From: a virus
Taxonomy: Duplodnaviria; Caudoviricetes
Length of the DNA: 64,000 nt
Reading direction: 5' to 3' (one strand)
IMG/VR virus record: IMGVR_UViG_3300032225_001145
Location: 1 to 64,000 of that record
The notes below the pieces were generated by a model. That model made no database searches. It saw only the letters and a program-made list of their open reading frames with translations, and was not told where the DNA came from. Of the stretch, positions 1 to 64,000 are shown in pieces (position 1 is the stretch's first letter; the number at the start of each line of letters is the position of its first letter). Both the position numbers and the translations under genes were made by a program.

Positions 1-4
1 AAAA

Positions 5-403
5 GTGCAGAGCACAGATTATGGTATATTAGCTGGCCCAGGTGTTACTGTGGTTGGTTACGACGACAATTATAATACTCCTCGTAGTGCTTATTTTAGT
101 GTACAGGATCAAACTACTGCTACACAGCAATGGGATTTTGGTATCTTAGGGTCGGGCAGCAACAATTTTACCATACGTAATAGAACCGCTGATTCCACCC
201 CGTTTGTAGTAAACACTGACGGCACTGTTCAATTTCAAGTCATGACAGTGGCCGATTTGCCCGCAGCCACAACTGCTGGATTAAAAACATTTGTCAATGA
301 TTCTAACAAAGTGGCATTGGGAAATTTTGGAAATATTGTAGGAAATGCCGGTTCAAATGTTGTACCAGTTTATAGTGATGGTGCCAACTGGCGTATAGGT
401 TAA
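5..403 (+). CDS. C-terminal part of a virion/tail-fibre-like protein (probably truncated by the window edge)
   Basis: G/T/N-rich beta-type sequence ending PVYSDGANWRIG, a C-terminus typical of phage tail proteins. Confidence 0.55.
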   Translation: MQSTDYGILAGPGVTVVGYDDNYNTPRSAYFSVQDQTTATQQWDFGILGSGSNNFTIRNRTADSTPFVVNTDGTVQFQVMTVADLPAATTAGLKTFVNDSNKVALGNFGNIVGNAGSNVVPVYSDGANWRIG

Positions 404-423
404 TTAAACAAAGGAAATACAGA

Positions 424-1389
424 ATGAAAAAAATAAATTTTATAGCAGCATTTATACTAACAGCGGCATCGTTGGTTGCGGTTGCTCAAAGTAATCAAAC
501 TCCGGTCAATATTACCACTGTGGTTCCTGCTGGAGACACCCGGCAGTTTACCAGTTATGGTAGCATGAATACTACGTACACTTTTAACACTCGAAACACA
601 ACAAATGCACAATTTTGCCAAGGCACCGACAACTGCTCATTGCCCACAGCACAAACAGGAGCAAATGCTTATACCATTTCCAATACACGCTGGGGAACAT
701 ACCAACTCATCAACAATGTTCCAGGTGCTTGTGCTCCAACAGTGACTTATGGTGGCGTTCAGTATTGTTTGTTGGAGTTTCATTTCCATGGTCCATCTGA
801 ACACTGGGTCAATAACTCAGCAACAGATCTAGAAGTGCATTTTGTTTTCTTTAATTTAACAGATGCAACATCTGGTGCACGTGGATTGTGTAACGCAAAT
901 TCATTATTGGTAATGGGTCAAAGAATGGTTGGCAACGGTAATGTAGCAAATGCTGCATGGACCAATGTGTTTAACGCAATACCAACTGCCAATGCTAGCG
1001 GCGCAGTTAGTGGTTCTAGTCTTAACCTCAACATCCAGACACTAATGGGCATTCCTGGTGGCAACATCAACTCTGCTCCAAGCTATAGATACAATGGTGG
1101 CTTGACTGCACCAATCAGCATTGCTACACTAGGGCAGACTAACGGTAATCAATCTAACAGTTGCGTGGCCAATACTAATCCTAATAATGGTAATCCATGG
1201 TGGGGCAATCCACAGAATCAGTTAAACAATGGAGCATATCCTGAAATTGTTCAGTGGGTGTTGTTCAGACAACCAATACAGTTGTCTGTGGCACAGGTAA
1301 ATCAGTTCAAGGCAAAATTTGCAGATGGAAATGCTCGTGCTGTTCAACCCAACACTGGTACTACAATTAACTTGGCCAATCCTAACTAA
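424..1389 (+). CDS. secreted alpha-class carbonic anhydrase
   Basis: Signal peptide; EFHFH..SEH..LEVHFV zinc-ligand pattern; YRYNGGLTAP (cf. YxGSLTTP); EIVQWVLF..PI; NARAVQP. Confidence 0.85.
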   Translation: MKKINFIAAFILTAASLVAVAQSNQTPVNITTVVPAGDTRQFTSYGSMNTTYTFNTRNTTNAQFCQGTDNCSLPTAQTGANAYTISNTRWGTYQLINNVPGACAPTVTYGGVQYCLLEFHFHGPSEHWVNNSATDLEVHFVFFNLTDATSGARGLCNANSLLVMGQRMVGNGNVANAAWTNVFNAIPTANASGAVSGSSLNLNIQTLMGIPGGNINSAPSYRYNGGLTAPISIATLGQTNGNQSNSCVANTNPNNGNPWWGNPQNQLNNGAYPEIVQWVLFRQPIQLSVAQVNQFKAKFADGNARAVQPNTGTTINLANPN

Positions 1390-1443
1390 ATATGTAAAAA
1401 GCAACAGCAACACCTATAATAAAAATAATAACAAGGAGTTACA

Positions 1444-1923
1444 ATGCCACAGGCACATGAAGAAAAACAAGAAGATTGGATGGCCAAACGCTGGCGTCCA
1501 GCAATGGGTTGGTTGTATATGGCTGTGTGTGCTTTTGATTTTATCATAGCACCAGTGTTATGGTCAATGACTCAAGCATACTATCATATTGTGCCTTTTG
1601 TTCAATGGCAACCCTTGACCTTACAAGGTGCAGGCCTATTCCATCTGGCCATGGGAGCTGTGCTTGGTATTGCGGCATACGGTCGTACCAAAGAAAAAAT
1701 GGCCGGCGCAGAGCAAGGTGGTCTTGGCAACGGTGGACCAGATTTAAGTCAAGGATTTGGCGCAGGAACAACTTATGTTCCACCCAACGCAACCACAATG
1801 AATAATATTAATCAAGGCAATCAACCCAGCTTTGGTGGAGCTCCAGCATTTAACACAGCGGCACCAACTTCACCGACGACAGGTAAACCATTGGGACCAG
1901 CATTGTCATTTCCAGCAATATAA
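1444..1923 (+). CDS. holin-like membrane protein (3TM holin type)
   Basis: WRPAMGWLY motif, hydrophobic helices, GRTKEK. Confidence 0.65.
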   Translation: MPQAHEEKQEDWMAKRWRPAMGWLYMAVCAFDFIIAPVLWSMTQAYYHIVPFVQWQPLTLQGAGLFHLAMGAVLGIAAYGRTKEKMAGAEQGGLGNGGPDLSQGFGAGTTYVPPNATTMNNINQGNQPSFGGAPAFNTAAPTSPTTGKPLGPALSFPAI

Positions 1924-1939
1924 TTAAAGGAGAATCATC

Positions 1940-2059
1940 ATGTTAGACACACTATTTTGGATCGCAGTAGGAGCATTTGTAGGTTGGAATTTTCCACAAC
2001 CATTTTGGGCTAAGGCAATTCAAGCCAAAATTCAAACTATGATAACCAAGGGCAAATAA
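1940..2059 (+). CDS. small membrane protein (39 aa, MLDTLFWIAVGAFVGWNFPQPFWAK...)
   Basis: AAGGAG SD, ATG at 1940, TAA 2057-2059; not in ORF track. Confidence 0.7.
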   Translation: MLDTLFWIAVGAFVGWNFPQPFWAKAIQAKIQTMITKGK

Positions 2060-2060
2060 A

Positions 2061-2264
2061 ATGAAAAAGTTTTTAATCGCATTGAATATTGTCATTTGGT
2101 CTTTGGTAAGCTACGAAATTGCACACGCAGAAGCAGTAGTTAAAAAGGTTTGTCACGAAGATGCCAAAACCAAAAAAGAAGTGTGTAAGAATGTTAAAAC
2201 ACACAAAAAGGTAGAAGGCACTAAGGTTCCAGAAAAAGCTCCGGCAAAATCGACTAAAAAATAA
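2061..2264 (+). CDS. small exported Lys-rich protein
   Basis: Signal peptide ending AHA, two Cys, basic tail. Confidence 0.6.
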   Translation: MKKFLIALNIVIWSLVSYEIAHAEAVVKKVCHEDAKTKKEVCKNVKTHKKVEGTKVPEKAPAKSTKK

Positions 2265-2302
2265 TTGTATTACTCCGACAAAGATAGTATAATTACTATA
2301 CT

Positions 2303-3103
2303 ATGAGTGACCATTATCAAACCCTGGGGGTTAAGCGTGATGCTAGTCCCGACGAAATTAAAAAGGCTTATCGAAAGCTAGCTAGCCAGCATCACCCCGA
2401 CAAAGGTGGTGATAAACATAAATTTCAAGAGATTGAACAAGCATATCGTACATTAAGCGATCCACAACAACGAGCTCAACACGATAATCCTATGCCACAA
2501 GGATTCAATTTTGAATTTCAAGGTGGCCCAGGTGGATTTGATCTTAATAACATTTTTAGTATGTTTGGAGCACAATTCCATCAGCAAGGATTCCATCCAC
2601 AACAACAACGACAAACACATACTCGCATGAGTTTGTGGATAACATTACAAGATGTGGCGCAAGGTGGAAAACGGCCTGTTAATGTTGGCACACAACAAGG
2701 CTCGATGACTATTGAAATTGAAATCCCATTAGGTATCGAAGACGGAGATAATGTACAATATTCTGGAATTGGGCCTGGCAACACCGACTTAATTGTAAAC
2801 TTTAGAATACACCAAAATCCAAAATGGCAGCGTAACGGGTTAACCTTAACTACCGATCATAGTATTAGTGTATGGGATTGTTTAGTTGGCGGTGAAACAA
2901 AAATTAAAGATATATTAGGCAACGAATATACCCTTTCTATCCCGCCATTATCACAACCGGGTAGTTTGCTTAGATTAAAAGGAAAAGGACTGGCTTCTCG
3001 TCAATCTCATCCAGGCGATTTATTAGTAAGACTACACACCAGAATGCCTAACAAAATTAGTCCCGAATTAATTGATCTTATCAAAGAAGAGCAAAAGAAG
3101 TAA
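2303..3103 (+). CDS. DnaJ/CbpA-type co-chaperone
   Basis: J-domain with HPD, G/F-rich linker, DnaJ C-terminal domain, no zinc finger. Confidence 0.92.
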   Translation: MSDHYQTLGVKRDASPDEIKKAYRKLASQHHPDKGGDKHKFQEIEQAYRTLSDPQQRAQHDNPMPQGFNFEFQGGPGGFDLNNIFSMFGAQFHQQGFHPQQQRQTHTRMSLWITLQDVAQGGKRPVNVGTQQGSMTIEIEIPLGIEDGDNVQYSGIGPGNTDLIVNFRIHQNPKWQRNGLTLTTDHSISVWDCLVGGETKIKDILGNEYTLSIPPLSQPGSLLRLKGKGLASRQSHPGDLLVRLHTRMPNKISPELIDLIKEEQKK

Positions 3104-3166
3104 CCATATTGGTTGAATTTTAAATCAAACTACTATATAATAGTATAGTACCACGCAAAGGAAAAC

Positions 3167-5446
3167 ATGCAAAACAATAAAGAAATCGAACAGATCGTAG
3201 CTAATGCAGTTAAAATGGCAAAAGAAAAACAGCACGAGTATGTTTTAACCGAGCATGTTTTATTGGCATTAGTACGCCATGTTCCCTTCAACAAAGTACT
3301 TGAATCTTTTGGCTGCAATGTTAATTCGTTAGACAACGAATTAGATGCTTATATTAATAGCCTTGCTAGTCTTGTTACCAATAAAAAAGATTTTCAACCT
3401 AAAAAAACTAATGCCCTTGAACGTTGTTTTAATCGGGCGATGACACAGGTATTGTTTACCGGGCGTCGTAGTATGAATACTGGTGATTTATATCTAGCTA
3501 TGATGGCTGAAAATAATTCACACGCACACTATTTTTTATTAAAGTACGGCGTTAAGAAAAAAGAGTTTATGGAATATTGGCAGACACATTATAAGCATGA
3601 TGATGTTACTATTACTAGTTCGCAGGCCGACGAAATCTTAACTGAGTACTGTATAAATTTAACTAAATTGGCTGCCGAAGATCGTTTAGAGCCAATGATT
3701 GGCCGTAGTGAAGAACTAGATGAAATTATCACAGTTTTAGCTCGCAAATTTAAAGCTAATGTATTAATGGTTGGCGATCCAGGTGTAGGTAAGACAGCTA
3801 TAGCAGAAGGTCTCGCACAAGAAATTATGTTAAATCGTGTACCACAATTTTTAATGGGACACGAAGTATGGAGTTTAGAAGTTGGTAGTTTGTTAGCCGG
3901 TTCTAAATATCGTGGCGAATTTGAAGAAAAATTTAAACAGGTTATTGGCGCATTAGAAACTAAGAAAAATTGTATCTTGTTTATTGATGAGGCACATACT
4001 ATGAAGGGCGCCGGCGCCAGTACTCAAAGCACATTGGATTTTGCCAATATGTTAAAACCTGCTATTACTAAAGGCAATCTAAAAGTGGTAGCAAGTACTA
4101 CATGGGAAGAATTCTACGAGTCCTTTGAAAAGGATCGTGCGTTAATGCGTCGATTCCATCGTGTAGGTATTGACGAGCCAAGTCCAGAAGTTACAGAACA
4201 AATCCTTATTGGATTAAGTCCACGCTTGGAACAGTTCCATAATGTATTGATTGATACAGATGCTATCAAATCTGCTGTAGAATTAAGTGGTCGTTATATA
4301 CATGATCGCAAAAATCCAGATAAAAGTATTGACTTGTTAGACGGTGCTTGTGCTAAAGAGCGAGTTAAAGACATCGGCAATGTAACTATTAACAAAGAAA
4401 TGATCATGGCTCAGTTAAGTCGTGTCACTGAAGTTCCCATGGATAGATTACAAAACGAGCGCAGTTCCAATATCATGGAACTAGAAGGTAATATCAAACA
4501 AAAACTATATGGGCAGGATCAAGCTGTTGATTCAGTACTTGAGCGAGTTTATATTAACTTCTCTGGCATTGGCAACGATAATCGTCCTATTGCTAGTTTC
4601 TTGTTCCTTGGTCCAACAGGTACAGGTAAAACTGAACTTGCTAAATTATTAGCAGAAGGCCTTGACATGCAGTTATTAAAATATGACATGTCTGAGTATC
4701 AAGAAAAACATACAGTAAGTAGTTTGATTGGCGCTCCCCCAGGTTATGTAGGCTTTGAAGATGGCAATGTAGGCGGTGGTAAACTTATCAGTGATGTTAG
4801 CAAAAATCCGTATTCTATCTTATTGTTTGATGAGATTGAAAAAGCTCACCCCGATGTCATTAATATTATGCTACAAATGCTAGACGAAGCTCGCATTACC
4901 AGTGCTAATGGTAAGACAGTTAATCTTAAAAACACTATCATTATTATGACTAGTAATTTGGGTGCTCGCGACAATGAAAACAATAACATTGGTTTTGGTA
5001 AATCGTTAGAGAAAACTGGATCTGAAGATAAAGCAATGAAGGATTTCTTCAAACCAGAGCTACGCAATCGTATTGACCAAGTATGTAAGTTTAAGAAACT
5101 TGATACACTTGCTATCAAGAAAGTTGTACTTAAATTTGTTGATCAACTACAAGTTAGTCTTGTTGCTAAAAATATTAAACTTAACTTGGCTGAATCAGTT
5201 ATCGATATGTTGGCTGAAAAAGGATATGATCCTAAGATGGGTGCCCGTCCGCTAAATCGTAAGATCGACGAACTAATCCGCGTACCACTAAGTAAAAAGA
5301 TTTTATTTGAAAGATTATCTGACTGTACTATTAATGCTATCATGATTGATGATAAGATTGACTTCACAATCATACAACCAGCGCCCATGGCTTTGGTAAA
5401 TGACTCCGGTATTATTGTGCTAGATGGCGAATCTCCTACAGTTTAA
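3167..5446 (+). CDS. clpA: ATP-dependent Clp protease ATP-binding subunit, ClpA type
   Basis: Clp N-domain, two AAA modules (GDPGVGKT, GPTGTGKT), GAPPGYVG, IGF ClpP-docking loop, no ClpB middle domain. Confidence 0.9.
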   Translation: MQNNKEIEQIVANAVKMAKEKQHEYVLTEHVLLALVRHVPFNKVLESFGCNVNSLDNELDAYINSLASLVTNKKDFQPKKTNALERCFNRAMTQVLFTGRRSMNTGDLYLAMMAENNSHAHYFLLKYGVKKKEFMEYWQTHYKHDDVTITSSQADEILTEYCINLTKLAAEDRLEPMIGRSEELDEIITVLARKFKANVLMVGDPGVGKTAIAEGLAQEIMLNRVPQFLMGHEVWSLEVGSLLAGSKYRGEFEEKFKQVIGALETKKNCILFIDEAHTMKGAGASTQSTLDFANMLKPAITKGNLKVVASTTWEEFYESFEKDRALMRRFHRVGIDEPSPEVTEQILIGLSPRLEQFHNVLIDTDAIKSAVELSGRYIHDRKNPDKSIDLLDGACAKERVKDIGNVTINKEMIMAQLSRVTEVPMDRLQNERSSNIMELEGNIKQKLYGQDQAVDSVLERVYINFSGIGNDNRPIASFLFLGPTGTGKTELAKLLAEGLDMQLLKYDMSEYQEKHTVSSLIGAPPGYVGFEDGNVGGGKLISDVSKNPYSILLFDEIEKAHPDVINIMLQMLDEARITSANGKTVNLKNTIIIMTSNLGARDNENNNIGFGKSLEKTGSEDKAMKDFFKPELRNRIDQVCKFKKLDTLAIKKVVLKFVDQLQVSLVAKNIKLNLAESVIDMLAEKGYDPKMGARPLNRKIDELIRVPLSKKILFERLSDCTINAIMIDDKIDFTIIQPAPMALVNDSGIIVLDGESPTV

Positions 5447-6131
5447 ACCTGTTCCCAAGGATAGTTATTTCTACGGCAAATATCGATACTGTATAGCATT
5501 CACTTTGGATGAAGCAAATGCCTTGAAATCTCTCGACCACGAATATATTGATGCTATAATCGAACGAAGAATCCTATGGCGTGAAGTCGCACAGCAAAGA
5601 TGGACTGGTGGCTCACAAAATTTTAAACATACTATTATATCAAAACGATGGCGGCCAATCACTGACAAAACTTCCGAGGATTTACATGATTTTGCTGAGA
5701 TATTAATTTCAACTTCAGTGGAATATAAGTTAGTAACTTCAATTAATAACGGTTGGGTATATACAAATGCTATCAGTTTAATTAAAAAATTAAAAAATTT
5801 AAATTATCTTACAGATAAAGATTATACAGAAGCTGTGGTATCCAGACCTAAAGATACTGTTAAATTAAAAATGCCTAAACATACTCACAGAAGTTATTTA
5901 AAAAGTATTAAATTAAGTAGTCAACAAAAACAGAATCTTATTAACTTTTTTGCTAATCAAGCAGAGCATGTAAGAGTCGCACCAGCATTTAATAAGTGGT
6001 TAGTAGAAAGCCCTTATCTGCGTACTCAAGACTATTTTTTCATAGATCATATAGGCGAAAGCTGGCTAGTCATGGTAAATTTAATCTATCCTGGGCTAAT
6101 TAGAAAGACTATGGAAATTATACCAGCATAA
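5424..6131 (+). CDS. hypothetical protein
   Basis: 235-aa ORF in operon context. Confidence 0.7.
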   Translation: MANLLQFKPVPKDSYFYGKYRYCIAFTLDEANALKSLDHEYIDAIIERRILWREVAQQRWTGGSQNFKHTIISKRWRPITDKTSEDLHDFAEILISTSVEYKLVTSINNGWVYTNAISLIKKLKNLNYLTDKDYTEAVVSRPKDTVKLKMPKHTHRSYLKSIKLSSQQKQNLINFFANQAEHVRVAPAFNKWLVESPYLRTQDYFFIDHIGESWLVMVNLIYPGLIRKTMEIIPA

Positions 6132-6141
6132 ATAGTATACT

Positions 6142-6510
6142 ATGACGACTTTTACTAACGAATCTTTATTGCCAACTACAGTTTATGGAACCCCATCGGG
6201 TAACTATGACGGTACGAGTTCAGCATTTACAGGCAATGCTATCCCAGCCGCAAATTATTATGGCGGGCAAGGATCAGCTCAAACAGCTATAATTGAAACT
6301 ACAGGATTTACCGGGGTTATTACTATAGAAGCTACGCTAAACGACTGGACCCAACAAGCGGAATGGTTTGCTGTTGAAACTTATGGCAATGCTAGTGCCC
6401 CTACTACAGATACACAAGCTATTAATATGCTGGGCAATTTTGTATGGCTTCGTGCTAGAGTAACAGATTTTACTGCTGGCACAATAAACTCAGGAAATGT
6501 AATATTCTAA
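6142..6510 (+). CDS. putative virion structural protein
   Basis: T/G/A-rich; TAAATA late promoter at 6129-6134. Confidence 0.55.
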   Translation: MTTFTNESLLPTTVYGTPSGNYDGTSSAFTGNAIPAANYYGGQGSAQTAIIETTGFTGVITIEATLNDWTQQAEWFAVETYGNASAPTTDTQAINMLGNFVWLRARVTDFTAGTINSGNVIF

Positions 6511-6537
6511 TCTAGCTATTTTGAGCTAAATATTAGG

Positions 6538-7356
6538 ATGCGTACAGTTGTAATATATCCCGGAAGATTTCAACCAGGGCACAAAGGCCATAAGTCCAGT
6601 TACGACTATCTCGTTAAGAAATTTGGGGACGGAAATGTTTATGTAGCTACATCCGATGTAACTGCCCCGGTGACCAATCCCTTTAGTTTTTCTGATAAAG
6701 TTGAAATGCTTACTAAGTTAGGTATTCCTTCTGGTCGTATTGTCCAAGTACGCAATCCTTATCAAGCACAAGAAATCACCAAAGATATTCCGGATCCCGA
6801 AAACACAGCTCTTGTATTTGCTGTATCTGAAAAGGACATGGGCGAAACTCCTCGTTTTAAATTTGGCGTTAAAAAGAATGGCGAACCGAGTTATATGCAA
6901 CCATATCCTAAGGAAGGCAAGCTACAACCGTTGACCAAACACGCTTATGTAATGGTTACACCAACTACTATATTTAAAGTTCAGGGTAAAGATGCTAATT
7001 CTGCTAGTACAATACGCAAAATGTATACAGACGGCAATGCGAATGATCGTAAACAAATTTTACATGATTTATATGGCGAGGATGATCCAGCCTTACAACA
7101 ATTATTTGATAAAAAATTAGGTGTAGCACAAAAAGCTCGTGATTTTGTCATACAAGAACCTGCTATAGATGGCGATGTGATTGACCAACCCAAACCGGTA
7201 ATTCGCAACGAATCTAAGCAACACAGGGCAAAAATAGCAAAACTAATCGAGTCAACTGTTTTGGCAGAACGCACAGCCGCACATTGTTACAGAAGTTTTG
7301 AAGAAGATTTAATCCCTAATTACATAGACGAAAAATCAGGCAGAAAATTTTACTAG
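6538..7356 (+). CDS. cytidyltransferase-like (HxGH) nucleotidyltransferase
   Basis: YPGRFQPGHKGH and SASTIR motifs. Confidence 0.8.
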   Translation: MRTVVIYPGRFQPGHKGHKSSYDYLVKKFGDGNVYVATSDVTAPVTNPFSFSDKVEMLTKLGIPSGRIVQVRNPYQAQEITKDIPDPENTALVFAVSEKDMGETPRFKFGVKKNGEPSYMQPYPKEGKLQPLTKHAYVMVTPTTIFKVQGKDANSASTIRKMYTDGNANDRKQILHDLYGEDDPALQQLFDKKLGVAQKARDFVIQEPAIDGDVIDQPKPVIRNESKQHRAKIAKLIESTVLAERTAAHCYRSFEEDLIPNYIDEKSGRKFY

Positions 7357-7401
7357 GTCGTCTTACTCTTGTAAATATGTTACACTTTATAAGAGGAAAA
7401 C

Positions 7402-8310
7402 ATGGCAACAAACCAAGACGTAGTACCTACAACAGAAGCCCCAGCAGCAACACAAACAGCCCCAGGGCCTGGACAAGTTCAAGTTAACATTGATTATTTA
7501 AAAACTACCCGTGTACATATTTGTATGCCATGTTACGGCGGTATGTTAACAGAGTCATGCTTTATGAGCTATATCAAGTGGGCTAATACAGCTCGTCAAC
7601 TTGGCATTGACTGGACTATGGAAACAATGACTAACGAGTCGTTGATTAGTCGTGCCCGTAACACACTCACAGCTAAATTTCTCTCTAACCCAGATTCAAC
7701 ACATTTAATGTTTATTGACGCAGATATTGGCTGGGAGCCATGGCATTTGCTAGTTATGTTGAACCGTGATGTTGATGTCATCGGCGGATTATACCCAATG
7801 AAATCATTACCAGTTAAATGGTGTGTTAATGGATTTGACGGTGCCGAAGAAGGTCCAGATGGTCTACAAGAAGTTACTAAAACAGGAACAGGTTTCTTGC
7901 TAATGAAACGCCATGTATTTGAAAAATTAAACGCTCACCCAGCAGTCAAGCCTTTTAACTCTGATATCGGTCTCCCACCAGAGCTTAATGTTTACATGAA
8001 GACCTACTTTGATACGGCAGTTCGCGAGAACCGTTACTATTCAGAGGACTGGACTTTCTGTGAAAACTGGCGTGATCTAGGTGGTAAGATTTGGGTTGAT
8101 AAACGAGTATTGTTAAAGCATACAGGTACCTATGTATTTGATTATGCCGCACAAGATCAGCTTTACAAAGATCTACACGCATTGGCTATGAACAATCAGC
8201 AACCAGCACAAACAATCGCCCAAGCGGCTGCGAGTACTGGCCCAGTAGCCGAGCCACAAGCTCCTAAAGCAGCAGTAGTTGCTTCAAGCAAAGGTAAGAA
8301 AAAGAAATAA
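7402..8310 (+). CDS. GT-A fold glycosyltransferase-like protein
   Basis: SLISRARN, FIDADI (DxD), GTGFLL, SEDWTFC. Confidence 0.8.
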   Translation: MATNQDVVPTTEAPAATQTAPGPGQVQVNIDYLKTTRVHICMPCYGGMLTESCFMSYIKWANTARQLGIDWTMETMTNESLISRARNTLTAKFLSNPDSTHLMFIDADIGWEPWHLLVMLNRDVDVIGGLYPMKSLPVKWCVNGFDGAEEGPDGLQEVTKTGTGFLLMKRHVFEKLNAHPAVKPFNSDIGLPPELNVYMKTYFDTAVRENRYYSEDWTFCENWRDLGGKIWVDKRVLLKHTGTYVFDYAAQDQLYKDLHALAMNNQQPAQTIAQAAASTGPVAEPQAPKAAVVASSKGKKKK

Positions 8311-8335
8311 ACTAGGTAGTTTATAAACGGGCAGA

Positions 8336-8369
8336 GGCCGCTAGAGCAATCTAAGCGGCTTTTGTTTTT
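8336..8369 (+). terminator. rho-independent terminator
   Basis: GCCGCTAGA-GCAA-TCTAAGCGGC hairpin followed by T-rich tract. Confidence 0.75.
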
Positions 8370-8384
8370 CCGCTAAATATATTA

Positions 8385-10526
8385 ATGAACATTGAACAAT
8401 TAGAATCCTTCAATCTAGCGGATGCTGTAAAGTTTCATGACAACCTTAACCCGTTAATATGGGATAAAAGCGAACATTTACATCCTGAAATTAGAGATCA
8501 ACTATTAGAAATAGCCGCAGATTTTGGCGAGTTTCTTGGAGTGGACAATTTAAATTTAAAAGATATAACAATCTCAGGTAGCAATGCTGCTTTTTCATAC
8601 ACTCCACATTCTGACATAGATTTACATTTAATTGTAGACTTAGGTGACGAAGCACACAAAGACATATACCGCGAGTTGTTTGATGCTAAAAAGTTTATCT
8701 ATAACACGGAACATAAGATTACTATTAAAGGTATTCCAGTTGAGTTATATGTACAAGATGCCAATGAAGAACATCATAGTCAAGGAATTTACAGTATACT
8801 GAATAATGATTGGATTCAAATTCCTCGCCGTAAACAATCAGATATTGATGATGTAAGTGTGCGTAGCAAATATAAAGATTTAAGTAAGCGTATAAAAGAA
8901 GCTATCAAATCTAAATCACTAGAACAGATGACTAGTGTAATGGACAAGATAAAAGAAATGCGTGGAGCAGGACTGGCCAATCACGGCGAGTTTGGTCCAG
9001 AAAATTTAGCATTTAAATTGTTACGCAATAAAGGTGATTTGAAGAAATTACACAATGCTCGCAAACAGGCAAAGAGTGTTGAACTAAGTTTGAAAGAGCG
9101 CAAGCCACAACAACCAACTACATACGGGTTTGGTCCTGACTATATTGAAGAAGTTGGTATTACTCCAGATGGTACTAACCCAACTACTTCTGAATTTACC
9201 AACGAAGCGCAGTTAGATGAAGTAGGCGTTACTCCAGACGGTACTAATCCAACTACTTGTATGTTTACCAACGAATCCGACAATAATAAATCTATCATCA
9301 AAGATTTTGTTAATTTTTGTATCAATGAATTAGAATTACAAAAAGAAATCAATTTAAGATTACGCCGTGACCCACAATGGTCTGCCCGTAACAAAACATT
9401 TGGACGATATAACGATACTACCAATGAATTAGAAGTAGGTCTAGGTGGCCGTCATATCATGGACATACTTAGAACTATAGCACACGAGCTAGTACATCAA
9501 AAACAAAATGAAATGGCTCCAGTGCCAGATGATGCTGGCGAAGATGGTAGCCCATATGAGAATGAAGCCAATGCTCGAGCAGGTGTGTTAATGCGTAAGT
9601 ATGGTTCTGAACATCCAGAATTGTTTATGGGCAGTGAATCGCCCGAGTCTTCTAAATCATTAAAAGAATATATTTCCATGGGCTCGGACAAAAATTTCCA
9701 AGAAGCAGAACCTTATAAAAATTATAAGATATATGTACGCATAAAACCTTTTGGTAATACTGGAATATATACTGCTCATACAGAAATAGATCGCAAAGAA
9801 TTCAAAGGCCAAGGCAAAACACAAGAAGAAGCGATTCAAGCTGCTCGTGACAAAATTGATTTTGTATTAAATGCCCAAAAGAAAGTTACTGGCTCTAGTA
9901 CGATTGATTTTAATGTTAAATTTGCTACAGATTTATTGGCAGATCCTCGACAAACATTTTACGCTAAATTAGAAAATATTGACGGCGGGCCTAAATTAAT
10001 AATCGCTGGTCCAGATATTGTAGCAGATCCAGAATTATTGGCTGCCGGAGATTTTAAGAAAAGTTCGTTACGGACTCAAGTTGATGACGCAGGCAACACT
10101 ACTCCTTTACCGGGCATTCCGTTATCTGCTAAAAGTCTTAGGGCTGGTGAGTGGATAGCCAATGGTAGATATACCATAGGAAATGAAACTACGGATAGCG
10201 ATGGTAACCGGGTGTTTGATTTAACTTACCATAGCACAGCACATACTAAAAGTGATAAACTACGATTAACTCAACCAGCATTTACTTTAGGCACCAATCG
10301 TGAAATAAGTGAAGCTAGTGGCTATATACCTACAGCCGCACAAGCTCACGATCCACGCTTTGAAATGGCACTTACTGTAGACATTCGCCCAGGAGCATTA
10401 GGTAAGAATGCCAACAAGTTATTGCTAAACACAGATAGTCAAGGACACCCACAAGAATTACGCCCAGACGGCATTGTAAAAAGAATGATGGAAGAATTAG
10501 AATTATTTAAAAGGAATTATCAATGA
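8385..10526 (+). CDS. modular protein: Pol-beta-type nucleotidyltransferase, HExxH zincin-like domain and further modules
   Basis: GSNA..SDIDLH..VELYVQD; AHELVH..ENEANA; internal tandem repeat. Confidence 0.75.
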   Translation: MNIEQLESFNLADAVKFHDNLNPLIWDKSEHLHPEIRDQLLEIAADFGEFLGVDNLNLKDITISGSNAAFSYTPHSDIDLHLIVDLGDEAHKDIYRELFDAKKFIYNTEHKITIKGIPVELYVQDANEEHHSQGIYSILNNDWIQIPRRKQSDIDDVSVRSKYKDLSKRIKEAIKSKSLEQMTSVMDKIKEMRGAGLANHGEFGPENLAFKLLRNKGDLKKLHNARKQAKSVELSLKERKPQQPTTYGFGPDYIEEVGITPDGTNPTTSEFTNEAQLDEVGVTPDGTNPTTCMFTNESDNNKSIIKDFVNFCINELELQKEINLRLRRDPQWSARNKTFGRYNDTTNELEVGLGGRHIMDILRTIAHELVHQKQNEMAPVPDDAGEDGSPYENEANARAGVLMRKYGSEHPELFMGSESPESSKSLKEYISMGSDKNFQEAEPYKNYKIYVRIKPFGNTGIYTAHTEIDRKEFKGQGKTQEEAIQAARDKIDFVLNAQKKVTGSSTIDFNVKFATDLLADPRQTFYAKLENIDGGPKLIIAGPDIVADPELLAAGDFKKSSLRTQVDDAGNTTPLPGIPLSAKSLRAGEWIANGRYTIGNETTDSDGNRVFDLTYHSTAHTKSDKLRLTQPAFTLGTNREISEASGYIPTAAQAHDPRFEMALTVDIRPGALGKNANKLLLNTDSQGHPQELRPDGIVKRMMEELELFKRNYQ
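9147..9275 (+). repeat. tandem duplication of a 20-codon unit (xEVGxTPDGTNPTTxxFTNE)
   Basis: Copies at 9147-9206 and 9216-9275, similar at DNA and protein level. Confidence 0.85.
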
Positions 10527-11683
10527 AAGCTCTTGAATTTATTTTTGAATCTGCACAAACAACCTTAGGCGGATTCAAAGTTACACCTTTACACATCGAA
10601 GATCAAGATGTAGATGAGGCCATTGGATTAAATGCTCCACATCGCCGGATGAGTCGCGATGAATTACAAGGCTATGCTAATCGTATCAAGACTGGCACCA
10701 AAACTAAAAAAGATAGATTTGCTCCTATTATACATGGTAGCAATATCAAGGCAATTACCAAAGATGACAACGGCACAGAATGGGACTTAGATGATTTAGC
10801 TCGCCAGATCACTACTCGTCCTCGTTCATTGTTAGGCACTAATGCTAAGATGAGTAAGAGTGCTACCGAGGGTGAAATTGTTTATGATTTAACATTGCCA
10901 GCATTGAGTGGTGTTGTGGTTGACGAAGAAACTAGTGACTTTGTAGAAATTACTACTTGTCCAGGCGCAGGCGGTTGTCAGCTATTCTGTTATGCTCGTA
11001 AAGGTGGCTATGTAATGTTCCCTGCTAGCTCTATGTCAGCCGCACAAGCATTAAACTTCTTAGTTAATGATCCGCCTGGCTACATGGCCATGGTTAATCG
11101 AGAGATACAAGGTCTCAAAGGCAAAACAGACAAACATGGAATTAGATTAGTTGTGCGTTGGCATGACGCGGGCGACTTCTTTTCCAAAGAATATCTAGAT
11201 TTAGCATTCAATGTTGCTCGCACTAATCCAGATGTAAAATTCTATGCTTATACTAAGATGGCCGATGTTGCTACTTCTGCCAATAAACCTGCTAATTTTA
11301 TCGTCAATTTTAGTTCAGGAAGTAAGCGTGGTGAAGAAAAGAAAATTGAATTACACAAAGCCCAAGGCAACGCAGTTAAAGATGCTGTAACATTACCCAA
11401 AGATATGTTCCGCACATTGTTTGTCACAGATCCTAAAGGCAAATATGTTAAAGACGAAAAAGGCCGCACACAAGTTAAAAGTCCCGAAGCATGGGAAGAA
11501 TTTAAAAAAACATTGGCTGCCAAATATAAAATTGATCCAAATTCAATTATCACATACGATCAGATGTTAACAATTCCCGAAGGTCCACAACCTAAATGGA
11601 ATGTAGTTATATTCCCGGCTGGACACGGAGACCGTGCTGCTAATAGATTGGATGTAATCAACAGTTTCTTAATGTTCCACTAA
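10523..11683 (+). CDS. GP88-family phage protein (Cys-cluster, radical-SAM-like)
   Basis: TCPGAGGCQLFCYA, RWHDAGDF, FYAYTK. Confidence 0.75.
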   Translation: MKALEFIFESAQTTLGGFKVTPLHIEDQDVDEAIGLNAPHRRMSRDELQGYANRIKTGTKTKKDRFAPIIHGSNIKAITKDDNGTEWDLDDLARQITTRPRSLLGTNAKMSKSATEGEIVYDLTLPALSGVVVDEETSDFVEITTCPGAGGCQLFCYARKGGYVMFPASSMSAAQALNFLVNDPPGYMAMVNREIQGLKGKTDKHGIRLVVRWHDAGDFFSKEYLDLAFNVARTNPDVKFYAYTKMADVATSANKPANFIVNFSSGSKRGEEKKIELHKAQGNAVKDAVTLPKDMFRTLFVTDPKGKYVKDEKGRTQVKSPEAWEEFKKTLAAKYKIDPNSIITYDQMLTIPEGPQPKWNVVIFPAGHGDRAANRLDVINSFLMFH

Positions 11684-11684
11684 A

Positions 11685-13322
11685 ATGATTTTAAACGATT
11701 TTACCCAACCTAAACTAAAGTTTAGTCGCGAAAAGCTAGACGCAGTTCTTGTCGAGCTTTGCGGTATGGTCATCGAAGGACAACAGGACAATCCAGATTT
11801 TTATGGTATGGTAGCCGCTGCGGTATTAGATCCACGGGGAAGATTAGTTACTGGAGTAAATTATCTATATGGTAATTCAAGAATTCACGCCGAACGAGCA
11901 GCCATAGACAAGTATGAGGAAGAGTATGGAGAATTGCCAAAAGGTAGTATTGTAATTACTACATTAAGCCCATGCTGTGAAGATACTGGCGATAATCGAT
12001 ATGGAGTTAGCTGTACGGATTTATTAAATCAAAAACATATCAAATTAGCCTACTGCGGGTACAGTGATCCGTCACAAGATAATACTCACGAAAATTTTAC
12101 AATTATTATTACAGAAAATAGTAAGATTAAATTGTTATGTAAAAAATTAGCTGATACATTTTTAAAAAAAAAATTAGCAGAAAATACAAATAAACAAATA
12201 TTATCCTACATCAAAAAGATACACCCAAAAGGTGAGTTTAAGATTGATCAATCAGTAACTGATCATCCTGTATGGGAGTTGACCACTGTACCTATCAGCG
12301 GTTTACATCTTGAAAAAGATGGCAGTCCTTATGGACAAATTAGTTATGTTGACTATGATCATGTAGCCGATATTACAGCACAAGATATAAAAAATAAACC
12401 TATTGTTGTAGACAACGCTGGATGGGTGATTGATGGCAATCATCGTGCTGTAGCTGCACGTGAAATGGGTATGAAATATATACCAGCCTATGTTCCAGAT
12501 TTATCTGCAGAAGAAGATCAAGAAACTTACGATCAACATATGGCTCGCATTAAAAAACAAATAAACGAAGCTCGCATACCATATGCGATAGAAGAGTTTC
12601 TTGACAGTTTAAACCCTGATGATGTAGGTGTTGAAGAGTTTGGCCGTTACCGCGTACACTACGAAGGGTTTAGCGATGATTGTCAAAGTAGTAGCGATTA
12701 TCGCAAGAATCCTGAAGCAGTATATGATCAAGTATTCCAAGATTTTATTGCTCGCGAGGGCGGGGCCAGGCCGATAGTTTCAGACATGATTGGTGACGAG
12801 GACTATCCAATACTTTATAGTATATTTAAAATTAAACAACAGCCAGTCAATGAAACGGCATCGTTTAATCAATGCTACGCCACCGCTTGTAAACTATATG
12901 ACAAAGCTGACGCTGAAAATTTAAATCCTATGCTATTACAAGTAGCTGGATACAAAGGTAACGGAAGTACTGCTAACACTAATTGGTTAGAAATACCACC
13001 ACGCTTGTGGCAACACTATGTTACAGTAGTTGGCGACATGGTATTAGATCCTACTGCTAAACAGTTTGGGTCAGACAAGGCAACCAAATATCCACGTAGT
13101 CAGTTGGATCACGATTGGAATAAGCAGTATCAAATTAAACCAAAGGAAGTTACAGAAAACTTTGCTGATGGTAAAGGGCCAGGTCGTCCAGGCGATAGCC
13201 AGCGTCATGGTATTCCTAAGGGTGCTACAATGGCCGAATTAGAAAAAGCAAGCCACGCTAAAGGTCGAAAAGGACAGCTAGCTCGTTGGCAACTAAATAT
13301 GCGGAGAGGACATAAAGAATGA
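11685..13322 (+). CDS. modular protein: Zn-dependent deaminase, ParB/Srx-like and papain-like modules
   Basis: HAE..TLSPC..C; IDGNHR; NQC..HY..LDPTAKQF. Confidence 0.7.
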   Translation: MILNDFTQPKLKFSREKLDAVLVELCGMVIEGQQDNPDFYGMVAAAVLDPRGRLVTGVNYLYGNSRIHAERAAIDKYEEEYGELPKGSIVITTLSPCCEDTGDNRYGVSCTDLLNQKHIKLAYCGYSDPSQDNTHENFTIIITENSKIKLLCKKLADTFLKKKLAENTNKQILSYIKKIHPKGEFKIDQSVTDHPVWELTTVPISGLHLEKDGSPYGQISYVDYDHVADITAQDIKNKPIVVDNAGWVIDGNHRAVAAREMGMKYIPAYVPDLSAEEDQETYDQHMARIKKQINEARIPYAIEEFLDSLNPDDVGVEEFGRYRVHYEGFSDDCQSSSDYRKNPEAVYDQVFQDFIAREGGARPIVSDMIGDEDYPILYSIFKIKQQPVNETASFNQCYATACKLYDKADAENLNPMLLQVAGYKGNGSTANTNWLEIPPRLWQHYVTVVGDMVLDPTAKQFGSDKATKYPRSQLDHDWNKQYQIKPKEVTENFADGKGPGRPGDSQRHGIPKGATMAELEKASHAKGRKGQLARWQLNMRRGHKE

Positions 13323-14047
13323 AAATTAATCAAATCATCACTGAAGAGTGGAGTCAAAAATACAAGAAAAGTATTAACTGCCGCCACCCAAAAGGGTTCA
13401 GTCAAAAAGCTCATTGTGCTGGCAAGAAAAAACACAACGAAGATATTACTATGGAAGAGGTGTGTCCAGACTGTGGTATGTGCCAAACACATGGCAATCT
13501 TAATGAAATTAAAAAAGGTGCCAAAGATAGCAACGGATACACTAAGTGCTGGCCAGGCAAGCATGCCGAAGGTACTAAGAAGGGAAAGAATGGCGGCCTA
13601 GTACGTAACTGTGTGCCAAACGAAAGCGAAGAACTAGATGAAGAGTTTGATCTTATTGAATCTATTATTAATAATCTTGCTAATCGTAATCAAGTAGATC
13701 CAGAAGCAATTTGGGAAGATTTAGAATCACTTACTAACGACGAACTATATGTATTTGCTGCCACGATGCCAATTATGGAAGATTGGCAAAAAGCTAATAA
13801 AAAGGATAAAACAGATGGCATGAGTCAAAAGGCTGTGAACTCGTATCGCCGTGAACATCCTGGCTCAAAATTAAAGACTGCCGTGACTACCAAACCTAGT
13901 AAGTTAAAGAAAGGTAGTAAAGCTAGCAAGCGTCGTAAAAGCTATTGTAGTCGTAGTAAGGGTCAAATGAAGATGCACAGCATTAGTTGTGCTAAGACTC
14001 CCGACAAGGCTATCTGTAAAGCCCGTCGTCGTTGGAACTGTGAATGA
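13319..14047 (+). CDS. Cys/Lys-rich modular phage protein
   Basis: KCWPG..VRNCV module, basic C-terminus ending RRWNCE. Confidence 0.65.
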   Translation: MKINQIITEEWSQKYKKSINCRHPKGFSQKAHCAGKKKHNEDITMEEVCPDCGMCQTHGNLNEIKKGAKDSNGYTKCWPGKHAEGTKKGKNGGLVRNCVPNESEELDEEFDLIESIINNLANRNQVDPEAIWEDLESLTNDELYVFAATMPIMEDWQKANKKDKTDGMSQKAVNSYRREHPGSKLKTAVTTKPSKLKKGSKASKRRKSYCSRSKGQMKMHSISCAKTPDKAICKARRRWNCE

Positions 14048-14988
14048 GATTTAAAGAATTTATTGTCGAATATCGCCACCCTAATGAACAAAAAGTGCAT
14101 AGGGCAGGATTAGATTTGGAATCTATTATAGTAGGCAGAGATTTTCAAATAACTGCTTCAAGTCATGGTCGCGAAATGGGCCGTGTACTATTCCACATTA
14201 ACGACAATACTTTAATTCCTGATGATTTATGGGTTGAAGAACAGTATCGCGGACAGGGTATCGCAGCTGTAATGTACGATTGGGCCAAAGAACTAGGCTA
14301 TCGTGTAGTACGCAGTGATTCTCAAACAGATGATGGCAAACATTTTTGGGATAAGAATCGTGGAGAAGCAGGTCAAGTATGGGAAGCCGAGCTGGCCGAA
14401 ATAGCCCGTATACCAAAAAGCGAATTAGCTGGGTGGGGCGATAAAGATACAATAGAGCCACAGCAGGAACCTAAGGGTTCTAAGCCTTTACCCGGCGGTA
14501 GCGGATATAAGTATCATGTAAATCGCAAAGGCAGCGATTTTATAGAAATTACCTTATACGACAAAGGTCAAATTATTGCTGAATTGGATTTAGAAGAATT
14601 AGGAGCTCCTATTCCACTTTGGCGAGTTGAAACTGTTGTAGCTATTCCTGAATATCAAGGTCGAGGCTTAGGTATGTCATTGTATGGAATAGCTTTAAGT
14701 ATCTTAAAATTAACTCTAGTAGCAGGCGAAACACAAACTCAACACGGAGCCCGTCAATGGCTTAAACTTAGTCAAATACCTGGGGTAGAAGTCATGGGCA
14801 TGAAAACTGCTCCTAAAAACAATTTTAAACAGGGACCCGATAATATAGTGTTATGGCAAGGGCCTGAAATGATTACTTACACATTCCCTATTACACAGGG
14901 ATCTAAATCAATGAAATCTGCCCAGCGCGGCGTTGGAATATATAATTCAGCCGGCGCAACCATGATTGCTAAATGGACCGGCAAGTAA
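14044..14988 (+). CDS. tandem GNAT acetyltransferase
   Basis: Two acetyl-CoA motif A copies: YRGQGIA and YQGRGLG. Confidence 0.8.
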   Translation: MRFKEFIVEYRHPNEQKVHRAGLDLESIIVGRDFQITASSHGREMGRVLFHINDNTLIPDDLWVEEQYRGQGIAAVMYDWAKELGYRVVRSDSQTDDGKHFWDKNRGEAGQVWEAELAEIARIPKSELAGWGDKDTIEPQQEPKGSKPLPGGSGYKYHVNRKGSDFIEITLYDKGQIIAELDLEELGAPIPLWRVETVVAIPEYQGRGLGMSLYGIALSILKLTLVAGETQTQHGARQWLKLSQIPGVEVMGMKTAPKNNFKQGPDNIVLWQGPEMITYTFPITQGSKSMKSAQRGVGIYNSAGATMIAKWTGK

Positions 14989-15007
14989 AAATCCGCTAAA
15001 TACTTTA

Positions 15008-15199
15008 ATGCGATTATATGAAATTGTAGGTTTACAAGAAACAACTGTGAGTGGTAGTATTGCTACTGTAGCTATGCCCTTGGGCCCAGTACAGCGTAGA
15101 ATACCACCAGATAGCCTATTTCAAGGTAAATATACTACCGACGCAAATCCGACGCCAAATACGCCGGACTGGATGAAAAAATTTAAAGGGAAGAAGTAA
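15008..15199 (+). CDS. hypothetical protein
   Basis: Start moved to ATG 15008, 5 nt after TAAATA at 14997-15002. Confidence 0.6.
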   Translation: MRLYEIVGLQETTVSGSIATVAMPLGPVQRRIPPDSLFQGKYTTDANPTPNTPDWMKKFKGKK

Positions 15200-15639
15200 T
15201 GTTAGCTGATTTAATGAAAATCCTATTAGCAAGTGACTTTAGTTACTATCTAAAAGCACACTTCTTTCATTGGAATGTAGAGGGCAAAGACTTCTATCAA
15301 TATCATAAATTCCTACAAAAAGTCTACGAAGATGCTTATGAAGCTGTAGATACTATTGCTGAAAATATTCGTACATTAAACGAGTATGCTCCAGGTAGTT
15401 TAATCCGCTATCACGAGTTATCCCGTATTAAAGACCAAACCAAAGTGCCTAGAGCACAACTCATGCTGGAGGAATTACTAGCTGATTCCCACATTATGAT
15501 TGCACTTCTTAATGAATGTTTTGCCGCTGCCGAAGCAGAGAACAAGCAAGACATCGCAAATTTTATCGCTGAAAGATTAACTGCCACTAATAAGTTTATC
15601 TGGATGTTACAAAGTTTTTTAAGAGAGTCTAGAGCATAA
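15199..15639 (+). CDS. dps: Dps/ferritin-like DNA-protecting protein
   Basis: HWNVEG..F..H..Y..D..AE..R and terminal WML. Confidence 0.9.
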   Translation: MLADLMKILLASDFSYYLKAHFFHWNVEGKDFYQYHKFLQKVYEDAYEAVDTIAENIRTLNEYAPGSLIRYHELSRIKDQTKVPRAQLMLEELLADSHIMIALLNECFAAAEAENKQDIANFIAERLTATNKFIWMLQSFLRESRA

Positions 15640-16601
15640 TGGATCATGAGTTTTTAAGCATCGTAGAAAAATTAGCTATCCTTGAAGGGCGCATTGCTCC
15701 AAAGGAAAGTAAAGTCATGGTTGAAACTTCAACCAAGCAAAAGAAGCCGGCTCTTTTTAATAATCTTAAAAAAGATGAATCTGCTATGCCCATGGTAGGT
15801 GGAGTAGAGTTTGCCGAAGATAAAATGGAAGAAGATGTGTTGGGTAGAGTCAAAGCCTCGTTAGCTGACTACTTAAAGTCTGCTGAGGAAAATTTAAAAC
15901 ACGATACTGATCTTATTGCTAAGAAAAAACAAGATTTAGATTTAAAGAAAAAAGAATTAAAAGATTTAACACTCCAAGCCAAAAAAAATGTTGACGAAGC
16001 CATTCCAATGACATTAGAAGATCATCAAAAACTTGAAGTAGGTGATCGTATTTGCGTTACTGGCCCAAATCACTATCAAGGCGAGTTCGGTGACATTGTT
16101 GATTTTGGTCGCGGTAGTGATTTTATTATCGTAGACATTGACGGTGAGATAGTTAGCATGCACGCTAGTGATGTTGAATATCACGATGATCAAGAAGATT
16201 GGGATGAAGATGATGGCGTTATGTTCGAGCCACCAAAAAATAAAAATCACAGTATATATAAAAACGAAGGCGAGCTAGAAGAAGATCCAAATCAGACTCC
16301 AGCAGGCGGCGAAGGTAAATCTACATTATCAGATCCTACCTACGCAGAAAGTGCGACAGCTCCAGTTAAAACAGTTAATGTTCCTACAGAAGAAGTAGGA
16401 CTTAGTGGCGGCGGCGGAAGTGTGTTAGTTGAAATCCACGGCGACGAGCGCGATGGTTTTTGTATCAAGAGAGCTGGTAAAGAATTACCAACTCGCTTTA
16501 AGAGTTTAGAAGAATGTGAAATCGCATTAGAAATGTATATGGCTCGTGCTAAAGCTAAACAAGCTGCTGAACAGTCTGCTGATTATATAGAAGAAAAATA
16601 A
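15639..16601 (+). CDS. acidic modular protein with KOW/SH3-like segment
   Basis: LEVGDRICVTGP..GEFGDI. Confidence 0.6.
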   Translation: MDHEFLSIVEKLAILEGRIAPKESKVMVETSTKQKKPALFNNLKKDESAMPMVGGVEFAEDKMEEDVLGRVKASLADYLKSAEENLKHDTDLIAKKKQDLDLKKKELKDLTLQAKKNVDEAIPMTLEDHQKLEVGDRICVTGPNHYQGEFGDIVDFGRGSDFIIVDIDGEIVSMHASDVEYHDDQEDWDEDDGVMFEPPKNKNHSIYKNEGELEEDPNQTPAGGEGKSTLSDPTYAESATAPVKTVNVPTEEVGLSGGGGSVLVEIHGDERDGFCIKRAGKELPTRFKSLEECEIALEMYMARAKAKQAAEQSADYIEEK

Positions 16602-16602
16602 T

Positions 16603-19146
16603 ATGAATTTATTTGATTTATTTGAAGGAGCCATCGACGACCTTGAAGCTCGTCGTATTGAAGATTTAGAAGCAAAGATGGACGACTTAATAGCTCGTGC
16701 CAAAGAAGCAACTGACCCTAATGTTATTGCGGCGTTGCGCCATCAGTTTGCAATAGCAGTAGCCGAGCGTAATAGTTATTACAAATTAAATGTAGAAGAA
16801 GACACAGATACAAATTATACCTATACAGTTTTCATTGATGGTACTAAAGAAGGTACCTACGGTAGTAAAGAAGAAGCCAAAGCTGTAGTTAAGCGCAAAA
16901 AAGAACAAGCACCAGGTAGAGTGTATACTATTAGACCAAAGAGTCGCACTAGTATGTCTAGTATTAAACGATTCCAGCGCAATAGAGATCGTGAAATTGA
17001 AGAAGATGATTTAGTTACAGCCGAAGGTTATGCTACTACAATAGGTCCTGATATGGCTCCACTAGATCCAGCAACGCAATGGAAAATTAAAGTTAGGCAA
17101 TTAATTGCTGATTACATTAAAAATCCACAAGGTTTATATAATATAGCTAAACGCAACGGACCTAATAGCCCCGAAGCATTTGCCTATAATCAAATTATGC
17201 ATCCTACTGGTAAAATTGCTTTACCACCCGACGCTGTTACATTCGAAGGTTATGTGCCTCTTGACAAGTATAGTCCAACCGCTGTTTGTCTATCTGGCAA
17301 GCCTGTTAAAAAGTTTGACTACTATAAAGACGCTGAAAACTTTTACAAAAACTGGAAACAAAAATTGTATCGCGAAGGCAACACAGAGAAGGCAGACAAG
17401 ATTACCTTGATGCCGTTGAATCTTGATGAAGCCGCCAATCTAGCACAACAAGCTGCTATTGCTATTGCTAAGAAAAAAGCTCATACAAAACCTAAACAAA
17501 TGGACGAAGCTAGCGATCGTGTAGATCCTATTCTAATAAAAGCATTGAACCGTATGCCCGACGGATTAAACAGTCACGGCGAAGTGCTCAATGCCGCATA
17601 TGATGCTTATGCTATGGAGTTAGGTCGTATGCGGATGAAAAGCGAGTATGGCACTACCAATGCGTATATCCCACAACTAATGAATCTGTACAAAGAAAAA
17701 TACAGCCTAGATATAAAAGAAGATACAGGTAGTTGGATTGCCTTTGATCCTGCAACTAAACAAATTAAAAAACGTTTTAAAACACACACAGCTGGCAAGA
17801 GTTATGCTAAGGTACACAATTTAGGCTTTGCTAGTAGTGAATACTACTTTGACAATGTTAAAGAAAAAGATATAGCAGAAGATGAACAAATTGATGGCAT
17901 GGCTCGCGGCGAAGTAAAAGAAATTATTCGTAATGCTAGCACCATTCAACAGGCATTGGATCAAGGTATCAGTTTAGACGGTTGGATGTATAGTTATGTT
18001 ACTACAAGTAACGACCACTTAAACAGCGTGGCAGAACAAATTGGTAATCCCGACATCGAAGAAGCAAGTATGACATGGGCCGCGCACAAATCGACAGGGC
18101 CAAAGTTTAGTGGCTATCTAAAAGGTACAGACTCTGCCCCTACTGAATTTGGCAACAAGAGTGTTGGCGGGATGGAAGAAGGAATTGACGGTAACATGAC
18201 TGTACGTTCTAATCCATTATCACAACCTTTAAGAAAACGCAATTATGTTGCCAAGAATGCTCAAAGTTCTGGAGCTGGTAAACACAATAATAATTTAAAA
18301 GCGGCGGCCGCTCGCGGTCAAGTTAAACATAAAGCCAAGGCATTTGAATTAGATGAGATGACTGACGACGAAGGTGCTAAGTTACGCAAAGACGCTGAAG
18401 CTTACGCTATTAAACAAATGACAGCTCCTAAAAAAGTTGAGCCAAAAAAATCATTCATGCAACAAGTTGGCGACAAACAAATTGGCATGGTCAAAGGTGC
18501 TTGGAAGGGTTTAACTGGGCAACTCAAAGAATCTGATAATTTTATGACTTGGGCAGTTCGTAATGGCTACAACTTTACCAAAGATCCAGCTATTTACGAA
18601 TCAGCTAGAAAAGAATATAAAGCTCTAGTAGAGTCTAAAAAAAAGACATTAAAAAATACTAATCCTTGTTGGAAAGGTTACAAGCCAGTTGGTACAAAAG
18701 AAAAGAATGGTAACACCGTTCCTAATTGTGTACCTGTAGAAGAAGATTGCGGTCCTATTGCGCCGCACCAAACTTACTATGGTGCTATGGATGAAACTAA
18801 AGGCTTAGGCAAACGAGTTCGAGTAGTTAGTGGTCCAGCAGCCGGACAAACTGGCACTATTGGCGAAGTACGCAATGGCGCATATCAAGGCGCTCCAAAA
18901 TATTACACAGTAGACTTAGACAACGGCGGCCATGTACAAGTTCGCAAAGAAGCATTAAAATTAATAAAAGACGACCTAAAAGAAAGTCTAAAAGACGGCG
19001 AATATTTTATTTGGACAGTTTACTTTGATAACGGTACTAGTAAACGTATAAAAGTTAAATCAGATGAATTTGATCCATATGCGTATTATGCTAGAAAAAA
19101 TCAAGTAGTAGTGAATGTTGATTATAATTGGGAAATACATCAATAA
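16603..19146 (+). CDS. large modular protein of many short domains
   Basis: PCWKGY..VPNCVP module, KOW-like GKRVRVVSGP..GQTGTI, many Glu-ending linkers. Confidence 0.65.
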   Translation: MNLFDLFEGAIDDLEARRIEDLEAKMDDLIARAKEATDPNVIAALRHQFAIAVAERNSYYKLNVEEDTDTNYTYTVFIDGTKEGTYGSKEEAKAVVKRKKEQAPGRVYTIRPKSRTSMSSIKRFQRNRDREIEEDDLVTAEGYATTIGPDMAPLDPATQWKIKVRQLIADYIKNPQGLYNIAKRNGPNSPEAFAYNQIMHPTGKIALPPDAVTFEGYVPLDKYSPTAVCLSGKPVKKFDYYKDAENFYKNWKQKLYREGNTEKADKITLMPLNLDEAANLAQQAAIAIAKKKAHTKPKQMDEASDRVDPILIKALNRMPDGLNSHGEVLNAAYDAYAMELGRMRMKSEYGTTNAYIPQLMNLYKEKYSLDIKEDTGSWIAFDPATKQIKKRFKTHTAGKSYAKVHNLGFASSEYYFDNVKEKDIAEDEQIDGMARGEVKEIIRNASTIQQALDQGISLDGWMYSYVTTSNDHLNSVAEQIGNPDIEEASMTWAAHKSTGPKFSGYLKGTDSAPTEFGNKSVGGMEEGIDGNMTVRSNPLSQPLRKRNYVAKNAQSSGAGKHNNNLKAAAARGQVKHKAKAFELDEMTDDEGAKLRKDAEAYAIKQMTAPKKVEPKKSFMQQVGDKQIGMVKGAWKGLTGQLKESDNFMTWAVRNGYNFTKDPAIYESARKEYKALVESKKKTLKNTNPCWKGYKPVGTKEKNGNTVPNCVPVEEDCGPIAPHQTYYGAMDETKGLGKRVRVVSGPAAGQTGTIGEVRNGAYQGAPKYYTVDLDNGGHVQVRKEALKLIKDDLKESLKDGEYFIWTVYFDNGTSKRIKVKSDEFDPYAYYARKNQVVVNVDYNWEIHQ

Positions 19147-19217
19147 TGGATTATCCAGTTTACCCAGAACAAAAAAAGGATGAGGATTATAAACTTAATC
19201 CATATGCGCCAGTATGA
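19146..19217 (+). CDS. 23-aa peptide MDYPVYPEQKKDEDYKLNPYAPV
   Basis: TAATG overlap upstream and ATGA overlap downstream imply translational coupling. Confidence 0.5.
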   Translation: MDYPVYPEQKKDEDYKLNPYAPV

Positions 19218-19858
19218 AATTTCTTGTTCTTAACGGATCATTAACACCACCTAAAGAATCAAATACACAAAAAGTAGTCGATCGTGTTATTGCTGAGTTT
19301 AAACAGCACGGTGTTCGTGTTAACGAAATTATTTTAAGAGATTTAAATTTTGAACCTGGTATAGATAGAGTACGCAGAGATGGCATCGCTGATGATATGA
19401 CTTGGGTGCTCGGCGAAATATTAAAATATGATGGCATTATTTTTGCTACACCTATTTGGTGGGGCACTTACAGTAGCTATATACAAGCATTAATGGAACG
19501 CATGGGTTATATAGATGATTGGGGTATTAAAAACAATTTTAATCCTCATTACGGAAAAACATTTGGTATCATTGTATCTGGTTCCGACGACGGGTGGCAA
19601 GCTACTGCCGCTAAAGCATTTGGTTTTGCTAGTTACCTAGGGTTTACTGTTCCTCCAGATGCATTTGTTAGTGCGGTTGACGACGGTAGAGAAATTAAAA
19701 GTATGAAAGATCCCGACGATGTTATTGATATATTTGTTCGTAACCAAATTATGTGGGCAGATGCTATGATTAGAACTAAAGTTGGCATATTAAGTCAAGC
19801 AACTGAAGAAATTAATAGAACTGGGTATACATCGGCTCCTAGTTTTAGAAAGAAATAG
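19214..19858 (+). CDS. flavodoxin-fold NADPH-dependent FMN reductase family protein
   Basis: LNGS..SNT, DGIIFATPIWWG, ALMER. Confidence 0.85.
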   Translation: MKFLVLNGSLTPPKESNTQKVVDRVIAEFKQHGVRVNEIILRDLNFEPGIDRVRRDGIADDMTWVLGEILKYDGIIFATPIWWGTYSSYIQALMERMGYIDDWGIKNNFNPHYGKTFGIIVSGSDDGWQATAAKAFGFASYLGFTVPPDAFVSAVDDGREIKSMKDPDDVIDIFVRNQIMWADAMIRTKVGILSQATEEINRTGYTSAPSFRKK

Positions 19859-19940
19859 CCTTAGGACCGGTACTAGTTACCGTAGGCTGGGCGGACCCTG
19901 CCCTGGCTAAAACGATTCGCTACCGTTTAACCAAAAGTGT
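19857..19940 (+). ncRNA. candidate structured RNA (three consecutive stems)
   Basis: AGCCT/AGGCT enclosing CGGTA/TACCG; GGGC/GCCC; AAACG/CGTTT; GC-rich, no U tract. Confidence 0.45.
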
Positions 19941-20004
19941 CAAATTCACTTGTTTTATTCCAAAATATCCTGTATACTTGTAACATTATTAACAGGAGAA
20001 TTAA

Positions 20005-20265
20005 ATGTCAGATCGCGTATTCACAGCAGACCAAGTTAAAAAACTTGAACAAATTATCAATGAAGGTATGCAAGTTACTATGGAGATTGAAACTCTATCA
20101 GGCGGCTTGAACGATACTGTTAAAGCAATAGCCGAAGAATTGGAAATCAAACCAAGTATCCTTAAAAAAGCTATCAAGCTAGCACACAAGTCTGAATTTG
20201 GTCGCGAACAAGATGATCATTCATTGCTCGAACAGATTTTAACACAAGTAGGTAAAACACTATAA
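20005..20265 (+). CDS. small dsDNA-binding protein (T4 DsbA/GapR-like)
   Basis: 86-aa helical protein with IAEELEIKPSILKKAIKLAHK, directly upstream of polB. Confidence 0.6.
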   Translation: MSDRVFTADQVKKLEQIINEGMQVTMEIETLSGGLNDTVKAIAEELEIKPSILKKAIKLAHKSEFGREQDDHSLLEQILTQVGKTL

Positions 20266-20341
20266 ATATTATAGTTGGTAGTAAGAGTCGTTCACTTAAC
20301 GAACATGAAACAAGGCTTACCGGCCATAAACGGAGATTAAT

Positions 20342-22999
20342 TTGAGTTATGTAGATGCATTATATGATCGTGAACACGATCGAATTCATGTAGTAGAAAG
20401 AATTAACGGCGAAAGAGTTTATAAAGAATATCCCGCCGATTATATTTTTTATTACAATGACCCAAGAGGTAAATTTACATCAATCTACGGTACGCCGGTA
20501 GCTCGTTTTTCCACTCGCAATAGTAAAGAATTTCGTAAAGAAGTAGCTATACAAAAAGGTAAACAACTTTACGAATCTGACATCAATCCAATCTTTCGTT
20601 GTTTAGAAGAAAATTACAAAAATAAAGATGCTCCGGAACTCCATGCGGCATTCTTTGACATCGAAGTAGACTTCCACAAAGAGAAAGGCTTTTCTCCCAC
20701 AACAGATCCGTTTAACGGTATTACTGCTATTTCTGTTTACTTACAGTGGATGGAGCAACTAGTTACATTGGTTGTGCCACCAAAACACATGAGTCTCGCT
20801 ACAGCCAACGATATTGCCAAGGATTTTGAGAACTGCATTATTTTTGAAAAAGAAGAAGAAATGCTTAAAACATTTCTTGATTTGATTGAAGACGCAGATG
20901 TTATTTCTGGTTGGAATTCGGAAGGTTATGATATACCTTATACAATAAATCGCATCAAGCGAGTATTGTCTAAAGACGACACTCGCAGATTCTGTTTGTG
21001 GGGGCAATTCCCTAAAGAGCGCGAGTTTGAACGATTTGGTGCTACTAGCACAACGTATGATATTGTAGGCCGTGTACACATGGACTATATGCAACTCTAT
21101 CGCAAATACACTTATGAAGAGCGCCATAGCTATTCCTTGGATGCCATTGCCGAATATGAATTAGGTGAGAGTAAAACACAATACGAAGGCACATTGGATC
21201 AGTTATACAATCAAGACTTTAAACAGTTTATTGTTTATAACAGACAAGATACATTGTTGTTGGACAAGTTAGATAAGAAATTACGCTTCTTAGACTTAGC
21301 CAACGAACTTGCACACGCTAATACTGTATTGTTGGCAACTACCATGGGTGCGGTAGCTGTTACTGAACAAGCTATTATTAACGAAGCACACGAGCGTGGA
21401 CTTGTTGTACCTAATCGCAAACAAAGATTAACAGATGATGATACGGCGGCCGCAGGTGCCTATGTTGCCTATCCTAAGAAGGGTGTACACGAGTGGGTAG
21501 GCGCTGTAGATATTAATTCACTGTATCCTAGTGCTATTCGTGCGCTTAACATGGGAATGGAAACTGTAGTAGGACAACTTCGTCCTATTATGACCGACCG
21601 ATATATTAATGATATTGTCAATAAAGGTAAGACTTTTGCGGCAGCCTGGGAAGGCGTATTTGCTACATTAGAATATACTGCTGTCATGGAACAACAACGA
21701 GGCACTGAAATTACCATAGACTGGCAAGATGGAGATAGTTCGGTACACAGCGCCAGCGAAATATGGACAATGATTTTTGATAGTAATCAGCCGTGGATGT
21801 TGACTGCCAATGGTACTATCGTTACATATGAGCGTAAAGGTGTAGTCCCTGGATTGTTAGAGCGTTGGTATGCCGAGCGTAAAGAGTTACAAGCTAATAA
21901 AAAATCAGCTAAAGATAAAAAAGAAGAAGCATTCTGGGACAAGCGACAGTTGGTTAAGAAGATTAACTTGAACAGTTTATATGGCGCTATTTTAAATCCG
22001 CATTGTCGTTTCTTTGACAAACGCATCGGACAGTCAACTACACTAACAGGACGCAGTATTGCTAGACACATGGCTGGTTATATTAATGAATGTGTATTTG
22101 GTGTTAAAGATCATTTAGGCGATGCTATTATCTATGGTGACACTGATAGTTGTTATTTTACTGCTTGGCCAGCTATCAAAGACGAAGTTGCTAAAGGTAA
22201 TATGGAATGGAGTAAGGAAACTTGTATTCAACTCTATGATAGCATTGCGGATCAGGTTAATGAGTCGTTCCCAGCATTTATGGAACAAGCGTTTCATTGT
22301 CCAAGAGAAGCCGGTGAATTAATTAAAGCTGGACGAGAACTTGTTGCGTCTAATAGTTTGTTTATTACTAAGAAGCGTTATGCTGTATTGATTTATGATT
22401 TAGAAAATAAACGACTTGATGTTGACGGTAGCCCGGGCAAGATCAAAGCCATGGGATTAGATTTAAAGCGTAGTGATACTCCCAAAGTTATTCAAGACTT
22501 TTTAAGTGAAATATTACAAAAAGTATTAACTGGTACTAGTCGCGAGGACATTATTGAGCGTATTAGAGAATTCAAATATGGATTTGCTGAACGCCCAGCA
22601 TGGGAAAAAGGTACTCCTAAACGAGTTAATAATTTAACCAAATACGGTGCCGCCGAAGAGCGTGAAGGCAAAGCTAATATGCCAGGACATGTCCGTGCGG
22701 CACTTAATTGGAATAATATGCGTCGAATGAATGGCGACAATTATTCTATTGCTATAGTCGACGGCATGAAAACTATTGTATGTAAGTTAAAATCTAATCC
22801 ATTAGGATGGACAAGTATTGGTTATCCTACAGATGAACAACGATTGCCAGATTGGTTTAAAGAATTGCCGTTTGATGATGCTTTAATGGAATCAACTATT
22901 GTAGATCAAAAAATTGATAATTTGTTAAGCGTACTAGAGTGGGATTTGGCCGCGGCAACCAATACAGAAAATACATTCCAATCGTTGTTTGAATTTTAA
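20342..22999 (+). CDS. family B DNA polymerase (gp43-like), TTG start
   Basis: Exo DIEVD, GWNSEGYD, YNRQD; pol DINSLYPS, KINLNSLYG, YGDTDS, KKRY. Confidence 0.97.
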   Translation: MSYVDALYDREHDRIHVVERINGERVYKEYPADYIFYYNDPRGKFTSIYGTPVARFSTRNSKEFRKEVAIQKGKQLYESDINPIFRCLEENYKNKDAPELHAAFFDIEVDFHKEKGFSPTTDPFNGITAISVYLQWMEQLVTLVVPPKHMSLATANDIAKDFENCIIFEKEEEMLKTFLDLIEDADVISGWNSEGYDIPYTINRIKRVLSKDDTRRFCLWGQFPKEREFERFGATSTTYDIVGRVHMDYMQLYRKYTYEERHSYSLDAIAEYELGESKTQYEGTLDQLYNQDFKQFIVYNRQDTLLLDKLDKKLRFLDLANELAHANTVLLATTMGAVAVTEQAIINEAHERGLVVPNRKQRLTDDDTAAAGAYVAYPKKGVHEWVGAVDINSLYPSAIRALNMGMETVVGQLRPIMTDRYINDIVNKGKTFAAAWEGVFATLEYTAVMEQQRGTEITIDWQDGDSSVHSASEIWTMIFDSNQPWMLTANGTIVTYERKGVVPGLLERWYAERKELQANKKSAKDKKEEAFWDKRQLVKKINLNSLYGAILNPHCRFFDKRIGQSTTLTGRSIARHMAGYINECVFGVKDHLGDAIIYGDTDSCYFTAWPAIKDEVAKGNMEWSKETCIQLYDSIADQVNESFPAFMEQAFHCPREAGELIKAGRELVASNSLFITKKRYAVLIYDLENKRLDVDGSPGKIKAMGLDLKRSDTPKVIQDFLSEILQKVLTGTSREDIIERIREFKYGFAERPAWEKGTPKRVNNLTKYGAAEEREGKANMPGHVRAALNWNNMRRMNGDNYSIAIVDGMKTIVCKLKSNPLGWTSIGYPTDEQRLPDWFKELPFDDALMESTIVDQKIDNLLSVLEWDLAAATNTENTFQSLFEF

Positions 23000-23077
23000 A
23001 TGGCAAAAATAGTTTCAAAATCGTTGTAAAACCTAAATAAACCTGTTATAATATCAACATTACTTAAAGGAAATAAA

Positions 23078-23800
23078 ATGCGTGATCATCTTTTAGACTT
23101 AGTTTCTCATACTTTTGACTTGGGCAGTATTGAACAAGTTCGTGTAGTTGGAACTGATGCCGAAACAAAAATCTTTGGTAAAGCCGAAGATAATTCGATT
23201 GTTGTAGAAGGTACAACAATTAATCCAGTGGCTGAATTTATTGGCACATTTGGTATGCCAAATTTAGCTAAACTTAAAATTCTTTTGAACCTACAAGAGT
23301 ACAAAGAAGATGCTACTTTGGCTATCAATCGCAGAGCAGATAATGCTCCGGATCAATTAAACTTTGTAAACAAAGCAGGCGACTTTAAAAATTCATATCG
23401 CTTCATGGCAGCCGAAGTTGCCAATGAAAAGATTAAAACTGTTAAGTTCAAAGGTGTTAAATGGAATATTGAATTTGAGCCAAGTGCGGCGTCTATGCAG
23501 CGTTTAAAAATGCAGGCAACTGCTAACAGCGAGGAAAACAATTTCCAAGTTAAAGTAGAAAACGGCGATTTAAAATTCTTCTTTGGCGATCACTCTACAC
23601 ACGCTGGTAACTTTGTGTTCCAACCAGGTGTAACCGGTACATTGGCCCGAGCATGGAGTTGGCCAGTTAAAGCTGTTATTGGAATCCTTGATTTGTACGG
23701 TGATAAAATCATGCGTATCAGCGATGAAGGTGCGGCTCAGATTGTTGTTGATACTGGACTTGCTGTTTATTCTTATATCCTACCGGCACAATCTAAATAA
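23078..23800 (+). CDS. putative sliding clamp (gp45-like)
   Basis: 240-aa alpha/beta protein right after polB, C-terminal YILPA. Confidence 0.6.
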   Translation: MRDHLLDLVSHTFDLGSIEQVRVVGTDAETKIFGKAEDNSIVVEGTTINPVAEFIGTFGMPNLAKLKILLNLQEYKEDATLAINRRADNAPDQLNFVNKAGDFKNSYRFMAAEVANEKIKTVKFKGVKWNIEFEPSAASMQRLKMQATANSEENNFQVKVENGDLKFFFGDHSTHAGNFVFQPGVTGTLARAWSWPVKAVIGILDLYGDKIMRISDEGAAQIVVDTGLAVYSYILPAQSK

Positions 23801-23803
23801 TTA

Positions 23804-25480
23804 ATGAGCCAAGACAATCTCACTAACAAACAATCTGACTACGCTATATTTTTACCAGCGTTGTCGGGTTTCTACGGAACTTACATAGGTAAGCAACGTG
23901 GCGGGCCTTATGTTCCGCAATCTCGTATGCCTACTAATATCCAAGATATGGAAATGCTTAATTGGCTTAACAGTCAAAAAGGTTTGTTTACATATAAGTG
24001 GAGTTTATATTCAGCAGGACACGCTAACTTAGATCTTAATAAGCAAGACTGGAATGAAGACATGATCCGTAACAGAGATCGTGCCAATACATTCATCTTA
24101 GGTGACTCGGGTGGATTCCAGATTGGTAAAGGTGTGTGGGAAGGTGAATGGCGTGATCCCAACGGACCAGAAGTTCGAGCTAAAATGGCCGAAGCTGTTG
24201 CTCGAGGTATCGAACATGTACCGGCGTTAAAGCCAGATGGCACTCCTAAGCATGATAAGAACGGCAACATTAAGTACACTAAGATTGACCATGTAAAAGA
24301 ATATCAATCTAAGCTAGATGCGGCACAAAAAAAGCGTGAAGCAGTTTTAGCTTGGATGGATGGTATTATGAACTATGGTATGGTCCTTGATATTCCAGCA
24401 TGGGTAGAGCGTAGCCCAGCTGGTCGTCGAGCAACAGGCATTGAATCATATCAGCAAGCAGTCGAAGCTACCAAGTATAATAACGAATATTTTATTAAAC
24501 ATCGCAATGGTAACTGTAAGTTCTTAAATGTATTACAAGGTGAGAATCACGCACAAGCCGATGACTGGTATGCCCAGATGAAAGACTTTTGCGATCCTAA
24601 TATCTATGGTGCCAAAGCATTTAATGGATGGGCTATGGGCGGCCAGAATATGTGTGATGTAGACTTAGTATTACGCAGATTAGTAGCATTAAAATTTGAT
24701 GGGTTGTTACAAGAAGGTAAACAAGATTGGATGCACTTCTTGGGTACAAGTAAATTAGAATGGGCGTTATTATTAACAGACATTCAACGAGCTGTACGAA
24801 AATATGTCAATCCTAATTTTACTATTAGTTTCGACTGTGCTAGTCCATTTTTAGCAACTGCTAACGGACAAGTATATCATCAAATTGACATTAAAGATCG
24901 TGAAAAATGGTGTTATCGTATGAGTGCTATTGTCGACGATAAAAAATATGCTGTTGACACTCGTAAGTTTAGCGATGCTGTATTACAGGATGGGTTAATT
25001 CATCACTTCGATGATAGCCCTGTTAGCGACAATTTACAAATTAAAGATATTTGTCACTATGCTCCAGGCGACCTAAATAAGATAGGTAAAGAAGGTAAAA
25101 CTAGTTGGGATTCGTTCTCTTACGCATTGTTAATGGGTCATAATGTTTGGTTACATTTGGAATCAGTTCAAAGAGCTAATCGCGAATATGACGCTGGCAA
25201 ATGTCCTGGTATGTTAGTTGATGAACGATTTGATACTGTTTATTTTAAAGATGTAGTAGAAGCTATATTTGCTGCTCCTGATAGAGAAACCGCTATTGCT
25301 ATTATTGATTTATATGATAAGTTCTGGCAAAGCATTATCGGAACTCGCGGGGCAACTGGTAAGAAAACAGTTAATGCCAGTACTATGTTTAACAGTTTAT
25401 TTGAAGCAGAAGAAGCGGAAGAACATCCTATTGATGATTCTGGATTGGACGAATCTAAACTTGATGCCTTGGAAGCGTAA
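23804..25480 (+). CDS. dpdA: TGT-fold DNA guanine transglycosylase (DpdA family)
   Basis: DSGGFQ, VLDIP, VLQG, HFLG, SFDCAS motifs; folE/queD/queE nearby. Confidence 0.82.
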   Translation: MSQDNLTNKQSDYAIFLPALSGFYGTYIGKQRGGPYVPQSRMPTNIQDMEMLNWLNSQKGLFTYKWSLYSAGHANLDLNKQDWNEDMIRNRDRANTFILGDSGGFQIGKGVWEGEWRDPNGPEVRAKMAEAVARGIEHVPALKPDGTPKHDKNGNIKYTKIDHVKEYQSKLDAAQKKREAVLAWMDGIMNYGMVLDIPAWVERSPAGRRATGIESYQQAVEATKYNNEYFIKHRNGNCKFLNVLQGENHAQADDWYAQMKDFCDPNIYGAKAFNGWAMGGQNMCDVDLVLRRLVALKFDGLLQEGKQDWMHFLGTSKLEWALLLTDIQRAVRKYVNPNFTISFDCASPFLATANGQVYHQIDIKDREKWCYRMSAIVDDKKYAVDTRKFSDAVLQDGLIHHFDDSPVSDNLQIKDICHYAPGDLNKIGKEGKTSWDSFSYALLMGHNVWLHLESVQRANREYDAGKCPGMLVDERFDTVYFKDVVEAIFAAPDRETAIAIIDLYDKFWQSIIGTRGATGKKTVNASTMFNSLFEAEEAEEHPIDDSGLDESKLDALEA

Positions 25481-26391
25481 TGAAAAGTCTTATTATTGGA
25501 ATGAGTATTGGGCAGTTATACAAACAAGTGTTAACTGAACTCGAACATCATGTTGTCACAGTTGATTTAGATCCCGCTAAACATGCCGACTATATTGATA
25601 TCGAAACAGCATTATCGGAACATACTTGTTTTGATACTGTTCATATTTGTACTCCAAATTTTACACACGAAGATATCGCTAGGCAAGTAGCAGAACATAG
25701 TCGTATTGTGTTTATCGAAAAGCCAGGATTAGAATCAGCATTAGCATGGTACAACTTAGTAGACGATTATCCTGATACCCGTTTTATGATGGTCAAGAAT
25801 AATCAGTACAGAGAGAACATCGCAGTACTGACTCAGTTAGCACACAAAGCTAAAATTATTAATCTAACTTGGAATAATAATGATCGTGTACCTAATCCAG
25901 GTACTTGGTTTACTACTAAGGAGTTAGCATACGGCGGTGTTAGTAGGGATTTGTTACCGCACTTGTTAAGTTTATTCCAATCATTATCTGGCTTTAGTTA
26001 TGACCAAGCTAAACTGACTAACCAAGTGTCAGAAAGATTTTGGTCTCTATCTGAATTAACACAAACAGATTATGGTCGTGTAGATGCCAACGGCACCTAT
26101 GATGTAGATGATCAAGTAGAGTTAGATTACACTGATACCCACGGCTGCCACTGGATTATTGAATCTAACTGGCGTACATTAACTGGTGATGACCGTAGTA
26201 TTTTAATGACATTTGAAGATGGTAGTCACTATTATTATGAGTTAGGTCTATGTCCAGAAGATGCGTATAAGCGTATGATTAGTACAGCAATTGAAATGAA
26301 AGACACACAAGCGTTTTGGGATCTACAATTAGAGTTAGATATTTGGATCCACAAAACTATCGAAAACATCGACATTTACGAGTTAGCATGA
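25480..26391 (+). CDS. Gfo/Idh/MocA family oxidoreductase
   Basis: Rossmann N-terminus, ICTPNFTH, IEKP, GGVSRDLLPH. Confidence 0.85.
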   Translation: MKSLIIGMSIGQLYKQVLTELEHHVVTVDLDPAKHADYIDIETALSEHTCFDTVHICTPNFTHEDIARQVAEHSRIVFIEKPGLESALAWYNLVDDYPDTRFMMVKNNQYRENIAVLTQLAHKAKIINLTWNNNDRVPNPGTWFTTKELAYGGVSRDLLPHLLSLFQSLSGFSYDQAKLTNQVSERFWSLSELTQTDYGRVDANGTYDVDDQVELDYTDTHGCHWIIESNWRTLTGDDRSILMTFEDGSHYYYELGLCPEDAYKRMISTAIEMKDTQAFWDLQLELDIWIHKTIENIDIYELA

Positions 26392-27278
26392 GAGTAAGAT
26401 TATTATCCACTGACGGTAAAGGTTCGTTCAGTGAGAGTATGTGGTTCAAACCTAGAATAGCCGAAAATGAAATTGAAGTCAAAGCTATAATGACCGGAGT
26501 GTGTCGTAGTGATATCGCTATGATGACGGGCGAGTTTGGTCCACTGCCAATACACATGAGCGGTCACGAAGGGCTAGCTCAGGTAACCGAGATTGGTTCC
26601 GATATCAAAGATGTAGCAGTTGGAGACTATGTCGCTACTCGCGGTGAACCAGCTTATGCCGATTACTATAATGTTAGATATGGTGAATATGTACAAGTAC
26701 CAGAAGCCCATCCCCGTTATATTTTAGAGCCTGTGGCCTGTGGTATTAATTGTGTCAATCAAGCATACGATGAAATCAATAAACGAGCAGACGGTCGTTG
26801 TTTAATTATCGGTAGCGGGTTTTTAGCCTGGGTTGTCTACAACAATCTCCAACATGAGTTTGAAGACTTGGAAATTGATGTATTAGGCCGCAGTAATTCA
26901 GAACTATTTGGCAACGCACTCACTTACAAGCCTGAAAGCACTTATGACGTTGTAATCGATTTAGGATCAGGCACAGAAGTATTCGACCAACCAATTCTAA
27001 ATAATGAAGCCTTGATTGTGTTTGGCGTGGAGAAAACGGTTACTACAAACTTTGCTAATATACTTTGGAAATCTTGTACAATGACATTCCCAAGTCCACG
27101 CAACAGTAAATTTATCATGTCGATGATGGAAGCCCGTTATATGATCGAAAACGGCTTACTTGATGTTGACAAATTCTGGACAAAGTGTTATAATCGTAAT
27201 ACAGAGTGGCAGGAAGCGTTTGCGGATGGTGTGGACCGTCCAAACGGTTACAGTAGAGGTTACATCAAGTGGGATTAA
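26388..27278 (+). CDS. Zn-dependent (MDR) alcohol/sugar dehydrogenase
   Basis: GVCRSD, GHEG, VGDYV, EPVAC, IIGSG; start moved to the ATGA overlap at 26388. Confidence 0.85.
   Translation: MRVRLLSTDGKGSFSESMWFKPRIAENEIEVKAIMTGVCRSDIAMMTGEFGPLPIHMSGHEGLAQVTEIGSDIKDVAVGDYVATRGEPAYADYYNVRYGEYVQVPEAHPRYILEPVACGINCVNQAYDEINKRADGRCLIIGSGFLAWVVYNNLQHEFEDLEIDVLGRSNSELFGNALTYKPESTYDVVIDLGSGTEVFDQPILNNEALIVFGVEKTVTTNFANILWKSCTMTFPSPRNSKFIMSMMEARYMIENGLLDVDKFWTKCYNRNTEWQEAFADGVDRPNGYSRGYIKWD
27166..27194 (+). promoter_or_regulatory. sigma70-type promoter inside the dehydrogenase gene
   Basis: TTGACA-17 nt-TATAAT, perfect consensus. Confidence 0.7.
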
Positions 27279-27787
27279 ACACTGAAGAACGACAAGGCGT
27301 AGTTTATTTTACAGGATTTGAAGTTGAGCATACTATCTGTTATGGTATGAAAACTTTATTTGTTGTAGGTACTCCGCCATACGAAGACATCAAAGCCCAG
27401 GCAAAAGAACAAAACTGTAAACATATCTATTACGGGACAAGTCAAAGTTTTAATCCTAAATCTGTGACCCAAGCAGAATATAAAGCATGGGACGATGTTA
27501 TTCTTCCTGCTCTTAAAGATGATTTTTGGGTTACATTAGATTTTGATAGTAAACATGCAGAAGGTGTTATTGAATCTGGTTATAGTGAATATCAAAAGTT
27601 TGTTCCTATGATTAGTTGTAAATTACCTTACATTCAACAATTTAATTATAATACTACACTTAAACTCGATGACACAACTTGGGGGCATAGTAATCCTGGA
27701 GTATGGACACATCAGCTACACGATTTAATGAATATGAAAAACTACACACACTGGGATCAATATACCCAAGATGAGGAAATTAAATAA
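27269..27787 (+). CDS. hypothetical protein of the deazaguanine locus
   Basis: 172-aa ORF coupled to both neighbours. Confidence 0.7.
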   Translation: MGLNTEERQGVVYFTGFEVEHTICYGMKTLFVVGTPPYEDIKAQAKEQNCKHIYYGTSQSFNPKSVTQAEYKAWDDVILPALKDDFWVTLDFDSKHAEGVIESGYSEYQKFVPMISCKLPYIQQFNYNTTLKLDDTTWGHSNPGVWTHQLHDLMNMKNYTHWDQYTQDEEIK

Positions 27788-28260
27788 TGGAACAACAAAG
27801 ACAACAGGCATTATTAGAGCAAGCTAATCGTATTATGGACAAAGCAGATCGAAAGATTTGGATTACTTTTCGCAAAGAAGGAATACATAAATACCCAGCA
27901 GCGGCCACAGATCCTAACTTGTGTACCGCGGGAGAATATGATGTATCGTTTCTTGCTAGTCCTCATAGGCACATTTTTCATTTCCGGGTGTGGATCGATG
28001 TCTTCCATAATGACCGAGATATCGAATTCATCCAATTCAAACGTTGGCTCGAAAATCTCTATTCCAGTAACAACAATAATCAAAGTTCCGTTTTAGAACT
28101 TGATTGGAAGTCTTGCGAAATGATCGCAGATGACTTGTATATTCAAATAGCCGGCAGATATCCTGATCGTGCTGTATGGATTGAAGTGGCCGAAGATGGC
28201 GAGAACGGCTGCCTTATTAAGTATGAACTTTCTCGTCCTAACCTAAGTATTAAATATTAA
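27787..28260 (+). CDS. QueD-paralogous T-fold protein, probable CDG decarboxylase (DpdL-like)
   Basis: LASPHRHIF fits LxxxHRHxF; SCEMIA; EDGENG. Confidence 0.72.
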   Translation: MEQQRQQALLEQANRIMDKADRKIWITFRKEGIHKYPAAATDPNLCTAGEYDVSFLASPHRHIFHFRVWIDVFHNDRDIEFIQFKRWLENLYSSNNNNQSSVLELDWKSCEMIADDLYIQIAGRYPDRAVWIEVAEDGENGCLIKYELSRPNLSIKY

Positions 28261-28269
28261 GGAAATAAA

Positions 28270-28491
28270 ATGGGTAAGCCAGTTTACAAACCCAGCCCTA
28301 GGGCTTTAGCAGTACACGATGACCTAAACAAATTTTTAGATTTTTGTGTTGATTTTGGATATCGTTTTAACGAAGGCGACTTGTATAACTTTAAGAGTTA
28401 TGCTTGGCAACAATACAACAAATTCGTTCAAGGCAAAAATGCCAAGAACATGTGGGTAGAAGATGCCCGTCGATTAGGCAGACCAATTTGA
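28270..28491 (+). CDS. hypothetical protein
   Basis: AAGGA SD, 73 aa. Confidence 0.65.
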   Translation: MGKPVYKPSPRALAVHDDLNKFLDFCVDFGYRFNEGDLYNFKSYAWQQYNKFVQGKNAKNMWVEDARRLGRPI

Positions 28492-29543
28492 CAGTCTTTC
28501 TAGTCGATCTAGAAGCAGTAGAAACTAGGTACACGGGTCAGTGGAAGACTCATGTGCCTAATCTCTTACGAAAGGCAGGACACAATGTTCAAATTATCTC
28601 TGGCCCTGAGGATATTCCTACAGCCACTACTCCTGGTGCTTTTCTTAATTTTGGTGGCACCAATATATATAAGTCTCGTCAAGTTGAAGAGATTAGCCGA
28701 TTATTTTGCGCCGGAGCAGTTAGCCCTAATGATCACTTTATTTTTACTGATGCTTGGCACCCTGGTATCATAAACCTAAAGTACATGAGCGAACTGTTAC
28801 AGATTCCTGTGACTACACATGGCTTATGGCATGCGGGCAGTTATGATCCCCAAGACTTCTTAGGCAGACTTATTGGCGATAAGCCCTGGGTAAGGCACGC
28901 TGAAAAGAGCTTTTTCTTTTCATATGATCATAACTACTTTGCCACAGACTTTCATATTAAAATGTTTGCCCGCAATTTGTTTGATACAGATGATGACGGT
29001 ACCAATCCTTATGTAACACAAACAGGCTGGCCCATGGAGTATATGGAAGATGAATTGTCTCCATATAAGAATTTACAAAAGCGTGACTTAATCTTATTTC
29101 CACATAGGATTGCTCCAGAAAAACAAGTAGATATTTTTAAGGATTTAGCAAACAGATTACCACAATATGAATTCGTTGTTTGTCAGGAAAAAGAATTAAC
29201 TAAACATGAATATCATACATTGTTGGGCGAAGCTAAGATTGTGTTTAGTGCTAACTTACAAGAAACGCTAGGCATTAGTTGTTACGAAGGCGCATTGCTA
29301 GATGCTATACCAATGGTCCCAGATCGATTATCATACAGTGAAATGTATCAAGATCACTTTAAGTATCCAAGTGTATGGACTGAAAATTATCAAACATACG
29401 ATACATATCGTTCTGAGCTTTGCAATACTATTATAGAAGATATTGAAACATACGAAACTAGGGTCCCGTGGATTCGGCAACAAGCTGAAAATTTATCCAA
29501 AGAGTTCTTTTCGGCTACTAATTTATTAAAAAATATAACATAA
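28488..29543 (+). CDS. GT-B (GT4-like) glycosyltransferase
   Basis: HRIAPEKQ and ETLGISCYEG (Ex7E); probable TTG start at 28488. Confidence 0.82.
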   Translation: MTVFLVDLEAVETRYTGQWKTHVPNLLRKAGHNVQIISGPEDIPTATTPGAFLNFGGTNIYKSRQVEEISRLFCAGAVSPNDHFIFTDAWHPGIINLKYMSELLQIPVTTHGLWHAGSYDPQDFLGRLIGDKPWVRHAEKSFFFSYDHNYFATDFHIKMFARNLFDTDDDGTNPYVTQTGWPMEYMEDELSPYKNLQKRDLILFPHRIAPEKQVDIFKDLANRLPQYEFVVCQEKELTKHEYHTLLGEAKIVFSANLQETLGISCYEGALLDAIPMVPDRLSYSEMYQDHFKYPSVWTENYQTYDTYRSELCNTIIEDIETYETRVPWIRQQAENLSKEFFSATNLLKNIT

Positions 29544-29546
29544 CCT

Positions 29547-29575
29547 TTGACTTAAACCTAAATAACCTTTATAAT
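29547..29575 (+). promoter_or_regulatory. sigma70-type promoter, likely leaderless transcript
   Basis: TTGACT-17-TATAAT, ATG 6 nt downstream; TAAATA inside the spacer. Confidence 0.65.
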
Positions 29576-29581
29576 AACTGT

Positions 29582-29980
29582 ATGACATTAAACGAACAAT
29601 TTGAACGCATAACTTCTAATAAGGAAGAACATGCTCGTTTATACGAATCGGATAATTTGTATATTGTTTGGGTAGTTAAAAAGGATGATCCTAAGTTAGA
29701 AGGTTTTATTAATAGTATTGACAATGAATACTATAGCTGGCGTTCTACACTTAATGGAGATACTAAGCGAGAATCAAAACTTGCCAATCCTGAAAACCAA
29801 ACTGCAACAGTTAAAGGACATGTCTATAGTGTCACTAATGAACAAATGGATATGTTCGAAAAGGTAGCACTTATGCCTAGTATGAAATATGGTTATAGAT
29901 TTGAAAAATATGATGTAAATAGCATTAAAAATAAAGAGCAACAAGAAATAATGGAAGCATTGAAAGAGGAAAACGAATGA
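29582..29980 (+). CDS. hypothetical protein
   Basis: 132-aa ORF with promoter, ATGA-coupled to folE. Confidence 0.65.
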   Translation: MTLNEQFERITSNKEEHARLYESDNLYIVWVVKKDDPKLEGFINSIDNEYYSWRSTLNGDTKRESKLANPENQTATVKGHVYSVTNEQMDMFEKVALMPSMKYGYRFEKYDVNSIKNKEQQEIMEALKEENE

Positions 29981-30768
29981 CATCATTCACAACTGAAGAT
30001 AGAAAAAATGCTAGTAAACTAGTGGAAGAAGCTCCGTTCCATCCTGGATACGAAGATGCTGCTATTATACCTAAAGACGGTCGTCCGTTGAGCGTGGTTA
30101 TTCGCGAGCGTATGATAGTAGATAAAAAGCGTTTTTGGGCTGGCGATAACATTAGTGATTATGTCGGCGAACAAGATAAAAAACAACTTATCGACGAAGC
30201 TACACAAGCATTTGAAAAAGTATTAGACACTTTATTAATTGACCGTGCGTATGATCCTAATAGTCGCGGCACAGCCCGGCGATTGGCTAAGATGTATTTT
30301 AACGAAATTATGGCTGGCCGCTATGAACCAGCGCCAGACTGTACAGCATTTCCCAACGATAGCGAGGATAGATATGAAGGTATGTTGGTTGTACGCAGCG
30401 AGTTGCGTAGTATGTGTAGTCATCACCATCAGCCTGTCACTGGTGTTGCCTACATAGGAATTATAGCAGCACAAAAACTTATTGGTTTGTCAAAGTACAC
30501 AAGAATCGCACAATGGTGCGCTCGCCGTGGCACCCTACAAGAAGAATTGTGTAACGATATTGCCAAAGAAATAATGAAAGCAACAGGTAGCCAGGATGTA
30601 GGCGTTTATATTCAAGCAACTCATGGTTGTTGTGAAAACCGCGGCATTATGGCACATAGCTCTTTAACACAGACTACAGTACTTAAAGGTGCGTTTACAA
30701 CAGATGCTGGTACTAAGAAAGAATTTATGGATAATATTAAACTACAACAGGACTTTGCCCCAAGATGA
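29977..30768 (+). CDS. folE: GTP cyclohydrolase I
   Basis: SMCSHH, IGLSKY.R, LQE, HGCCENRG. Confidence 0.95.
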   Translation: MTSFTTEDRKNASKLVEEAPFHPGYEDAAIIPKDGRPLSVVIRERMIVDKKRFWAGDNISDYVGEQDKKQLIDEATQAFEKVLDTLLIDRAYDPNSRGTARRLAKMYFNEIMAGRYEPAPDCTAFPNDSEDRYEGMLVVRSELRSMCSHHHQPVTGVAYIGIIAAQKLIGLSKYTRIAQWCARRGTLQEELCNDIAKEIMKATGSQDVGVYIQATHGCCENRGIMAHSSLTQTTVLKGAFTTDAGTKKEFMDNIKLQQDFAPR

Positions 30769-30849
30769 TTGATCAAATTTTATACGAAATTCATGTATAC
30801 TGGATTATGTTTATTGCTATGATAGAACATTTTTTTTCATAATAATAAA

Positions 30850-31278
30850 ATGATACAACCTTTAAGAGATGATCTCATGGTCCAACAACAGTTGCCTGCG
30901 GGATTAGAAGGTCGTGTAGCGGCTTGGCAACACATGGTGGCTGTTATAATGTTGAACCAGACTGGTCGCAAGCCAGTTAAAACGGTGTTTCCTATATTCA
31001 TGCATCATTGGCCCAGTCCTGCTAGGTTTGTAAGAGCACAGGAACAAGAAGTTAAAGATGTGATCTGGAGTCTGGGCATGGTAAATGTGCGTTATAAAAG
31101 ATTGGTTGAAATGAGTTATGATTTTGGGCGATGGAACTTGGATGATGCTACCCAGCTATATGGCATCGGCAAATACGGGTCCGACAGTTACGAAATCTTT
31201 TTCAAGAACAACTATAGTGTAGAACCCACCGACAAAGAACTAAAGAGATATTTGGAAGAAGAAGTTTTTGTATCATAA
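30850..31278 (+). CDS. HhH-GPD DNA glycosylase, MBD4-like catalytic domain
   Basis: IMLNQT and LYGIGKYGSDSYEIF. Confidence 0.75.
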   Translation: MIQPLRDDLMVQQQLPAGLEGRVAAWQHMVAVIMLNQTGRKPVKTVFPIFMHHWPSPARFVRAQEQEVKDVIWSLGMVNVRYKRLVEMSYDFGRWNLDDATQLYGIGKYGSDSYEIFFKNNYSVEPTDKELKRYLEEEVFVS

Positions 31279-31290
31279 AGGAGAAACGCA

Positions 31291-31515
31291 ATGAGTAATA
31301 TAAGCATATTAGCCGCAGAGGCAATTGATCGAGCAAAAAATCTACAAGAGTTTGCTGTATTCCGCGACATGGAAGATATCGTGTTCTGTGGTACCCCACT
31401 CCCTTACACACTTAATCATGTCATGGGCGAACAAGTAGAGATCACTGTTCCGGCTATTAACCAAGAGGAAGCCGAACAACGAGTTAATATTTGGTTAAAA
31501 AGCCAACGAGATTAA
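31291..31515 (+). CDS. hypothetical protein
   Basis: AAGGAG SD, 74 aa. Confidence 0.65.
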   Translation: MSNISILAAEAIDRAKNLQEFAVFRDMEDIVFCGTPLPYTLNHVMGEQVEITVPAINQEEAEQRVNIWLKSQRD

Positions 31516-31592
31516 ATAAAACAGCGGTCTTGATGTCATTCCCGCTTTACAAACTCTGCCATCTATGCTATAATTTAACATAGGAGATTAAC
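31513..31592 (+). promoter_or_regulatory. queD leader: TAAATA, TTTACA-17-TATAAT promoter and possible pseudoknot/anti-SD hairpin
   Basis: TAAATA 31513-18; AGCGG/CCGCT stem; TTTACA 31546-51; TATAAT 31569-74; CTATG/CATAG overlapping SD. Confidence 0.55.
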
Positions 31593-32042
31593 ATGGCAAA
31601 GTATTACTCAACAAAACATTACGGACACAACATTGGATTAAGTGCGGTATTCCGTCAACCTAATGCCGATCATAGCCACTGTCACTTACTTCATGGCTAC
31701 AGCCTAGCATTCACATTTACTTTTGGTTGTGACTCATTAGACAACAAAAACTGGGCAGTAGATTTTGGTGGTCTCAAGAAACTCAAGGCTTGGTTAGAAG
31801 ATAACTTTGATCACAAACTGGCGTTGGATCAAGCGGATCCACATCTAGCCAAGTTCCAAGAATTAGAAGAATTAGGGCTAGCTGAGATTAGGATTTTTGA
31901 TGGAGTAGGCGCTGAAAAGTTTGCCGAACATGCTTTTAACTTTGCCGATACTCTAATCCGTCAAGTAAGTAATAATCGTTGTTATTGTGTAAGAGCAGAG
32001 TGTGCCGAACACGGTGCTAACTCTGCTATCTATGAGGGTTAA
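31593..32042 (+). CDS. queD: 6-carboxy-5,6,7,8-tetrahydropterin synthase
   Basis: CHLLHGY, VDFG.LK, FDH, AEKFA, terminal E..NSA.Y. Confidence 0.9.
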   Translation: MAKYYSTKHYGHNIGLSAVFRQPNADHSHCHLLHGYSLAFTFTFGCDSLDNKNWAVDFGGLKKLKAWLEDNFDHKLALDQADPHLAKFQELEELGLAEIRIFDGVGAEKFAEHAFNFADTLIRQVSNNRCYCVRAECAEHGANSAIYEG

Positions 32043-32044
32043 AT

Positions 32045-32302
32045 ATGCGTGAACAAAAAAAGATAAATGAAATATTAGATTTGCTACAAGAAGAATGTGG
32101 TGAAGTAGTGCAGATGGTTAGCAAAGCCAGACGTTTTGGATTGGAAGAAAAACGCGAAGATCTAGTAAAAGAACTAGGCGATGTATCACTTTTAATTGAA
32201 TTGTTACACGCTTATCAACTTTTTACCGAATCAGAACTACAAGAAGCTAAATTAAACAAGAGCAAAAAACTAGCTAAATGGTCCACCATCTACGAAGACT
32301 AA
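32045..32302 (+). CDS. MazG-like nucleotide pyrophosphohydrolase
   Basis: QEECGEV..KELGDV. Confidence 0.75.
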   Translation: MREQKKINEILDLLQEECGEVVQMVSKARRFGLEEKREDLVKELGDVSLLIELLHAYQLFTESELQEAKLNKSKKLAKWSTIYED

Positions 32303-32360
32303 GAAATTATTAAGTACCTATATTATCCAGTAAATAGTTCTAACTGTACAAAGGATAATA

Positions 32361-33188
32361 ATGGCAAAGTCCAAAAACGATTACAAAATAGCGGTGCTAC
32401 TTCCTACAAGAGGTAGAACTACAGCACTACAACTTAGCATTGTTAGTGTTTTCAACAGAGTGCTTGACCTAGACGATGTTCAATTATTATTAGGTTTTGA
32501 TAACGATGACGAAGTTGGATTAAAATACTTTGCTGACACTATTCAACCTTGGATGGACGAAAAAGGTATTCATTATACGGTAATGCAATTCGAGCCTATG
32601 GGTTATATTGGATTAAATCGTTATTATAACGGCTTGGCAGAGCAAGCATCAGCTGATTGGTTATTTGTTTGGAATGATGATGCTCTCATGGAAACAACTG
32701 GGTGGGACAAAATTGTCGACAAACATACAGGCGAGTTCAAACTATTAAAAATCCATGTACACAGAGAACATCCTTATTCAATTTTTCCTATCCTACCTAA
32801 AGAATGGTATGATTTATTTGGATTCATGTCTCGCCATCAAATGACTGATGCCGAGTTAAGTCAAATTGCTTATATGCTGGACTTAATGGAAATTGTGGAA
32901 ATTTATGCTACTCACGATAGACACGATTTAACTGGAAGCAATGCCGACAGTACATATAAGAATCGTGTAATGCTCGAAGGTAATCCAAACAATCCAGCAG
33001 ATTTTCATCATAATTCATTTGGCAATGCTAGATTAGTAGATGCTGAAAAAATTTCCCTTCACTTAGCATCTAAAGGTAAAGATGTTAGCTTCTGGACTAA
33101 TGTTAAATTAGGCACTCAAGATCCTTTTGAAAAAATGAAAAAGAACGATATCAATAAACAAATGGTACATAGCGTATGGCAAAAATAA
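32361..33188 (+). CDS. GT-A (GT2-like) glycosyltransferase
   Basis: VLLPTRGR, FDNDD, WNDDA. Confidence 0.8.
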   Translation: MAKSKNDYKIAVLLPTRGRTTALQLSIVSVFNRVLDLDDVQLLLGFDNDDEVGLKYFADTIQPWMDEKGIHYTVMQFEPMGYIGLNRYYNGLAEQASADWLFVWNDDALMETTGWDKIVDKHTGEFKLLKIHVHREHPYSIFPILPKEWYDLFGFMSRHQMTDAELSQIAYMLDLMEIVEIYATHDRHDLTGSNADSTYKNRVMLEGNPNNPADFHHNSFGNARLVDAEKISLHLASKGKDVSFWTNVKLGTQDPFEKMKKNDINKQMVHSVWQK

Positions 33189-34405
33189 CTGAAAGCACAC
33201 ATTTAGATCGTTGTTTAATTACAGGCGAGTTTGTCACAAAAATTTTAGATTTTGGACAGCATGCCTATGCTGATACCTTTATTGCCGAAGATCAAGTTCA
33301 TATGTCTGAACCTGTATTTCCGTTACAATTATTATTAAATCCTAGCTCAGGTCAAATACAATTAGGTTATGTTAGTGATGCCGAAGATCGTTATAACTTG
33401 TACAGTTATAGTTATACATCTTCTAATTCGCAAACAGCTAGACACCACTGGGACGAATATGCTAACACTATCAAAAACAAATACAACACCAGAGGGTTGG
33501 TAGTAGAAATTGGTAGTAATGATGCTTATCTAATTAAACAGTTTCAAGATAAAGATACTACTGTATTGGGCATTGATTCATCACAAACTATGTGTGACAT
33601 TGCCAAAGAGAAAGGTGTTGAATCTTTGGCCGCATTATTCAATATCGATACGGCTGTTGAAGTAGCAGAAGAACACGGCAAAGCCGCAGTCATCATAGCT
33701 AACAATGTATTCAACCATGCTAACGATCCTGTTAATTTTGCGTCAGGTGTTGCTCAATTATTGGATAAAGATGGTATCTTTGTTTTTGAATTACCTTATT
33801 GGGCTAGCATGATTGACAGCGGACGATTTGTTGATATGGTATACCACGAACATATTTCTTACTTTACTATCAAGAGTGCTTGGAATCTATTACAACAAGT
33901 TGGACTGGACATTGTAGATTTTGATATTGTTGACTATCACGGTGGTAGTATTAGAGTAGTTGCTAAACATACTAGTAATAATGGCATGCCATTTTTAGTG
34001 CGCGGTGCTATCGAAAATGAAACTGTTATGGGGTTATTTGATCCCGAGTTTTACGCTCAACTACAAGAGAAATTCATCAAACAGCGCAACGAGTGGTTAC
34101 TTAAATTTTATCAACTTTTAGCGGAGGAGCCCGATGCTGTTATTATTGGGGTAGGAGCAGCTGCCAAAGCTAATACTTGGTTGACTTGGCACAAATTAGA
34201 TAAGACAGTATTAAATTGTATTACTGATGCTAGCCAATTTAAACAAGGAAAATATACTCCACTAAGTCGTATTCCTATTCGTAGTGATGATGAATTTGCT
34301 CGACACGAAAAACCATACGCACTAGTATTAAGCTGGAATATAGGCGAGCCATTAAGACAAGCTCTACTAAGCATTAACCCTAACACAAGGTTTATTTCAC
34401 AATGA
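33176..34405 (+). CDS. NDP-hexose C-methyltransferase
   Basis: EIGSND, ANNVFNH, YHEHISYF, HGGSIR, GAAAKA, KQGKYTP, LSWN. Confidence 0.85.
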   Translation: MAKITESTHLDRCLITGEFVTKILDFGQHAYADTFIAEDQVHMSEPVFPLQLLLNPSSGQIQLGYVSDAEDRYNLYSYSYTSSNSQTARHHWDEYANTIKNKYNTRGLVVEIGSNDAYLIKQFQDKDTTVLGIDSSQTMCDIAKEKGVESLAALFNIDTAVEVAEEHGKAAVIIANNVFNHANDPVNFASGVAQLLDKDGIFVFELPYWASMIDSGRFVDMVYHEHISYFTIKSAWNLLQQVGLDIVDFDIVDYHGGSIRVVAKHTSNNGMPFLVRGAIENETVMGLFDPEFYAQLQEKFIKQRNEWLLKFYQLLAEEPDAVIIGVGAAAKANTWLTWHKLDKTVLNCITDASQFKQGKYTPLSRIPIRSDDEFARHEKPYALVLSWNIGEPLRQALLSINPNTRFISQ

Positions 34406-34815
34406 AACATTATAACATTTACGATAACAAAGAAGAAGGCTTGGGTAAGTTTTCCGATGACCGCGGTTCTATCACTGACATTTTTTATAAATCAAATATG
34501 AATCATGCTTGTATTATTACTAATGCCGCAGGCGCTGTACGTGGTAATCACTATCATAAATTTACTACACAATATACCTATGTACTAGCAGGATCATTAA
34601 ACTACTATTCTAAGCCAGTTGATGGCGATCAGCCAGCTGATGTTTATACCGCTGTACCAGGAGATATGATTATCAGTGCTCCTAATGAAATCCATACATT
34701 AGAATCAGGCGATGACGGTAGTGTCTTTTTGGCATTTGCCGAAGGCCCGCGCGGTGGCGAAGACTACGAGAATGATACATTCCGCGTAGATTCTATTATT
34801 CCAGCACATGACTAA
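34402..34815 (+). CDS. cupin, NDP-sugar isomerase/epimerase-like
   Basis: DDRGS, RGNHYH, EIH. Confidence 0.75.
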   Translation: MKHYNIYDNKEEGLGKFSDDRGSITDIFYKSNMNHACIITNAAGAVRGNHYHKFTTQYTYVLAGSLNYYSKPVDGDQPADVYTAVPGDMIISAPNEIHTLESGDDGSVFLAFAEGPRGGEDYENDTFRVDSIIPAHD

Positions 34816-35407
34816 AAGGGTAGTTATATTCGGCGCTTCGGGCGGTATAGGCTCTGCTACTTGCGAAGCATTTAAGAATGCCGGATATATTGTTACTCCT
34901 ATTGCTGGCAGACAAATTAATTTTGTTTATTTGGCTAGCCATTCTGATGTGGATGATGTGCTAGAACAAGTAGAACCAGACATTATTGTAAATTGTGTTG
35001 GTCATTTTGACAAGACTAATAAAGAAACTCATTGTAATACATTTGATATTAATGTTGGGTCTAACTGGTCAATTATTCGACATTATATTAATAAAGAAGG
35101 TAGCAACAAACCTATAAAAATTATTATGGTAGGATCAAGCGCATATAAGTCTGGGCGTAAAGATTATATTTTATACGCCGCCAGTAAAGCAGCACTATAT
35201 AATGTATGGCAAGGTGCCTGCGAATACTTTAAAGACAGTAATATTACTTTAGGGTTGATTAATCCAGTAAGAACTCGCACCAAAATGATTGATATCAAAA
35301 CTTCAGCTATATGTTTAGAACCTGAAGATGTAGCAAAAGAAATATTAAGTATGGCATCAAACAAGAGTAATCAACTTGTTGATATGGACTATCCAGAGGA
35401 GAATTAA
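34808..35407 (+). CDS. short-chain dehydrogenase/reductase
   Basis: GASGGIG and YAASK. Confidence 0.85.
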   Translation: MTKRVVIFGASGGIGSATCEAFKNAGYIVTPIAGRQINFVYLASHSDVDDVLEQVEPDIIVNCVGHFDKTNKETHCNTFDINVGSNWSIIRHYINKEGSNKPIKIIMVGSSAYKSGRKDYILYAASKAALYNVWQGACEYFKDSNITLGLINPVRTRTKMIDIKTSAICLEPEDVAKEILSMASNKSNQLVDMDYPEEN

Positions 35408-36181
35408 ATGAAGATTGGGTTAATAGGAAAAGGTACTGTAGGTAAAGCAGTTTACGAAGGTTTGAACCATTTGGGTCACCAAATGAGTTTCTTTGATCCA
35501 GCATACGAAGGATCAACATTACAAGATGTATTAGACACAGAATGCGTTTTTATCTGTGTTCCAACTAATCAAGCATCAAATGGTGATTGCGACACAAGTA
35601 TCGTAGAAAAAGTAGTTGGTGAATTAAATGACGCTGGTTACAAAGGTCTAGTTGGTCTTAAAAGTACTTGTGTTCCAGGTACTTGCGATAAACTATCAGC
35701 GCAATACCCTAGCTTACGTATCTGTTCAGTTCCAGAATTCCTCCGTGCTAAAACAGCACTAGCCGACTTTATGTATAATCATGATTTGTTAGTAATTGGT
35801 AGTAATCGTGATGAGGATTTCATTATTGTTAAAGCTATACACGGTAAATTACCGCAAAATGTTGCTTGTGTCAAACCAGCAGAAGCAGAAGTAATTAAAT
35901 ATTTTAACAATGTAAATCATTCTGTACAGATTATTTTTGCTAATATAGCATATGATGTATGTAAGGCATTGGGAGTAGATTATAACAATGTCTACGAAGC
36001 AATTATCAAACGTGAATGTTTCAATCCAGCATATTTGATGTGCAATGATAATCTGCGTGGATTTGGCGGACATTGTTTGCCTAAGGACACAAGTGCTTGG
36101 GCTAATTTGGTCAAGAATTTAGGTTTAAATTATTCTATGATTGATGCTGTACAAGAAGATAATAAAGGTTTGTCTAAATGA
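35408..36181 (+). CDS. UDP-glucose/GDP-mannose dehydrogenase family protein
   Basis: GKGTVG, ICVPT, KST, PEFL, GFGGHCLPKD. Confidence 0.9.
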   Translation: MKIGLIGKGTVGKAVYEGLNHLGHQMSFFDPAYEGSTLQDVLDTECVFICVPTNQASNGDCDTSIVEKVVGELNDAGYKGLVGLKSTCVPGTCDKLSAQYPSLRICSVPEFLRAKTALADFMYNHDLLVIGSNRDEDFIIVKAIHGKLPQNVACVKPAEAEVIKYFNNVNHSVQIIFANIAYDVCKALGVDYNNVYEAIIKRECFNPAYLMCNDNLRGFGGHCLPKDTSAWANLVKNLGLNYSMIDAVQEDNKGLSK

Positions 36182-37077
36182 GTAAAATACTTGTAACAGG
36201 TGCTAGTGGATTATTAGGTACAGAATTTTGCCGTCAGCTTAAAGAAGCTGGGCATGAAGTTTGGGCTGTAGATAATCATAGTCGTAGTACATCAATTCCG
36301 CCATGTGATCAATGGGTTAAGATGGACTTACTAAACAATGGTGCTTTTACAGGATATGTAGAATTGCCTACAGATTTTGATTATATCTATCACTATGGAG
36401 CTATCAATGGTACAACAAACTTCTATAAGATGCCTAACAAGGTATTGACGAATAACTTTATTTCTGACATTAACATTTTTGAGTTTGCTCGAAAATGCCC
36501 TAATCTCAAGCGTATTGTGTATGCGTCGAGTAGTGAAATTGTATCTGATGATCCTATGTCACCAGTTCCAGAAAACGCAGACGTGTTTATTAAAGATATT
36601 CATAACGCTCGCTGGAGTTATCGTTTGGCTAAGATTACCAGTGAAAACTATTTGGCTAATTCAGACTTACCTTATGTTATGATTCGTTACTTTAATGTTT
36701 ACGGCGAAAACTCAAAGCAAGGCCACTTCTTAGGTGATCAAATCAATAAGATTAAAAATGGTACCTTCTCTGTAATTGGAGCACAAGAAACCCGTTCATT
36801 TTGTCATGTTAGCGATGCTATTCGTGCTAGCATCTATGTAGCCGAAAATTGTAATCGTGAATTGGTTAACGTCGGAAATGATCGCGAAATATCAATTGGC
36901 GATGCTGTTAAAGTTATTGCCGCAGTAATGGGTCATCCAGATGCCGAATTTGAACAATTACCTAGCATGCCTGGTTCTGTGGCTAATCGTCGTCCAGACA
37001 TTAGCAAATTGCGTTCCATTATGCCCGACTATACTCCTATGAGTTTTGAAGAAGGTATTCGGCAAATCCTAAGTTGA
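36178..37077 (+). CDS. NAD-dependent epimerase/dehydratase (UDP-uronate decarboxylase-like)
   Basis: TGASGLLG, ASSSE, YRLAK, RYFNVYG, TRSFCHVSD. Confidence 0.88.
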   Translation: MSKILVTGASGLLGTEFCRQLKEAGHEVWAVDNHSRSTSIPPCDQWVKMDLLNNGAFTGYVELPTDFDYIYHYGAINGTTNFYKMPNKVLTNNFISDINIFEFARKCPNLKRIVYASSSEIVSDDPMSPVPENADVFIKDIHNARWSYRLAKITSENYLANSDLPYVMIRYFNVYGENSKQGHFLGDQINKIKNGTFSVIGAQETRSFCHVSDAIRASIYVAENCNRELVNVGNDREISIGDAVKVIAAVMGHPDAEFEQLPSMPGSVANRRPDISKLRSIMPDYTPMSFEEGIRQILS

Positions 37078-37102
37078 CAAATTTCCTTAGATAGTATATA
37101 AT
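37074..37102 (+). promoter_or_regulatory. sigma70-type promoter for the PRTase-queE genes
   Basis: TTGACA-17-TATAAT. Confidence 0.75.
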
Positions 37103-37131
37103 ATCTAAATATACTACTCTATAGGAACACA

Positions 37132-37653
37132 ATGAAAAAAGTATTTTTAACTTGGCAGGATGTTGAAGGTTATTGCCAAGAAATCTTGCGTCAAATTCAA
37201 CAAGATGGTTGGCTCCCAGATTATGTAGTTGGACTTACCCGCGGTGGATTGGTGCCAGCCAATCTTATTAGCCAATATTTAAATATCCCAATGGAAACTC
37301 TTAAAGTAAGCCTGCGGGATGACAGTAGCCAACCCGAAAGTAACTTATGGATGGCCGAAGATGCGTTTGGTGATAATGAAAATGGCGGCAAGAAAATTCT
37401 TATTGTCGATGATATCAATGATACTGGCGCCACACTAAATTATATTAAACAAGATTGGCAAAGTAGTTGTTTATCAACTGACGAACGATGGTTGACTGAC
37501 ATTTGGGGTAATAATGTTCGTGTAGCAGTATTATATGATAACGAAGCAAGTAAATCAGAGCTTGACATTTCTTATTCTAGTGTTACAATAAACAAAGCAG
37601 AAGAAGATCAATGGATCGTCTTTCCATGGGAAAATTGGTGGAGCAATAAATGA
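37132..37653 (+). CDS. purine phosphoribosyltransferase (Gpt-like)
   Basis: TRGGLVPA, ILIVDDINDTGAT, WIVFPWE. Confidence 0.88.
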   Translation: MKKVFLTWQDVEGYCQEILRQIQQDGWLPDYVVGLTRGGLVPANLISQYLNIPMETLKVSLRDDSSQPESNLWMAEDAFGDNENGGKKILIVDDINDTGATLNYIKQDWQSSCLSTDERWLTDIWGNNVRVAVLYDNEASKSELDISYSSVTINKAEEDQWIVFPWENWWSNK

Positions 37654-38504
37654 GCAAATTAAAAATAGCAGAACTATTTTATAGTATTCAAGGTGAAGGT
37701 CGCTATATGGGCGTACCTAGTGTTTTCTTACGCACATTCGGTTGTAATTTTAAATGTGCTGGATTTGGTATGCCTAAAGGACAATTAAGTACAGAAGTAG
37801 AAGATATTGCTGAAGTTGTTCATTTGTATAACAAATATGAAGAATTACCACTTGTTAGTACAGGGTGTGATAGTTATGCAAGTTGGGATCCACGCTTTAA
37901 AGATCTAAGTCCATTATTGGAAACAGATCTTATTGCTGAACGAATTATGGAAATACTTCCATTCGGCCAATGGTGTACTGAACACTTAGTTATCACAGGC
38001 GGCGAGCCATTGCTAGGTTGGCAGCGAGCTTATCCAGACTTATTGAAACATCCGCTTATGTTAAATTTGCGTGAGATTACTTTTGAAACAAATGGTACTC
38101 AAAAATTAACAGCAGAGTTTAAAAACTTTTTAATTAACTGGCAATTAGACGGAGCAGGTAAACCTAGACAAGTTACATTCTCTGTCAGTGCTAAGTTAAG
38201 TTGTTCAGGCGAGTTGCGTGAAGATGCTATTAAGCCTGAAGTTGTTTGTGACTACCAAGATGTAGGTTACACTTATTTAAAATTTGTAGTAGCCACAGAG
38301 GAAGATGCCGAAGAAGCATTAACTGTAACACAACTTTATCAAACAGCTGGATTTAAAGGCCCAGTATACTTAATGCCAGTCGGTGGAGTAGAAAGTGTAT
38401 ATGCCTTAAATAATCGACGAGTAGCTGAGTTAGCTATGGCAAATGGATTACGATATAGTGATAGACTACAAGTGCCATTGTTTAAAAATGAATGGGGTAC
38501 TTAA
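37650..38504 (+). CDS. queE: 7-carboxy-7-deazaguanine synthase (radical SAM)
   Basis: ELFYSIQGEG, FLRTFGCNFKC..CDS, TGGEPL, ETNGT. Confidence 0.9.
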   Translation: MSKLKIAELFYSIQGEGRYMGVPSVFLRTFGCNFKCAGFGMPKGQLSTEVEDIAEVVHLYNKYEELPLVSTGCDSYASWDPRFKDLSPLLETDLIAERIMEILPFGQWCTEHLVITGGEPLLGWQRAYPDLLKHPLMLNLREITFETNGTQKLTAEFKNFLINWQLDGAGKPRQVTFSVSAKLSCSGELREDAIKPEVVCDYQDVGYTYLKFVVATEEDAEEALTVTQLYQTAGFKGPVYLMPVGGVESVYALNNRRVAELAMANGLRYSDRLQVPLFKNEWGT

Positions 38505-38505
38505 T

Positions 38506-38877
38506 ATGTTAGAAAAATTAAAAGGTTTGTTTAAAAAGAAAAAGATTGCATCAGTAGCACAAGAGCAAACTAAATCAGCTAAACAAATTGCTACTGATAA
38601 AGGCGAGGCATATTTTGCGGTATTAAGCATGGAACTTGATCCTAATGATATCAATAATGGCGCATTTGAATTTGATTGGAACGACAAGATGATTGCTGAT
38701 TTAGTACGGCATGGTTATATGATGAATCCTAAAGATACCGATGCTGATATTATTGACCGTTGGTTTACAGCAGTATGTCGTAATGTAGTATTAGAAACAG
38801 CAGAACAATACGAAGCTATGAACAATCGTGTAGTTAAAACTCGCGATGTAGGCGATGGCAGGAGTGAAGTAAGTTGA
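38506..38877 (+). CDS. hypothetical protein
   Basis: Start moved to ATG 38506 after the queE stop. Confidence 0.65.
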   Translation: MLEKLKGLFKKKKIASVAQEQTKSAKQIATDKGEAYFAVLSMELDPNDINNGAFEFDWNDKMIADLVRHGYMMNPKDTDADIIDRWFTAVCRNVVLETAEQYEAMNNRVVKTRDVGDGRSEVS

Positions 38878-39350
38878 TTTTTAATCACATACGCAGATTA
38901 ACAGACGAAGGGAAAAAAATTGGTATCACTTTTTCGACGTTTGACATGTTGCACGCAGGACATATTGCTATGTTGTCCGAAGCAAAAAATCATTGTGATT
39001 ATTTAATCTGCGGATTACAAACAGATCCTACTATTGATCGTCCCGATACTAAAAACAAACCTGTACAAAGTATTGTAGAACGACAAATCCAATTAGCCGC
39101 TTGTCGTTATGTAGACGAAGTAGTAGTTTACCAAACTGAACAAGACTTAATTGACTTGTTATTAATACTACCTATTGATATTCGTGTACTAGGCATTGAA
39201 TACGAGGACAAAGAATTTACTGGAAAAAACGAATGTTATCGTCGTGATATTGAATGTATATTCAACGGCCGTGACCATAGTTTCAGTTCCAGTAGTCTTC
39301 GCAAACGAGTAGCAGAAGCAGAAACTATCAAGGCGTTAAAACAAAAATGA
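38874..39350 (+). CDS. cytidylyltransferase (TagD-like)
   Basis: TFDMLHAGH, SSSSLR. Confidence 0.85.
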   Translation: MIFNHIRRLTDEGKKIGITFSTFDMLHAGHIAMLSEAKNHCDYLICGLQTDPTIDRPDTKNKPVQSIVERQIQLAACRYVDEVVVYQTEQDLIDLLLILPIDIRVLGIEYEDKEFTGKNECYRRDIECIFNGRDHSFSSSSLRKRVAEAETIKALKQK

Positions 39351-39889
39351 TGCTATATGTAAACGGTGATAGCCATACCACTGCCGCCGAAGCAGTTAAT
39401 CAATTTATTGTAGCTGGCGAAGATCAAAAGTTTTTACATTTAGGACCCTTGCCACATCCTGAAAACTTAGCAGTAAGTTGGGGGAAAATGCTGAGCTTAT
39501 CGCTTAGAGTAGCATTTCATTGTGCTGCTTATTCAAATAATACCGTAGATAAAATAATAGAAGATACAAAAAAATATATTGAAGAAAAAGGTTCTGCTGA
39601 TTTAGTAATTATACAATGGCCAGCTACCGCCCAAGACGAAGATATAATTTTTCAATTTCACCAAGAGTTACTAGATCAAAATATCAAACATATATTTTTT
39701 ACCAATACTCAAACTTTTAGCTTAGATCGGGATTGGAGTAATTGTTTTATTAGAGTTCCATACGAAAATTATATCAAAGATGAAAAAATTGATACTATTT
39801 CACCAAATTCCAAACATTTTGGCAAAGACGGACATGCTGTTTGGAACCGTTTACTTATAAATTATATCATTGCCCACAAATTCATTTGA
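39347..39889 (+). CDS. SGNH-hydrolase-like protein
   Basis: NGDSH at N-terminus, HF..GH near C-terminus. Confidence 0.55.
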   Translation: MMLYVNGDSHTTAAEAVNQFIVAGEDQKFLHLGPLPHPENLAVSWGKMLSLSLRVAFHCAAYSNNTVDKIIEDTKKYIEEKGSADLVIIQWPATAQDEDIIFQFHQELLDQNIKHIFFTNTQTFSLDRDWSNCFIRVPYENYIKDEKIDTISPNSKHFGKDGHAVWNRLLINYIIAHKFI

Positions 39890-39914
39890 CATTTAATACA
39901 ATTCCTGCTATACT
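39886..39914 (+). promoter_or_regulatory. sigma70-type promoter, likely leaderless transcript
   Basis: TTGACA-17-TATACT, ATG 6 nt downstream, no SD. Confidence 0.7.
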
Positions 39915-39920
39915 GTTTGT

Positions 39921-40922
39921 ATGAAATATGTTCTTATAGATACCGCTAATCTTTTCTTTCGTGCTAGGCATGGGGCATTCCGTGCTAGTGATACTTGGGA
40001 AAAAATAGGATTTGCCCTCCATGTTACTTTAATGGCTGCCAACAAAATGGCTCGCAGATTTGAAGCAGATCATGTGGTTTTTGCCTTAGAAGGGCGTAGT
40101 TGGCGTAAGGACTTTTACAAACCGTACAAAGCCAATCGTACTGTAGCTAGACAAGCTCTTACAGAAGCTGAAGCGGAAGAAGATAAAATGTTTTGGGAAA
40201 CCTATGATTCCTTGACTAAATACTTGTCCGAAAAGACCAATTGTAGCGTAATACAATGCCCAACAGCAGAGGGTGATGATATTATAGCTCGTTGGATAGC
40301 ATTACATCCACAGGACGAACATGTCATTATTAGTAGCGATACTGATTTTGTTCAGTTATTAGCAAAAAATGTCAAGCAGTACAATGGAATTACCGACGAA
40401 TTACATACAGTAGAAGGAATCTTTGATGCTAAAGGAAAACAAGTCATCGACAAGAAGACTAAGGAACCTAAAACGGTGCCGGACCCACAGTGGTTACTTT
40501 TTGAGAAGTGCATGCGAGGCGATTCGTCTGACAATGTTTTTTCAGCGTTTCCTGGAGTGCGTACAAAAGGCACCAAGAACAAAGTTGGTTTACAGGAAGC
40601 GTATGCTGATAAAGACAAAAAAGGATATAACTGGAACAATATGATGTTACAGCGTTGGACGGATCCAGAAGGTGTAGAGCATAGAGTATTAGACGACTAT
40701 GTCCGTAATGTAACCTTAGTAGATTTAACCGCACAACCAGAAGAAGTAAAAGCAGTAGTAGATGCTACTATACGAGAACAAATTAGTCACAAAGATGTAG
40801 GCCAAGTAGGAGTAAGGTTTTTACAATTCTGTGGCAAGTACGAATTGAATAAGTGTAGTGAGTCAGCGGAGACATTTGGTAGTTGGTTAAATGAAACCTA
40901 TAAAGGAGTATTGAATGGTTAA
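39921..40922 (+). CDS. rnh: T4 RNase H-like 5'-3' exonuclease
   Basis: LIDTAN, WRK..YKANR, EGDD, SSDTDF.Q, GDSSDN. Confidence 0.9.
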   Translation: MKYVLIDTANLFFRARHGAFRASDTWEKIGFALHVTLMAANKMARRFEADHVVFALEGRSWRKDFYKPYKANRTVARQALTEAEAEEDKMFWETYDSLTKYLSEKTNCSVIQCPTAEGDDIIARWIALHPQDEHVIISSDTDFVQLLAKNVKQYNGITDELHTVEGIFDAKGKQVIDKKTKEPKTVPDPQWLLFEKCMRGDSSDNVFSAFPGVRTKGTKNKVGLQEAYADKDKKGYNWNNMMLQRWTDPEGVEHRVLDDYVRNVTLVDLTAQPEEVKAVVDATIREQISHKDVGQVGVRFLQFCGKYELNKCSESAETFGSWLNETYKGVLNG

Positions 40923-41097
40923 GGAGGCTTTACAAACAACAATCTGCATTGCATTTTGTCTTGCGTTTGTATTATGGTTTTCATGGCCAGATTATAATCA
41001 ACACATGACCGTAAGATACGATTGTAGTATAGCAGAGATTAGTCCCGACTATCCTGTAGCTGTAAAAGAAGCGTGTAGAAAAAGGATATCTAAATGA
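40915..41097 (+). CDS. small membrane protein
   Basis: N-terminal hydrophobic helix, YDCSIAEISPD. Confidence 0.55.
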   Translation: MVKEALQTTICIAFCLAFVLWFSWPDYNQHMTVRYDCSIAEISPDYPVAVKEACRKRISK

Positions 41098-41543
41098 GTT
41101 TAGTAGCTAAACCAGTAATTGATAAACAGTTTTGGATTTTACAAGAAGATAATAATAAAGTAGGTAACATAGAAGCCTGTGATGGTGGTTATCAAGTTAA
41201 AATTAATAATCAAATTGTAGCACAGTACAAGACCATTAAATTAGTCGAAAGAAATATTAATGTTCACTTTGAAACAGTTGCTAAACCTTCAAAAAAGAAA
41301 CCTACCAATATAGTGCACGGTTATCCAGCGGCAGGTCGTGTGTATAATCCTATGTGGGACGTTCCACAAAAGTTACCAGTCTATACTAAAACAAAGAAAA
41401 GTAAATCATGGTATGCGGCTGGCTGGTATACTGTGAGACAAGGACGCCATTGGCAAGCTCAACAAGATCCTAAATTAATCGTACTACAACGATATCCTTA
41501 CAAGGGACCATTCCTAACTGAAGAAGAGGCACAATCAAAATGA
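41094..41543 (+). CDS. hypothetical protein
   Basis: ATGA-coupled ORF. Confidence 0.7.
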   Translation: MSLVAKPVIDKQFWILQEDNNKVGNIEACDGGYQVKINNQIVAQYKTIKLVERNINVHFETVAKPSKKKPTNIVHGYPAAGRVYNPMWDVPQKLPVYTKTKKSKSWYAAGWYTVRQGRHWQAQQDPKLIVLQRYPYKGPFLTEEEAQSK

Positions 41544-41914
41544 CAAATATGTTTCGCGATCAAGATAAATTCATGACCGCTTGCGAGCAAACAATCTCCG
41601 GCATGAACGACGAACAATTTAAAATGTACTGTAATTTGATTACAGAAGAATACGATGAACTTCGCGTGGCCATTGCCAACAAGAATCAAGTTGAAACATT
41701 AGATGCGTTGGTTGATATTTTAGTTGTTACCATTGGCGCTATCAATTCTATGGGCGCAGATGGCGAAGGAGCATGGCGGGAGGTCATGGCCACTAACTTT
41801 GCTAAGATTGATAGACAGTTAGGTAAAGTACGCCGTCGTGAAGATGGTAAAATCCTCAAACCAGAAGGTTGGGAACCACCTAAGTTAGAGAACTTTTTAA
41901 AGAGAGAACATTGA
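41540..41914 (+). CDS. MazG-superfamily NTP pyrophosphohydrolase
   Basis: EEYDEL, DALVDILVV, NFAK, REDGKILKP. Confidence 0.85.
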   Translation: MTNMFRDQDKFMTACEQTISGMNDEQFKMYCNLITEEYDELRVAIANKNQVETLDALVDILVVTIGAINSMGADGEGAWREVMATNFAKIDRQLGKVRRREDGKILKPEGWEPPKLENFLKREH

Positions 41915-42120
41915 GTATACACTTACAAAAATTCATTGAAAGAGTCCGGGCTAACGATGCTCGAGGCGGCAAGGATTTTGTTATGCCCATGAAGGATGCT
42001 AAGGGTATGGCAGCCGATTTAACCGAACTATTGTTAGAACTTAGGGCTTTTCAGACTGCTATTTTAAAAGAACAGCAAAATCAAGTACTAGAAATCAAGA
42101 TTGACGGTGGGAAGTTTTAA
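41911..42120 (+). CDS. hypothetical protein
   Basis: TTG start overlapping the previous stop. Confidence 0.6.
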   Translation: MSIHLQKFIERVRANDARGGKDFVMPMKDAKGMAADLTELLLELRAFQTAILKEQQNQVLEIKIDGGKF

Positions 42121-42150
42121 TATGAGTATATTATGGCTAAATAATATACT

Positions 42151-42438
42151 ATGTCGCGACCCAAGCCAACCATCCTAGCCGAGCTTACAAATAAGCAAAC
42201 ATACAAGACTGAGCAAGTACTTGCTTCAGAAGGTGTATGGGCTGTTTACTTTGATAGTAAACCTGTCAATCTCAAAACTTCTAATTTATTAGTTCAGTAC
42301 CCTGGACCAAAATACAAAAAAGTAAGTTTTAGCAATCCAGGTCACGCAATTAATCTTGCTAAGAAACTTAACACGCAATTTAAAACTGATAAGTTTAGCG
42401 TAGTATTACTCAAGCAAGGCGCACAAGTATATCCTTAA
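42151..42438 (+). CDS. hypothetical basic protein
   Basis: TAAATA at 42138-43 just upstream. Confidence 0.7.
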   Translation: MSRPKPTILAELTNKQTYKTEQVLASEGVWAVYFDSKPVNLKTSNLLVQYPGPKYKKVSFSNPGHAINLAKKLNTQFKTDKFSVVLLKQGAQVYP

Positions 42439-42450
42439 GATGGTATTACT

Positions 42451-42819
42451 GTGCGCGATAAAATCAAACTTACCGAAAAATTAGTATCACAACTTCCAGA
42501 AGAAAAACGGATTAGTGTAGAGTCCGCAAGAGTATCATGGTGGCATAATGTAAGGCCAACAGGTGGATTAAGACTAACTTCTACCGGTTGGCTTGCTCTA
42601 GCTGGAGATCTTGATTTAGAATTTTATGAATATAAAATAAAAGATCCCGTAGCATTTAATCAACATATGATATTATCATTAGATCGAAAATTACAAATGC
42701 CCTACTATATTGTAGCAACCAAAGGCATACCAAAAGCCGTGGTGTTTTTTGATAGCAAAGAAGCGGTGCTAGCCAATTTATACGGTGATTTAGAAAAGTT
42801 TCTTGACAACTATAATTAA
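42451..42819 (+). CDS. hypothetical protein
   Basis: 122-aa ORF, GTG start. Confidence 0.65.
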   Translation: MRDKIKLTEKLVSQLPEEKRISVESARVSWWHNVRPTGGLRLTSTGWLALAGDLDLEFYEYKIKDPVAFNQHMILSLDRKLQMPYYIVATKGIPKAVVFFDSKEAVLANLYGDLEKFLDNYN

Positions 42820-42831
42820 CGGTGTTATACT
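42803..42831 (+). promoter_or_regulatory. sigma70-type promoter for the tRNA(CAT) gene
   Basis: TTGACA-17-TATACT. Confidence 0.7.
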
Positions 42832-42847
42832 ACACAAGTAGTAGATA

Positions 42848-42924
42848 GGGCCGGTAGCTCATTCGGTTAGAGCAGAGGACTCATAATCCTTTGGTGGAGT
42901 GTTCGAATCACTCTCGGCCCACCA
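42848..42924 (+). tRNA. tRNA with CAT anticodon, probably Ile2 (lysidine type) rather than Met
   Basis: Cloverleaf, loop CTCATAA, TTCGAAT, ACCA end. Confidence 0.88.
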
Positions 42925-42939
42925 GAACTAAATAACTTT

Positions 42940-43107
42940 ATGGAACAGAACAAAAAACCCGTTGATAAGTTTTATTACTCTGAAAAAGAGTGGGATCGTT
43001 TAGGATGCGGCCCGTTGCCAGAAGAGCGTGATCGTAATAAGTTTCAAGAAGCCCACGCAAAAGGAAATCCTAAGATTGACGGCAAAGCTGTAAAAGGATA
43101 TAATTAA
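42940..43107 (+). CDS. hypothetical 55-aa protein
   Basis: TAAATA 5 nt before ATG; MEQNKKPVDKFYYSEKEWDRLGCG. Confidence 0.6.
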   Translation: MEQNKKPVDKFYYSEKEWDRLGCGPLPEERDRNKFQEAHAKGNPKIDGKAVKGYN

Positions 43108-43199
43108 AATGGGTATGTTAGGTTTATTAGTTTTCGTAGCAATACTATTATATGCTCTAATAGAATTAAAAGATTATTATAAAGATAATCAATAAAGAT

Positions 43200-43284
43200 A
43201 TGTTTTACTACGTTTATCAGATTACTAATCTTTGTTAGTGGTAGGCTCAAAACAAGTATACCACAAAAAAGAATTGTAGTTTAA
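43200..43284 (+). pseudogene. possible remnant of a GIY-YIG homing endonuclease gene
   Basis: MFYYVYQITNL then stop; shifted frame gives FVSGRLK.. Confidence 0.35.
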
Positions 43285-43297
43285 TGCTTTGAAAGAA

Positions 43298-43586
43298 AGC
43301 GGTTGCGGACCCGGGGGCGGAGCCCGGCACCTCCACCATAAGCAGTTTGGTAACAGAATGTTTATGATGGGGGTGAATTAGGATCGACGTGGCAGTAAGT
43401 ATGGATAAGATCTACACAGTAGGCGATGACTGTCAATCAAGCAAATCTCGTAAATGCAAAAGCATCTACTGGCGAAGTAACTGTTTCAGCTAAGAACCTC
43501 AAGTTCCGCACTTTAGCAGCCAAAGGCCAATCTTTAGCAGTTTAATCACTGCTTAGGGCAGGACATGCCTCGTAACAGAAATCACC
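43298..43586 (+). ncRNA. ssrA: circularly permuted (two-piece) tmRNA
   Basis: 3' half (T arm, CACCTCC-ACCA ending 43338) precedes 5' half GGGGGTG..GGATCGAC at 43369; G3-U70 pair; tag frame 43456-43545; outer ends approximate. Confidence 0.9.
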
Positions 43587-43613
43587 AGAACCCGCTTCGG
43601 CGGGTTTCTTTTT
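43587..43613 (+). terminator. rho-independent terminator of tmRNA
   Basis: AACCCGC-TTCG-GCGGGTT plus T tract. Confidence 0.88.
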
Positions 43614-43707
43614 ATCATAATGTACCAAAATCTAGCAATTTTTGCAGCCCAAGACAAAAAAACAATAAATAGTAGTTCAGCATTACAAACATAAAGGAAA
43701 TTAACGC

Positions 43708-44451
43708 ATGAAAAAAGTACTATTAGCATTATTTGCAATCGCTGGCTTTACAGCCGCTCACGCACAAGTATCAGGCAATTTAAGTTTGACTTCTGATTAT
43801 CGTTTCCGCGGTATTAGTCAATCTCAAAATGCTCCTGCCGTACAAGGTGGTGTTGACTATGCTCACTCAAGTGGTTTGTATATTGGTAACTGGAACAGTA
43901 GTGTTTCAAGCCAAGTATATACAAATGGCGCAGGTGTAGAGTCTGACTTGTATGCTGGATATAAGAAAGATATTTACAAAGGTCTAACATTAGATGTTGG
44001 TTCTTATAACTACTTCTATCCACGTGCTACAGCAACAAGAACTGGTTCAAACTTTGATACATACGAAGCTTTCGTTGGTCTAGGTTATGGTCCGGTTGCT
44101 GTTAAGTATAGTCAAACTTTAGGTAATGGTTACTTTGGTACCGTTAACGCTAAAAACACAAACTACACACAAGCTGACATTGCTCAATCATTTGAGCCAT
44201 TGAGTGCTAAGTTGAAGAATTTGAGTTTCTTAGCTCATTATGGTCGTACTAATGTTGCTAACAGTTCAAATTTGGACTACAACGACATCAATGTTGGCTT
44301 AGGTTATGCTTTGCCAAAAGATTGGTCAGTAAATGCCAAGTACTATACAAATAGTTCTATGACAAGTACTTTCCAAACAGCTAATAATGTAAATGGTCAA
44401 AAACTTTACAAAAACGCTGTTGTTGCAACATTAACCAAAACATTTGAATAA
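43708..44451 (+). CDS. TorF/TIGR02001-type outer-membrane beta-barrel protein
   Basis: Signal peptide, SDYRFRGISQ, PAVQGGVD, GLYIGNWNS, near-terminal Phe. Confidence 0.85.
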   Translation: MKKVLLALFAIAGFTAAHAQVSGNLSLTSDYRFRGISQSQNAPAVQGGVDYAHSSGLYIGNWNSSVSSQVYTNGAGVESDLYAGYKKDIYKGLTLDVGSYNYFYPRATATRTGSNFDTYEAFVGLGYGPVAVKYSQTLGNGYFGTVNAKNTNYTQADIAQSFEPLSAKLKNLSFLAHYGRTNVANSSNLDYNDINVGLGYALPKDWSVNAKYYTNSSMTSTFQTANNVNGQKLYKNAVVATLTKTFE

Positions 44452-44469
44452 TTCTTATTCTATGTAATC

Positions 44470-44493
44470 AAAAGGACCTTCGGGTCCTTTTTT
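44470..44493 (+). terminator. rho-independent terminator
   Basis: AAAAGGACC-TTCG-GGTCCTTTTTT. Confidence 0.88.
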
Positions 44494-44548
44494 ATTGACC
44501 ATTTAGTATCGCTATAATGATATAATTTAGTTCTTAAATAGTTACATC

Positions 44549-44803
44549 ATGCGAGCACTTTGGGATCGACATCCTGAGCTTCCTTATAGGGCTGTAGCAC
44601 CATGGCCCATCATAGAAACCAACGGGAATCTAGATTGGATCGCCGCAGTTGATACAATGGAATCTTGGCTCGAATCAACAGTTGGCAGACATTATGTCCG
44701 TTGGACTTGGACCATGTGGACATTGAATCAACCCAACTTATGCGGGGTTAGTTTTGCCCGTGATACAGATTCTACGCTATTTTTGCTAAAATGGAACCAT
44801 TAG
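44549..44803 (+). CDS. hypothetical Trp-rich protein
   Basis: TAAATA upstream; ends FLLKW. Confidence 0.6.
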   Translation: MRALWDRHPELPYRAVAPWPIIETNGNLDWIAAVDTMESWLESTVGRHYVRWTWTMWTLNQPNLCGVSFARDTDSTLFLLKWNH

Positions 44804-44815
44804 TACAAACAAAGG

Positions 44816-44844
44816 TTGACAAACAAACATAAATACCTTACAAT
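44816..44844 (+). promoter_or_regulatory. sigma70-type promoter with nested TAAATA
   Basis: TTGACA 44816-21, 17 nt, TACAAT 44839-44. Confidence 0.8.
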
Positions 44845-44854
44845 ATACAATACT

Positions 44855-44965
44855 ATGAAAAACATTATTCATTCTTCATTATTACAGCCAACACAAGGCG
44901 GGCTAGCCTATTGGGCAGTGGATTGTGGCATGATTAATGTACTAGAAGCAAAGGGTCTTAGTTAA
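44855..44965 (+). CDS. putative attenuator leader peptide (36 aa)
   Basis: MKNIIHSSLLQPTQGGLAYWAVDCGMINVLEAKGLS*; last codons form the antiterminator 5' strand. Confidence 0.65.
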   Translation: MKNIIHSSLLQPTQGGLAYWAVDCGMINVLEAKGLS

Positions 44966-45024
44966 TATTGTATTAATATATTTTTTAACCAAGACCCTGG
45001 AACTAAACACTCCAGGGTTTTTTT
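44952..45024 (+). promoter_or_regulatory. mutually exclusive antiterminator/terminator (attenuator)
   Basis: 44952-65 pairs 13/14 with 44985-98; ACCCTGGA 44994-45001 pairs with TCCAGGGT 45011-18, then a T run. Confidence 0.75.
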
Positions 45025-45044
45025 ATTTTGAAAAGGAAAGAAAG

Positions 45045-45203
45045 ATGATAGATTATACCAAATTGAATGATCGTATTATCGAGCAGGCTTATTCGAACAT
45101 TTTGAGTCCAGAAGAAAAACGCAAACTGATCGAAGAAAAATTTAATCGGGCTGCTCAATATTATAAATCGGTACAAGCACCAATCTACCCAATTAAGGAC
45201 TAG
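45045..45203 (+). CDS. hypothetical 52-aa protein
   Basis: AAGGA SD; MIDYTKLNDRIIEQAY.. Confidence 0.55.
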   Translation: MIDYTKLNDRIIEQAYSNILSPEEKRKLIEEKFNRAAQYYKSVQAPIYPIKD

Positions 45204-45229
45204 ACAAAGTAGTTGAATTGTAGTATAAT
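45201..45229 (+). promoter_or_regulatory. sigma70-type promoter upstream of the tRNA cluster
   Basis: TAGACA-17-TATAAT. Confidence 0.65.
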
Positions 45230-45398
45230 GTGTTATAGGAAACGAGATCCTGGTCTGCACGTAAAACATGGGCCAAATGGGCGGGCACTAAGATGAAACT
45301 CCTTGTGTGGGGCGAAAAATCAGTGTATAGTAAAGCGCATTGGACGATCCAAGTTATTGGAAGCAAACATCATAAGTGGCCAGTGCGTTTTACTATAT

Positions 45399-45485
45399 GC
45401 ATCGGTGGGTGAGTGGCTAAAACCATCTGACTGTAAATCAGACGCCTTAAGGGCTACGAAAGTTCGAATCTTTCCTGGTGCACCA
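45399..45485 (+). tRNA. tRNA-Tyr(GTA)
   Basis: Loop CTGTAAA, long variable arm, ACCA. Confidence 0.9.
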
Positions 45486-45534
45486 CTATAAAATGGTCGG
45501 CTCTTAAACATGTGCTAGTAATCTTAACAATAAC

Positions 45535-45612
45535 GGGGCGGTGGCGGAGTGGCCCAACGCAAGGGACTGCAAATCCCTAAAACCGTCAGTTCAAATCTGA
45601 CCCGCCCCTCCA
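45535..45612 (+). tRNA. tRNA-Cys(GCA)
   Basis: Loop CTGCAAA, U73, CCA. Confidence 0.9.
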
Positions 45613-45616
45613 TTTT

Positions 45617-45693
45617 GGTTTGGTAGTTCAATTGGTCAGAGCACCGCCCTGTCACGGCGGAAGTTGCGAGTTCGAGTCTCGTCCAGACCGCCA
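45617..45693 (+). tRNA. tRNA-Asp(GTC)
   Basis: Loop CTGTCAC, GCCA. Confidence 0.92.
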
Positions 45694-45697
45694 AGAA

Positions 45698-45852
45698 TGT
45701 CGCCCGACCTAGGGGTTAATACTAGGGGTTGCTGACTCGCCATAGCAGTTAGGGTTAGGTAGATTAGACAAAAATCTCCACGCAGGTTGTAGCGGATACA
45801 ACTAACAGTGACAACTCAAGCCCGGGGCTCTACGACAATGAGTAGCCGGGCA
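45698..45852 (+). ncRNA. candidate multi-branch structured RNA between tRNA-Asp and tRNA-Glu
   Basis: Closing stem TGTCGC/GTGACA, several internal hairpins, 3' GCCCGG/CCGGGC stem. Confidence 0.5.
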
Positions 45853-45856
45853 CTTC

Positions 45857-45932
45857 GCTCCCATCGTCTAGAGGCCTAGGACACGACCCTTTCACGGTCG
45901 GTACGCCGGTTCGAATCCGGCTGGGAGCGCCA
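45857..45932 (+). tRNA. tRNA-Glu(TTC)
   Basis: Loop CTTTCAC, GCCA. Confidence 0.92.
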
Positions 45933-45950
45933 AACATTAAATAGTAATAC

Positions 45951-46025
45951 GAGTCCCTGATGTCAACGGTAGCATGTCGGTCTCCAAAACCGATCGTCGG
46001 AGTTCGAATCTCTGGGGATTCGCCA
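45951..46025 (+). tRNA. tRNA-Trp(CCA)
   Basis: Loop CTCCAAA, GCCA. Confidence 0.9.
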
Positions 46026-46045
46026 AACAACTTTGAAAGACATTA

Positions 46046-46516
46046 ATGAAATTCAACATACCACTAATCAAAGAATTTATTGACCGACAGGGTCCCGATA
46101 CTAAGATTTATATTGGAGTGGACTCTGAACGAATTAAACGCGGTAAAGAATGGTATGCTGATTATACTGCGGCTATTGTAGTACACATTGACGGCAAGCA
46201 CGGATGTAAGTTATTTGGTGAAGTTACTCGGGAACGAGATTATGATAGAGTAGACCGACCTAATACTAGATTAATGATGGAAGTGTTCAAAGTCAGTGAA
46301 TTATATTTGAAACTTGCCGAGGTACTAGAAAACAGAACAGTAGAAGTACACTTAGATATCAATCCAGACGAAAGTTACACAAGTTCCAATGTAGTAGCAC
46401 AAGCCATTGGTTATATTAGAGGTACTTGCAATGTTGAACCCTTTGTCAAACCTCAAGCATTTGCGGCAACCTATGCCGCTGATAGAATGAAGGGTTTACG
46501 AGTAGCAAACGAATAA
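46046..46516 (+). CDS. RNase H-like YkuK (DUF458) family protein
   Basis: IYIGVDS, RLMMEV, VEVHLDIN, KPQAFAATYAAD. Confidence 0.85.
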   Translation: MKFNIPLIKEFIDRQGPDTKIYIGVDSERIKRGKEWYADYTAAIVVHIDGKHGCKLFGEVTRERDYDRVDRPNTRLMMEVFKVSELYLKLAEVLENRTVEVHLDINPDESYTSSNVVAQAIGYIRGTCNVEPFVKPQAFAATYAADRMKGLRVANE

Positions 46517-46531
46517 AAATAAATATAATAT

Positions 46532-47527
46532 ATGGAAAAATTAATAGAAATAAAAAATTCAAATAATAGTATATATGTCTACTGGATTCTCACTGATTTT
46601 TGTAATCAGCATTGTACATATTGTCCGCCAAGTTTAAATAATGCAACTTACGCAAATAAACCAAATTTTATAACTGATGCTGATATCGATCGATTTATTG
46701 ACAAATTAATTGATACTAAGAAAAAAACACAAAAAAAACTGATTGTTGGTATAGCAGGTGGAGAACCCACCACTCATAATAAGTTTCCTGATATTATAAA
46801 AAGATTATGCGACTATGCTTCTATAGAAGTAGTAACTAATGGGACACGGAGCGTTAAGTGGTGGAGTGAATTGCCGGCATTGCCTGACTTAACTGTTTTG
46901 TCGTTACACCCAGAATATTATGATGCTAAAAAAATAAAAATTAATGAACTGTGTGATTTTTTAACAGAAAATAATAAAGTTATACAATTTAACTTAATGT
47001 GCCATCCAGCAATGTGGGACAAAACTATGACAATGTTTAACGATATAGCTGAAAAGTATAAACAATTTATAATTCCAAAAGTTATACAAAATATGGATAA
47101 TAGTGGCGTTATGAATAATCAAGAAAAAAAAATATATAATTATTCAGTAGAACAATTGAATTTTATCAAAAATCATCAATATAAAATACATACGACTGAT
47201 AAAACTAGAAAAGCTAGCATCAGCATATATGCCGACTCAACTTCTAAAAAATGTAATCCAAACGCATTGATGGCGGATGGGCAACATTATTTTAAGAATT
47301 GGAAATGTTCGGCAGGCAGCGAAGGAATATCTGTTTCGCCCGAAGGAAAAATTTTAGCCGGTATTTGTGGAGCTAAACAATTAGGAACTTTGCAGACTAC
47401 TTTTGAATTTCTCGATGACTATTTAAATTGCCCAAAAGTTAATTGTGCCTGCCCCGGAGACATTGTTCTTAATAAGTATGATCCAACACTGGTTAGACAA
47501 AATACTAGTGATTCTAAAATTGAATAG
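46532..47527 (+). CDS. radical SAM protein with C-terminal Cys cluster (Twitch/SPASM-like)
   Basis: CNQHCTYC, GGEPT, VTNG, C..C..CPKVNCAC. Confidence 0.88.
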   Translation: MEKLIEIKNSNNSIYVYWILTDFCNQHCTYCPPSLNNATYANKPNFITDADIDRFIDKLIDTKKKTQKKLIVGIAGGEPTTHNKFPDIIKRLCDYASIEVVTNGTRSVKWWSELPALPDLTVLSLHPEYYDAKKIKINELCDFLTENNKVIQFNLMCHPAMWDKTMTMFNDIAEKYKQFIIPKVIQNMDNSGVMNNQEKKIYNYSVEQLNFIKNHQYKIHTTDKTRKASISIYADSTSKKCNPNALMADGQHYFKNWKCSAGSEGISVSPEGKILAGICGAKQLGTLQTTFEFLDDYLNCPKVNCACPGDIVLNKYDPTLVRQNTSDSKIE

Positions 47528-47551
47528 TCAAGAACAGGATCTTTGTTAAAT

Positions 47552-48118
47552 TTAATTTATTATGTAATTTTTAAAGTTATCTACAACTTCTAACCAGGGC
47601 ATGTTTTTAATTTTAGGACGAAGACTAACAGCATATCGATTACCAAACCCACTTGCGCGATGCGGAACTGACGCATTTACAAGATATGCTCCAACCATCA
47701 TATCGTACACTTTAATAGGGGCAACATTTGTAGAACAACGAATCCTCTTATAACCAGATCTTAGATATTCAGGACTATCAGGTTCATCTAAAACAGGATC
47801 TAGCATTTCTTTAGTCCAGTATTCCATTCTAGCACTACCGTTGTGAATCCAGTTAATCCCCCAAACACACGGAGCAGTTGGTTCTTTAAGTTCCGTTGCT
47901 TCGTCGGAATGAATTAGGCCAATAAAATTAGGTTTATAGAAAAAGTTGAATCCTTCAAATTCTATATTATTAAAAATGAGCCATTCTGGTTTAACTAATT
48001 CTTTTGCTACCATCATTTTATGCGTAGGTTCTGTAAAATCAAACAAAGATTTTTTAGCAGAATCTAACAATATATCAGGTAGCAATGGAAAATTTAATTT
48101 ATAGACATATTCAAACAT
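47552..48118 (-). CDS. HxD..H double-stranded beta-helix (oxygenase/cupin-like) protein
   Basis: IHSD, GINW, VNASVPH, AVSLR. Confidence 0.55.
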   Translation of the reverse strand: MFEYVYKLNFPLLPDILLDSAKKSLFDFTEPTHKMMVAKELVKPEWLIFNNIEFEGFNFFYKPNFIGLIHSDEATELKEPTAPCVWGINWIHNGSARMEYWTKEMLDPVLDEPDSPEYLRSGYKRIRCSTNVAPIKVYDMMVGAYLVNASVPHRASGFGNRYAVSLRPKIKNMPWLEVVDNFKNYIIN

Positions 48119-48163
48119 AAGATATTTATGTAAAATCTTATACCAAATACTTACATGAGTGTG

Positions 48164-48745
48164 TTAGTATAATTGTGTAATAGTATCAATTAATAATGAA
48201 TAATTAGACGGTACGGGTGTCTTTTTTGAAGGCGATTTGAATTCAGAAAAATCTTCATAGTATAATTCTACATCAGCTGAAATTTTAGACAAAATATTTT
48301 CTTCTATTTTAACTCGATTCATAGCATATCTAATTTTTCCAAGATCGATTTCAATATTAGTATTTACTAGATCAGCTTCGGTATAGTATTCCCATTTTTG
48401 CCTATAGTATCCAACATAGTAGCTAGCCATTTGTTCTATAGTATTTCTGCGAGACATTTTAATTCTAAAAACCTGATCTGAAAACATCGTAGCAATAATC
48501 TCCGACGGATAAGTTTTAATACTAGATCCTAGTAATTTTAAAATATAATCATTCTTTTTTTCAACCATAGTATGATTTAGAAATTTTTTCATATAATCGG
48601 AATCAGGAAAATTGCTTGGCTCATTATAGTAATCAAGCCCAGGATAAAGTTTTCCTAAATGATAACCTAAAGCAGTACTACCAGTTCTTGGACTAGCAAT
48701 TATTACTATAGGTTTTTTTGTTATATTATTTAAACCAGAAACCAT
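48164..48745 (-). CDS. sulfotransferase-like protein
   Basis: ASPRTGST 5'-PSB loop, NEP, R..EQMAS, YYED. Confidence 0.7.
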   Translation of the reverse strand: MVSGLNNITKKPIVIIASPRTGSTALGYHLGKLYPGLDYYNEPSNFPDSDYMKKFLNHTMVEKKNDYILKLLGSSIKTYPSEIIATMFSDQVFRIKMSRRNTIEQMASYYVGYYRQKWEYYTEADLVNTNIEIDLGKIRYAMNRVKIEENILSKISADVELYYEDFSEFKSPSKKTPVPSNYSLLIDTITQLY

Positions 48746-49664
48746 ATTTGTTTACCAATTTCATATAAAATTCAGCAGCATTGTGCAATTGTGTTCGAAC
48801 TATTATTCTTTCAAACCAATCCATTGATTTATCAACCCCAAAATACTCATAAAATTTTATCATTAATAAATTATATTTTTTAATTTCAGCTATGTCAGCT
48901 TTTTTATATTCTTCTTTATGTACTACCAGATGCTGTGGTAATCTTGGTTTAGAATAATTTATTTTTTTGTTGTTGGACCATTCTTTTGGATAGCCAACAC
49001 AAATTCCAAATATTGGTAATACTTTTTTTGGCAATTTAAGTTCGTCAGTTAAATCTATTGTTTTAATTGATCCACAGTACATTGTACCTAATCCCATAGA
49101 CTCGGCCGATAAACAAAATGTTTGTGCGGATATGATAGCATCACAAATAGATCTTATTTCATAACTACCATAACAAAATGCCTCTTGAGATTTTATTGTT
49201 TTGTCTTCGGAGTATAATGTTTTTACTTCAGAATCATTTAATATTGTATTAACTCGACTTAAATCTACACACCAAACAACAAATAGGTCGCATTCCATTA
49301 CAGCATTATAATTACCACTATCACTTCCTGATGTTACATTTAGTTTACCGTCTTTTAATGTACTGACGGTTAATCCCATGTTAGATCGTTTACGCGGCGA
49401 ATTAAAAAATATTTTTTCTCGATTTTCTTTAGATTCTATAACAATAGCAGACCAGGTTTGAAACATAGAACTAGTCGGTGCCGATTGCGCAGCGGCAAAT
49501 AATTTTTCTACTAGTAAAGGATCTATTTTTTGATCAGTAAATCTTCTTACTGTTTTTCTTTTAATAATATTTTCTATAAATTCGTTAGCTGGAAAAGTGT
49601 TGTCTATACCCCCACCATATCTTTGTTGGAACCCAGATAATTCTTGATCGTATAAATTATTCAT
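48726..49664 (-). CDS. nitroreductase family protein (NfsA/Frp-like)
   Basis: RKTVRRF, AQSAPTSS, AESMGLG, GICVGYP, KPRLP. Confidence 0.88.
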   Translation of the reverse strand: MNNLYDQELSGFQQRYGGGIDNTFPANEFIENIIKRKTVRRFTDQKIDPLLVEKLFAAAQSAPTSSMFQTWSAIVIESKENREKIFFNSPRKRSNMGLTVSTLKDGKLNVTSGSDSGNYNAVMECDLFVVWCVDLSRVNTILNDSEVKTLYSEDKTIKSQEAFCYGSYEIRSICDAIISAQTFCLSAESMGLGTMYCGSIKTIDLTDELKLPKKVLPIFGICVGYPKEWSNNKKINYSKPRLPQHLVVHKEEYKKADIAEIKKYNLLMIKFYEYFGVDKSMDWFERIIVRTQLHNAAEFYMKLVNKYGFWFK

Positions 49665-49760
49665 TATATAAATCTCTAGATTTTAATATAAATAATGTAT
49701 TGCATACTCGACATACGGAAATTTTCATAGTATTATTTAGTACAGGATGCAAAAGATAGT

Positions 49761-50309
49761 TTAATTTATAAAGACAGCTAATCTTTTCTTGGCCTCATTC
49801 ATAGTAAGTCTGTTATGATTATTAGCGCAATTAATCACTAAACTAATACATATTCGTTCTTCGATTAAATTAATTATATTATGTGGCAATCCTACTTGAA
49901 CCAAACTAGGGCTACTGATATGTTCTTCGACCGTAAAATTAACCTCAGACAAATCATAAACATAGAGAGTAGTTCCTATCGGATTATAAATAACTTGTTT
50001 ATGAATATCTGGCTTGACAGTAAACCATTGCATTACACTATCTTTACCTCCAATCACCCAATTAATTTTTACATAATCACCGAGCCCAGCGTCGCTATGT
50101 ATTAGCGGTTTGCAGTTTGGTTTACGATAAAAAACTTCTGCAAATCCTATTGATATGTTATAAGACTTTAGAGATTCAACAAGTGTTGGATTAATATCGA
50201 TGTTGACATCAAGCGACAAATGCCCAGTTTTTTTTATAGCATTGATAGTTTTTGCTATGTTATTAAGTGGAAAAATAGATAAATTTAAAGGTTGGCAGTA
50301 TTCGTTCAT
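49761..50309 (-). CDS. HxD..H oxygenase/cupin-like protein
   Basis: IHSD, KINW, VGLPHN, RICIS. Confidence 0.55.
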   Translation of the reverse strand: MNEYCQPLNLSIFPLNNIAKTINAIKKTGHLSLDVNIDINPTLVESLKSYNISIGFAEVFYRKPNCKPLIHSDAGLGDYVKINWVIGGKDSVMQWFTVKPDIHKQVIYNPIGTTLYVYDLSEVNFTVEEHISSPSLVQVGLPHNIINLIEERICISLVINCANNHNRLTMNEAKKRLAVFIN

Positions 50310-50332
50310 ATAGATATATTTACTGATATGTT

Positions 50333-50457
50333 AATGCTGTAACCCAGGCAATATGATATATTAGAGAAACTTGTAAAGTTGAGCCGCTTGTTAAACCTTG
50401 AGCACTTGCGGCCACTTATGCCGCAGATAGGATAAAAAGTTTACAAGTAGTTAATAA
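50333..50457 (+). pseudogene. degenerate copy of the 3' end of the YkuK-like gene
   Basis: Colinear with 46388-46516, with two in-frame TGA stops. Confidence 0.8.
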
Positions 50458-50474
50458 GTCAGTGTAAATATTAG

Positions 50475-51020
50475 TTATTCTAAAATTGAATAATCACGAA
50501 CAGCATCTTTTTTAAATCTTATAGTAAGATAATATCGATTTTTATCACTAAGATTTATAGCCGAGTGAACTTGTACATTATTAAAAATGTAAATACCGCC
50601 TTCAACTAACTGAGCTACTATAGATTTTAAATCGTTATCTTCGCCGTTACGCCACATCGCGGCAACTTTATCATTTGTAATAATAGGAATTTGTATTTTT
50701 ATAATGTTGTCTTGCATTGATCCATAATTTACTGCATTATAATCTGCATGCTCAACCAAATAAGTATGAGGATACATACAAGCAAAATTAGTTTGTAGGT
50801 TACCCTCCGAATCAAAAAACTTTGCTAGCTCTTTGTAAACTTTGTTAATTATATTCTGGTGATTTACAGTGAGCTGGCGTCTGCTCTTACTAACTTTAAT
50901 AACATTAGCGTGAAAATCAGGAACAGCAAAATATTCTTGTTCGGGCGCTATTATTTTTAATTCTTCTAGTAACGACTGAGATAGACTGCCAATAAGTTTG
51001 TAACTATATGGATGTTGCAT
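50475..51020 (-). CDS. Asp/Asn beta-hydroxylase-like 2OG-Fe(II) oxygenase
   Basis: EHAD, IQIPIITN, NN..VHSAIN, NR. Confidence 0.72.
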   Translation of the reverse strand: MQHPYSYKLIGSLSQSLLEELKIIAPEQEYFAVPDFHANVIKVSKSRRQLTVNHQNIINKVYKELAKFFDSEGNLQTNFACMYPHTYLVEHADYNAVNYGSMQDNIIKIQIPIITNDKVAAMWRNGEDNDLKSIVAQLVEGGIYIFNNVQVHSAINLSDKNRYYLTIRFKKDAVRDYSILE

Positions 51021-51022
51021 AA

Positions 51023-51865
51023 TTATATGAAATTAAAAGTTAATCTTTTAAGCAATCTAGAACCGTTAACAGTTTCCCGTTTATGGACATTGAACCAATT
51101 ATCGTAAACAACAATATCACCTAGTTGCCATACATGTTTATAAAGTGTGTTAGATTTACTTTCTAATAATGTATATGTATTGAGCATAAACGCATCTATT
51201 TCTTTAGCTGTTAAAGTTATATTATTTTTTAACACACTATTAATCCAAGCCTTATTATTTTTGCCAGGATGATCGTAACAGTTTAGGTTAGGACTAGATT
51301 TATTTGTTTTAGGATTAATTTTAAGAAATGGAAGTTTTTTTAATCTTGTTCCAGGAATATACATGTCTTGAAACATTATTTCGTAACTGTCAAAGTTATT
51401 TTTCTCGTCCTGCGTAAGTTGATCCCATGCTAGTTCAAGATTTAACCAAGTCGTATCACCAGATCCGTCCTCAGTATTTTTAACCATGTATAACGCTCTG
51501 CCAGGATAGCTTAGTTCATTGACATGTGGCATATCGGCGTGGTATGCCATGTAGTCATTTTTAAACATATTATTGTTGGACTGAAAATAACTTACAGGTT
51601 TTAATGTGTCTTGTTTAATAGTCGAATCATTACCTTGTGAAATAAAAGATTTTTTATAGTCATCACGAGACCATACAGTACCAAATTTTTGTCCTAACGA
51701 ATAAAATTCGTCATCGGTTAAATTAGGACCAAGACCCCTAATAACAATTAGGTTTCTATCAAGGAGTAGATCGGTTAATAATTTGTTATCAATAGACATA
51801 AACTCCTGAAAAGAGTCTACATGCGTTATACTAGCCCAAGATTCGAAAATATTTTCAGTTTTCAT
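51023..51865 (-). CDS. TauD/TfdA family dioxygenase
   Basis: YHAD, GDT.W, HVWQLGDIVVYDN..HKR, RLLKR; start moved to 51865. Confidence 0.88.
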   Translation of the reverse strand: MKTENIFESWASITHVDSFQEFMSIDNKLLTDLLLDRNLIVIRGLGPNLTDDEFYSLGQKFGTVWSRDDYKKSFISQGNDSTIKQDTLKPVSYFQSNNNMFKNDYMAYHADMPHVNELSYPGRALYMVKNTEDGSGDTTWLNLELAWDQLTQDEKNNFDSYEIMFQDMYIPGTRLKKLPFLKINPKTNKSSPNLNCYDHPGKNNKAWINSVLKNNITLTAKEIDAFMLNTYTLLESKSNTLYKHVWQLGDIVVYDNWFNVHKRETVNGSRLLKRLTFNFI

Positions 51866-51995
51866 GGTTATATTTACCAGCAAATATTTTACTCAAAAAA
51901 TTTGATTATAATAGAATAATACTATATAATAATTGTAAAAATATCTTATAAGACGTTAGACTTATAATTGTAACAATTTATTGAGAACTTCTATT

Positions 51996-52319
51996 ATGAA
52001 ACACTATGTAGTAAGATTAAATGTTCAACCATGTGAACAACAATTTATGTGGAGAATTTGGGAGGATGGAATTGAAATCAAAAATGCTAGTAGCGTTTTT
52101 ATTAATGTTCCTAGCTATACGGAAAAAACTTTAGAATCTGAACCAGATAGATTTGGAAGATTTGAAAGGAATAACATAGCTTGTGACGGACATGCTACCT
52201 GGGAAGATTCTATTTTAAAAATAAACGGGAGTGTGGAGAAACAGGTATACTCAGCAGATTTAAAATCTGCCGACGCAAGTCATGGCGGTTCGACCCCGCC
52301 CATTCCTACCAAAATGTAA
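51996..52319 (+). CDS. hypothetical protein whose frame runs through tRNA-Leu
   Basis: MWRIWEDG..INVPSYT..NIACDG; no stop before the tRNA. Confidence 0.5.
   Translation: MKHYVVRLNVQPCEQQFMWRIWEDGIEIKNASSVFINVPSYTEKTLESEPDRFGRFERNNIACDGHATWEDSILKINGSVEKQVYSADLKSADASHGGSTPPIPTKM
52227..52311 (+). tRNA. tRNA-Leu(TAA)
   Basis: Loop TTTAAAA, long variable arm, ACCA. Confidence 0.85.
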
Positions 52320-52328
52320 AGTTTTAAC

Positions 52329-52402
52329 GCGGGATTAGTTTAATGGTAAAACAGCAGATTTCCAATCTTCGGTCAAGAGTTCGATTCTCTTATCCCGCTC
52401 CA
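52329..52402 (+). tRNA. tRNA-Gly(TCC)
   Basis: GCGGGAT acceptor, loop TTTCCAA, TCCA. Confidence 0.85.
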
Positions 52403-52423
52403 ATTTAAAAGTAAAGTTTCAAA

Positions 52424-52497
52424 GCGGGTATGGTGTAATGGTAACCCGAATCCTTGCCAAGGATTAGTTGAGAGTTCGATTCTCTCTACCCGCTCCA
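52424..52497 (+). tRNA. tRNA-Gly(GCC)
   Basis: Loop TTGCCAA, TCCA. Confidence 0.9.
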
Positions 52498-52501
52498 TGT
52501 A

Positions 52502-52600
52502 ATGCGGACCCGTCAAACATTCCGCATCCGCTGTCAACGAAAACGGGATGGGCTGTTGGCACGGGGTTTGATAGTTTTCCTGACAACCGAAAAACTATCA
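52502..52600 (+). ncRNA. candidate pseudoknotted RNA between tRNA-Gly and tRNA-His
   Basis: ATGCGGA/TCCGCAT, TGTCAAC/GTTGGCA, TGATAGTTTT/AAAACTATCA; loop CCCGT complementary to ACGGG. Confidence 0.5.
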
Positions 52601-52609
52601 CCAGTCAAT

Positions 52610-52685
52610 GGTAACTGTAGTTCAATGGTAGAATCCAGGATTGTGATTCCTGTTGTTGTGGGTTCGAGTCCCATCAGTTACCCCA
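52610..52685 (+). tRNA. tRNA-His(GTG)
   Basis: G-1:C73, loop TTGTGAT, CCA. Confidence 0.9.
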
Positions 52686-52761
52686 AATTATATATTTTTG
52701 ATAATATTGTTGTCAACTTAATGTCAACTTCAAGCGTTAATATAGTATGCTAGGAGGCATT

Positions 52762-52917
52762 ATGTTAACAACTACAAAACCTAATTACGAAGATCCCAAA
52801 GTAGGATACTCTACGCAAGATTCATATTTGCGAATGAAATGTCCTGACTGTGATAAACGACGTAGCGGGCCTTGTAGTCATCCCAGCATACTTAACCTAA
52901 AAGGAAATTCAAAATGA
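52762..52917 (+). CDS. small protein with CPDC..C.H zinc-ribbon-like motif
   Basis: AGGAGG SD, 51 aa. Confidence 0.55.
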   Translation: MLTTTKPNYEDPKVGYSTQDSYLRMKCPDCDKRRSGPCSHPSILNLKGNSK

Positions 52918-53090
52918 AATCATTATTCTTAATTGTAGCCAGTGTATTCGCATTATCGGCCGTTGCCGCAGACGCTCCTAAGGCTCCAGCAGCACCAGCT
53001 AAAGTAGAAAGTAAAAAGGACGCACAGCCTTCCAAAAGCACCGCGCCTGCTGTCAAAGAAACAAAAACAGCGACTCCAGCTTCTAAGTAA
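52914..53090 (+). CDS. small exported Ala/Lys/Pro-rich protein
   Basis: AAGGA SD, signal peptide MKSLFLIVASVFALSAVA. Confidence 0.7.
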   Translation: MKSLFLIVASVFALSAVAADAPKAPAAPAKVESKKDAQPSKSTAPAVKETKTATPASK

Positions 53091-53361
53091 TTTTAAGTTT
53101 GAAGATTCAGACGATGACTTCTACGAGGATACTCCGGATATCCATGTAGGACGTTGTCGTCCTGAAATTATCAAAATTGATATTGTTGATAACGATATTG
53201 ATTTATCCGACGATATTAAAATTAGATTAGCTGTAGCCAGATTGAAGGCGCTGAAGAAATATGAAGAGATTTGGGGCTAGTACTTCAAATCTCTTCATTT
53301 TTACAAAAAAATATGGATAAAACTTTTAGTAATATCCCAAATATATCAACTAAATATTTCT

Positions 53362-53901
53362 ATGTTTAAAAAATTAAAAAATACCTTTACTTTTAATGAT
53401 TATCAAACCCTAGAAAATCAAGTACAGTATGGAAAAGTCAGAGAAGATGGGTTTTATGGAATTTCGTATGATGTCGTAACAATTGGATCGAATATTAAAT
53501 TGTTCGAAGTAATACCTGAACAATATCGGAATAAATTTGCATTATTATCTATGGAGATAAATTGTCATATCAGGCCACATACTGATAGCGGAATTTTAGC
53601 TACAATTAATTTTTATATAGAATCACAAAATGCTATTACAAAATTTTATTCAATTAAATCAAATAATCCTACGACTTCAAAAATTGAAAATCAAACTAAT
53701 GGATCACTTTTTGAGTTATCCGATTTAGATGAACAAGACAGTTTTGTAGCTAAAGACGGCGAAGCATTTATTTTAGATGTAACTAATCCACATGCAGTAG
53801 CTTGTACCAAATACGGTATTAGAAAAGCATTGGTATTACAAACCAAAGAATTTTCATACGATGAAGTTTGTAAAATGCTTGAAGAAACAAATAATCTATA
53901 A
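53362..53901 (+). CDS. HxD..H oxygenase/cupin-like protein
   Basis: PHTD, TINFY, LDVTNPHAV, R. Confidence 0.55.
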   Translation: MFKKLKNTFTFNDYQTLENQVQYGKVREDGFYGISYDVVTIGSNIKLFEVIPEQYRNKFALLSMEINCHIRPHTDSGILATINFYIESQNAITKFYSIKSNNPTTSKIENQTNGSLFELSDLDEQDSFVAKDGEAFILDVTNPHAVACTKYGIRKALVLQTKEFSYDEVCKMLEETNNL

Positions 53902-53929
53902 ATTTTGTTAACAAAGAAAGGAGGCTTAT

Positions 53930-54496
53930 ATGCCAAGTGTATTCTTAGTAAGCGACACGCACTTTGGACACACAGGTGTATGCCGCTTCACACGTGACGA
54001 TGGTGTTACAAAACTTCGCCCATGGGACTCATCTGAGGAAATGGACGAAGCTATGGTCAAGGCCTGGAACGAACGGGTAAAGCCCACCGACAAGGTCTAC
54101 CATTTAGGAGATGTAGTTATGAGCCGTCGGAGTCTTGGTATTATGTCAAGACTTAACGGCGACAAAGTTTTAATTCGTGGTAACCACGATATCTTTAAAG
54201 ATGAGGATTACCGTGCTCATTTTAGAGAACTTAGAGCTTATCACGTTATGAACGGAATGATTTTAAGTCATATTCCTATTCACGAAGAGTCGTTAGGCCG
54301 TTTCGGAGTAAACATCCACGGTCACACTCATGCCAATAGAGTTATGAAAGATGGAAAAATTGATGTACGCTACCATTGTGTTTGCGTAGAACAAACTCCC
54401 GACTATGCTCCAATTCTCTTTGAAGATGTTATTAAACGAATCAAAGACGAAGGTGGAGAGATTGGTTTTAGGAATGGCAATGGTCCCACAATGTAA
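53930..54496 (+). CDS. calcineurin-like metallophosphoesterase
   Basis: SDTHFGH, HLGD, GNHD, HGHTH. Confidence 0.92.
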   Translation: MPSVFLVSDTHFGHTGVCRFTRDDGVTKLRPWDSSEEMDEAMVKAWNERVKPTDKVYHLGDVVMSRRSLGIMSRLNGDKVLIRGNHDIFKDEDYRAHFRELRAYHVMNGMILSHIPIHEESLGRFGVNIHGHTHANRVMKDGKIDVRYHCVCVEQTPDYAPILFEDVIKRIKDEGGEIGFRNGNGPTM

Positions 54497-54544
54497 CAGT
54501 TGTGGGACTTTTATTAAACTAAATATCAATATGGAAAATTTATA

Positions 54545-56041
54545 ATGTATGATTGCGTTTTACTGTGCGGTTCAAAAAATGAAATTGCTGGACGAAATAT
54601 TGCAGGATATCGTCTGAGGACGGCAGCCGAACGAGCAGGATACTCGTGTTTAGTATTAGATTGTGCTACCGCAATGACTGCCAAAGATTTAGAAGTTGTA
54701 TTGGATCACACAATATCTGATAAAACATTAATGTTAGGTATTAGTACAGTCTGGTTAGATTCTAACGGACCGTTTGGTGTTCCTGGTAGTACCGAATGGA
54801 TTAATGAAGATTTTTTCAATCGAATCAAAACTAAATTTCCAAAATTAACAATCGTCGCTGGCGGCAATGGGCTTCTTAAATTAAAAGGTTCTGTTGAAAT
54901 ATATAATGCAGCACAGTGGCATGTCACTGGATTTAGCGATGATAGTTTTCCAAAATTATTAATGATGTTAGACGGAAAGCCAAATCACAATTTAAAATAT
55001 TTTGTAGATTTCAAAGGTAAGAAAACTGTTGACAGTAACGCAACCTATAAAATAGAAAATCCAAATAATATCGAAACAATACTGGTTAAAGATGACGGAT
55101 TCCTTGCTCATCAACCAATTCCATTAGAAGTAAGTAGAGGTTGTATTTTTAGATGCGCTTTCTGCAATCATCCTTTTACCGGAGCTAAAGATGCCGATAG
55201 TTATATCCGGACTCCAGAGAGTATCGCATCAGAATTACGCCGTAACTACGAATTATTTGGCACGACTAGATATTCTTTAATGGACGATACATTTAACGAT
55301 AGTATAGAAAAATTAGATAGATTAGAAAAAGCAATTGAATTAGCTAAATTGCCGAACTTTGAATTCCAATGTTATTTAAAACCTGAATTACTAGTAACCA
55401 AACCTGGCATGATAGACCAATTAAAAAGATTGGGCTTAATGGGCGCATTTGCTGGAATAGAAAGTTTAAATAATCGAGCAAGAAAAGAAATGAATAAAGG
55501 CATGGATATAGATCGTGTTTTAGATGCTATGTCAACATTAAAAAGTAAAAATTCTAAAGCAAAAATTTATGCAGGAATGATCGTGGGATTACCAGGAGAC
55601 ACAGTAGAAGATGTAGGGAAATGGCAGGAGCTTTTTATAAAAAATCAAACTACATTATTCCAAGGATGGGAGTATAATTCTTTAGGAATTTATAGTCCAA
55701 CGGATCGAGACAAAAAAAATATGCTTTTAAGCCCTATGGAAAAAGATCCAGAAAAATATGGATACCAAATTGTTAATGTTAGTGATTCAGGTTACAATTT
55801 TTGGCGGAATGAACATATGGATACCGGCATAGCTTATTCCTTAGCCGCTCGGTTAAATGTAGAATCAAGATTTATAACAACAGCAGCTGGATGGAATGTA
55901 GCCTCGGCTTGGCATTTAAATGAAACCGAAGAAAATATAGCTACTAAAACTTTAAATAAATTAGAATTAGGTCGACGACTTTTGGAACAAGCTAAAAATA
56001 GAGCGTCATTAGTTGCCACTAAGATTATTTCATCTAGTTAA
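54545..56041 (+). CDS. radical SAM protein with N-terminal B12-binding-like domain
   Basis: IVAGG, EVSRGCIFRCAFC, DDTFN, GIES, IVGLPGDT. Confidence 0.85.
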   Translation: MYDCVLLCGSKNEIAGRNIAGYRLRTAAERAGYSCLVLDCATAMTAKDLEVVLDHTISDKTLMLGISTVWLDSNGPFGVPGSTEWINEDFFNRIKTKFPKLTIVAGGNGLLKLKGSVEIYNAAQWHVTGFSDDSFPKLLMMLDGKPNHNLKYFVDFKGKKTVDSNATYKIENPNNIETILVKDDGFLAHQPIPLEVSRGCIFRCAFCNHPFTGAKDADSYIRTPESIASELRRNYELFGTTRYSLMDDTFNDSIEKLDRLEKAIELAKLPNFEFQCYLKPELLVTKPGMIDQLKRLGLMGAFAGIESLNNRARKEMNKGMDIDRVLDAMSTLKSKNSKAKIYAGMIVGLPGDTVEDVGKWQELFIKNQTTLFQGWEYNSLGIYSPTDRDKKNMLLSPMEKDPEKYGYQIVNVSDSGYNFWRNEHMDTGIAYSLAARLNVESRFITTAAGWNVASAWHLNETEENIATKTLNKLELGRRLLEQAKNRASLVATKIISSS

Positions 56042-56079
56042 CTTATATTATAACACCCGATAATATATTAAAATACTAA

Positions 56080-56649
56080 CTAGGATAAGTTGTTGATATA
56101 TTTAGATTTAATCCAATTTCGATACTTGTTAAAAATTGTCATAGGATCGTCTTTAATTACTTTTTCAAAATCAAGAGTTATGGACAATACATATCTGTCA
56201 TCGGGTCCACTTATCGCGCCGTGATAGGCTTGTGTATTCAAAAGATAATATGTATCTAATTTATATTCTAACGGAATAATATTAAAAAGCAAATCGTGTT
56301 GTTTGCCAACCCTAAAATAAGTTTTGTTATCTAGCCCTTCAGATAAAACCATATTAATAGATACTGGCCTACCTATATCTGTATGGAAAGTATAAAAACA
56401 ATTCGGTTCCATCTTATAAATTCTAAATCCGCTTGCCGGAGTATTTAACTCTGTGTGGATTGTATTTAAAACAGGATCTTCTGTTATAAACTCTGTAGGC
56501 AGTATTGTTTGTAAAAATGAAAACTGTGGGATATATCCTCTTTGTACAAAATCTTTAGAAGACTTAGCATATTCTAAAATTTTAGCCCTATTTACCGATT
56601 TGACAGGTATAGGCATATAACATTCTTCTTGATTAAATTTATCTTTCAT
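56080..56649 (-). CDS. HxD..H oxygenase/cupin-like protein
   Basis: FHTD, SINM, LNTQAYH, RYVLS. Confidence 0.55.
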   Translation of the reverse strand: MKDKFNQEECYMPIPVKSVNRAKILEYAKSSKDFVQRGYIPQFSFLQTILPTEFITEDPVLNTIHTELNTPASGFRIYKMEPNCFYTFHTDIGRPVSINMVLSEGLDNKTYFRVGKQHDLLFNIIPLEYKLDTYYLLNTQAYHGAISGPDDRYVLSITLDFEKVIKDDPMTIFNKYRNWIKSKYINNLS

Positions 56650-56672
56650 GTTTTTATTTATAAGTTAGTTAT

Positions 56673-56749
56673 ACCTTGGTAGACAAATTGGAAAAGTCGT
56701 TGCTTCAAGAGAGCAAAAGTTATGAGTTCGAATCTCATCCAAGGTACCA
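56673..56749 (+). tRNA. atypical tRNA, Leu-like (AAG or CAA), short variable arm
   Basis: ACCTTGG/CCAAGGT-ACCA, TTCGAAT T loop, TTGCT/AGCAA stem with loop TCAAGAG. Confidence 0.65.
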
Positions 56750-56770
56750 TTATATACTAAATAAATCACT

Positions 56771-57397
56771 ATGAATATAATTTGCGGTCCCAAAGACGAC
56801 CAACGAACCGTAATAATAACTCTACCTGAAAAGAAATCCCGAATAGCTGTACTTGTTAGCGGTGGCTTAGATAGTGCTATATTATATTATCTATTACTAC
56901 TAGAAAATAAATTAAGAGGTAACCTACACGAAATAGTTCCTATCTCTATTATGCGTAAAGAAGGATCAAAATATTTCAGTAGTTTAGTTATTGGACACGT
57001 AAATCAAGCCTTCCAATTACCCTATAATGATCCAATGATTGTCGGTGACAATACTTTGCCAGAGGAAGAACAAGTAAAGTCTGGAGTTAATCAAGCAATT
57101 GATCTAGGATTTAATATTGTATATGCCGGAGTTATAGAACAACTACCTCAACATATGGTAAACTGGCAACCTATACCTAGCAAAGAAACTGCTAGGTTTA
57201 AAACACCTTTCCAGTCTATTAACAAAAGTCATATTATAGATATAATTACTAAATTTAAACAGGAACCTTTATTTTATATAACACATAGTTGTGCCGGCGA
57301 GCAATCGCAAGTCGGCAGATGTAAAGGTTGCAACGGCTGTAACGAAAGAAGTTGGGGATTCGATCAGCTAAAGATAATCGATCCTGGAACTATATAG
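56771..57397 (+). CDS. QueC-like PP-loop ATPase
   Basis: VSGGLDS, PF..NK, THSC..CKGCNGCNER. Confidence 0.72.
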   Translation: MNIICGPKDDQRTVIITLPEKKSRIAVLVSGGLDSAILYYLLLLENKLRGNLHEIVPISIMRKEGSKYFSSLVIGHVNQAFQLPYNDPMIVGDNTLPEEEQVKSGVNQAIDLGFNIVYAGVIEQLPQHMVNWQPIPSKETARFKTPFQSINKSHIIDIITKFKQEPLFYITHSCAGEQSQVGRCKGCNGCNERSWGFDQLKIIDPGTI

Positions 57398-57917
57398 CAA
57401 TATCTGGATTAAATCGCACACTAAGAATCATCCTAACATGATTTGAAAAATTAACAACCTTATGTGGTTTATCAATGTTTACAATTATTGGATGCTCAAT
57501 TTTGATAATTTTTGCTAAATTTGGGCCATGTTGCCAATCGATGTCTAAGTAAGTAAGTCCTTGACTATCTTTAATATTTAACGAATATATTCCTTCGTAC
57601 CAAGACATTTCGGCGTCGCTGTCAGTAATAGGAATATTTAAAGCCCAGTCTGGATGATTTAAACGAGTGGGTGATAAACCATCTATATGTATAGAGCTTT
57701 CTGTTTTAGGTCCCTGTATAAAAAGTATGGCATTAGTTATTTTATGTTCCTTACCAGTCAACAACTTAACATCAGGCAAAAGGTGAGTGGACAACCATTT
57801 TTTTTCTTCATTAGATAATATTATCTGTTTTTGATCTATTATTACTTTTAATTTCTCTTTAAACTTTTCTTGAATTATATTCCAATTAGAAATAGAGATT
57901 GGGCGATGATATTCCAT
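57390..57917 (-). CDS. HxD..H oxygenase/cupin-like protein
   Basis: IHID, ALNIP, NIDKPH, RMILSVRF; start moved to 57917. Confidence 0.55.
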   Translation of the reverse strand: MEYHRPISISNWNIIQEKFKEKLKVIIDQKQIILSNEEKKWLSTHLLPDVKLLTGKEHKITNAILFIQGPKTESSIHIDGLSPTRLNHPDWALNIPITDSDAEMSWYEGIYSLNIKDSQGLTYLDIDWQHGPNLAKIIKIEHPIIVNIDKPHKVVNFSNHVRMILSVRFNPDIAI

Positions 57918-57925
57918 ACACATAT

Positions 57926-58507
57926 TTATTGTAACGAAATAGATGTAATAGGTGGCTGACTAAAATCTGCTTCACAACTCCACGGCAATAGTCTTAAACT
58001 AATACCAATAGCTATCTTATCGCCCTCATTGATAAGATTGTGCCATTGTTCTATGTTAGCTATAAAAGGATTAGTACAATATATTTCTTCAAGTACTCGT
58101 GTATCTTCTTTTTTTACATTTGGCACAGGATTAAATCTTTTATCTTCTCCATAACTGAATACTCCAGCTGGATTAGTCACTTCGTGCCATCCCCATTTTA
58201 TTTGTTCACAATTTTTCAAAGGTAATATAATAGTTTGATGAGCTTGATGGAGTTTATTAGTTACTTCTGGCCTATGATCAGAGTGAATCATAATTGAAGA
58301 TTTTGGCAGAAAATATATTAATAATATATTATGTCGATCGTATAATTTTTCGTCAACATTTAATAATTTTAAAATATTAAGTTGTACATCATCGGGTATT
58401 TTTCCAACATAGCCTATTTTTGGATTTTGAATATCTGGTGCTGAAATTAACGAAAGAATTTCTTGTGTTGGTGGGTTGGACCAATTAACTAGTTTATAGT
58501 ATGACAT
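57926..58507 (-). CDS. HxD..H oxygenase/cupin-like protein
   Basis: IHSD, NIEQWHN, ISLR. Confidence 0.55.
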   Translation of the reverse strand: MSYYKLVNWSNPPTQEILSLISAPDIQNPKIGYVGKIPDDVQLNILKLLNVDEKLYDRHNILLIYFLPKSSIMIHSDHRPEVTNKLHQAHQTIILPLKNCEQIKWGWHEVTNPAGVFSYGEDKRFNPVPNVKKEDTRVLEEIYCTNPFIANIEQWHNLINEGDKIAIGISLRLLPWSCEADFSQPPITSISLQ

Positions 58508-58568
58508 AGTAATATATTTAGCGGCGCAAAGATTGTTTATAAATATCTACTTATTAAAAGGAAAACAC

Positions 58569-59027
58569 ATGGGTACTATTACTATTTTGGGCAAGGAATT
58601 AACTAAACAAAATCAAACTTGTGAAGTTAAATTAGCTCAAAGTATAGTCAATACCCCAGTTGTTCCATTTTTTTTAAAAAACTTTGCGGAGTTGATTGAA
58701 CAAGGATACACCTATTCGGCTATGTCTGGCTCAAATCAAAGCAAGGCCATTTATGTAGAAATTAATGGAACTATTATTGCTCATATTGTATTTGACATAC
58801 TAAAAGATGCGTATAACACAGCATGGATAGTGTTTAGTTGCGTGGATAAAAATTATAGAAATCAAGGCATTTATAAAATTATGCATAGGCATTTTGAAAT
58901 AGAGGCAAAAAAATTAGGCTCAATTAAAATAGCAAGTTCTGTACACTTAGACAATAAAACTCGACAAGCTAGTTGCAAAAGTGTCGGGATGATCCCTGCC
59001 TATTATCGTATGGAAAAAGACATATAA
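58569..59027 (+). CDS. GNAT acetyltransferase
   Basis: VDKNYRNQGIY, V..DN; AAGGA SD before 58569. Confidence 0.8.
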   Translation: MGTITILGKELTKQNQTCEVKLAQSIVNTPVVPFFLKNFAELIEQGYTYSAMSGSNQSKAIYVEINGTIIAHIVFDILKDAYNTAWIVFSCVDKNYRNQGIYKIMHRHFEIEAKKLGSIKIASSVHLDNKTRQASCKSVGMIPAYYRMEKDI

Positions 59028-60080
59028 ATGAATAAAAAACTCATTTGGGCTGCATGGGGAAATTTAAACATAGATGATAAACCCTACAGAAACAGTTATT
59101 CTAAAGTAGCATATCGATTTGAATTTCCAGTAGATAGATTTAACTTATTAAACACTCTAGAATTGGATTGTGAGAATATTGTCAAGGCACCAATTTATAA
59201 TTTGTCTAATATAACTCAAGATCACCGTGACAGATTTTTTGATGCGATCGAGCAAACTACCGATGAATTGTTTAGAATAGCAGAAGATAGAATAATATAC
59301 ATTGCCTATAGTGGTGGAGTTGATAGCACCTTAGTATTATGCGCTATACGACAACATCCAAAATATAAAGATAAACTAGAGCAAGGCCAGATCAAAATAG
59401 TATTGAATAGTTTTAGCATTGAAGAATACCCAAGATTTTTTTACAATACAATATTACCTGAAATTCCATTTGAATTTATAGATTATGAAAAAATAATGGC
59501 GGACGAAAACGCATTCCTAGTTACGGGCGAAATGGGAGATCATATCACTACCAGCAGCGATATTATTAATTTTATCAACAATGATATTAATTTAGATTTT
59601 AATAGTCATTGGACTAATTTAATCCCCTATGTCAAATCTATCGATGGATCTGATTTTTTCTTGGAAATGTTATATGGTATACAAAAAAAATCTTTTTTTG
59701 AAATATCAAGCGTTAATCAATTAATGTGGTGGTATAGCCAATGTTTTGTTTATCAAGCTATATTAGTGAATCCGTATATATGGTCATCATTAAATGCTAT
59801 AGATACATTGCCAACCGATCAAAAAGTATATAGATTTTTTTATAGTGATATTATAAACACATTCAGTTACGAATATATAAGCACCAATCCCTCTATAAAT
59901 TCTTACGAACAAGGTAAAAAATGGTTTAAAGAATACATTGTTAATTATACTAACGATGATTCTTATTATAATAAAATTAAAATTTTTAGCCAGCGACATA
60001 GTCTTCGATTCTTAAATAAAAGTCAAATTTATTTACAGGACGGCAAATTTAGCGCATTATTAACAAATGAAAAATTATGA
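59028..60080 (+). CDS. asparagine-synthetase-like PP-loop protein (no glutaminase domain)
   Basis: AYSGGVDST, LVTGEMGD. Confidence 0.7.
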   Translation: MNKKLIWAAWGNLNIDDKPYRNSYSKVAYRFEFPVDRFNLLNTLELDCENIVKAPIYNLSNITQDHRDRFFDAIEQTTDELFRIAEDRIIYIAYSGGVDSTLVLCAIRQHPKYKDKLEQGQIKIVLNSFSIEEYPRFFYNTILPEIPFEFIDYEKIMADENAFLVTGEMGDHITTSSDIINFINNDINLDFNSHWTNLIPYVKSIDGSDFFLEMLYGIQKKSFFEISSVNQLMWWYSQCFVYQAILVNPYIWSSLNAIDTLPTDQKVYRFFYSDIINTFSYEYISTNPSINSYEQGKKWFKEYIVNYTNDDSYYNKIKIFSQRHSLRFLNKSQIYLQDGKFSALLTNEKL

Positions 60081-60673
60081 CTACTAACTCAATTCTAAAT
60101 AAATTATTAGTTGATCAAGCTACTGAACAAGTAATATGGATAGCGCCTGGGCCAAATTCTGTGTTGCCAATGTTAGATTCGAATTTAAATTATAGAATAT
60201 ATTTTGGTCTTATATCAACTGATCTTTATCAAGAATATAATCGGTTTAGATTATTTTATGATGTCGCTGCACGATCACTTACAGTAATGGATGGTCCGCC
60301 CACAGTTGACAAAGAAAAGTTAGTATTGCTTAGATATCGATGTCAGGTTTTCCATATCTTAAACAGTACCTTTAATGTTTTTATCGAACGAATGAATCTG
60401 CCAAATAGCAAATACATAGAATCAATTAACGACATTACGCGAAATTCTTGGATAACCGTTTATCAAGAAACTTTTTCATGCTCAAAAGAAGAAGCTAGTA
60501 AATTATTAGATTTTAAGATAACCGAATATCAAAAATCAACTTTTATGATTGAATCTGCTAGATTCAAAATGATATCCGAAATAACAAAAGCTAAAAGCGT
60601 CGACGAATTAAAATTTATTTACGACACTAACAATATCAAAGTATTTAATGTGAATAGTATAAAATTATTTTGA
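60077..60673 (+). CDS. hypothetical protein
   Basis: ATGA-coupled to the PP-loop gene. Confidence 0.65.
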   Translation: MTTNSILNKLLVDQATEQVIWIAPGPNSVLPMLDSNLNYRIYFGLISTDLYQEYNRFRLFYDVAARSLTVMDGPPTVDKEKLVLLRYRCQVFHILNSTFNVFIERMNLPNSKYIESINDITRNSWITVYQETFSCSKEEASKLLDFKITEYQKSTFMIESARFKMISEITKAKSVDELKFIYDTNNIKVFNVNSIKLF

Positions 60674-60688
60674 TTATATCCGTTAAGG

Positions 60689-60717
60689 TTGACTGTATAA
60701 ACAAATTCATATATAAT
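60689..60717 (+). promoter_or_regulatory. sigma70-type promoter
   Basis: TTGACT-17-TATAAT. Confidence 0.7.
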
Positions 60718-60742
60718 GTAACTTATTAATAAAGGAACCGTT

Positions 60743-60913
60743 ATGTCAAAACCACCAAAACAACAAACTACATCCGATTTACAGCGTACACTGGCTGGTC
60801 AATGGAGCAAAACCGAAAAGCGAGCAGAAGCAAGTCGACAAATAATGGCTAGTAAAAAAAAGACACACGAAGTTATTAAAGCATTCCGTAACGCACAAAT
60901 TTTAGCACGATAA
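60743..60913 (+). CDS. small basic protein (56 aa)
   Basis: AAGGA SD; MSKPPKQQTTSDLQRTLAGQW.. Confidence 0.6.
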   Translation: MSKPPKQQTTSDLQRTLAGQWSKTEKRAEASRQIMASKKKTHEVIKAFRNAQILAR

Positions 60914-60932
60914 ACAACTACAAAGGTATAAT

Positions 60933-61232
60933 ATGAAATTAGTAGCTCAACCATTAACTGGCGATAAAATTGTTCCACGATTAGTTCAATCTAAATACGA
61001 CCCAACTAATACAGTAGGTCGGACTTCAGAAGCGGCTGCCAAAGTCGTTGGACGCTACGAATTAATCGCAATAGGTGCTGCTCGCATCCGTGAATTGCGT
61101 TCAGGTCACGCTAGACGAGTTAAATCATCTTACGGTGATTTGGTTACAGTACTTCTAGAAATTGAAGCTGGCGAAATTGATGCTGGCGAATATTTGTTAA
61201 AGTCTACAGCACCACTAAAGAAATATAAGTAA
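60933..61232 (+). CDS. rpoZ: RNA polymerase omega subunit-like protein
   Basis: GRYELIAIGAARIREL..VTVLLEIEAGEI resembles the omega consensus RF.LV..AA.RARQ..ALREI..G.I. Confidence 0.7.
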   Translation: MKLVAQPLTGDKIVPRLVQSKYDPTNTVGRTSEAAAKVVGRYELIAIGAARIRELRSGHARRVKSSYGDLVTVLLEIEAGEIDAGEYLLKSTAPLKKYK

Positions 61233-61244
61233 GTCAAGAAGTTA

Positions 61245-61337
61245 GGAGAGCTGGCCGAGCGGTCGAAGGCACCCGCCTACTAAGCGGGCATGGACCTAAA
61301 CAGTCCATCTGGGGTTCGAATCCCTAGCTCTCCGCCA
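61245..61337 (+). tRNA. tRNA-Ser(ACT)
   Basis: Ser-type body, long variable arm, loop CTACTAA, GCCA. Confidence 0.85.
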
Positions 61338-61394
61338 AGAATTTTTGCCTAGTATATGACTATTAATAAGTAAAATTATAACAAAGGAATACAC

Positions 61395-61634
61395 ATGGCA
61401 ACTAAAGGTGGCAATCAAAAAACTCGCAAAGCAGATCCGATGCGTACTAAGAATGGCAAAGAGCGTTTGGGTCCGTTAAACATTACTCAATTAGAAAAAT
61501 TATTATCTAATGCCCGAAAAAAACATATCGCTAAAATTCATCGTAGAATTAATGTATTGAAAAGTCGACCAGGATTCGTCAAAGCAGTAGAAGTATCTGC
61601 AGCAGAAGCCGCAGTGGTGGAGTCGTTGCTGTAA
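61395..61634 (+). CDS. small basic hypothetical protein
   Basis: AAGGA SD, K/R-rich. Confidence 0.65.
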   Translation: MATKGGNQKTRKADPMRTKNGKERLGPLNITQLEKLLSNARKKHIAKIHRRINVLKSRPGFVKAVEVSAAEAAVVESLL

Positions 61635-61648
61635 AGTAGTAAACCTGT

Positions 61649-61721
61649 GCCCTTATAGCTCAGTTGGTAGAGCACCGGTTTTGTAAACCGGTTGTCCCGT
61701 GTTCGAATCATGGTGGGGGCA
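61649..61721 (+). tRNA. tRNA-Thr(TGT)
   Basis: Loop TTTGTAA; CCA not encoded directly after the discriminator. Confidence 0.85.
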
Positions 61722-61733
61722 TACCAGTATTAT

Positions 61734-61809
61734 TCCGGTCAAGCAAACACGGTGTAGGCGGAGGACTGTTAATCCTTGAAGCCTGGTTCGATTCCAGGGA
61801 CCGGAGCCA
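61734..61809 (+). tRNA. tRNA-Asn(GTT)
   Basis: Loop CTGTTAA, GCCA; divergent D arm. Confidence 0.85.
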
Positions 61810-61827
61810 AAAAAAGAGGAAAGAAAA

Positions 61828-61995
61828 ATGTCAAAATTATCAGAAACATTAGCAAAAGCATTAGCTAAGAAGCAAGGTAAGACTCATGTGGACGGCAGTG
61901 ATGCTGGTTCTACAGTAGAAAAGAAAGTTAAAGTAAAACCGTCAGCCGGTCCGGCTAAAAAGCCGCCGACCCGTAGTGCTGGTCGCGGTCGCTAA
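61828..61995 (+). CDS. small basic protein (55 aa)
   Basis: GAGGA SD; ends PTRSAGRGR. Confidence 0.6.
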   Translation: MSKLSETLAKALAKKQGKTHVDGSDAGSTVEKKVKVKPSAGPAKKPPTRSAGRGR

Positions 61996-62595
61996 TTATA
62001 ATCCAAATAATGCTTTTTTAGCATCATCGAAATAAAAATTTGCTACATCGTTTACTCGGAGAGTTAATACCATCCTTCGGTTAATAGATTGGCTATTGTC
62101 AAAATCATGCCAGATATCAGTATTGAATAATATGCACTCGTTAGGTTTTGCTGTCATGGATTTAAGGGGTATGTGTTTACTTTTGTCAAAACCCTTAGCT
62201 TCTCTAGACAACGGCCATTGCCAATCTAATCCCTCGAGCGGATATTTAGACAACTCATCGTCACTATACCAGCTAGTCACACAAGTATCGTCTAAAATTT
62301 CTACTGTATAATTTAGGCTTATCCTAGTATGCACTCCATCTTTATGTGCCCGATAATATCTACCTCCCTTAGTGACAAACATGGATGCTCTATCCTGGTT
62401 TAAATCTAGACTCTGTGACAATGGCGTAGTAGCTAATATTTCTTGTCGGATTTCTTCTGGAAACTTATAATGCTTAAATGTTTGTTCAAATTCTACTCCT
62501 TCCATACCTTTTTTACAGATATCGATAATCTTGTCAAGGCCATCGTGAGTGAATCTAATATAGTAAGGGCTACAATCTTCAATTATGGTGTACAT
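61996..62595 (-). CDS. HxD..H oxygenase/cupin-like protein
   Basis: AHKD, SLNY, FNTDIWH, RMVLTLR; start moved to 62595. Confidence 0.6.
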   Translation of the reverse strand: MYTIIEDCSPYYIRFTHDGLDKIIDICKKGMEGVEFEQTFKHYKFPEEIRQEILATTPLSQSLDLNQDRASMFVTKGGRYYRAHKDGVHTRISLNYTVEILDDTCVTSWYSDDELSKYPLEGLDWQWPLSREAKGFDKSKHIPLKSMTAKPNECILFNTDIWHDFDNSQSINRRMVLTLRVNDVANFYFDDAKKALFGL

Positions 62596-62649
62596 CCAAA
62601 TATTTAGTGTTTGATTGACGAGCAATTGATATTCAGTTATACTTGCAGT

Positions 62650-62829
62650 ATGATTAAATTAGAAGAAGCCTGTGAAGTCATTTATCTTTTTGCGGATGCT
62701 AACCAAACTGATCCGCTTACGGGTATTGAGCTTATGGTCAAGTATTTTAAGAAATTGAGCCAAAAAGAACGGCAATCTTTGGTGGTTTTTATGGATGCAA
62801 CTAAGGTAGTTGACAAAGAATTAATTTAA
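62650..62829 (+). CDS. hypothetical protein
   Basis: TTGACG-17-TATACT just upstream of ATG 62650. Confidence 0.5.
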   Translation: MIKLEEACEVIYLFADANQTDPLTGIELMVKYFKKLSQKERQSLVVFMDATKVVDKELI

Positions 62830-62838
62830 TCGTATAAT
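62810..62838 (+). promoter_or_regulatory. sigma70-type promoter
   Basis: TTGACA-17-TATAAT. Confidence 0.78.
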
Positions 62839-62892
62839 AGCACTTATAGTAGTATTTTTATTGTAGTTTAACTTTAAAAGGAAACACAGCCC

Positions 62893-63978
62893 ATGTCAGA
62901 AACAAGACAAGTCACCACCGTACAAGCCAAACGTAGTTTGCTCAAGGCTTTTAATCACAAGCGTCCGTTATTTTTATGGGGCCCTCCAGGTATTGGTAAA
63001 TCAGAATTGGTAGCCGACATTGCTGAAGAATTAGGCGGCTATATGATTGACCTTCGATTAGGTCAGATGGAACCCACAGACATTCGTGGTATTCCGTTTT
63101 ATAATAAAGAAGTTGGCAAAATGGATTGGGCTGAACCAATCGATTTGCCAGACGAAGAACTAGCTAGCCAGTATCCAATCGTAGTATTGTTTATGGATGA
63201 AATGAATTCTGCGGCGCCTAGTGTTCAAGCTGCGGCTTATCAGCTTATTTTGAATCGTCGTATTGGCAAGTATAAACTGCCAGACAATGTTGTAATGGTT
63301 GCCGCTGGTAATCGTGAGTCGGACAAAGGTGTTACATATCGTATGCCTACTCCACTGGCCAATCGTTTCATTCACCAAGAGATGAAGGTAGACTTTGCTT
63401 CTTGGCAGGATTGGGCAGTTACTCATAATATCCATAAAGATATTATTGGTTACTTAGGCTCTAATAAACAGGACTTATACGACTTTGATCCAAAGAGTTC
63501 TAGTCGTGCGTTTGCTACTCCTCGTAGTTGGTCTTTTGTAAGCGAAATTTTGTCAGACGATGATGGTGACGAAGAAACAATTACCAATTTAATCTCTGGT
63601 ACTATCGGCGAAGGACTGGCTATTAAGTTTAATGGTCACCGTAAAATTTCAGGTCGTATGCCTAAACCAGAAGATATTTTGTCTGGTAAAGTAACTACCC
63701 TGGATGTCAAAGAAGTGTCAGCTATGTATTCTTTGGTTATTAGTATGTGCTATGAACTCAAAGATGCTGTGGAGAAAAAAGTATCTGACAAAGACTTCCA
63801 CACTATGTCAGATTACTTCTTTGCTTATATGATGAAGAACTTTGAAACTGAGTTAGTGGTCATGGGTGCTCGTATTGCGTTAACCGTGTACAATCTTCCA
63901 TTCCAACCAACTAAGTTGAAGAACTTTGATGAGTTCCATAAGAAGTACGGCAAGTATATTCTGTCAGCTTCGGCGTAA
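62893..63978 (+). CDS. MoxR/dynein-related AAA+ ATPase
   Basis: GPPGIGKS, LFMDEMN, AAGN, PLANRF, TPRSW. Confidence 0.88.
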   Translation: MSETRQVTTVQAKRSLLKAFNHKRPLFLWGPPGIGKSELVADIAEELGGYMIDLRLGQMEPTDIRGIPFYNKEVGKMDWAEPIDLPDEELASQYPIVVLFMDEMNSAAPSVQAAAYQLILNRRIGKYKLPDNVVMVAAGNRESDKGVTYRMPTPLANRFIHQEMKVDFASWQDWAVTHNIHKDIIGYLGSNKQDLYDFDPKSSSRAFATPRSWSFVSEILSDDDGDEETITNLISGTIGEGLAIKFNGHRKISGRMPKPEDILSGKVTTLDVKEVSAMYSLVISMCYELKDAVEKKVSDKDFHTMSDYFFAYMMKNFETELVVMGARIALTVYNLPFQPTKLKNFDEFHKKYGKYILSASA

Positions 63979-64000
63979 TAGCTAACAGGAGGGTGGTGTA

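Follow-up and report, generated by a model that had tools for sequence, protein, structure and literature searches.

Are the long, modular proteins encoded by a run of nine genes in a giant T4-related phage precursors that are packed into the phage head, cut there and delivered with the DNA? The initial annotation had proposed this from similar N-termini and from Glu-ending joints between unrelated domains.

The operon and its genes

The window is the first 64,000 nt of IMG/VR record IMGVR_UViG_3300032225_001145, a fragment (124,971 bp, 146 ORFs, 36% complete) of an uncultured giant T4-related phage. The candidate cargo block comprises nine plus-strand genes, p1 to p9, at 8385-19146 of the window.

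8337-8359, + strand: hairpin, followed by a T-run (8360-8369) and the promoter-like start CTAAATA (8373-8379), from sequence reading
8385-10526, + strand: p1, 713 aa, without leader
10523-11683, + strand: p2, 386 aa, leader and GP88-family domain
11685-13322, + strand: p3, 545 aa, without leader, five modules
13319-14047, + strand: p4, 242 aa, leader, DUF6321 module
14044-14988, + strand: p5, 314 aa, leader, two GNAT-type modules
15008-15199, + strand: p6, 63 aa, leader and basic peptide
15199-15639, + strand: p7, 146 aa, Dps/ferritin-like, without leader
15639-16601, + strand: p8, 320 aa, two N-terminal [IL]xE sites
16603-19146, + strand: p9, 847 aa, leader and about 13 small modules

The start of p6 is the ATG at 15008, as in relatives; the ORF list has the TTG at 14966. 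The stretch 8337-8379 is likely the end of an upstream unit together with a promoter-like start of the block, and a search for plus-strand terminator-like sites within the block found none. CTAAATA stands at -12 to the p1 ATG without a Shine-Dalgarno sequence, and the same motif lies 12-14 nt ahead of other ATGs. Tail and head genes, in this record and in the related genome G001, are preceded by ATAAATA and AGGAG. Since the block is headed by CTAAATA and not by the ATAAATA and Shine-Dalgarno sequence of structural genes, its late expression is conjectural. The block is surrounded by metabolic and replication genes instead of head genes, which counts against a capsid cargo. Matches to head genes or a head protease were not found in the window's own record, a 36% complete fragment.

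The N-terminal leader

All seven N-termini that had been quoted as a shared tag are present where the initial annotation placed them, and five of them fit one leader (p2, p4, p5, p6 and p9); MNIEQLES of p1 and MILNDF of p3 do not. The leader has 8-11 residues and closes in hydrophobic-x-Glu, with the proposed cut marked here by a slash. In p6 it reads MRLYEIVGLQE/T, and the other four are as follows.

10523-10549, + strand: p2 leader MKALEFIFE/S, the top leader score of 146 ORFs
13319-13345, + strand: p4 leader MKINQIITE/E
14044-14070, + strand: p5 leader MRFKEFIVE/Y
16603-16626, + strand: p9 leader MNLFDLFE/G

A leader matrix was built from 26 leaders of relatives and ranks p2, p9, p5, p4 and p6, in this order, as the top five of the 146 ORFs of the whole record; orthologues of four of the five block leaders were in the training set, and only p5 is independent. 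Scores above 7 were reached by 5/9 block ORFs versus 0/137 others (Fisher P 2.4e-7), and a crude regular expression matched 3/9 versus 3/137 (P 0.003). Across the same 146 ORFs p1, p3 and p7 were without a leader, which counts against the capsid-cargo reading. The head proteins of G001 were not singled out by the matrix, and the G001 protease (MKLIKEINE/T) ranks 13 of 349.

The EFIxE core of the p2 and p5 leaders is identical to that of T4 IPII/IPIII (MKTYQEFIAE/A), and the block leader is one residue shorter than that of T4 ahead of this core. The gp21-processed T4 proteins IPI, IPII, IPIII and Alt are likewise unrelated proteins that begin with a short leader, and T4 ipII and ipIII, like the block genes, are located outside the head cluster. 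According to passages of a review, residues 4 and 7 of the T4 capsid-targeting sequence (CTS) serve targeting and residues 8 and 10 processing, and the CTS has been experimentally shown to load T4 heads.

Modules of the block proteins

8385-9098, + strand: p1 Pol-beta NTase-like module (aa 1-238), G-S...DxD motif
From 9153, + strand: two 23-aa repeats in p1, each directly after an xxE
9222-9668, + strand: p1 zincin module (aa 280-428), HExxH motif and fold matches
9705-10313, + strand: p1 module without assigned family (aa 441-643), between the zincin and EISE/
10314-10523, + strand: p1 constant C-terminal module (aa 644-713), after EISE/
p3 aa 1-166, + strand, ending in LAE: zinc deaminase
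p3 aa 167-295, + strand, ending in INE: ParB/Srx-like module (DGNHR)
p3 aa 296-390, ending in VNE, and 391-491, ending in VTE, + strand: modules without assigned family, bounded by xxE
p3 aa 492-545, + strand: basic constant tail, pI 11.0
13547-13618, + strand: CW...NCVP motif in p4, from the sequence
18667-18735, + strand: second CW...NCVP motif, in p9, from the sequence

p1: The protein matches phrog_36119 (E 1.4e-47). Its NTase-like module has a Pfam match to NTP_transf_2 below threshold (E 0.0032), and the nearest Atlas clusters carry PF01909. The predicted model of the zincin matches zincin folds with Z of 7-8.4 (ERAP1 8.4, lugdulysin 8.2, Wss1 8.1, SPRTN 7.7). In relatives the N- and C-terminal parts of p1 are kept while middle modules are missing or replaced, and no relative is without the zincin, whether fused or encoded on its own (L014, L017, L019).

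p2 and p3: Behind the p2 leader an acidic spacer runs up to DVDE/32 and is followed by the GP88-family domain (PF17338, E 4.9e-35); relatives have an additional ~55 aa at the residue-33 junction. GP88 had been listed among the enzymes, and here it counts as an uncharacterised family rather than a proven enzyme. The p3 deaminase matches PF00383 (E 1.1e-7) and the RibD deaminase PDB 2hxv (E 9.7e-4), and the ParB-like module matches a ParB-like PHROG (1.7e-6) and is sub-threshold in Pfam. The p3 modules 167-295 and 391-491 open genes of their own, with leaders, in L012 and L008.

p4 to p6: In p4 the leader is followed by a Cys-rich module, CW...NCVP, an acidic module and, after PIME/, the basic DUF6321 module (155-242; PF19846, E 1.4e-9; pI 10.5); nine PHROG families match p4. 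In p5 a GNAT domain (10-119; Acetyltransf_7, E 1.1e-7) ends at ELAE/119 and a second GNAT-like module spans 120-314. The p6 leader precedes a basic peptide of 52 aa (pI 10.1), and the starts in relatives read MKLFEIIGLKE, MRLHEFVNLQE and MKLYEIVGLKE.

p7 to p9: p7 matches PF00210 (E 6e-20), with NCBIfam Dps models under their cut-offs and a low leader score; it lies within the operon, and its membership of the cargo set is uncertain. The N-terminus of p8, MDHEFLSIVE/KLAILE/G, is conserved in relatives and holds two [IL]xE sites. The leader score of p8 is 3.5 (rank 9 of 146), its C-terminal part is acidic and profile searches of Pfam, PHROG and NCBIfam gave no family match; p8 is possibly a cargo or core protein. 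p9 is a chain of modules that measure 17-142 aa and in many cases are basic (several with pI 9-10), with xxE joints at 66, 134, 276, 302, 373, 426, 487, 585, 643, 714, 731 and 794.

Among the proposed identities, GP88, the deaminase and the first GNAT thus stand by profile, the NTase and ParB-like modules are only sub-threshold in Pfam, and the zincin is named by HExxH and fold. The proposed cuts fall in low-confidence stretches of the AF2 models (p3 162-196; p1 234-299 and 415-440), both of which are poor (mean pLDDT 47.5 and 51).

Junctions and module exchange

The eight tripeptide boundaries quoted earlier were all located: LAE166, INE295, VNE390 and VTE491 in p3, LDE276, MDE302, LKE643 and LKE794 in p9, with ISE643 in p1. 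Comparison of module order, one of the checks that had been suggested, shows the block to be syntenic in 27 related viral loci with modules gained and lost. Another, motif enrichment at boundaries, also came out positive: with breakpoints taken as homology breaks against these 27 loci, 28/45 breakpoint clusters have an [ILVMF]xE no more than 4 residues away, versus 11.1 ± 2.8 in the null (5000 shuffles, maximum 21), and in p9 alone 13/18 do. Control motifs near breakpoints gave no excess ([ILVMF]xD 10, xK 5, xQ 5, xS 3, xN 9; non-hydrophobic-xE 24 versus 20.3 expected). No [ILVMF]xE is near 17/45 clusters, which counts against the capsid-cargo reading. The density of [ILVMF]xE (24.2 in the block versus 15.6 per 1000 aa) is uninformative on its own because it is matched by the overall Glu richness of the block (75.8 versus 51.9).

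For seven types of module, 37 distinct contexts stand upstream (8 leaders and 29 internal), all with Glu at P1 (37/37). Among the internal contexts P3 is I, L, V, M or F in 21/29; it is T, A or Q in 8/29, which counts against the capsid-cargo reading. The p9 modules AANxAQ (277-302) and DEQIDGMA (427-487) are each preceded by a variety of sequences, every one E-ending, and the deaminase is followed by [LI]xE at 8/8 different downstream junctions. Modules that are internal here start separate genes elsewhere, with the last Glu of the leader aligned to the junction Glu. Thus the second half of p5 is a separate gene in L005-7, L010 and L012, starting MRFFE/IARIPK or MRFYE/IARIPV, as in MRFFE/IARIPK versus ELAE/IARIPK. 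At the level of sequence, then, a T4-CTS-like leader is found on five unrelated proteins, and Leu/Ile/Val-x-Glu links the modules within them as well as within p1 and p3. It is at these joints that modules are inserted, deleted or split off in relatives, and the leader gained by a split-off module has its last Glu in precisely the position of the joint Glu.

The gp21 cuts quoted in passages of a review are ITE-6 and LTE-619 in Alt and LIE-9 in gp21, and the block junctions agree with the proposed T4-type rule in having the same P3/P1 pattern. Relatives that carry the block have a prohead protease of the gp21 family (PF03420; G001 E 5.6e-33, G002 3.3e-29, phage Phosso 1.3e-27). Genes resembling gp22 and gp23 are likewise present in G001, whose capsid protein reads QLNE/T where T4 gp23 has FLTE/A.

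Comparison with other systems

Unlike in T4, the putative cargo of the block consists of chains of 2 to ~13 modules with internal cut motifs and several predicted enzymes, and its joints double as cassette-exchange points. The giant phages phiKZ, 201phi2-1 and SPN3US (S80 protease) are described, in the passages available, as having many head-internal proteins cut after Glu at several sites, with propeptides, often of more than 100 residues, involved in targeting. Their proteases favour a small P3 (AXE in SPN3US, SXE in phiKZ), whereas in the block and its relatives P3 is L, V or I in 33/45 tabulated contexts (5 of these double-counted) and A in 2. P3 and leader length therefore follow the T4 pattern and not that of phiKZ/SPN3US.

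A cyanomyovirus protein encoded between terS and terL (S-CREM2 ORF137, B23 gp266, P-TIM68 AIR93437) shares the DUF6321 module, behind SMNE/, SIVE/ and TTNE/. In S-CREM2 ORF137 it forms the C-terminus, behind SMNE/, and shares 69% identity with the p4 module; this protein was detected, by 4 unique peptides, in virions purified with CsCl, which favours the capsid-cargo reading. B23 gp266 also has the CW...NCVP motif, then VEE/. These genes differ from the block in lying in a packaging/structural cluster, in being without the EFIxE leader and in having one module in common with it.

Alternative explanations

The block resembles the polyvalent proteins (Iyer, Burroughs, Anand, de Souza, Aravind 2017, PMC5512222), in which unrelated conflict-type domains share one polypeptide. 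Passages of that paper list zincin MPTase, Pol-beta NTase, GNAT and ParB-like domains, predict that the proteins travel with the DNA, liken them to viral polyproteins and propose release by the embedded MPTase. On such an account the block proteins would be delivered or act whole, or be cut by their own zincin, with the xxE joints as zincin sites or plain linkers. The domain set fits, p1 joins an NTase-like module to a zincin with model-based fold matches to Wss1, SPRTN and minigluzincin, and every relative retains that zincin. However, the joints follow the gp21 rule (hydrophobic P3, Glu P1) in a T4-type phage and equal the end of a T4-CTS-like leader, and relatives encode a gp21-family protease, so that this account appears improbable. 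The same passages place the Pol-beta NTase only in conjugative-element proteins, with paucity in some lineages; they do not name a CTS or prohead-protease joints, and "prohead protease" appears there in a reference title.

The proteins could also be cytoplasmic and never enter the capsid, the N-terminus being another signal (translation start context, localisation or turnover) and the joints acidic flexible linkers that tolerate recombination. This is unlikely, even though the neighbours are metabolic and replication genes, structural genes have another promoter-like motif, the block as a whole is rich in Glu and p1, p3 and p7 are leaderless. The breakpoint enrichment is specific to hydrophobic-x-E and absent for xD, xK and non-hydrophobic-xE, and because the junction tripeptides differ (LAE, INE, LSE, VTE, LNE) it is the protein pattern that is conserved, not DNA microhomology. 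The leader core, moreover, is identical to a tag that loads T4 heads, and the T4 ip genes likewise lie apart from head genes. Fragments that are packaged and cut but serve as core or scaffold parts or DNA counter-ions, with no role in the next host, would explain the many small basic pieces (p6, the p3 tail, DUF6321 and several p9 modules) and their likeness to the basic internal proteins of T4, which contact DNA. This is very unlikely, because the intact catalytic motifs (HAE/PC...C deaminase, DGNHR ParB-like, HExxH zincin, Q/RxxGxG/A in both GNATs) are unexpected in mere packing material.

Proposed function

A T4-like tag and modules joined at the head-protease motif mean that the block proteins are probably head-packed precursors, and the block is probably a one-operon capsid-cargo locus of a giant T4-related myovirus. 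The original polyprotein proposal is partly supported: by the leader, the junction motif, the leader/junction interchange, the protease in relatives and the cut-like site in a relative's capsid protein, and not by the p1 and p3 N-termini or the leaderless p7.

We infer that the proteins would be packaged, cleaved and injected. The leader would dock each precursor on the prohead scaffolding core, like the T4 CTS, and a gp21-family protease would remove it and cut the joints inside the head. Small basic peptides would be released there together with the NTase-like, zincin, deaminase, ParB-like, two GNAT and GP88 products. By analogy with Alt, our guess is that the constant C-terminal modules of p1 and p3, behind cut sites, may be C-terminal propeptides. 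That T4-like phages can use the CTS to load a variety of proteins is suggested in a review passage. Like T4 IPI* and Alt, the products of the block would exit together with the DNA and take effect in the next cell infected.

Organization of the probable cargo operon and its source record

Nine genes on the plus strand, termed p1 to p9, fill positions 8385–19146 of the window, with stops and starts that overlap or abut, and no terminator-like sites were found on the plus strand inside the block. A hairpin with a T-run lies upstream of the block and is followed by CTAAATA, 12 nt upstream of the p1 ATG. The multi-module products of these genes are probably precursors that are loaded into the phage head and cut there by a protease. 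In the following list, a slash denotes a predicted cut and the leader is the short N-terminus ending in hydrophobic-x-Glu.

8385–10526, plus strand: p1, predicted NTase and zincin-like modules
10523–11683, plus strand: p2, GP88 family; leader MKALEFIFE/S
11685–13322, plus strand: p3, deaminase and ParB-like modules
13319–14047, plus strand: p4, DUF6321 module; leader MKINQIITE/E
14044–14988, plus strand: p5, two GNAT-type modules; leader MRFKEFIVE/Y
15008–15199, plus strand: p6; leader MRLYEIVGLQE/T
15199–15639, plus strand: p7, Dps/ferritin-like
15639–16601, plus strand: p8
16603–19146, plus strand: p9; leader MNLFDLFE/G

The source is a 124,971-bp IMG/VR virus record with a CheckV completeness of 36%. 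Its family-B DNA polymerase is nearest to that of Sinorhizobium phage Phosso (50.5%), followed by Agrobacterium phage Atu_ph07 (47.4%) and the 121Q/Rak2-like coliphages (43.5%). The remainder of the record carries tail and baseplate genes, with no head genes among them, and the record is therefore an incomplete piece of the genome of a giant myovirus related to T4. One ORF of 5,277 aa occupies the minus strand of the tail and baseplate region at 89156–104989 of the record, outside the window. A related record, G001, has a length of 236 kb and a completeness rating of 100%, while 36% at 125 kb implies about 350 kb for the present virus; either genome sizes vary widely within the lineage or one completeness estimate is off.

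The block is flanked by genes for a cytidylyltransferase-like protein, phrog_1574, an FMN reductase, a DNA-binding protein, and DNA polymerase. The cytidylyltransferase-like gene (6538–7356) lies directly upstream with CTAAATA at -12, and the S-CREM2 paper (PMC10665884) lists a cytidylyltransferase, ORF154, among virion-associated proteins. A J-domain-like protein (2303–3103) adjoins a 759-aa ClpA/B-like ATPase (3167–5446; phrog_4871, E 1.3e-233), and Phosso has a Clp-family ATPase at the syntenic place. The Phosso interval between Clp ATPase and DNA polymerase was considered as a counterpart of the block and rejected, as it holds collagen-like and fibre-like proteins and only one small protein resembling those with a T4 capsid targeting sequence (CTS). 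A 237-aa Phosso protein (hypothetical protein 216, 18570–19283 of locus L001) has the CTS-like leader MKTTKDIIFE/T. Its gene immediately precedes those for the DNA-binding protein and DNA polymerase, which is also the relative position of the block in the window. Against cultured phages, the block had no megablast match, and tblastn with p9 and p4 found matches to small modules only.

CTAAATA occurs 12–14 nt before the ATG, without a Shine-Dalgarno sequence, at about ten genes: at 8373–8379 and 13293–13299, before the genes at 6538, 42151, 42940, 53362, 56771, and 57926 (minus strand), and at 75964 of the record. Within the 30 nt preceding gene starts in G001, the motif occurs 12 times where 0.73 would be expected, a 16.5-fold enrichment. 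Unlike the operon with CTAAATA at -12, structural genes have ATAAATA about 27–30 nt upstream together with AGGAG, and the two arrangements may represent two promoter classes. The T4 late promoter TATAAATA was not enriched (5 matches against 12.4 expected).

Domains of the block proteins

The initial annotation had named an NTase, a zincin, a deaminase, ParB, GNATs, and GP88. Family matches bear out the deaminase (p3, cytidine/dCMP deaminase, E 1.1e-7), the GNAT (p5, E 1.1e-7), and GP88 (p2, E 4.9e-35), and also identify DUF6321 in p4 (E 1.4e-9) and ferritin/Dps in p7 (E 6e-20). The ParB-like module of p3 is a weaker assignment by PHROGs (1.7e-6) and a DGNHR motif, with Pfam below threshold. 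The NTase of p1 is predicted from a G-S...D-x-D motif, a sub-threshold NTP_transf_2 match (E 0.0032), and an Atlas lead. The zincin of p1 is suggested by HExxH and by the structural similarity of residues ~293–415 to the zinc metallopeptidases ERAP1 (Z 8.4), lugdulysin (8.2), Wss1 (8.1), and SPRTN (7.7), which are middling scores from a model with a mean pLDDT of 51. PDB sequence searches returned nothing for p1 and p2 and only a RibD deaminase for p3, and NCBIfam gave only GNAT and Dps matches, all below cut-offs. A function for GP88 was sought and none was found, Atlas giving no usable lead. The Dps/ferritin-like p7 holds the same place in relatives at 58–92% identity.

The AlphaFold2 model of p1 residues 1–440 (mean pLDDT 51) leaves the NTase core outside, and that of p3 (mean pLDDT 47.5) leaves out 407–545 and much of 273–398. 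Both models are poor and show only that the proposed cuts at p3 166, p1 238–279, and p1 428–440 fall in low-confidence stretches between better-modelled parts. At 9153–9290 (p1 residues 257–302), two tandem units of ~23 aa, VGITPDGTNPTTSEFTNEAQLDE and VGVTPDGTNPTTCMFTNES..., each start directly after an xxE site and look like a duplicated mini-cassette. A Cys motif, CW.G(Y/K)...G.K.K.G..V(P/R)NCVP, occurs at 13547–13618 (p4) and 18667–18735 (p9), with an acidic joint after each copy. It is also present in cyanophage B23 gp266, and a tblastn match (49% over 44 aa, E 5e-4) lies under a gene annotated as head maturation protease in Haloarcula virus HSTV-1.

A leader shared by otherwise unrelated proteins

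All seven N-termini and eight boundary tripeptides quoted in the initial annotation are present in the proteins (7/7, 8/8). Its claim of a shared N-terminal tag holds for five of the seven, as the N-termini of p1 (MNIEQLES) and p3 (MILNDF) do not fit. The leader, 8–11 residues in length, is thus found on five of the nine block proteins, which are otherwise unrelated, and relatives carry it on further modules. The N-terminus of p8 is conserved but different, with two such sites (MDHEFLSIVE/KLAILE/G), and p7 has no leader. A position matrix was built from 26 leaders of relatives, with the window and G001 left out of training. Among all 146 ORFs of the record, it placed p2, p4, p5, p6, and p9 in the top five positions, and scores exceeded 7 in 5/9 block ORFs against 0/137 others (P 2.4e-7), but orthologues of four of these proteins are in the training set and only the p5 leader is therefore an independent match. 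A crude regular expression found the leader in 3/9 block ORFs and 3/137 others. In G001 high matrix scores were confined to block proteins; the protease and a scaffold-like protein ranked weakly, at 13 and 21 of 349.

Equivalence of leaders and internal joints

The strongest result is the equivalence, in sequence, of the leader and the joint, the internal xxE boundary between modules. In relatives, modules that are internal in the window are found at the start of genes of their own, where the leader's final Glu aligns exactly with the Glu of the joint.

Table. Leader and internal forms of the same modules (slash, predicted cut)
Leader form; internal form
MRFFE/IARIPK (relative); ELAE/IARIPK (p5)
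MILQDLFE/NKSFNQCY (relative); PVNE/TASFNQCY (p3)
MKIKELLVE/NKQ (relative); KLAE/NTNKQ (p3)
MKLVEIIAE/AANPAQ (relative); same module behind GVEE/, KVNE/, ELFE/, ATDE/, and SQNE/
MKINQIITE/EWSQKYK; SVEE/DWSKKYK and GVAE/EWSKKYK

For seven module types, 37 different upstream contexts were distinguished, of which 8 are leaders and 29 are internal, and the residue before the cut (P1) is Glu in all 37. The third residue before the cut (P3) is I, L, V, M, or F in 21 of the 29 internal contexts. Exceptions are TDE and QNE, together with six out of nine contexts of a single module, where P3 is T or A. The deaminase is followed by eight different continuations, all behind [LI]xE (LAE, LNE, ITE, INE, LSE twice, LDE, and LNE). 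Since the junction tripeptides differ, the conserved element is a protein pattern and not DNA microhomology.

Two IMG/VR scans yielded 27 loci with 115 ORF matches, representing 73 distinct proteins. Comparison of module order in these relatives, which had been proposed as a check, shows a block that is syntenic across the 27 loci with modules gained and lost. In four relatives p3 is reduced to the deaminase and tail (218–222 aa), p1 has its middle modules lost or swapped with both ends kept, and p9 is rebuilt in every relative. Internal BLAST alignment ends were clustered into 45 breakpoints, and the expected enrichment of xxE sites at boundaries was borne out: 28 breakpoints have [ILVMF]xE at most 4 residues away, where 11.1 ± 2.8 would be expected by chance, and a count this high did not arise in any of 5000 shuffles. 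Among the controls, [ILVMF]xD gave 10 (8.3 expected), [ILVMF]xK 5 (8.4 expected), [ILVMF]xQ 5, [ILVMF]xS 3, [ILVMF]xN 9, and non-hydrophobic-xE 24 (20.3 expected). The excess is specific to hydrophobic-x-E. The other 17 clusters have no such site nearby, and some are just imprecise alignment ends, such as p9 633/634 and 650, which straddle LKE643, and p3 300, five residues from INE295. The density of [ILVMF]xE in the block was discarded as evidence, being explained by its richness in Glu.

Comparison with T4 and with alternative routes of cleavage

In the T4 record, IPIII and IPII begin MKTYQEFIAE/A, gp24 begins MAKINELLRE/S, and gp22 begins MLKEQLIAE/A, while the prohead protease gp21 has LLIE/T and the gp23 propeptide ends FLTE/A. 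The EFIxE core of IPII and IPIII is identical in p2 (MKALEFIFE) and p5 (MRFKEFIVE), where the leader ends in the gp21 motif (I/L-x-E); the other block leaders end IITE, GLQE, and DLFE. According to a review, targeting to the head requires no more of IPIII than its first 10 residues; within the CTS, residues 4 and 7 are important for targeting, whereas processing depends on residues 8 and 10, and Asp at position 10 blocks processing in T4. The review gives ITE-6 and LTE-619 as the cut sites in T4 Alt and suggests that T4-like phages may use the CTS to bring a variety of proteins into the head.

Of the five related records searched, three (G001, G002, and Phosso) contain the gp21-family protease (Peptidase_S77, PF03420), and the other two are fragments. 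The window's own record, a 36%-complete fragment without head genes, gave no match to PF03420; the control genomes were likewise matchless, and the negative therefore carries no weight. In G001 (235,812 bp), the block is present with up to 83% identity, along with a PF03420 match (E 5.6e-33) and genes resembling those for gp22 and gp23. The G001 capsid protein has QLNE/T where T4 has FLTE/A, and the G001 protease begins MKLIKEINE/T. One experimental observation bears, indirectly, on packaging: the C-terminus of S-CREM2 ORF137, a protein that Table 3 of PMC10665884 places in the CsCl-purified virion proteome (4 unique peptides, 4.1% coverage), shares 69% identity with the DUF6321 module of p4. 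This module stands behind an xxE joint in S-CREM2, B23, and P-TIM68 too.

The block also has the same domain set as the polyvalent proteins described by Iyer et al. 2017 (PMC5512222), a paper that proposes release by an embedded zincin (MPTase), regarded as a hub and processing domain. At least two unrelated effector-type domains per polypeptide, a mark of such proteins, are seen in p3 (deaminase and ParB-like), p5 (two GNAT-type), and p1 (NTase motif and zincin fold), whereas adjacency to late or structural genes, as in the phage type, is not seen. Cleavage of the joints by the putative zincin embedded in p1 remains a rival to cleavage by the prohead protease. Head proteolysis of the phiKZ/SPN3US kind, which has a small P3 residue (A/S/G) and long propeptides, does not fit the block, whose leaders have 8–11 residues: P3 over 45 contexts, five of them double-counted, is L 16, V 9, I 8, T 5, M 2, F 2, A 2, and Q 1. 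Judged at the sequence level, the locus appears to work like the T4 internal-protein system, with prohead-protease cleavage as the preferred reading.

Proposed mechanism and implications

Under prohead-protease cleavage, the protease motif would be cut site and in-frame splice point at once, and any module could change place, be appended to another module, or acquire a leader. A single operon would fill the head with a changing set of enzymes (NTase-zincin, deaminase-ParB, GNATs, and GP88) together with small basic peptides, and by analogy with T4 IPI* and Alt this cargo may be injected into the host with the DNA, ahead of gene expression. For the leaderless p1 and p3, it may be guessed that the constant C-terminal modules after EISE/ and EVTE/, respectively, act like the C-terminal propeptide of Alt. 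The full picture, with cassettes delimited by protease sites as the currency of exchange and injected effectors as their products, is put forward tentatively, with doubt somewhat outweighing confidence.

A literature search found no paper describing CTS-led, protease-jointed polyproteins. The T4 CTS and the polyvalent proteins of mobile elements have been described separately, and this locus would join them. The deaminase, ParB-like module, GNATs, NTase-zincin, and GP88 are candidate injected factors for host takeover or anti-defence. If the proposal is true, the motif of the head protease is a seam for shuffling cargo, and a nine-residue tag with a three-residue joint would predict which proteins of giant uncultured T4-type phages are packed in the head and delivered with the DNA. 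In uncultured T4-type phages, cargo proteins and those used in a first strike against host defences would then be readable directly from sequence.

Follow-up and report, generated by a model that had tools for sequence, protein, structure and literature searches.

A probable leader-ORF transcription attenuator heading a phage tRNA region, with leader codons that match the downstream tRNAs

The tRNA region of the phage studied here is probably headed by a ribosome-mediated transcription attenuator, in which translation of a short leader ORF gauges the supply of tRNAs. No expression data are available. The reading is based on the elements themselves, their conservation among relatives, the covariation of the antiterminator helix, the link to tRNA clusters and a match between leader codons and downstream tRNAs, all of which were observed. 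The analysed window (64,000 nucleotides) comprises the first 64 kb of the 125-kb IMG/VR virus record IMGVR_UViG_3300032225_001145, which is incomplete (completeness estimate 36%). The phage has a G+C content of about 38% and encodes a family B DNA polymerase of the T4 type, 14 tRNA genes and a two-piece tmRNA. The features of the region are as follows.

44816-44844, + strand: sigma70-type promoter (TTGACA 44816-44821, 17-nt spacer, TACAAT 44839-44844; 11/12 in the promoter scan)
44855-44965, + strand: leaderless leader ORF of 36 sense codons, MKNIIHSSLLQPTQGGLAYWAVDCGMINVLEAKGLS, with a TAA stop at 44963-44965
44952-44998, + strand: antiterminator hairpin, inferred from fold and covariation, with the 5' arm AGGGTCTTAGTTAA (44952-44965) and the 3' arm TTAACCAAGACCCT (44985-44998)
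44994-45024, + strand: intrinsic terminator with ACCCTGGA (44994-45001), the 9-nt A-rich loop ACTAAACAC, TCCAGGGT (45011-45018) and a T7 tract (45018-45024)
45045-45203, + strand: 52-aa ORF, the first gene past the terminator, with the Shine-Dalgarno-like AAGGAAAG at 45033-45040
45201-45229, + strand: second sigma70-type promoter (TAGACA, 17-nt spacer, TATAAT; 11/12 in the promoter scan)
45230-45398, + strand: conserved structured RNA of unknown kind, about 170 nt, ending 1 nt before tRNA-Tyr
45399-46025, + strand: tRNA cluster with Tyr(GTA), Cys(GCA), Asp(GTC), Glu(TTC) and Trp(CCA)

A rereading of the window placed the promoter, the 36-codon ORF without a Shine-Dalgarno sequence, the helix and the terminator exactly where a preliminary description had located them. 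The ATG of the leader ORF at 44855 lies 10 nt past the -10 box. Both the transcription start site and the translation of the ORF are inferred, and since the host is unknown, its capacity for leaderless translation is unknown as well. The last codons and the stop of the ORF are spanned by the 5' arm of the antiterminator, whose arms pair at 13 of 14 positions with an A-C as the sole mismatch. The segment ACCCT (44994-44998) is common to the 3' arm of the antiterminator and the 5' arm of the terminator, and because both structures need it, they are mutually exclusive. This pairing and the overlap with the terminator, which the preliminary description had also claimed, were both found again. The minimum-free-energy fold of the 180-nt leader includes the stop-spanning helix (z = -2.49 compared to shuffles). 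An automated terminator scan missed the terminator, because it permits only loops of 3-8 nt.

Relatives were retrieved via neighbouring proteins and the terminator motif, which gave more than 100 loci, all of them from uncultured phages. These T4-like relatives provide 54 distinct cassettes and about 47 full versions. A promoter of the form TTGACN, 16-18 nt, TAnnnT occupies the same position in about 48 of the 54 distinct relatives, and in all of them the ATG follows the -10 box by 6-11 nt, which results in a leaderless mRNA. The leader ORF comprises 20-53 codons and its sequence turns over almost completely between relatives. Its frame is selected to stay open, because no in-frame stop occurs in the 1772 codons of 47 leader versions, while the other two frames contain 157 and 111 stops. 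In nearly all relatives the stop codon is located 25-33 nt upstream of the terminator motif. Furthermore, the 3' end of the leader ORF folds onto the 5' arm of the terminator in all versions, and the GGG arm of this helix occupies differing reading frames in different relatives, which points to selection on the RNA of the helix.

The helix was supported by four comparisons. When arms were swapped between relatives, the pairing weakened from -14.9 kcal/mol for the own arms to -10.3 kcal/mol, and none of 5000 permutations was as good as the native combination. The antiterminator segments of 44 relatives folded with a mean energy of -22.0 kcal/mol compared to -13.0 kcal/mol for shuffles (mean z of -3.4), and in 41 of the 44 at most 5% of the shuffles reached the native energy. 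In a plain MAFFT alignment, the covariation score of the helix was 0.236 compared to 0.158 for shuffles (0 of 500 as high), and slid controls gave 0.06-0.16. An alignment fitted to the model, which leans toward structure, showed pairing in 77% of the cells, changes on both sides in 12 of 14 pairs and 157 compensatory cells compared to 57 ± 8 in shuffles. For the terminator, a consensus fold of 47 relatives predicted the hairpin, 4 of whose 10 pairs show compensatory changes; its stem covaries (GGA/TCC, AGG/CCT, GAA/TTC), also in members retrieved without the motif.

The positions of these structures fit the geometry of trp-type attenuation with a ribosome at the leader stop, although no convincing 1:2 hairpin accompanies them. 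In 34 of 43 versions the 5' arm of the antiterminator begins 7-16 nt before the stop and thus within the footprint of a terminating ribosome, and the terminator starts just outside this footprint. For 9 versions the fit to such an occlusion is looser, with the arm 23-34 nt upstream. The antiterminator segment is on average more stable than the terminator (mean terminator energy -14.5 kcal/mol) and prevails in the combined fold in 32 of 47 versions. Since it is the more stable of the two, read-through should be the default in the absence of a ribosome. Altogether, the attenuator reading put forward in the preliminary description, including translation of the leader, is supported by the about 47 versions: the frame is open, the stop position is conserved, the helix compensates, the terminator lies beyond the footprint and a tRNA cluster always comes next.

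This last point applies to every cassette with enough downstream sequence, which is followed by a tRNA cluster on the same strand. For 24 of 39 lineages, a simple scan for sigma70-like promoters gave no hit in the interval from the terminator to the first tRNA. Two clades include five loci at which the tRNA cluster opens only 20-35 nt past the T tract; therefore, the tRNAs at these loci would be made only by read-through of the terminator. The situation in the window is less strict. As the preliminary description had cautioned, a second promoter is present at 45201-45229, which can transcribe the tRNAs and thereby bypass the attenuator, so that direct gating by the attenuator is limited here to the 52-aa ORF, while the tRNAs merely receive additional transcription from it. 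About half of the lineages have a homologue of the 52-aa ORF (IDYxKLNxRIVxQAY...KIERA) in this position; a comparison with Pfam and PHROG gave no match. The structured RNA behind the second promoter aligns with 14 relatives and its helices covary. It comprises the motifs GGNAACGNG..CCTG and AAATGGGCGG and a long closing helix, had no match in Rfam, is present in many lineages and follows directly after the attenuator terminator in several relatives. No similar cassettes were seen ahead of the other tRNA groups of the window. Within the tRNA cluster, a spacer of about 160 nt (window 45694-45856) between tRNA-Asp and tRNA-Glu carries no tRNA.

The leader ORF of the window contains no runs of control codons. 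The preliminary description had considered it a pan-codon sensor, on the basis of a hand count of 18 amino acids and 29 codons. A recount gave the same values, 18 distinct amino acids and 29 distinct codons in 36 codons, but this diversity is only mildly above chance. Compared to real ORFs it corresponds to P = 0.12 for amino acids and 0.025 for codons, and compared to stop-free shuffles to P = 0.12 and 0.09, respectively. The homologous leaders showed the same mild excess (family mean z about +1.0 at the amino-acid level and +0.5 at the codon level). Because the effect is modest, diversity was dropped as the main signal. Instead, the codons match the tRNAs that the phage itself encodes.

The match was determined with one representative per peptide clade (16 clades) and all tRNAs within 4 kb. 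Of the 153 downstream anticodons, 145 (95%) are served by a cognate codon in the leader, compared to a coverage of 72% for anticodon classes without a downstream tRNA. A margin-preserving null gave 132.4 ± 2.8, with none of 3000 permutations as high as 145, and segments of equal length from long ORFs at the same loci covered 101.7 ± 5.2 of the 153. The result was robust for downstream intervals of 1.5-6 kb and for a strict Watson-Crick reading (z = 2.9), and it persisted when Trp and Cys were left out (z = 4.6 without Trp). At the level of amino acids, 195 of 199 tRNA identities are represented in the leader (null 184.5 ± 2.5). All 14 tRNA anticodons of the phage's own record have a cognate codon among the 35 codons that follow the start; random segments reach 9.3 ± 1.5 (P = 0.0005). 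Among the 16 clade leaders, 15 contain Trp (7.5 expected) and 14 contain Cys (5.7 expected); the sole clade with a Trp-less leader has no tRNA-Trp in its available downstream sequence. Since the lineages are related, the P-values from the permutations are too optimistic. That leader codons track the downstream tRNAs is a new observation.

The match does not extend to every measure. For the five adjacent tRNAs alone it was not significant (5/5, P = 0.10). If only those codons are counted whose stall leaves the 5' arm free, the coverage amounts to 119 of 153. Roughly one in six tRNA classes has its matching codons exclusively within the last approximately 8 positions of the leader, and therefore a stall at these codons should not give read-through under a simple positional model. 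Two other measures were discarded. The presence of Y, C, D, E and W to suit the five adjacent tRNAs was not significant on its own (P about 0.11), and the plain fraction of leader codons read by downstream tRNAs was raised by only 6.5 points in general and not at all in this window.

Apart from its codons, the leader showed traces of constraint on the peptide. Close pairs of leaders differ at codon positions 1, 2 and 3 in a ratio of 198:152:220, and 48% of the single-base codon differences are synonymous, about twice the neutral share. Judged from these substitutions, the constraint at the peptide level is weak but nonzero, and some selection on the leader peptide itself is possible. The only invariant residue is a Trp (44912-44914 in the window), found in 42 of the 42 leaders that span its aligned position; a semi-conserved N-S-I-(P/R)-G-like motif lies about 8-10 residues further on.

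Taken together with the raised synonymous share, the common Trp and motif could point to a stand-alone micro-gene. A small conserved-Trp protein would then be expressed from its own promoter and terminator, the hairpin would be part of a compound 3' structure (for example in mRNA stabilisation), and the tRNAs would be transcribed by leaky read-through or from other promoters, like the one that precedes them in this window. However, a plain micro-gene would be difficult to reconcile with a peptide that turns over almost completely in sequence and in length (20 to 53 residues), or with a GGG arm that is retained in different reading frames and a hairpin that excludes the terminator and covaries. 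Moreover, the 24 of 39 lineages without an own tRNA promoter behind the terminator remain unaccounted for, and codons matched to downstream tRNAs would not be expected. We consider this explanation unlikely.

The invariant Trp raises another possibility, namely an attenuator that works by nascent-peptide arrest of the TnaC/SecM kind. Here, the Trp and the motif would stall the ribosome for a specific ligand or state rather than by codon-by-codon sensing of tRNAs. The invariance of the Trp at one aligned position and the N-S-I motif behind it would suit such an arrest, and the invariance of the Trp is not explained by a local RNA hairpin. The Trp codon is usually part of a small hairpin whose stability hardly exceeds that of shuffles (z = -0.84). 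As an explanation of the invariance, an RNA hairpin (CCA...TGG) is therefore weak, the more so as the TGG is paired in 81% of the shuffles. By the same value, no clear upstream 1:2 (pause/anti-antiterminator) hairpin was found. Against an arrest peptide, on the other hand, there is no second invariant residue, the spacing from the Trp to the stop varies from 27 to 102 nt, and the C-terminus of the leader is set by the RNA arm instead of a fixed residue. The match of codons to tRNAs survives without the Trp (z = 4.6), and the clade with the Trp-less leader retains the switch. We therefore give peptide arrest little credit, and it ranks among the improbable readings.

One property of the cassette is not explained by the attenuator model. 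The terminator loop follows the consensus A(C/T)TAAA(A/C)AC and shows a degree of conservation far above that of usual terminator loops (window 44994-45024; loci L012, L028, L030 and L032), even in members that were found without that search motif. This could indicate that the terminated transcript of about 170 nt is itself the product, a trans-acting small RNA possibly acting together with the peptide, by which attenuation would not be excluded. Small RNAs derived from attenuators are documented: in Sinorhizobium, the attenuator RNA rnTrpL and the peptide peTrpL act in trans (PMC6614838, PMC7968998). For the phage transcript, no target complementarity was found (by eye only), its remainder evolves fast, and the fixed position ahead of tRNA clusters points to an action in cis. 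In consequence, a small RNA as the actual product seems very improbable.

A repeated mobile promoter/stem-loop cassette was also ruled out, as only one copy of the element occurs in the window, and likewise in the 125-kb record. In the PeSL (promoter-early stem-loop) cassettes of T4-type phages, the promoter/stem-loop unit recurs many times per genome.

For the preferred attenuator, the following sequence of events is proposed. The switching behaviour and the signal that is sensed are inferred, and no response to ribosome stalling has been measured. Transcription would start a few bases before the ATG, so that the emerging 5' end could immediately be bound by a ribosome. Without a ribosome, the stop-spanning hairpin (44952-44998) would form first and sequester the 5' arm of the terminator, and the polymerase would read through. 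A ribosome that reaches the last codons or the stop would melt or cover the 5' arm of the hairpin; the terminator, which begins about 29 nt past the stop and outside the footprint, could then form and end transcription at about 45024. The leader would thereby act as a timer of codon decoding speed, with codons drawn from the set read by the tRNAs of the phage. If decoding were slow, as might result from starvation, tRNA cleavage or a shortage of host tRNAs early in infection, the polymerase would enter the 52-aa ORF, the structured RNA and the tRNA genes, and once tRNAs were sufficient, the read-through route would close. Hence, the phage probably raises its tRNA production when ribosomes decode the leader codons slowly.

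A further step would be to regard the leader as a codon sampler of the phage tRNA set, whose read time sets the race between terminator and antiterminator, which answers the cleavage of tRNAs by the host, and whose design recurs in unrelated phages such as phiCbK. For this wider reading we see the balance as even.

The element shares its architecture with the trpL, hisL, thrL, pheL and ilv leaders, which also comprise a short ORF near the promoter, an intrinsic terminator and a mutually exclusive antiterminator. As in these enterobacterial leaders, a ribosome at the end of the ORF would cover the 5' arm of the antiterminator. A further shared trait is seen in the multivalent thr and ilv leaders, whose control codons serve more than one amino acid. 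Unlike the enterobacterial leaders, the phage leader has no runs of control codons, uses most amino acids once or twice, matches up to 15 different tRNAs with its codon set and lies on a leaderless mRNA. Because no clear 1:2 hairpin was found in the phage element, untranslated RNA should read through. Finally, the enterobacterial leaders control biosynthetic enzymes, whereas the targets of the phage attenuator are tRNA genes. Nothing at the attenuator reached Rfam thresholds; the matches to leader families (Thr_leader RF00506, His_leader RF00514 and trpB RF04312) obtained 18-23 bits compared to thresholds of 49-59, with E of 0.9-3.4, and are at chance level.

Other systems are similar in part. 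In mycobacteria, leaderless polycysteine short ORFs are described as cysteine-responsive attenuators (10.1101/834739). As far as the available part of that source goes, these resemble the phage element in having a leaderless short ORF at the 5' end whose translation tunes downstream genes, and differ from it in their runs of a single amino acid, their role in cysteine metabolism and their cellular genes. The vmlR leader of B. subtilis is a ribosome-mediated attenuator that senses translation stress (PMC9226507); here too, a stall on a short leader favours the antiterminator and activates a gene that restores translation. In the vmlR kind, however, antibiotic-bound ribosomes stall at particular peptide contexts and the output is an ABCF protein, whereas for the phage the decoding speed of tRNA-matched codons is proposed as the signal and tRNAs are the output. 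T-box riboswitches likewise make read-through of an intrinsic terminator dependent on the condition of the tRNA pool, but they bind uncharged tRNA directly, involve no ORF and control genes for aminoacyl-tRNA synthetases or amino acids. No T-box was matched in Rfam at the gathering threshold, and none at E ≤ 5 around the attenuator.

Analogous units in a cultured phage were found in Caulobacter phage phiCbK (JX100813). One unit comprises TTGACA, a 17-nt spacer, TAGGGT and an ATG 7 nt later, which opens a leaderless 32-codon ORF rich in F/V/I/Q; this is followed by a strong terminator and the tRNAs Phe-Val-Ile-Ile-Val-Gln-Gln-Ile. In a second unit, an ORF rich in L/S/K/A/P/T precedes the tRNAs Pro-Lys-Leu-Ala-Ser, again with a strong terminator in between. 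The units are located at about 51306-51499 and 49540-49789 of the record (L112 4507-4700 and 2741-2990). The phiCbK leaders show no sequence similarity to the attenuator family described here and are more biased in composition; whether phiCbK forms an antiterminator was not tested.

Phage tRNA genes are usually explained as a compensation for codon usage, and to our knowledge the control of their expression is largely unknown. A more recent view holds that they counteract host defences based on tRNA cleavage (PMC11555353, PMC11464382). In the literature searched, no description of tRNA genes under leader-ORF attenuation was found. If the reading is correct, the leader ORF would constitute a feedback loop on tRNA supply via decoding speed, and leader-peptide attenuation would extend from amino-acid biosynthesis to the translation machinery, with a design that samples many codons instead of repeating one. 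If the wider reading also applies, the virus would measure and correct its own tRNA supply and automatically answer tRNA-cleaving host defences. The large family of about 47 distinct versions offers natural variation for testing, and the analogous unit in the cultured phiCbK could serve as a bench system.

With respect to the host, the data provide little more than indications. A DNA search and a terminator-motif search of the phage collection revealed no cultured phage with the attenuator region. The nearest cultured phages, identified via a neighbouring protein, are only 40-57% identical, and Stenotrophomonas phage DLP6 gave no match to model R1. A scan of bacterial genomes with the terminator motif gave three matches, approximately the number expected by chance, from which no host can be assigned; among them are a fragment of a phage and, in a betaproteobacterial assembly, a plain terminator. 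On the GC-rich contig JBGATH010000035.1 of a Usitatibacteraceae MAG (L109 7505-7545), a plain terminator with CCCCGGAACTAAACACTCCGGGG and a T run lies just 3' of a gene. Its loop is identical to that of the attenuator, for which chance, a hint at the host or a shared origin are all possible. The tmRNA of the phage (window 43227-43589) is of the two-piece, circularly permuted type, with 112 bits for the Rfam family tmRNA_permuted and 83 bits for alpha_tmRNA. Its predicted tag comprises 29 residues, and relatives encode a tmRNA as well. Such a tmRNA is a hint to a host of the alphaproteobacterial type.

Between the tmRNA and the attenuator, the window encodes a protein of 247 aa (43708-44451) that matches the Pfam family Gcw_chp (PF09694) with E = 2e-47. 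Its N-terminus resembles a signal peptide (judged by eye, without a predictor), and such a protein is unusual cargo for a phage. In addition, ARAGORN identified a tRNA-Leu(AAG) and a tRNA-Ser(ACT) at window 56673-56749 and 61245-61337. Anticodons beginning with A are unusual. The leader ORF contains CTT/CTA and AGT codons that these two tRNAs could read.
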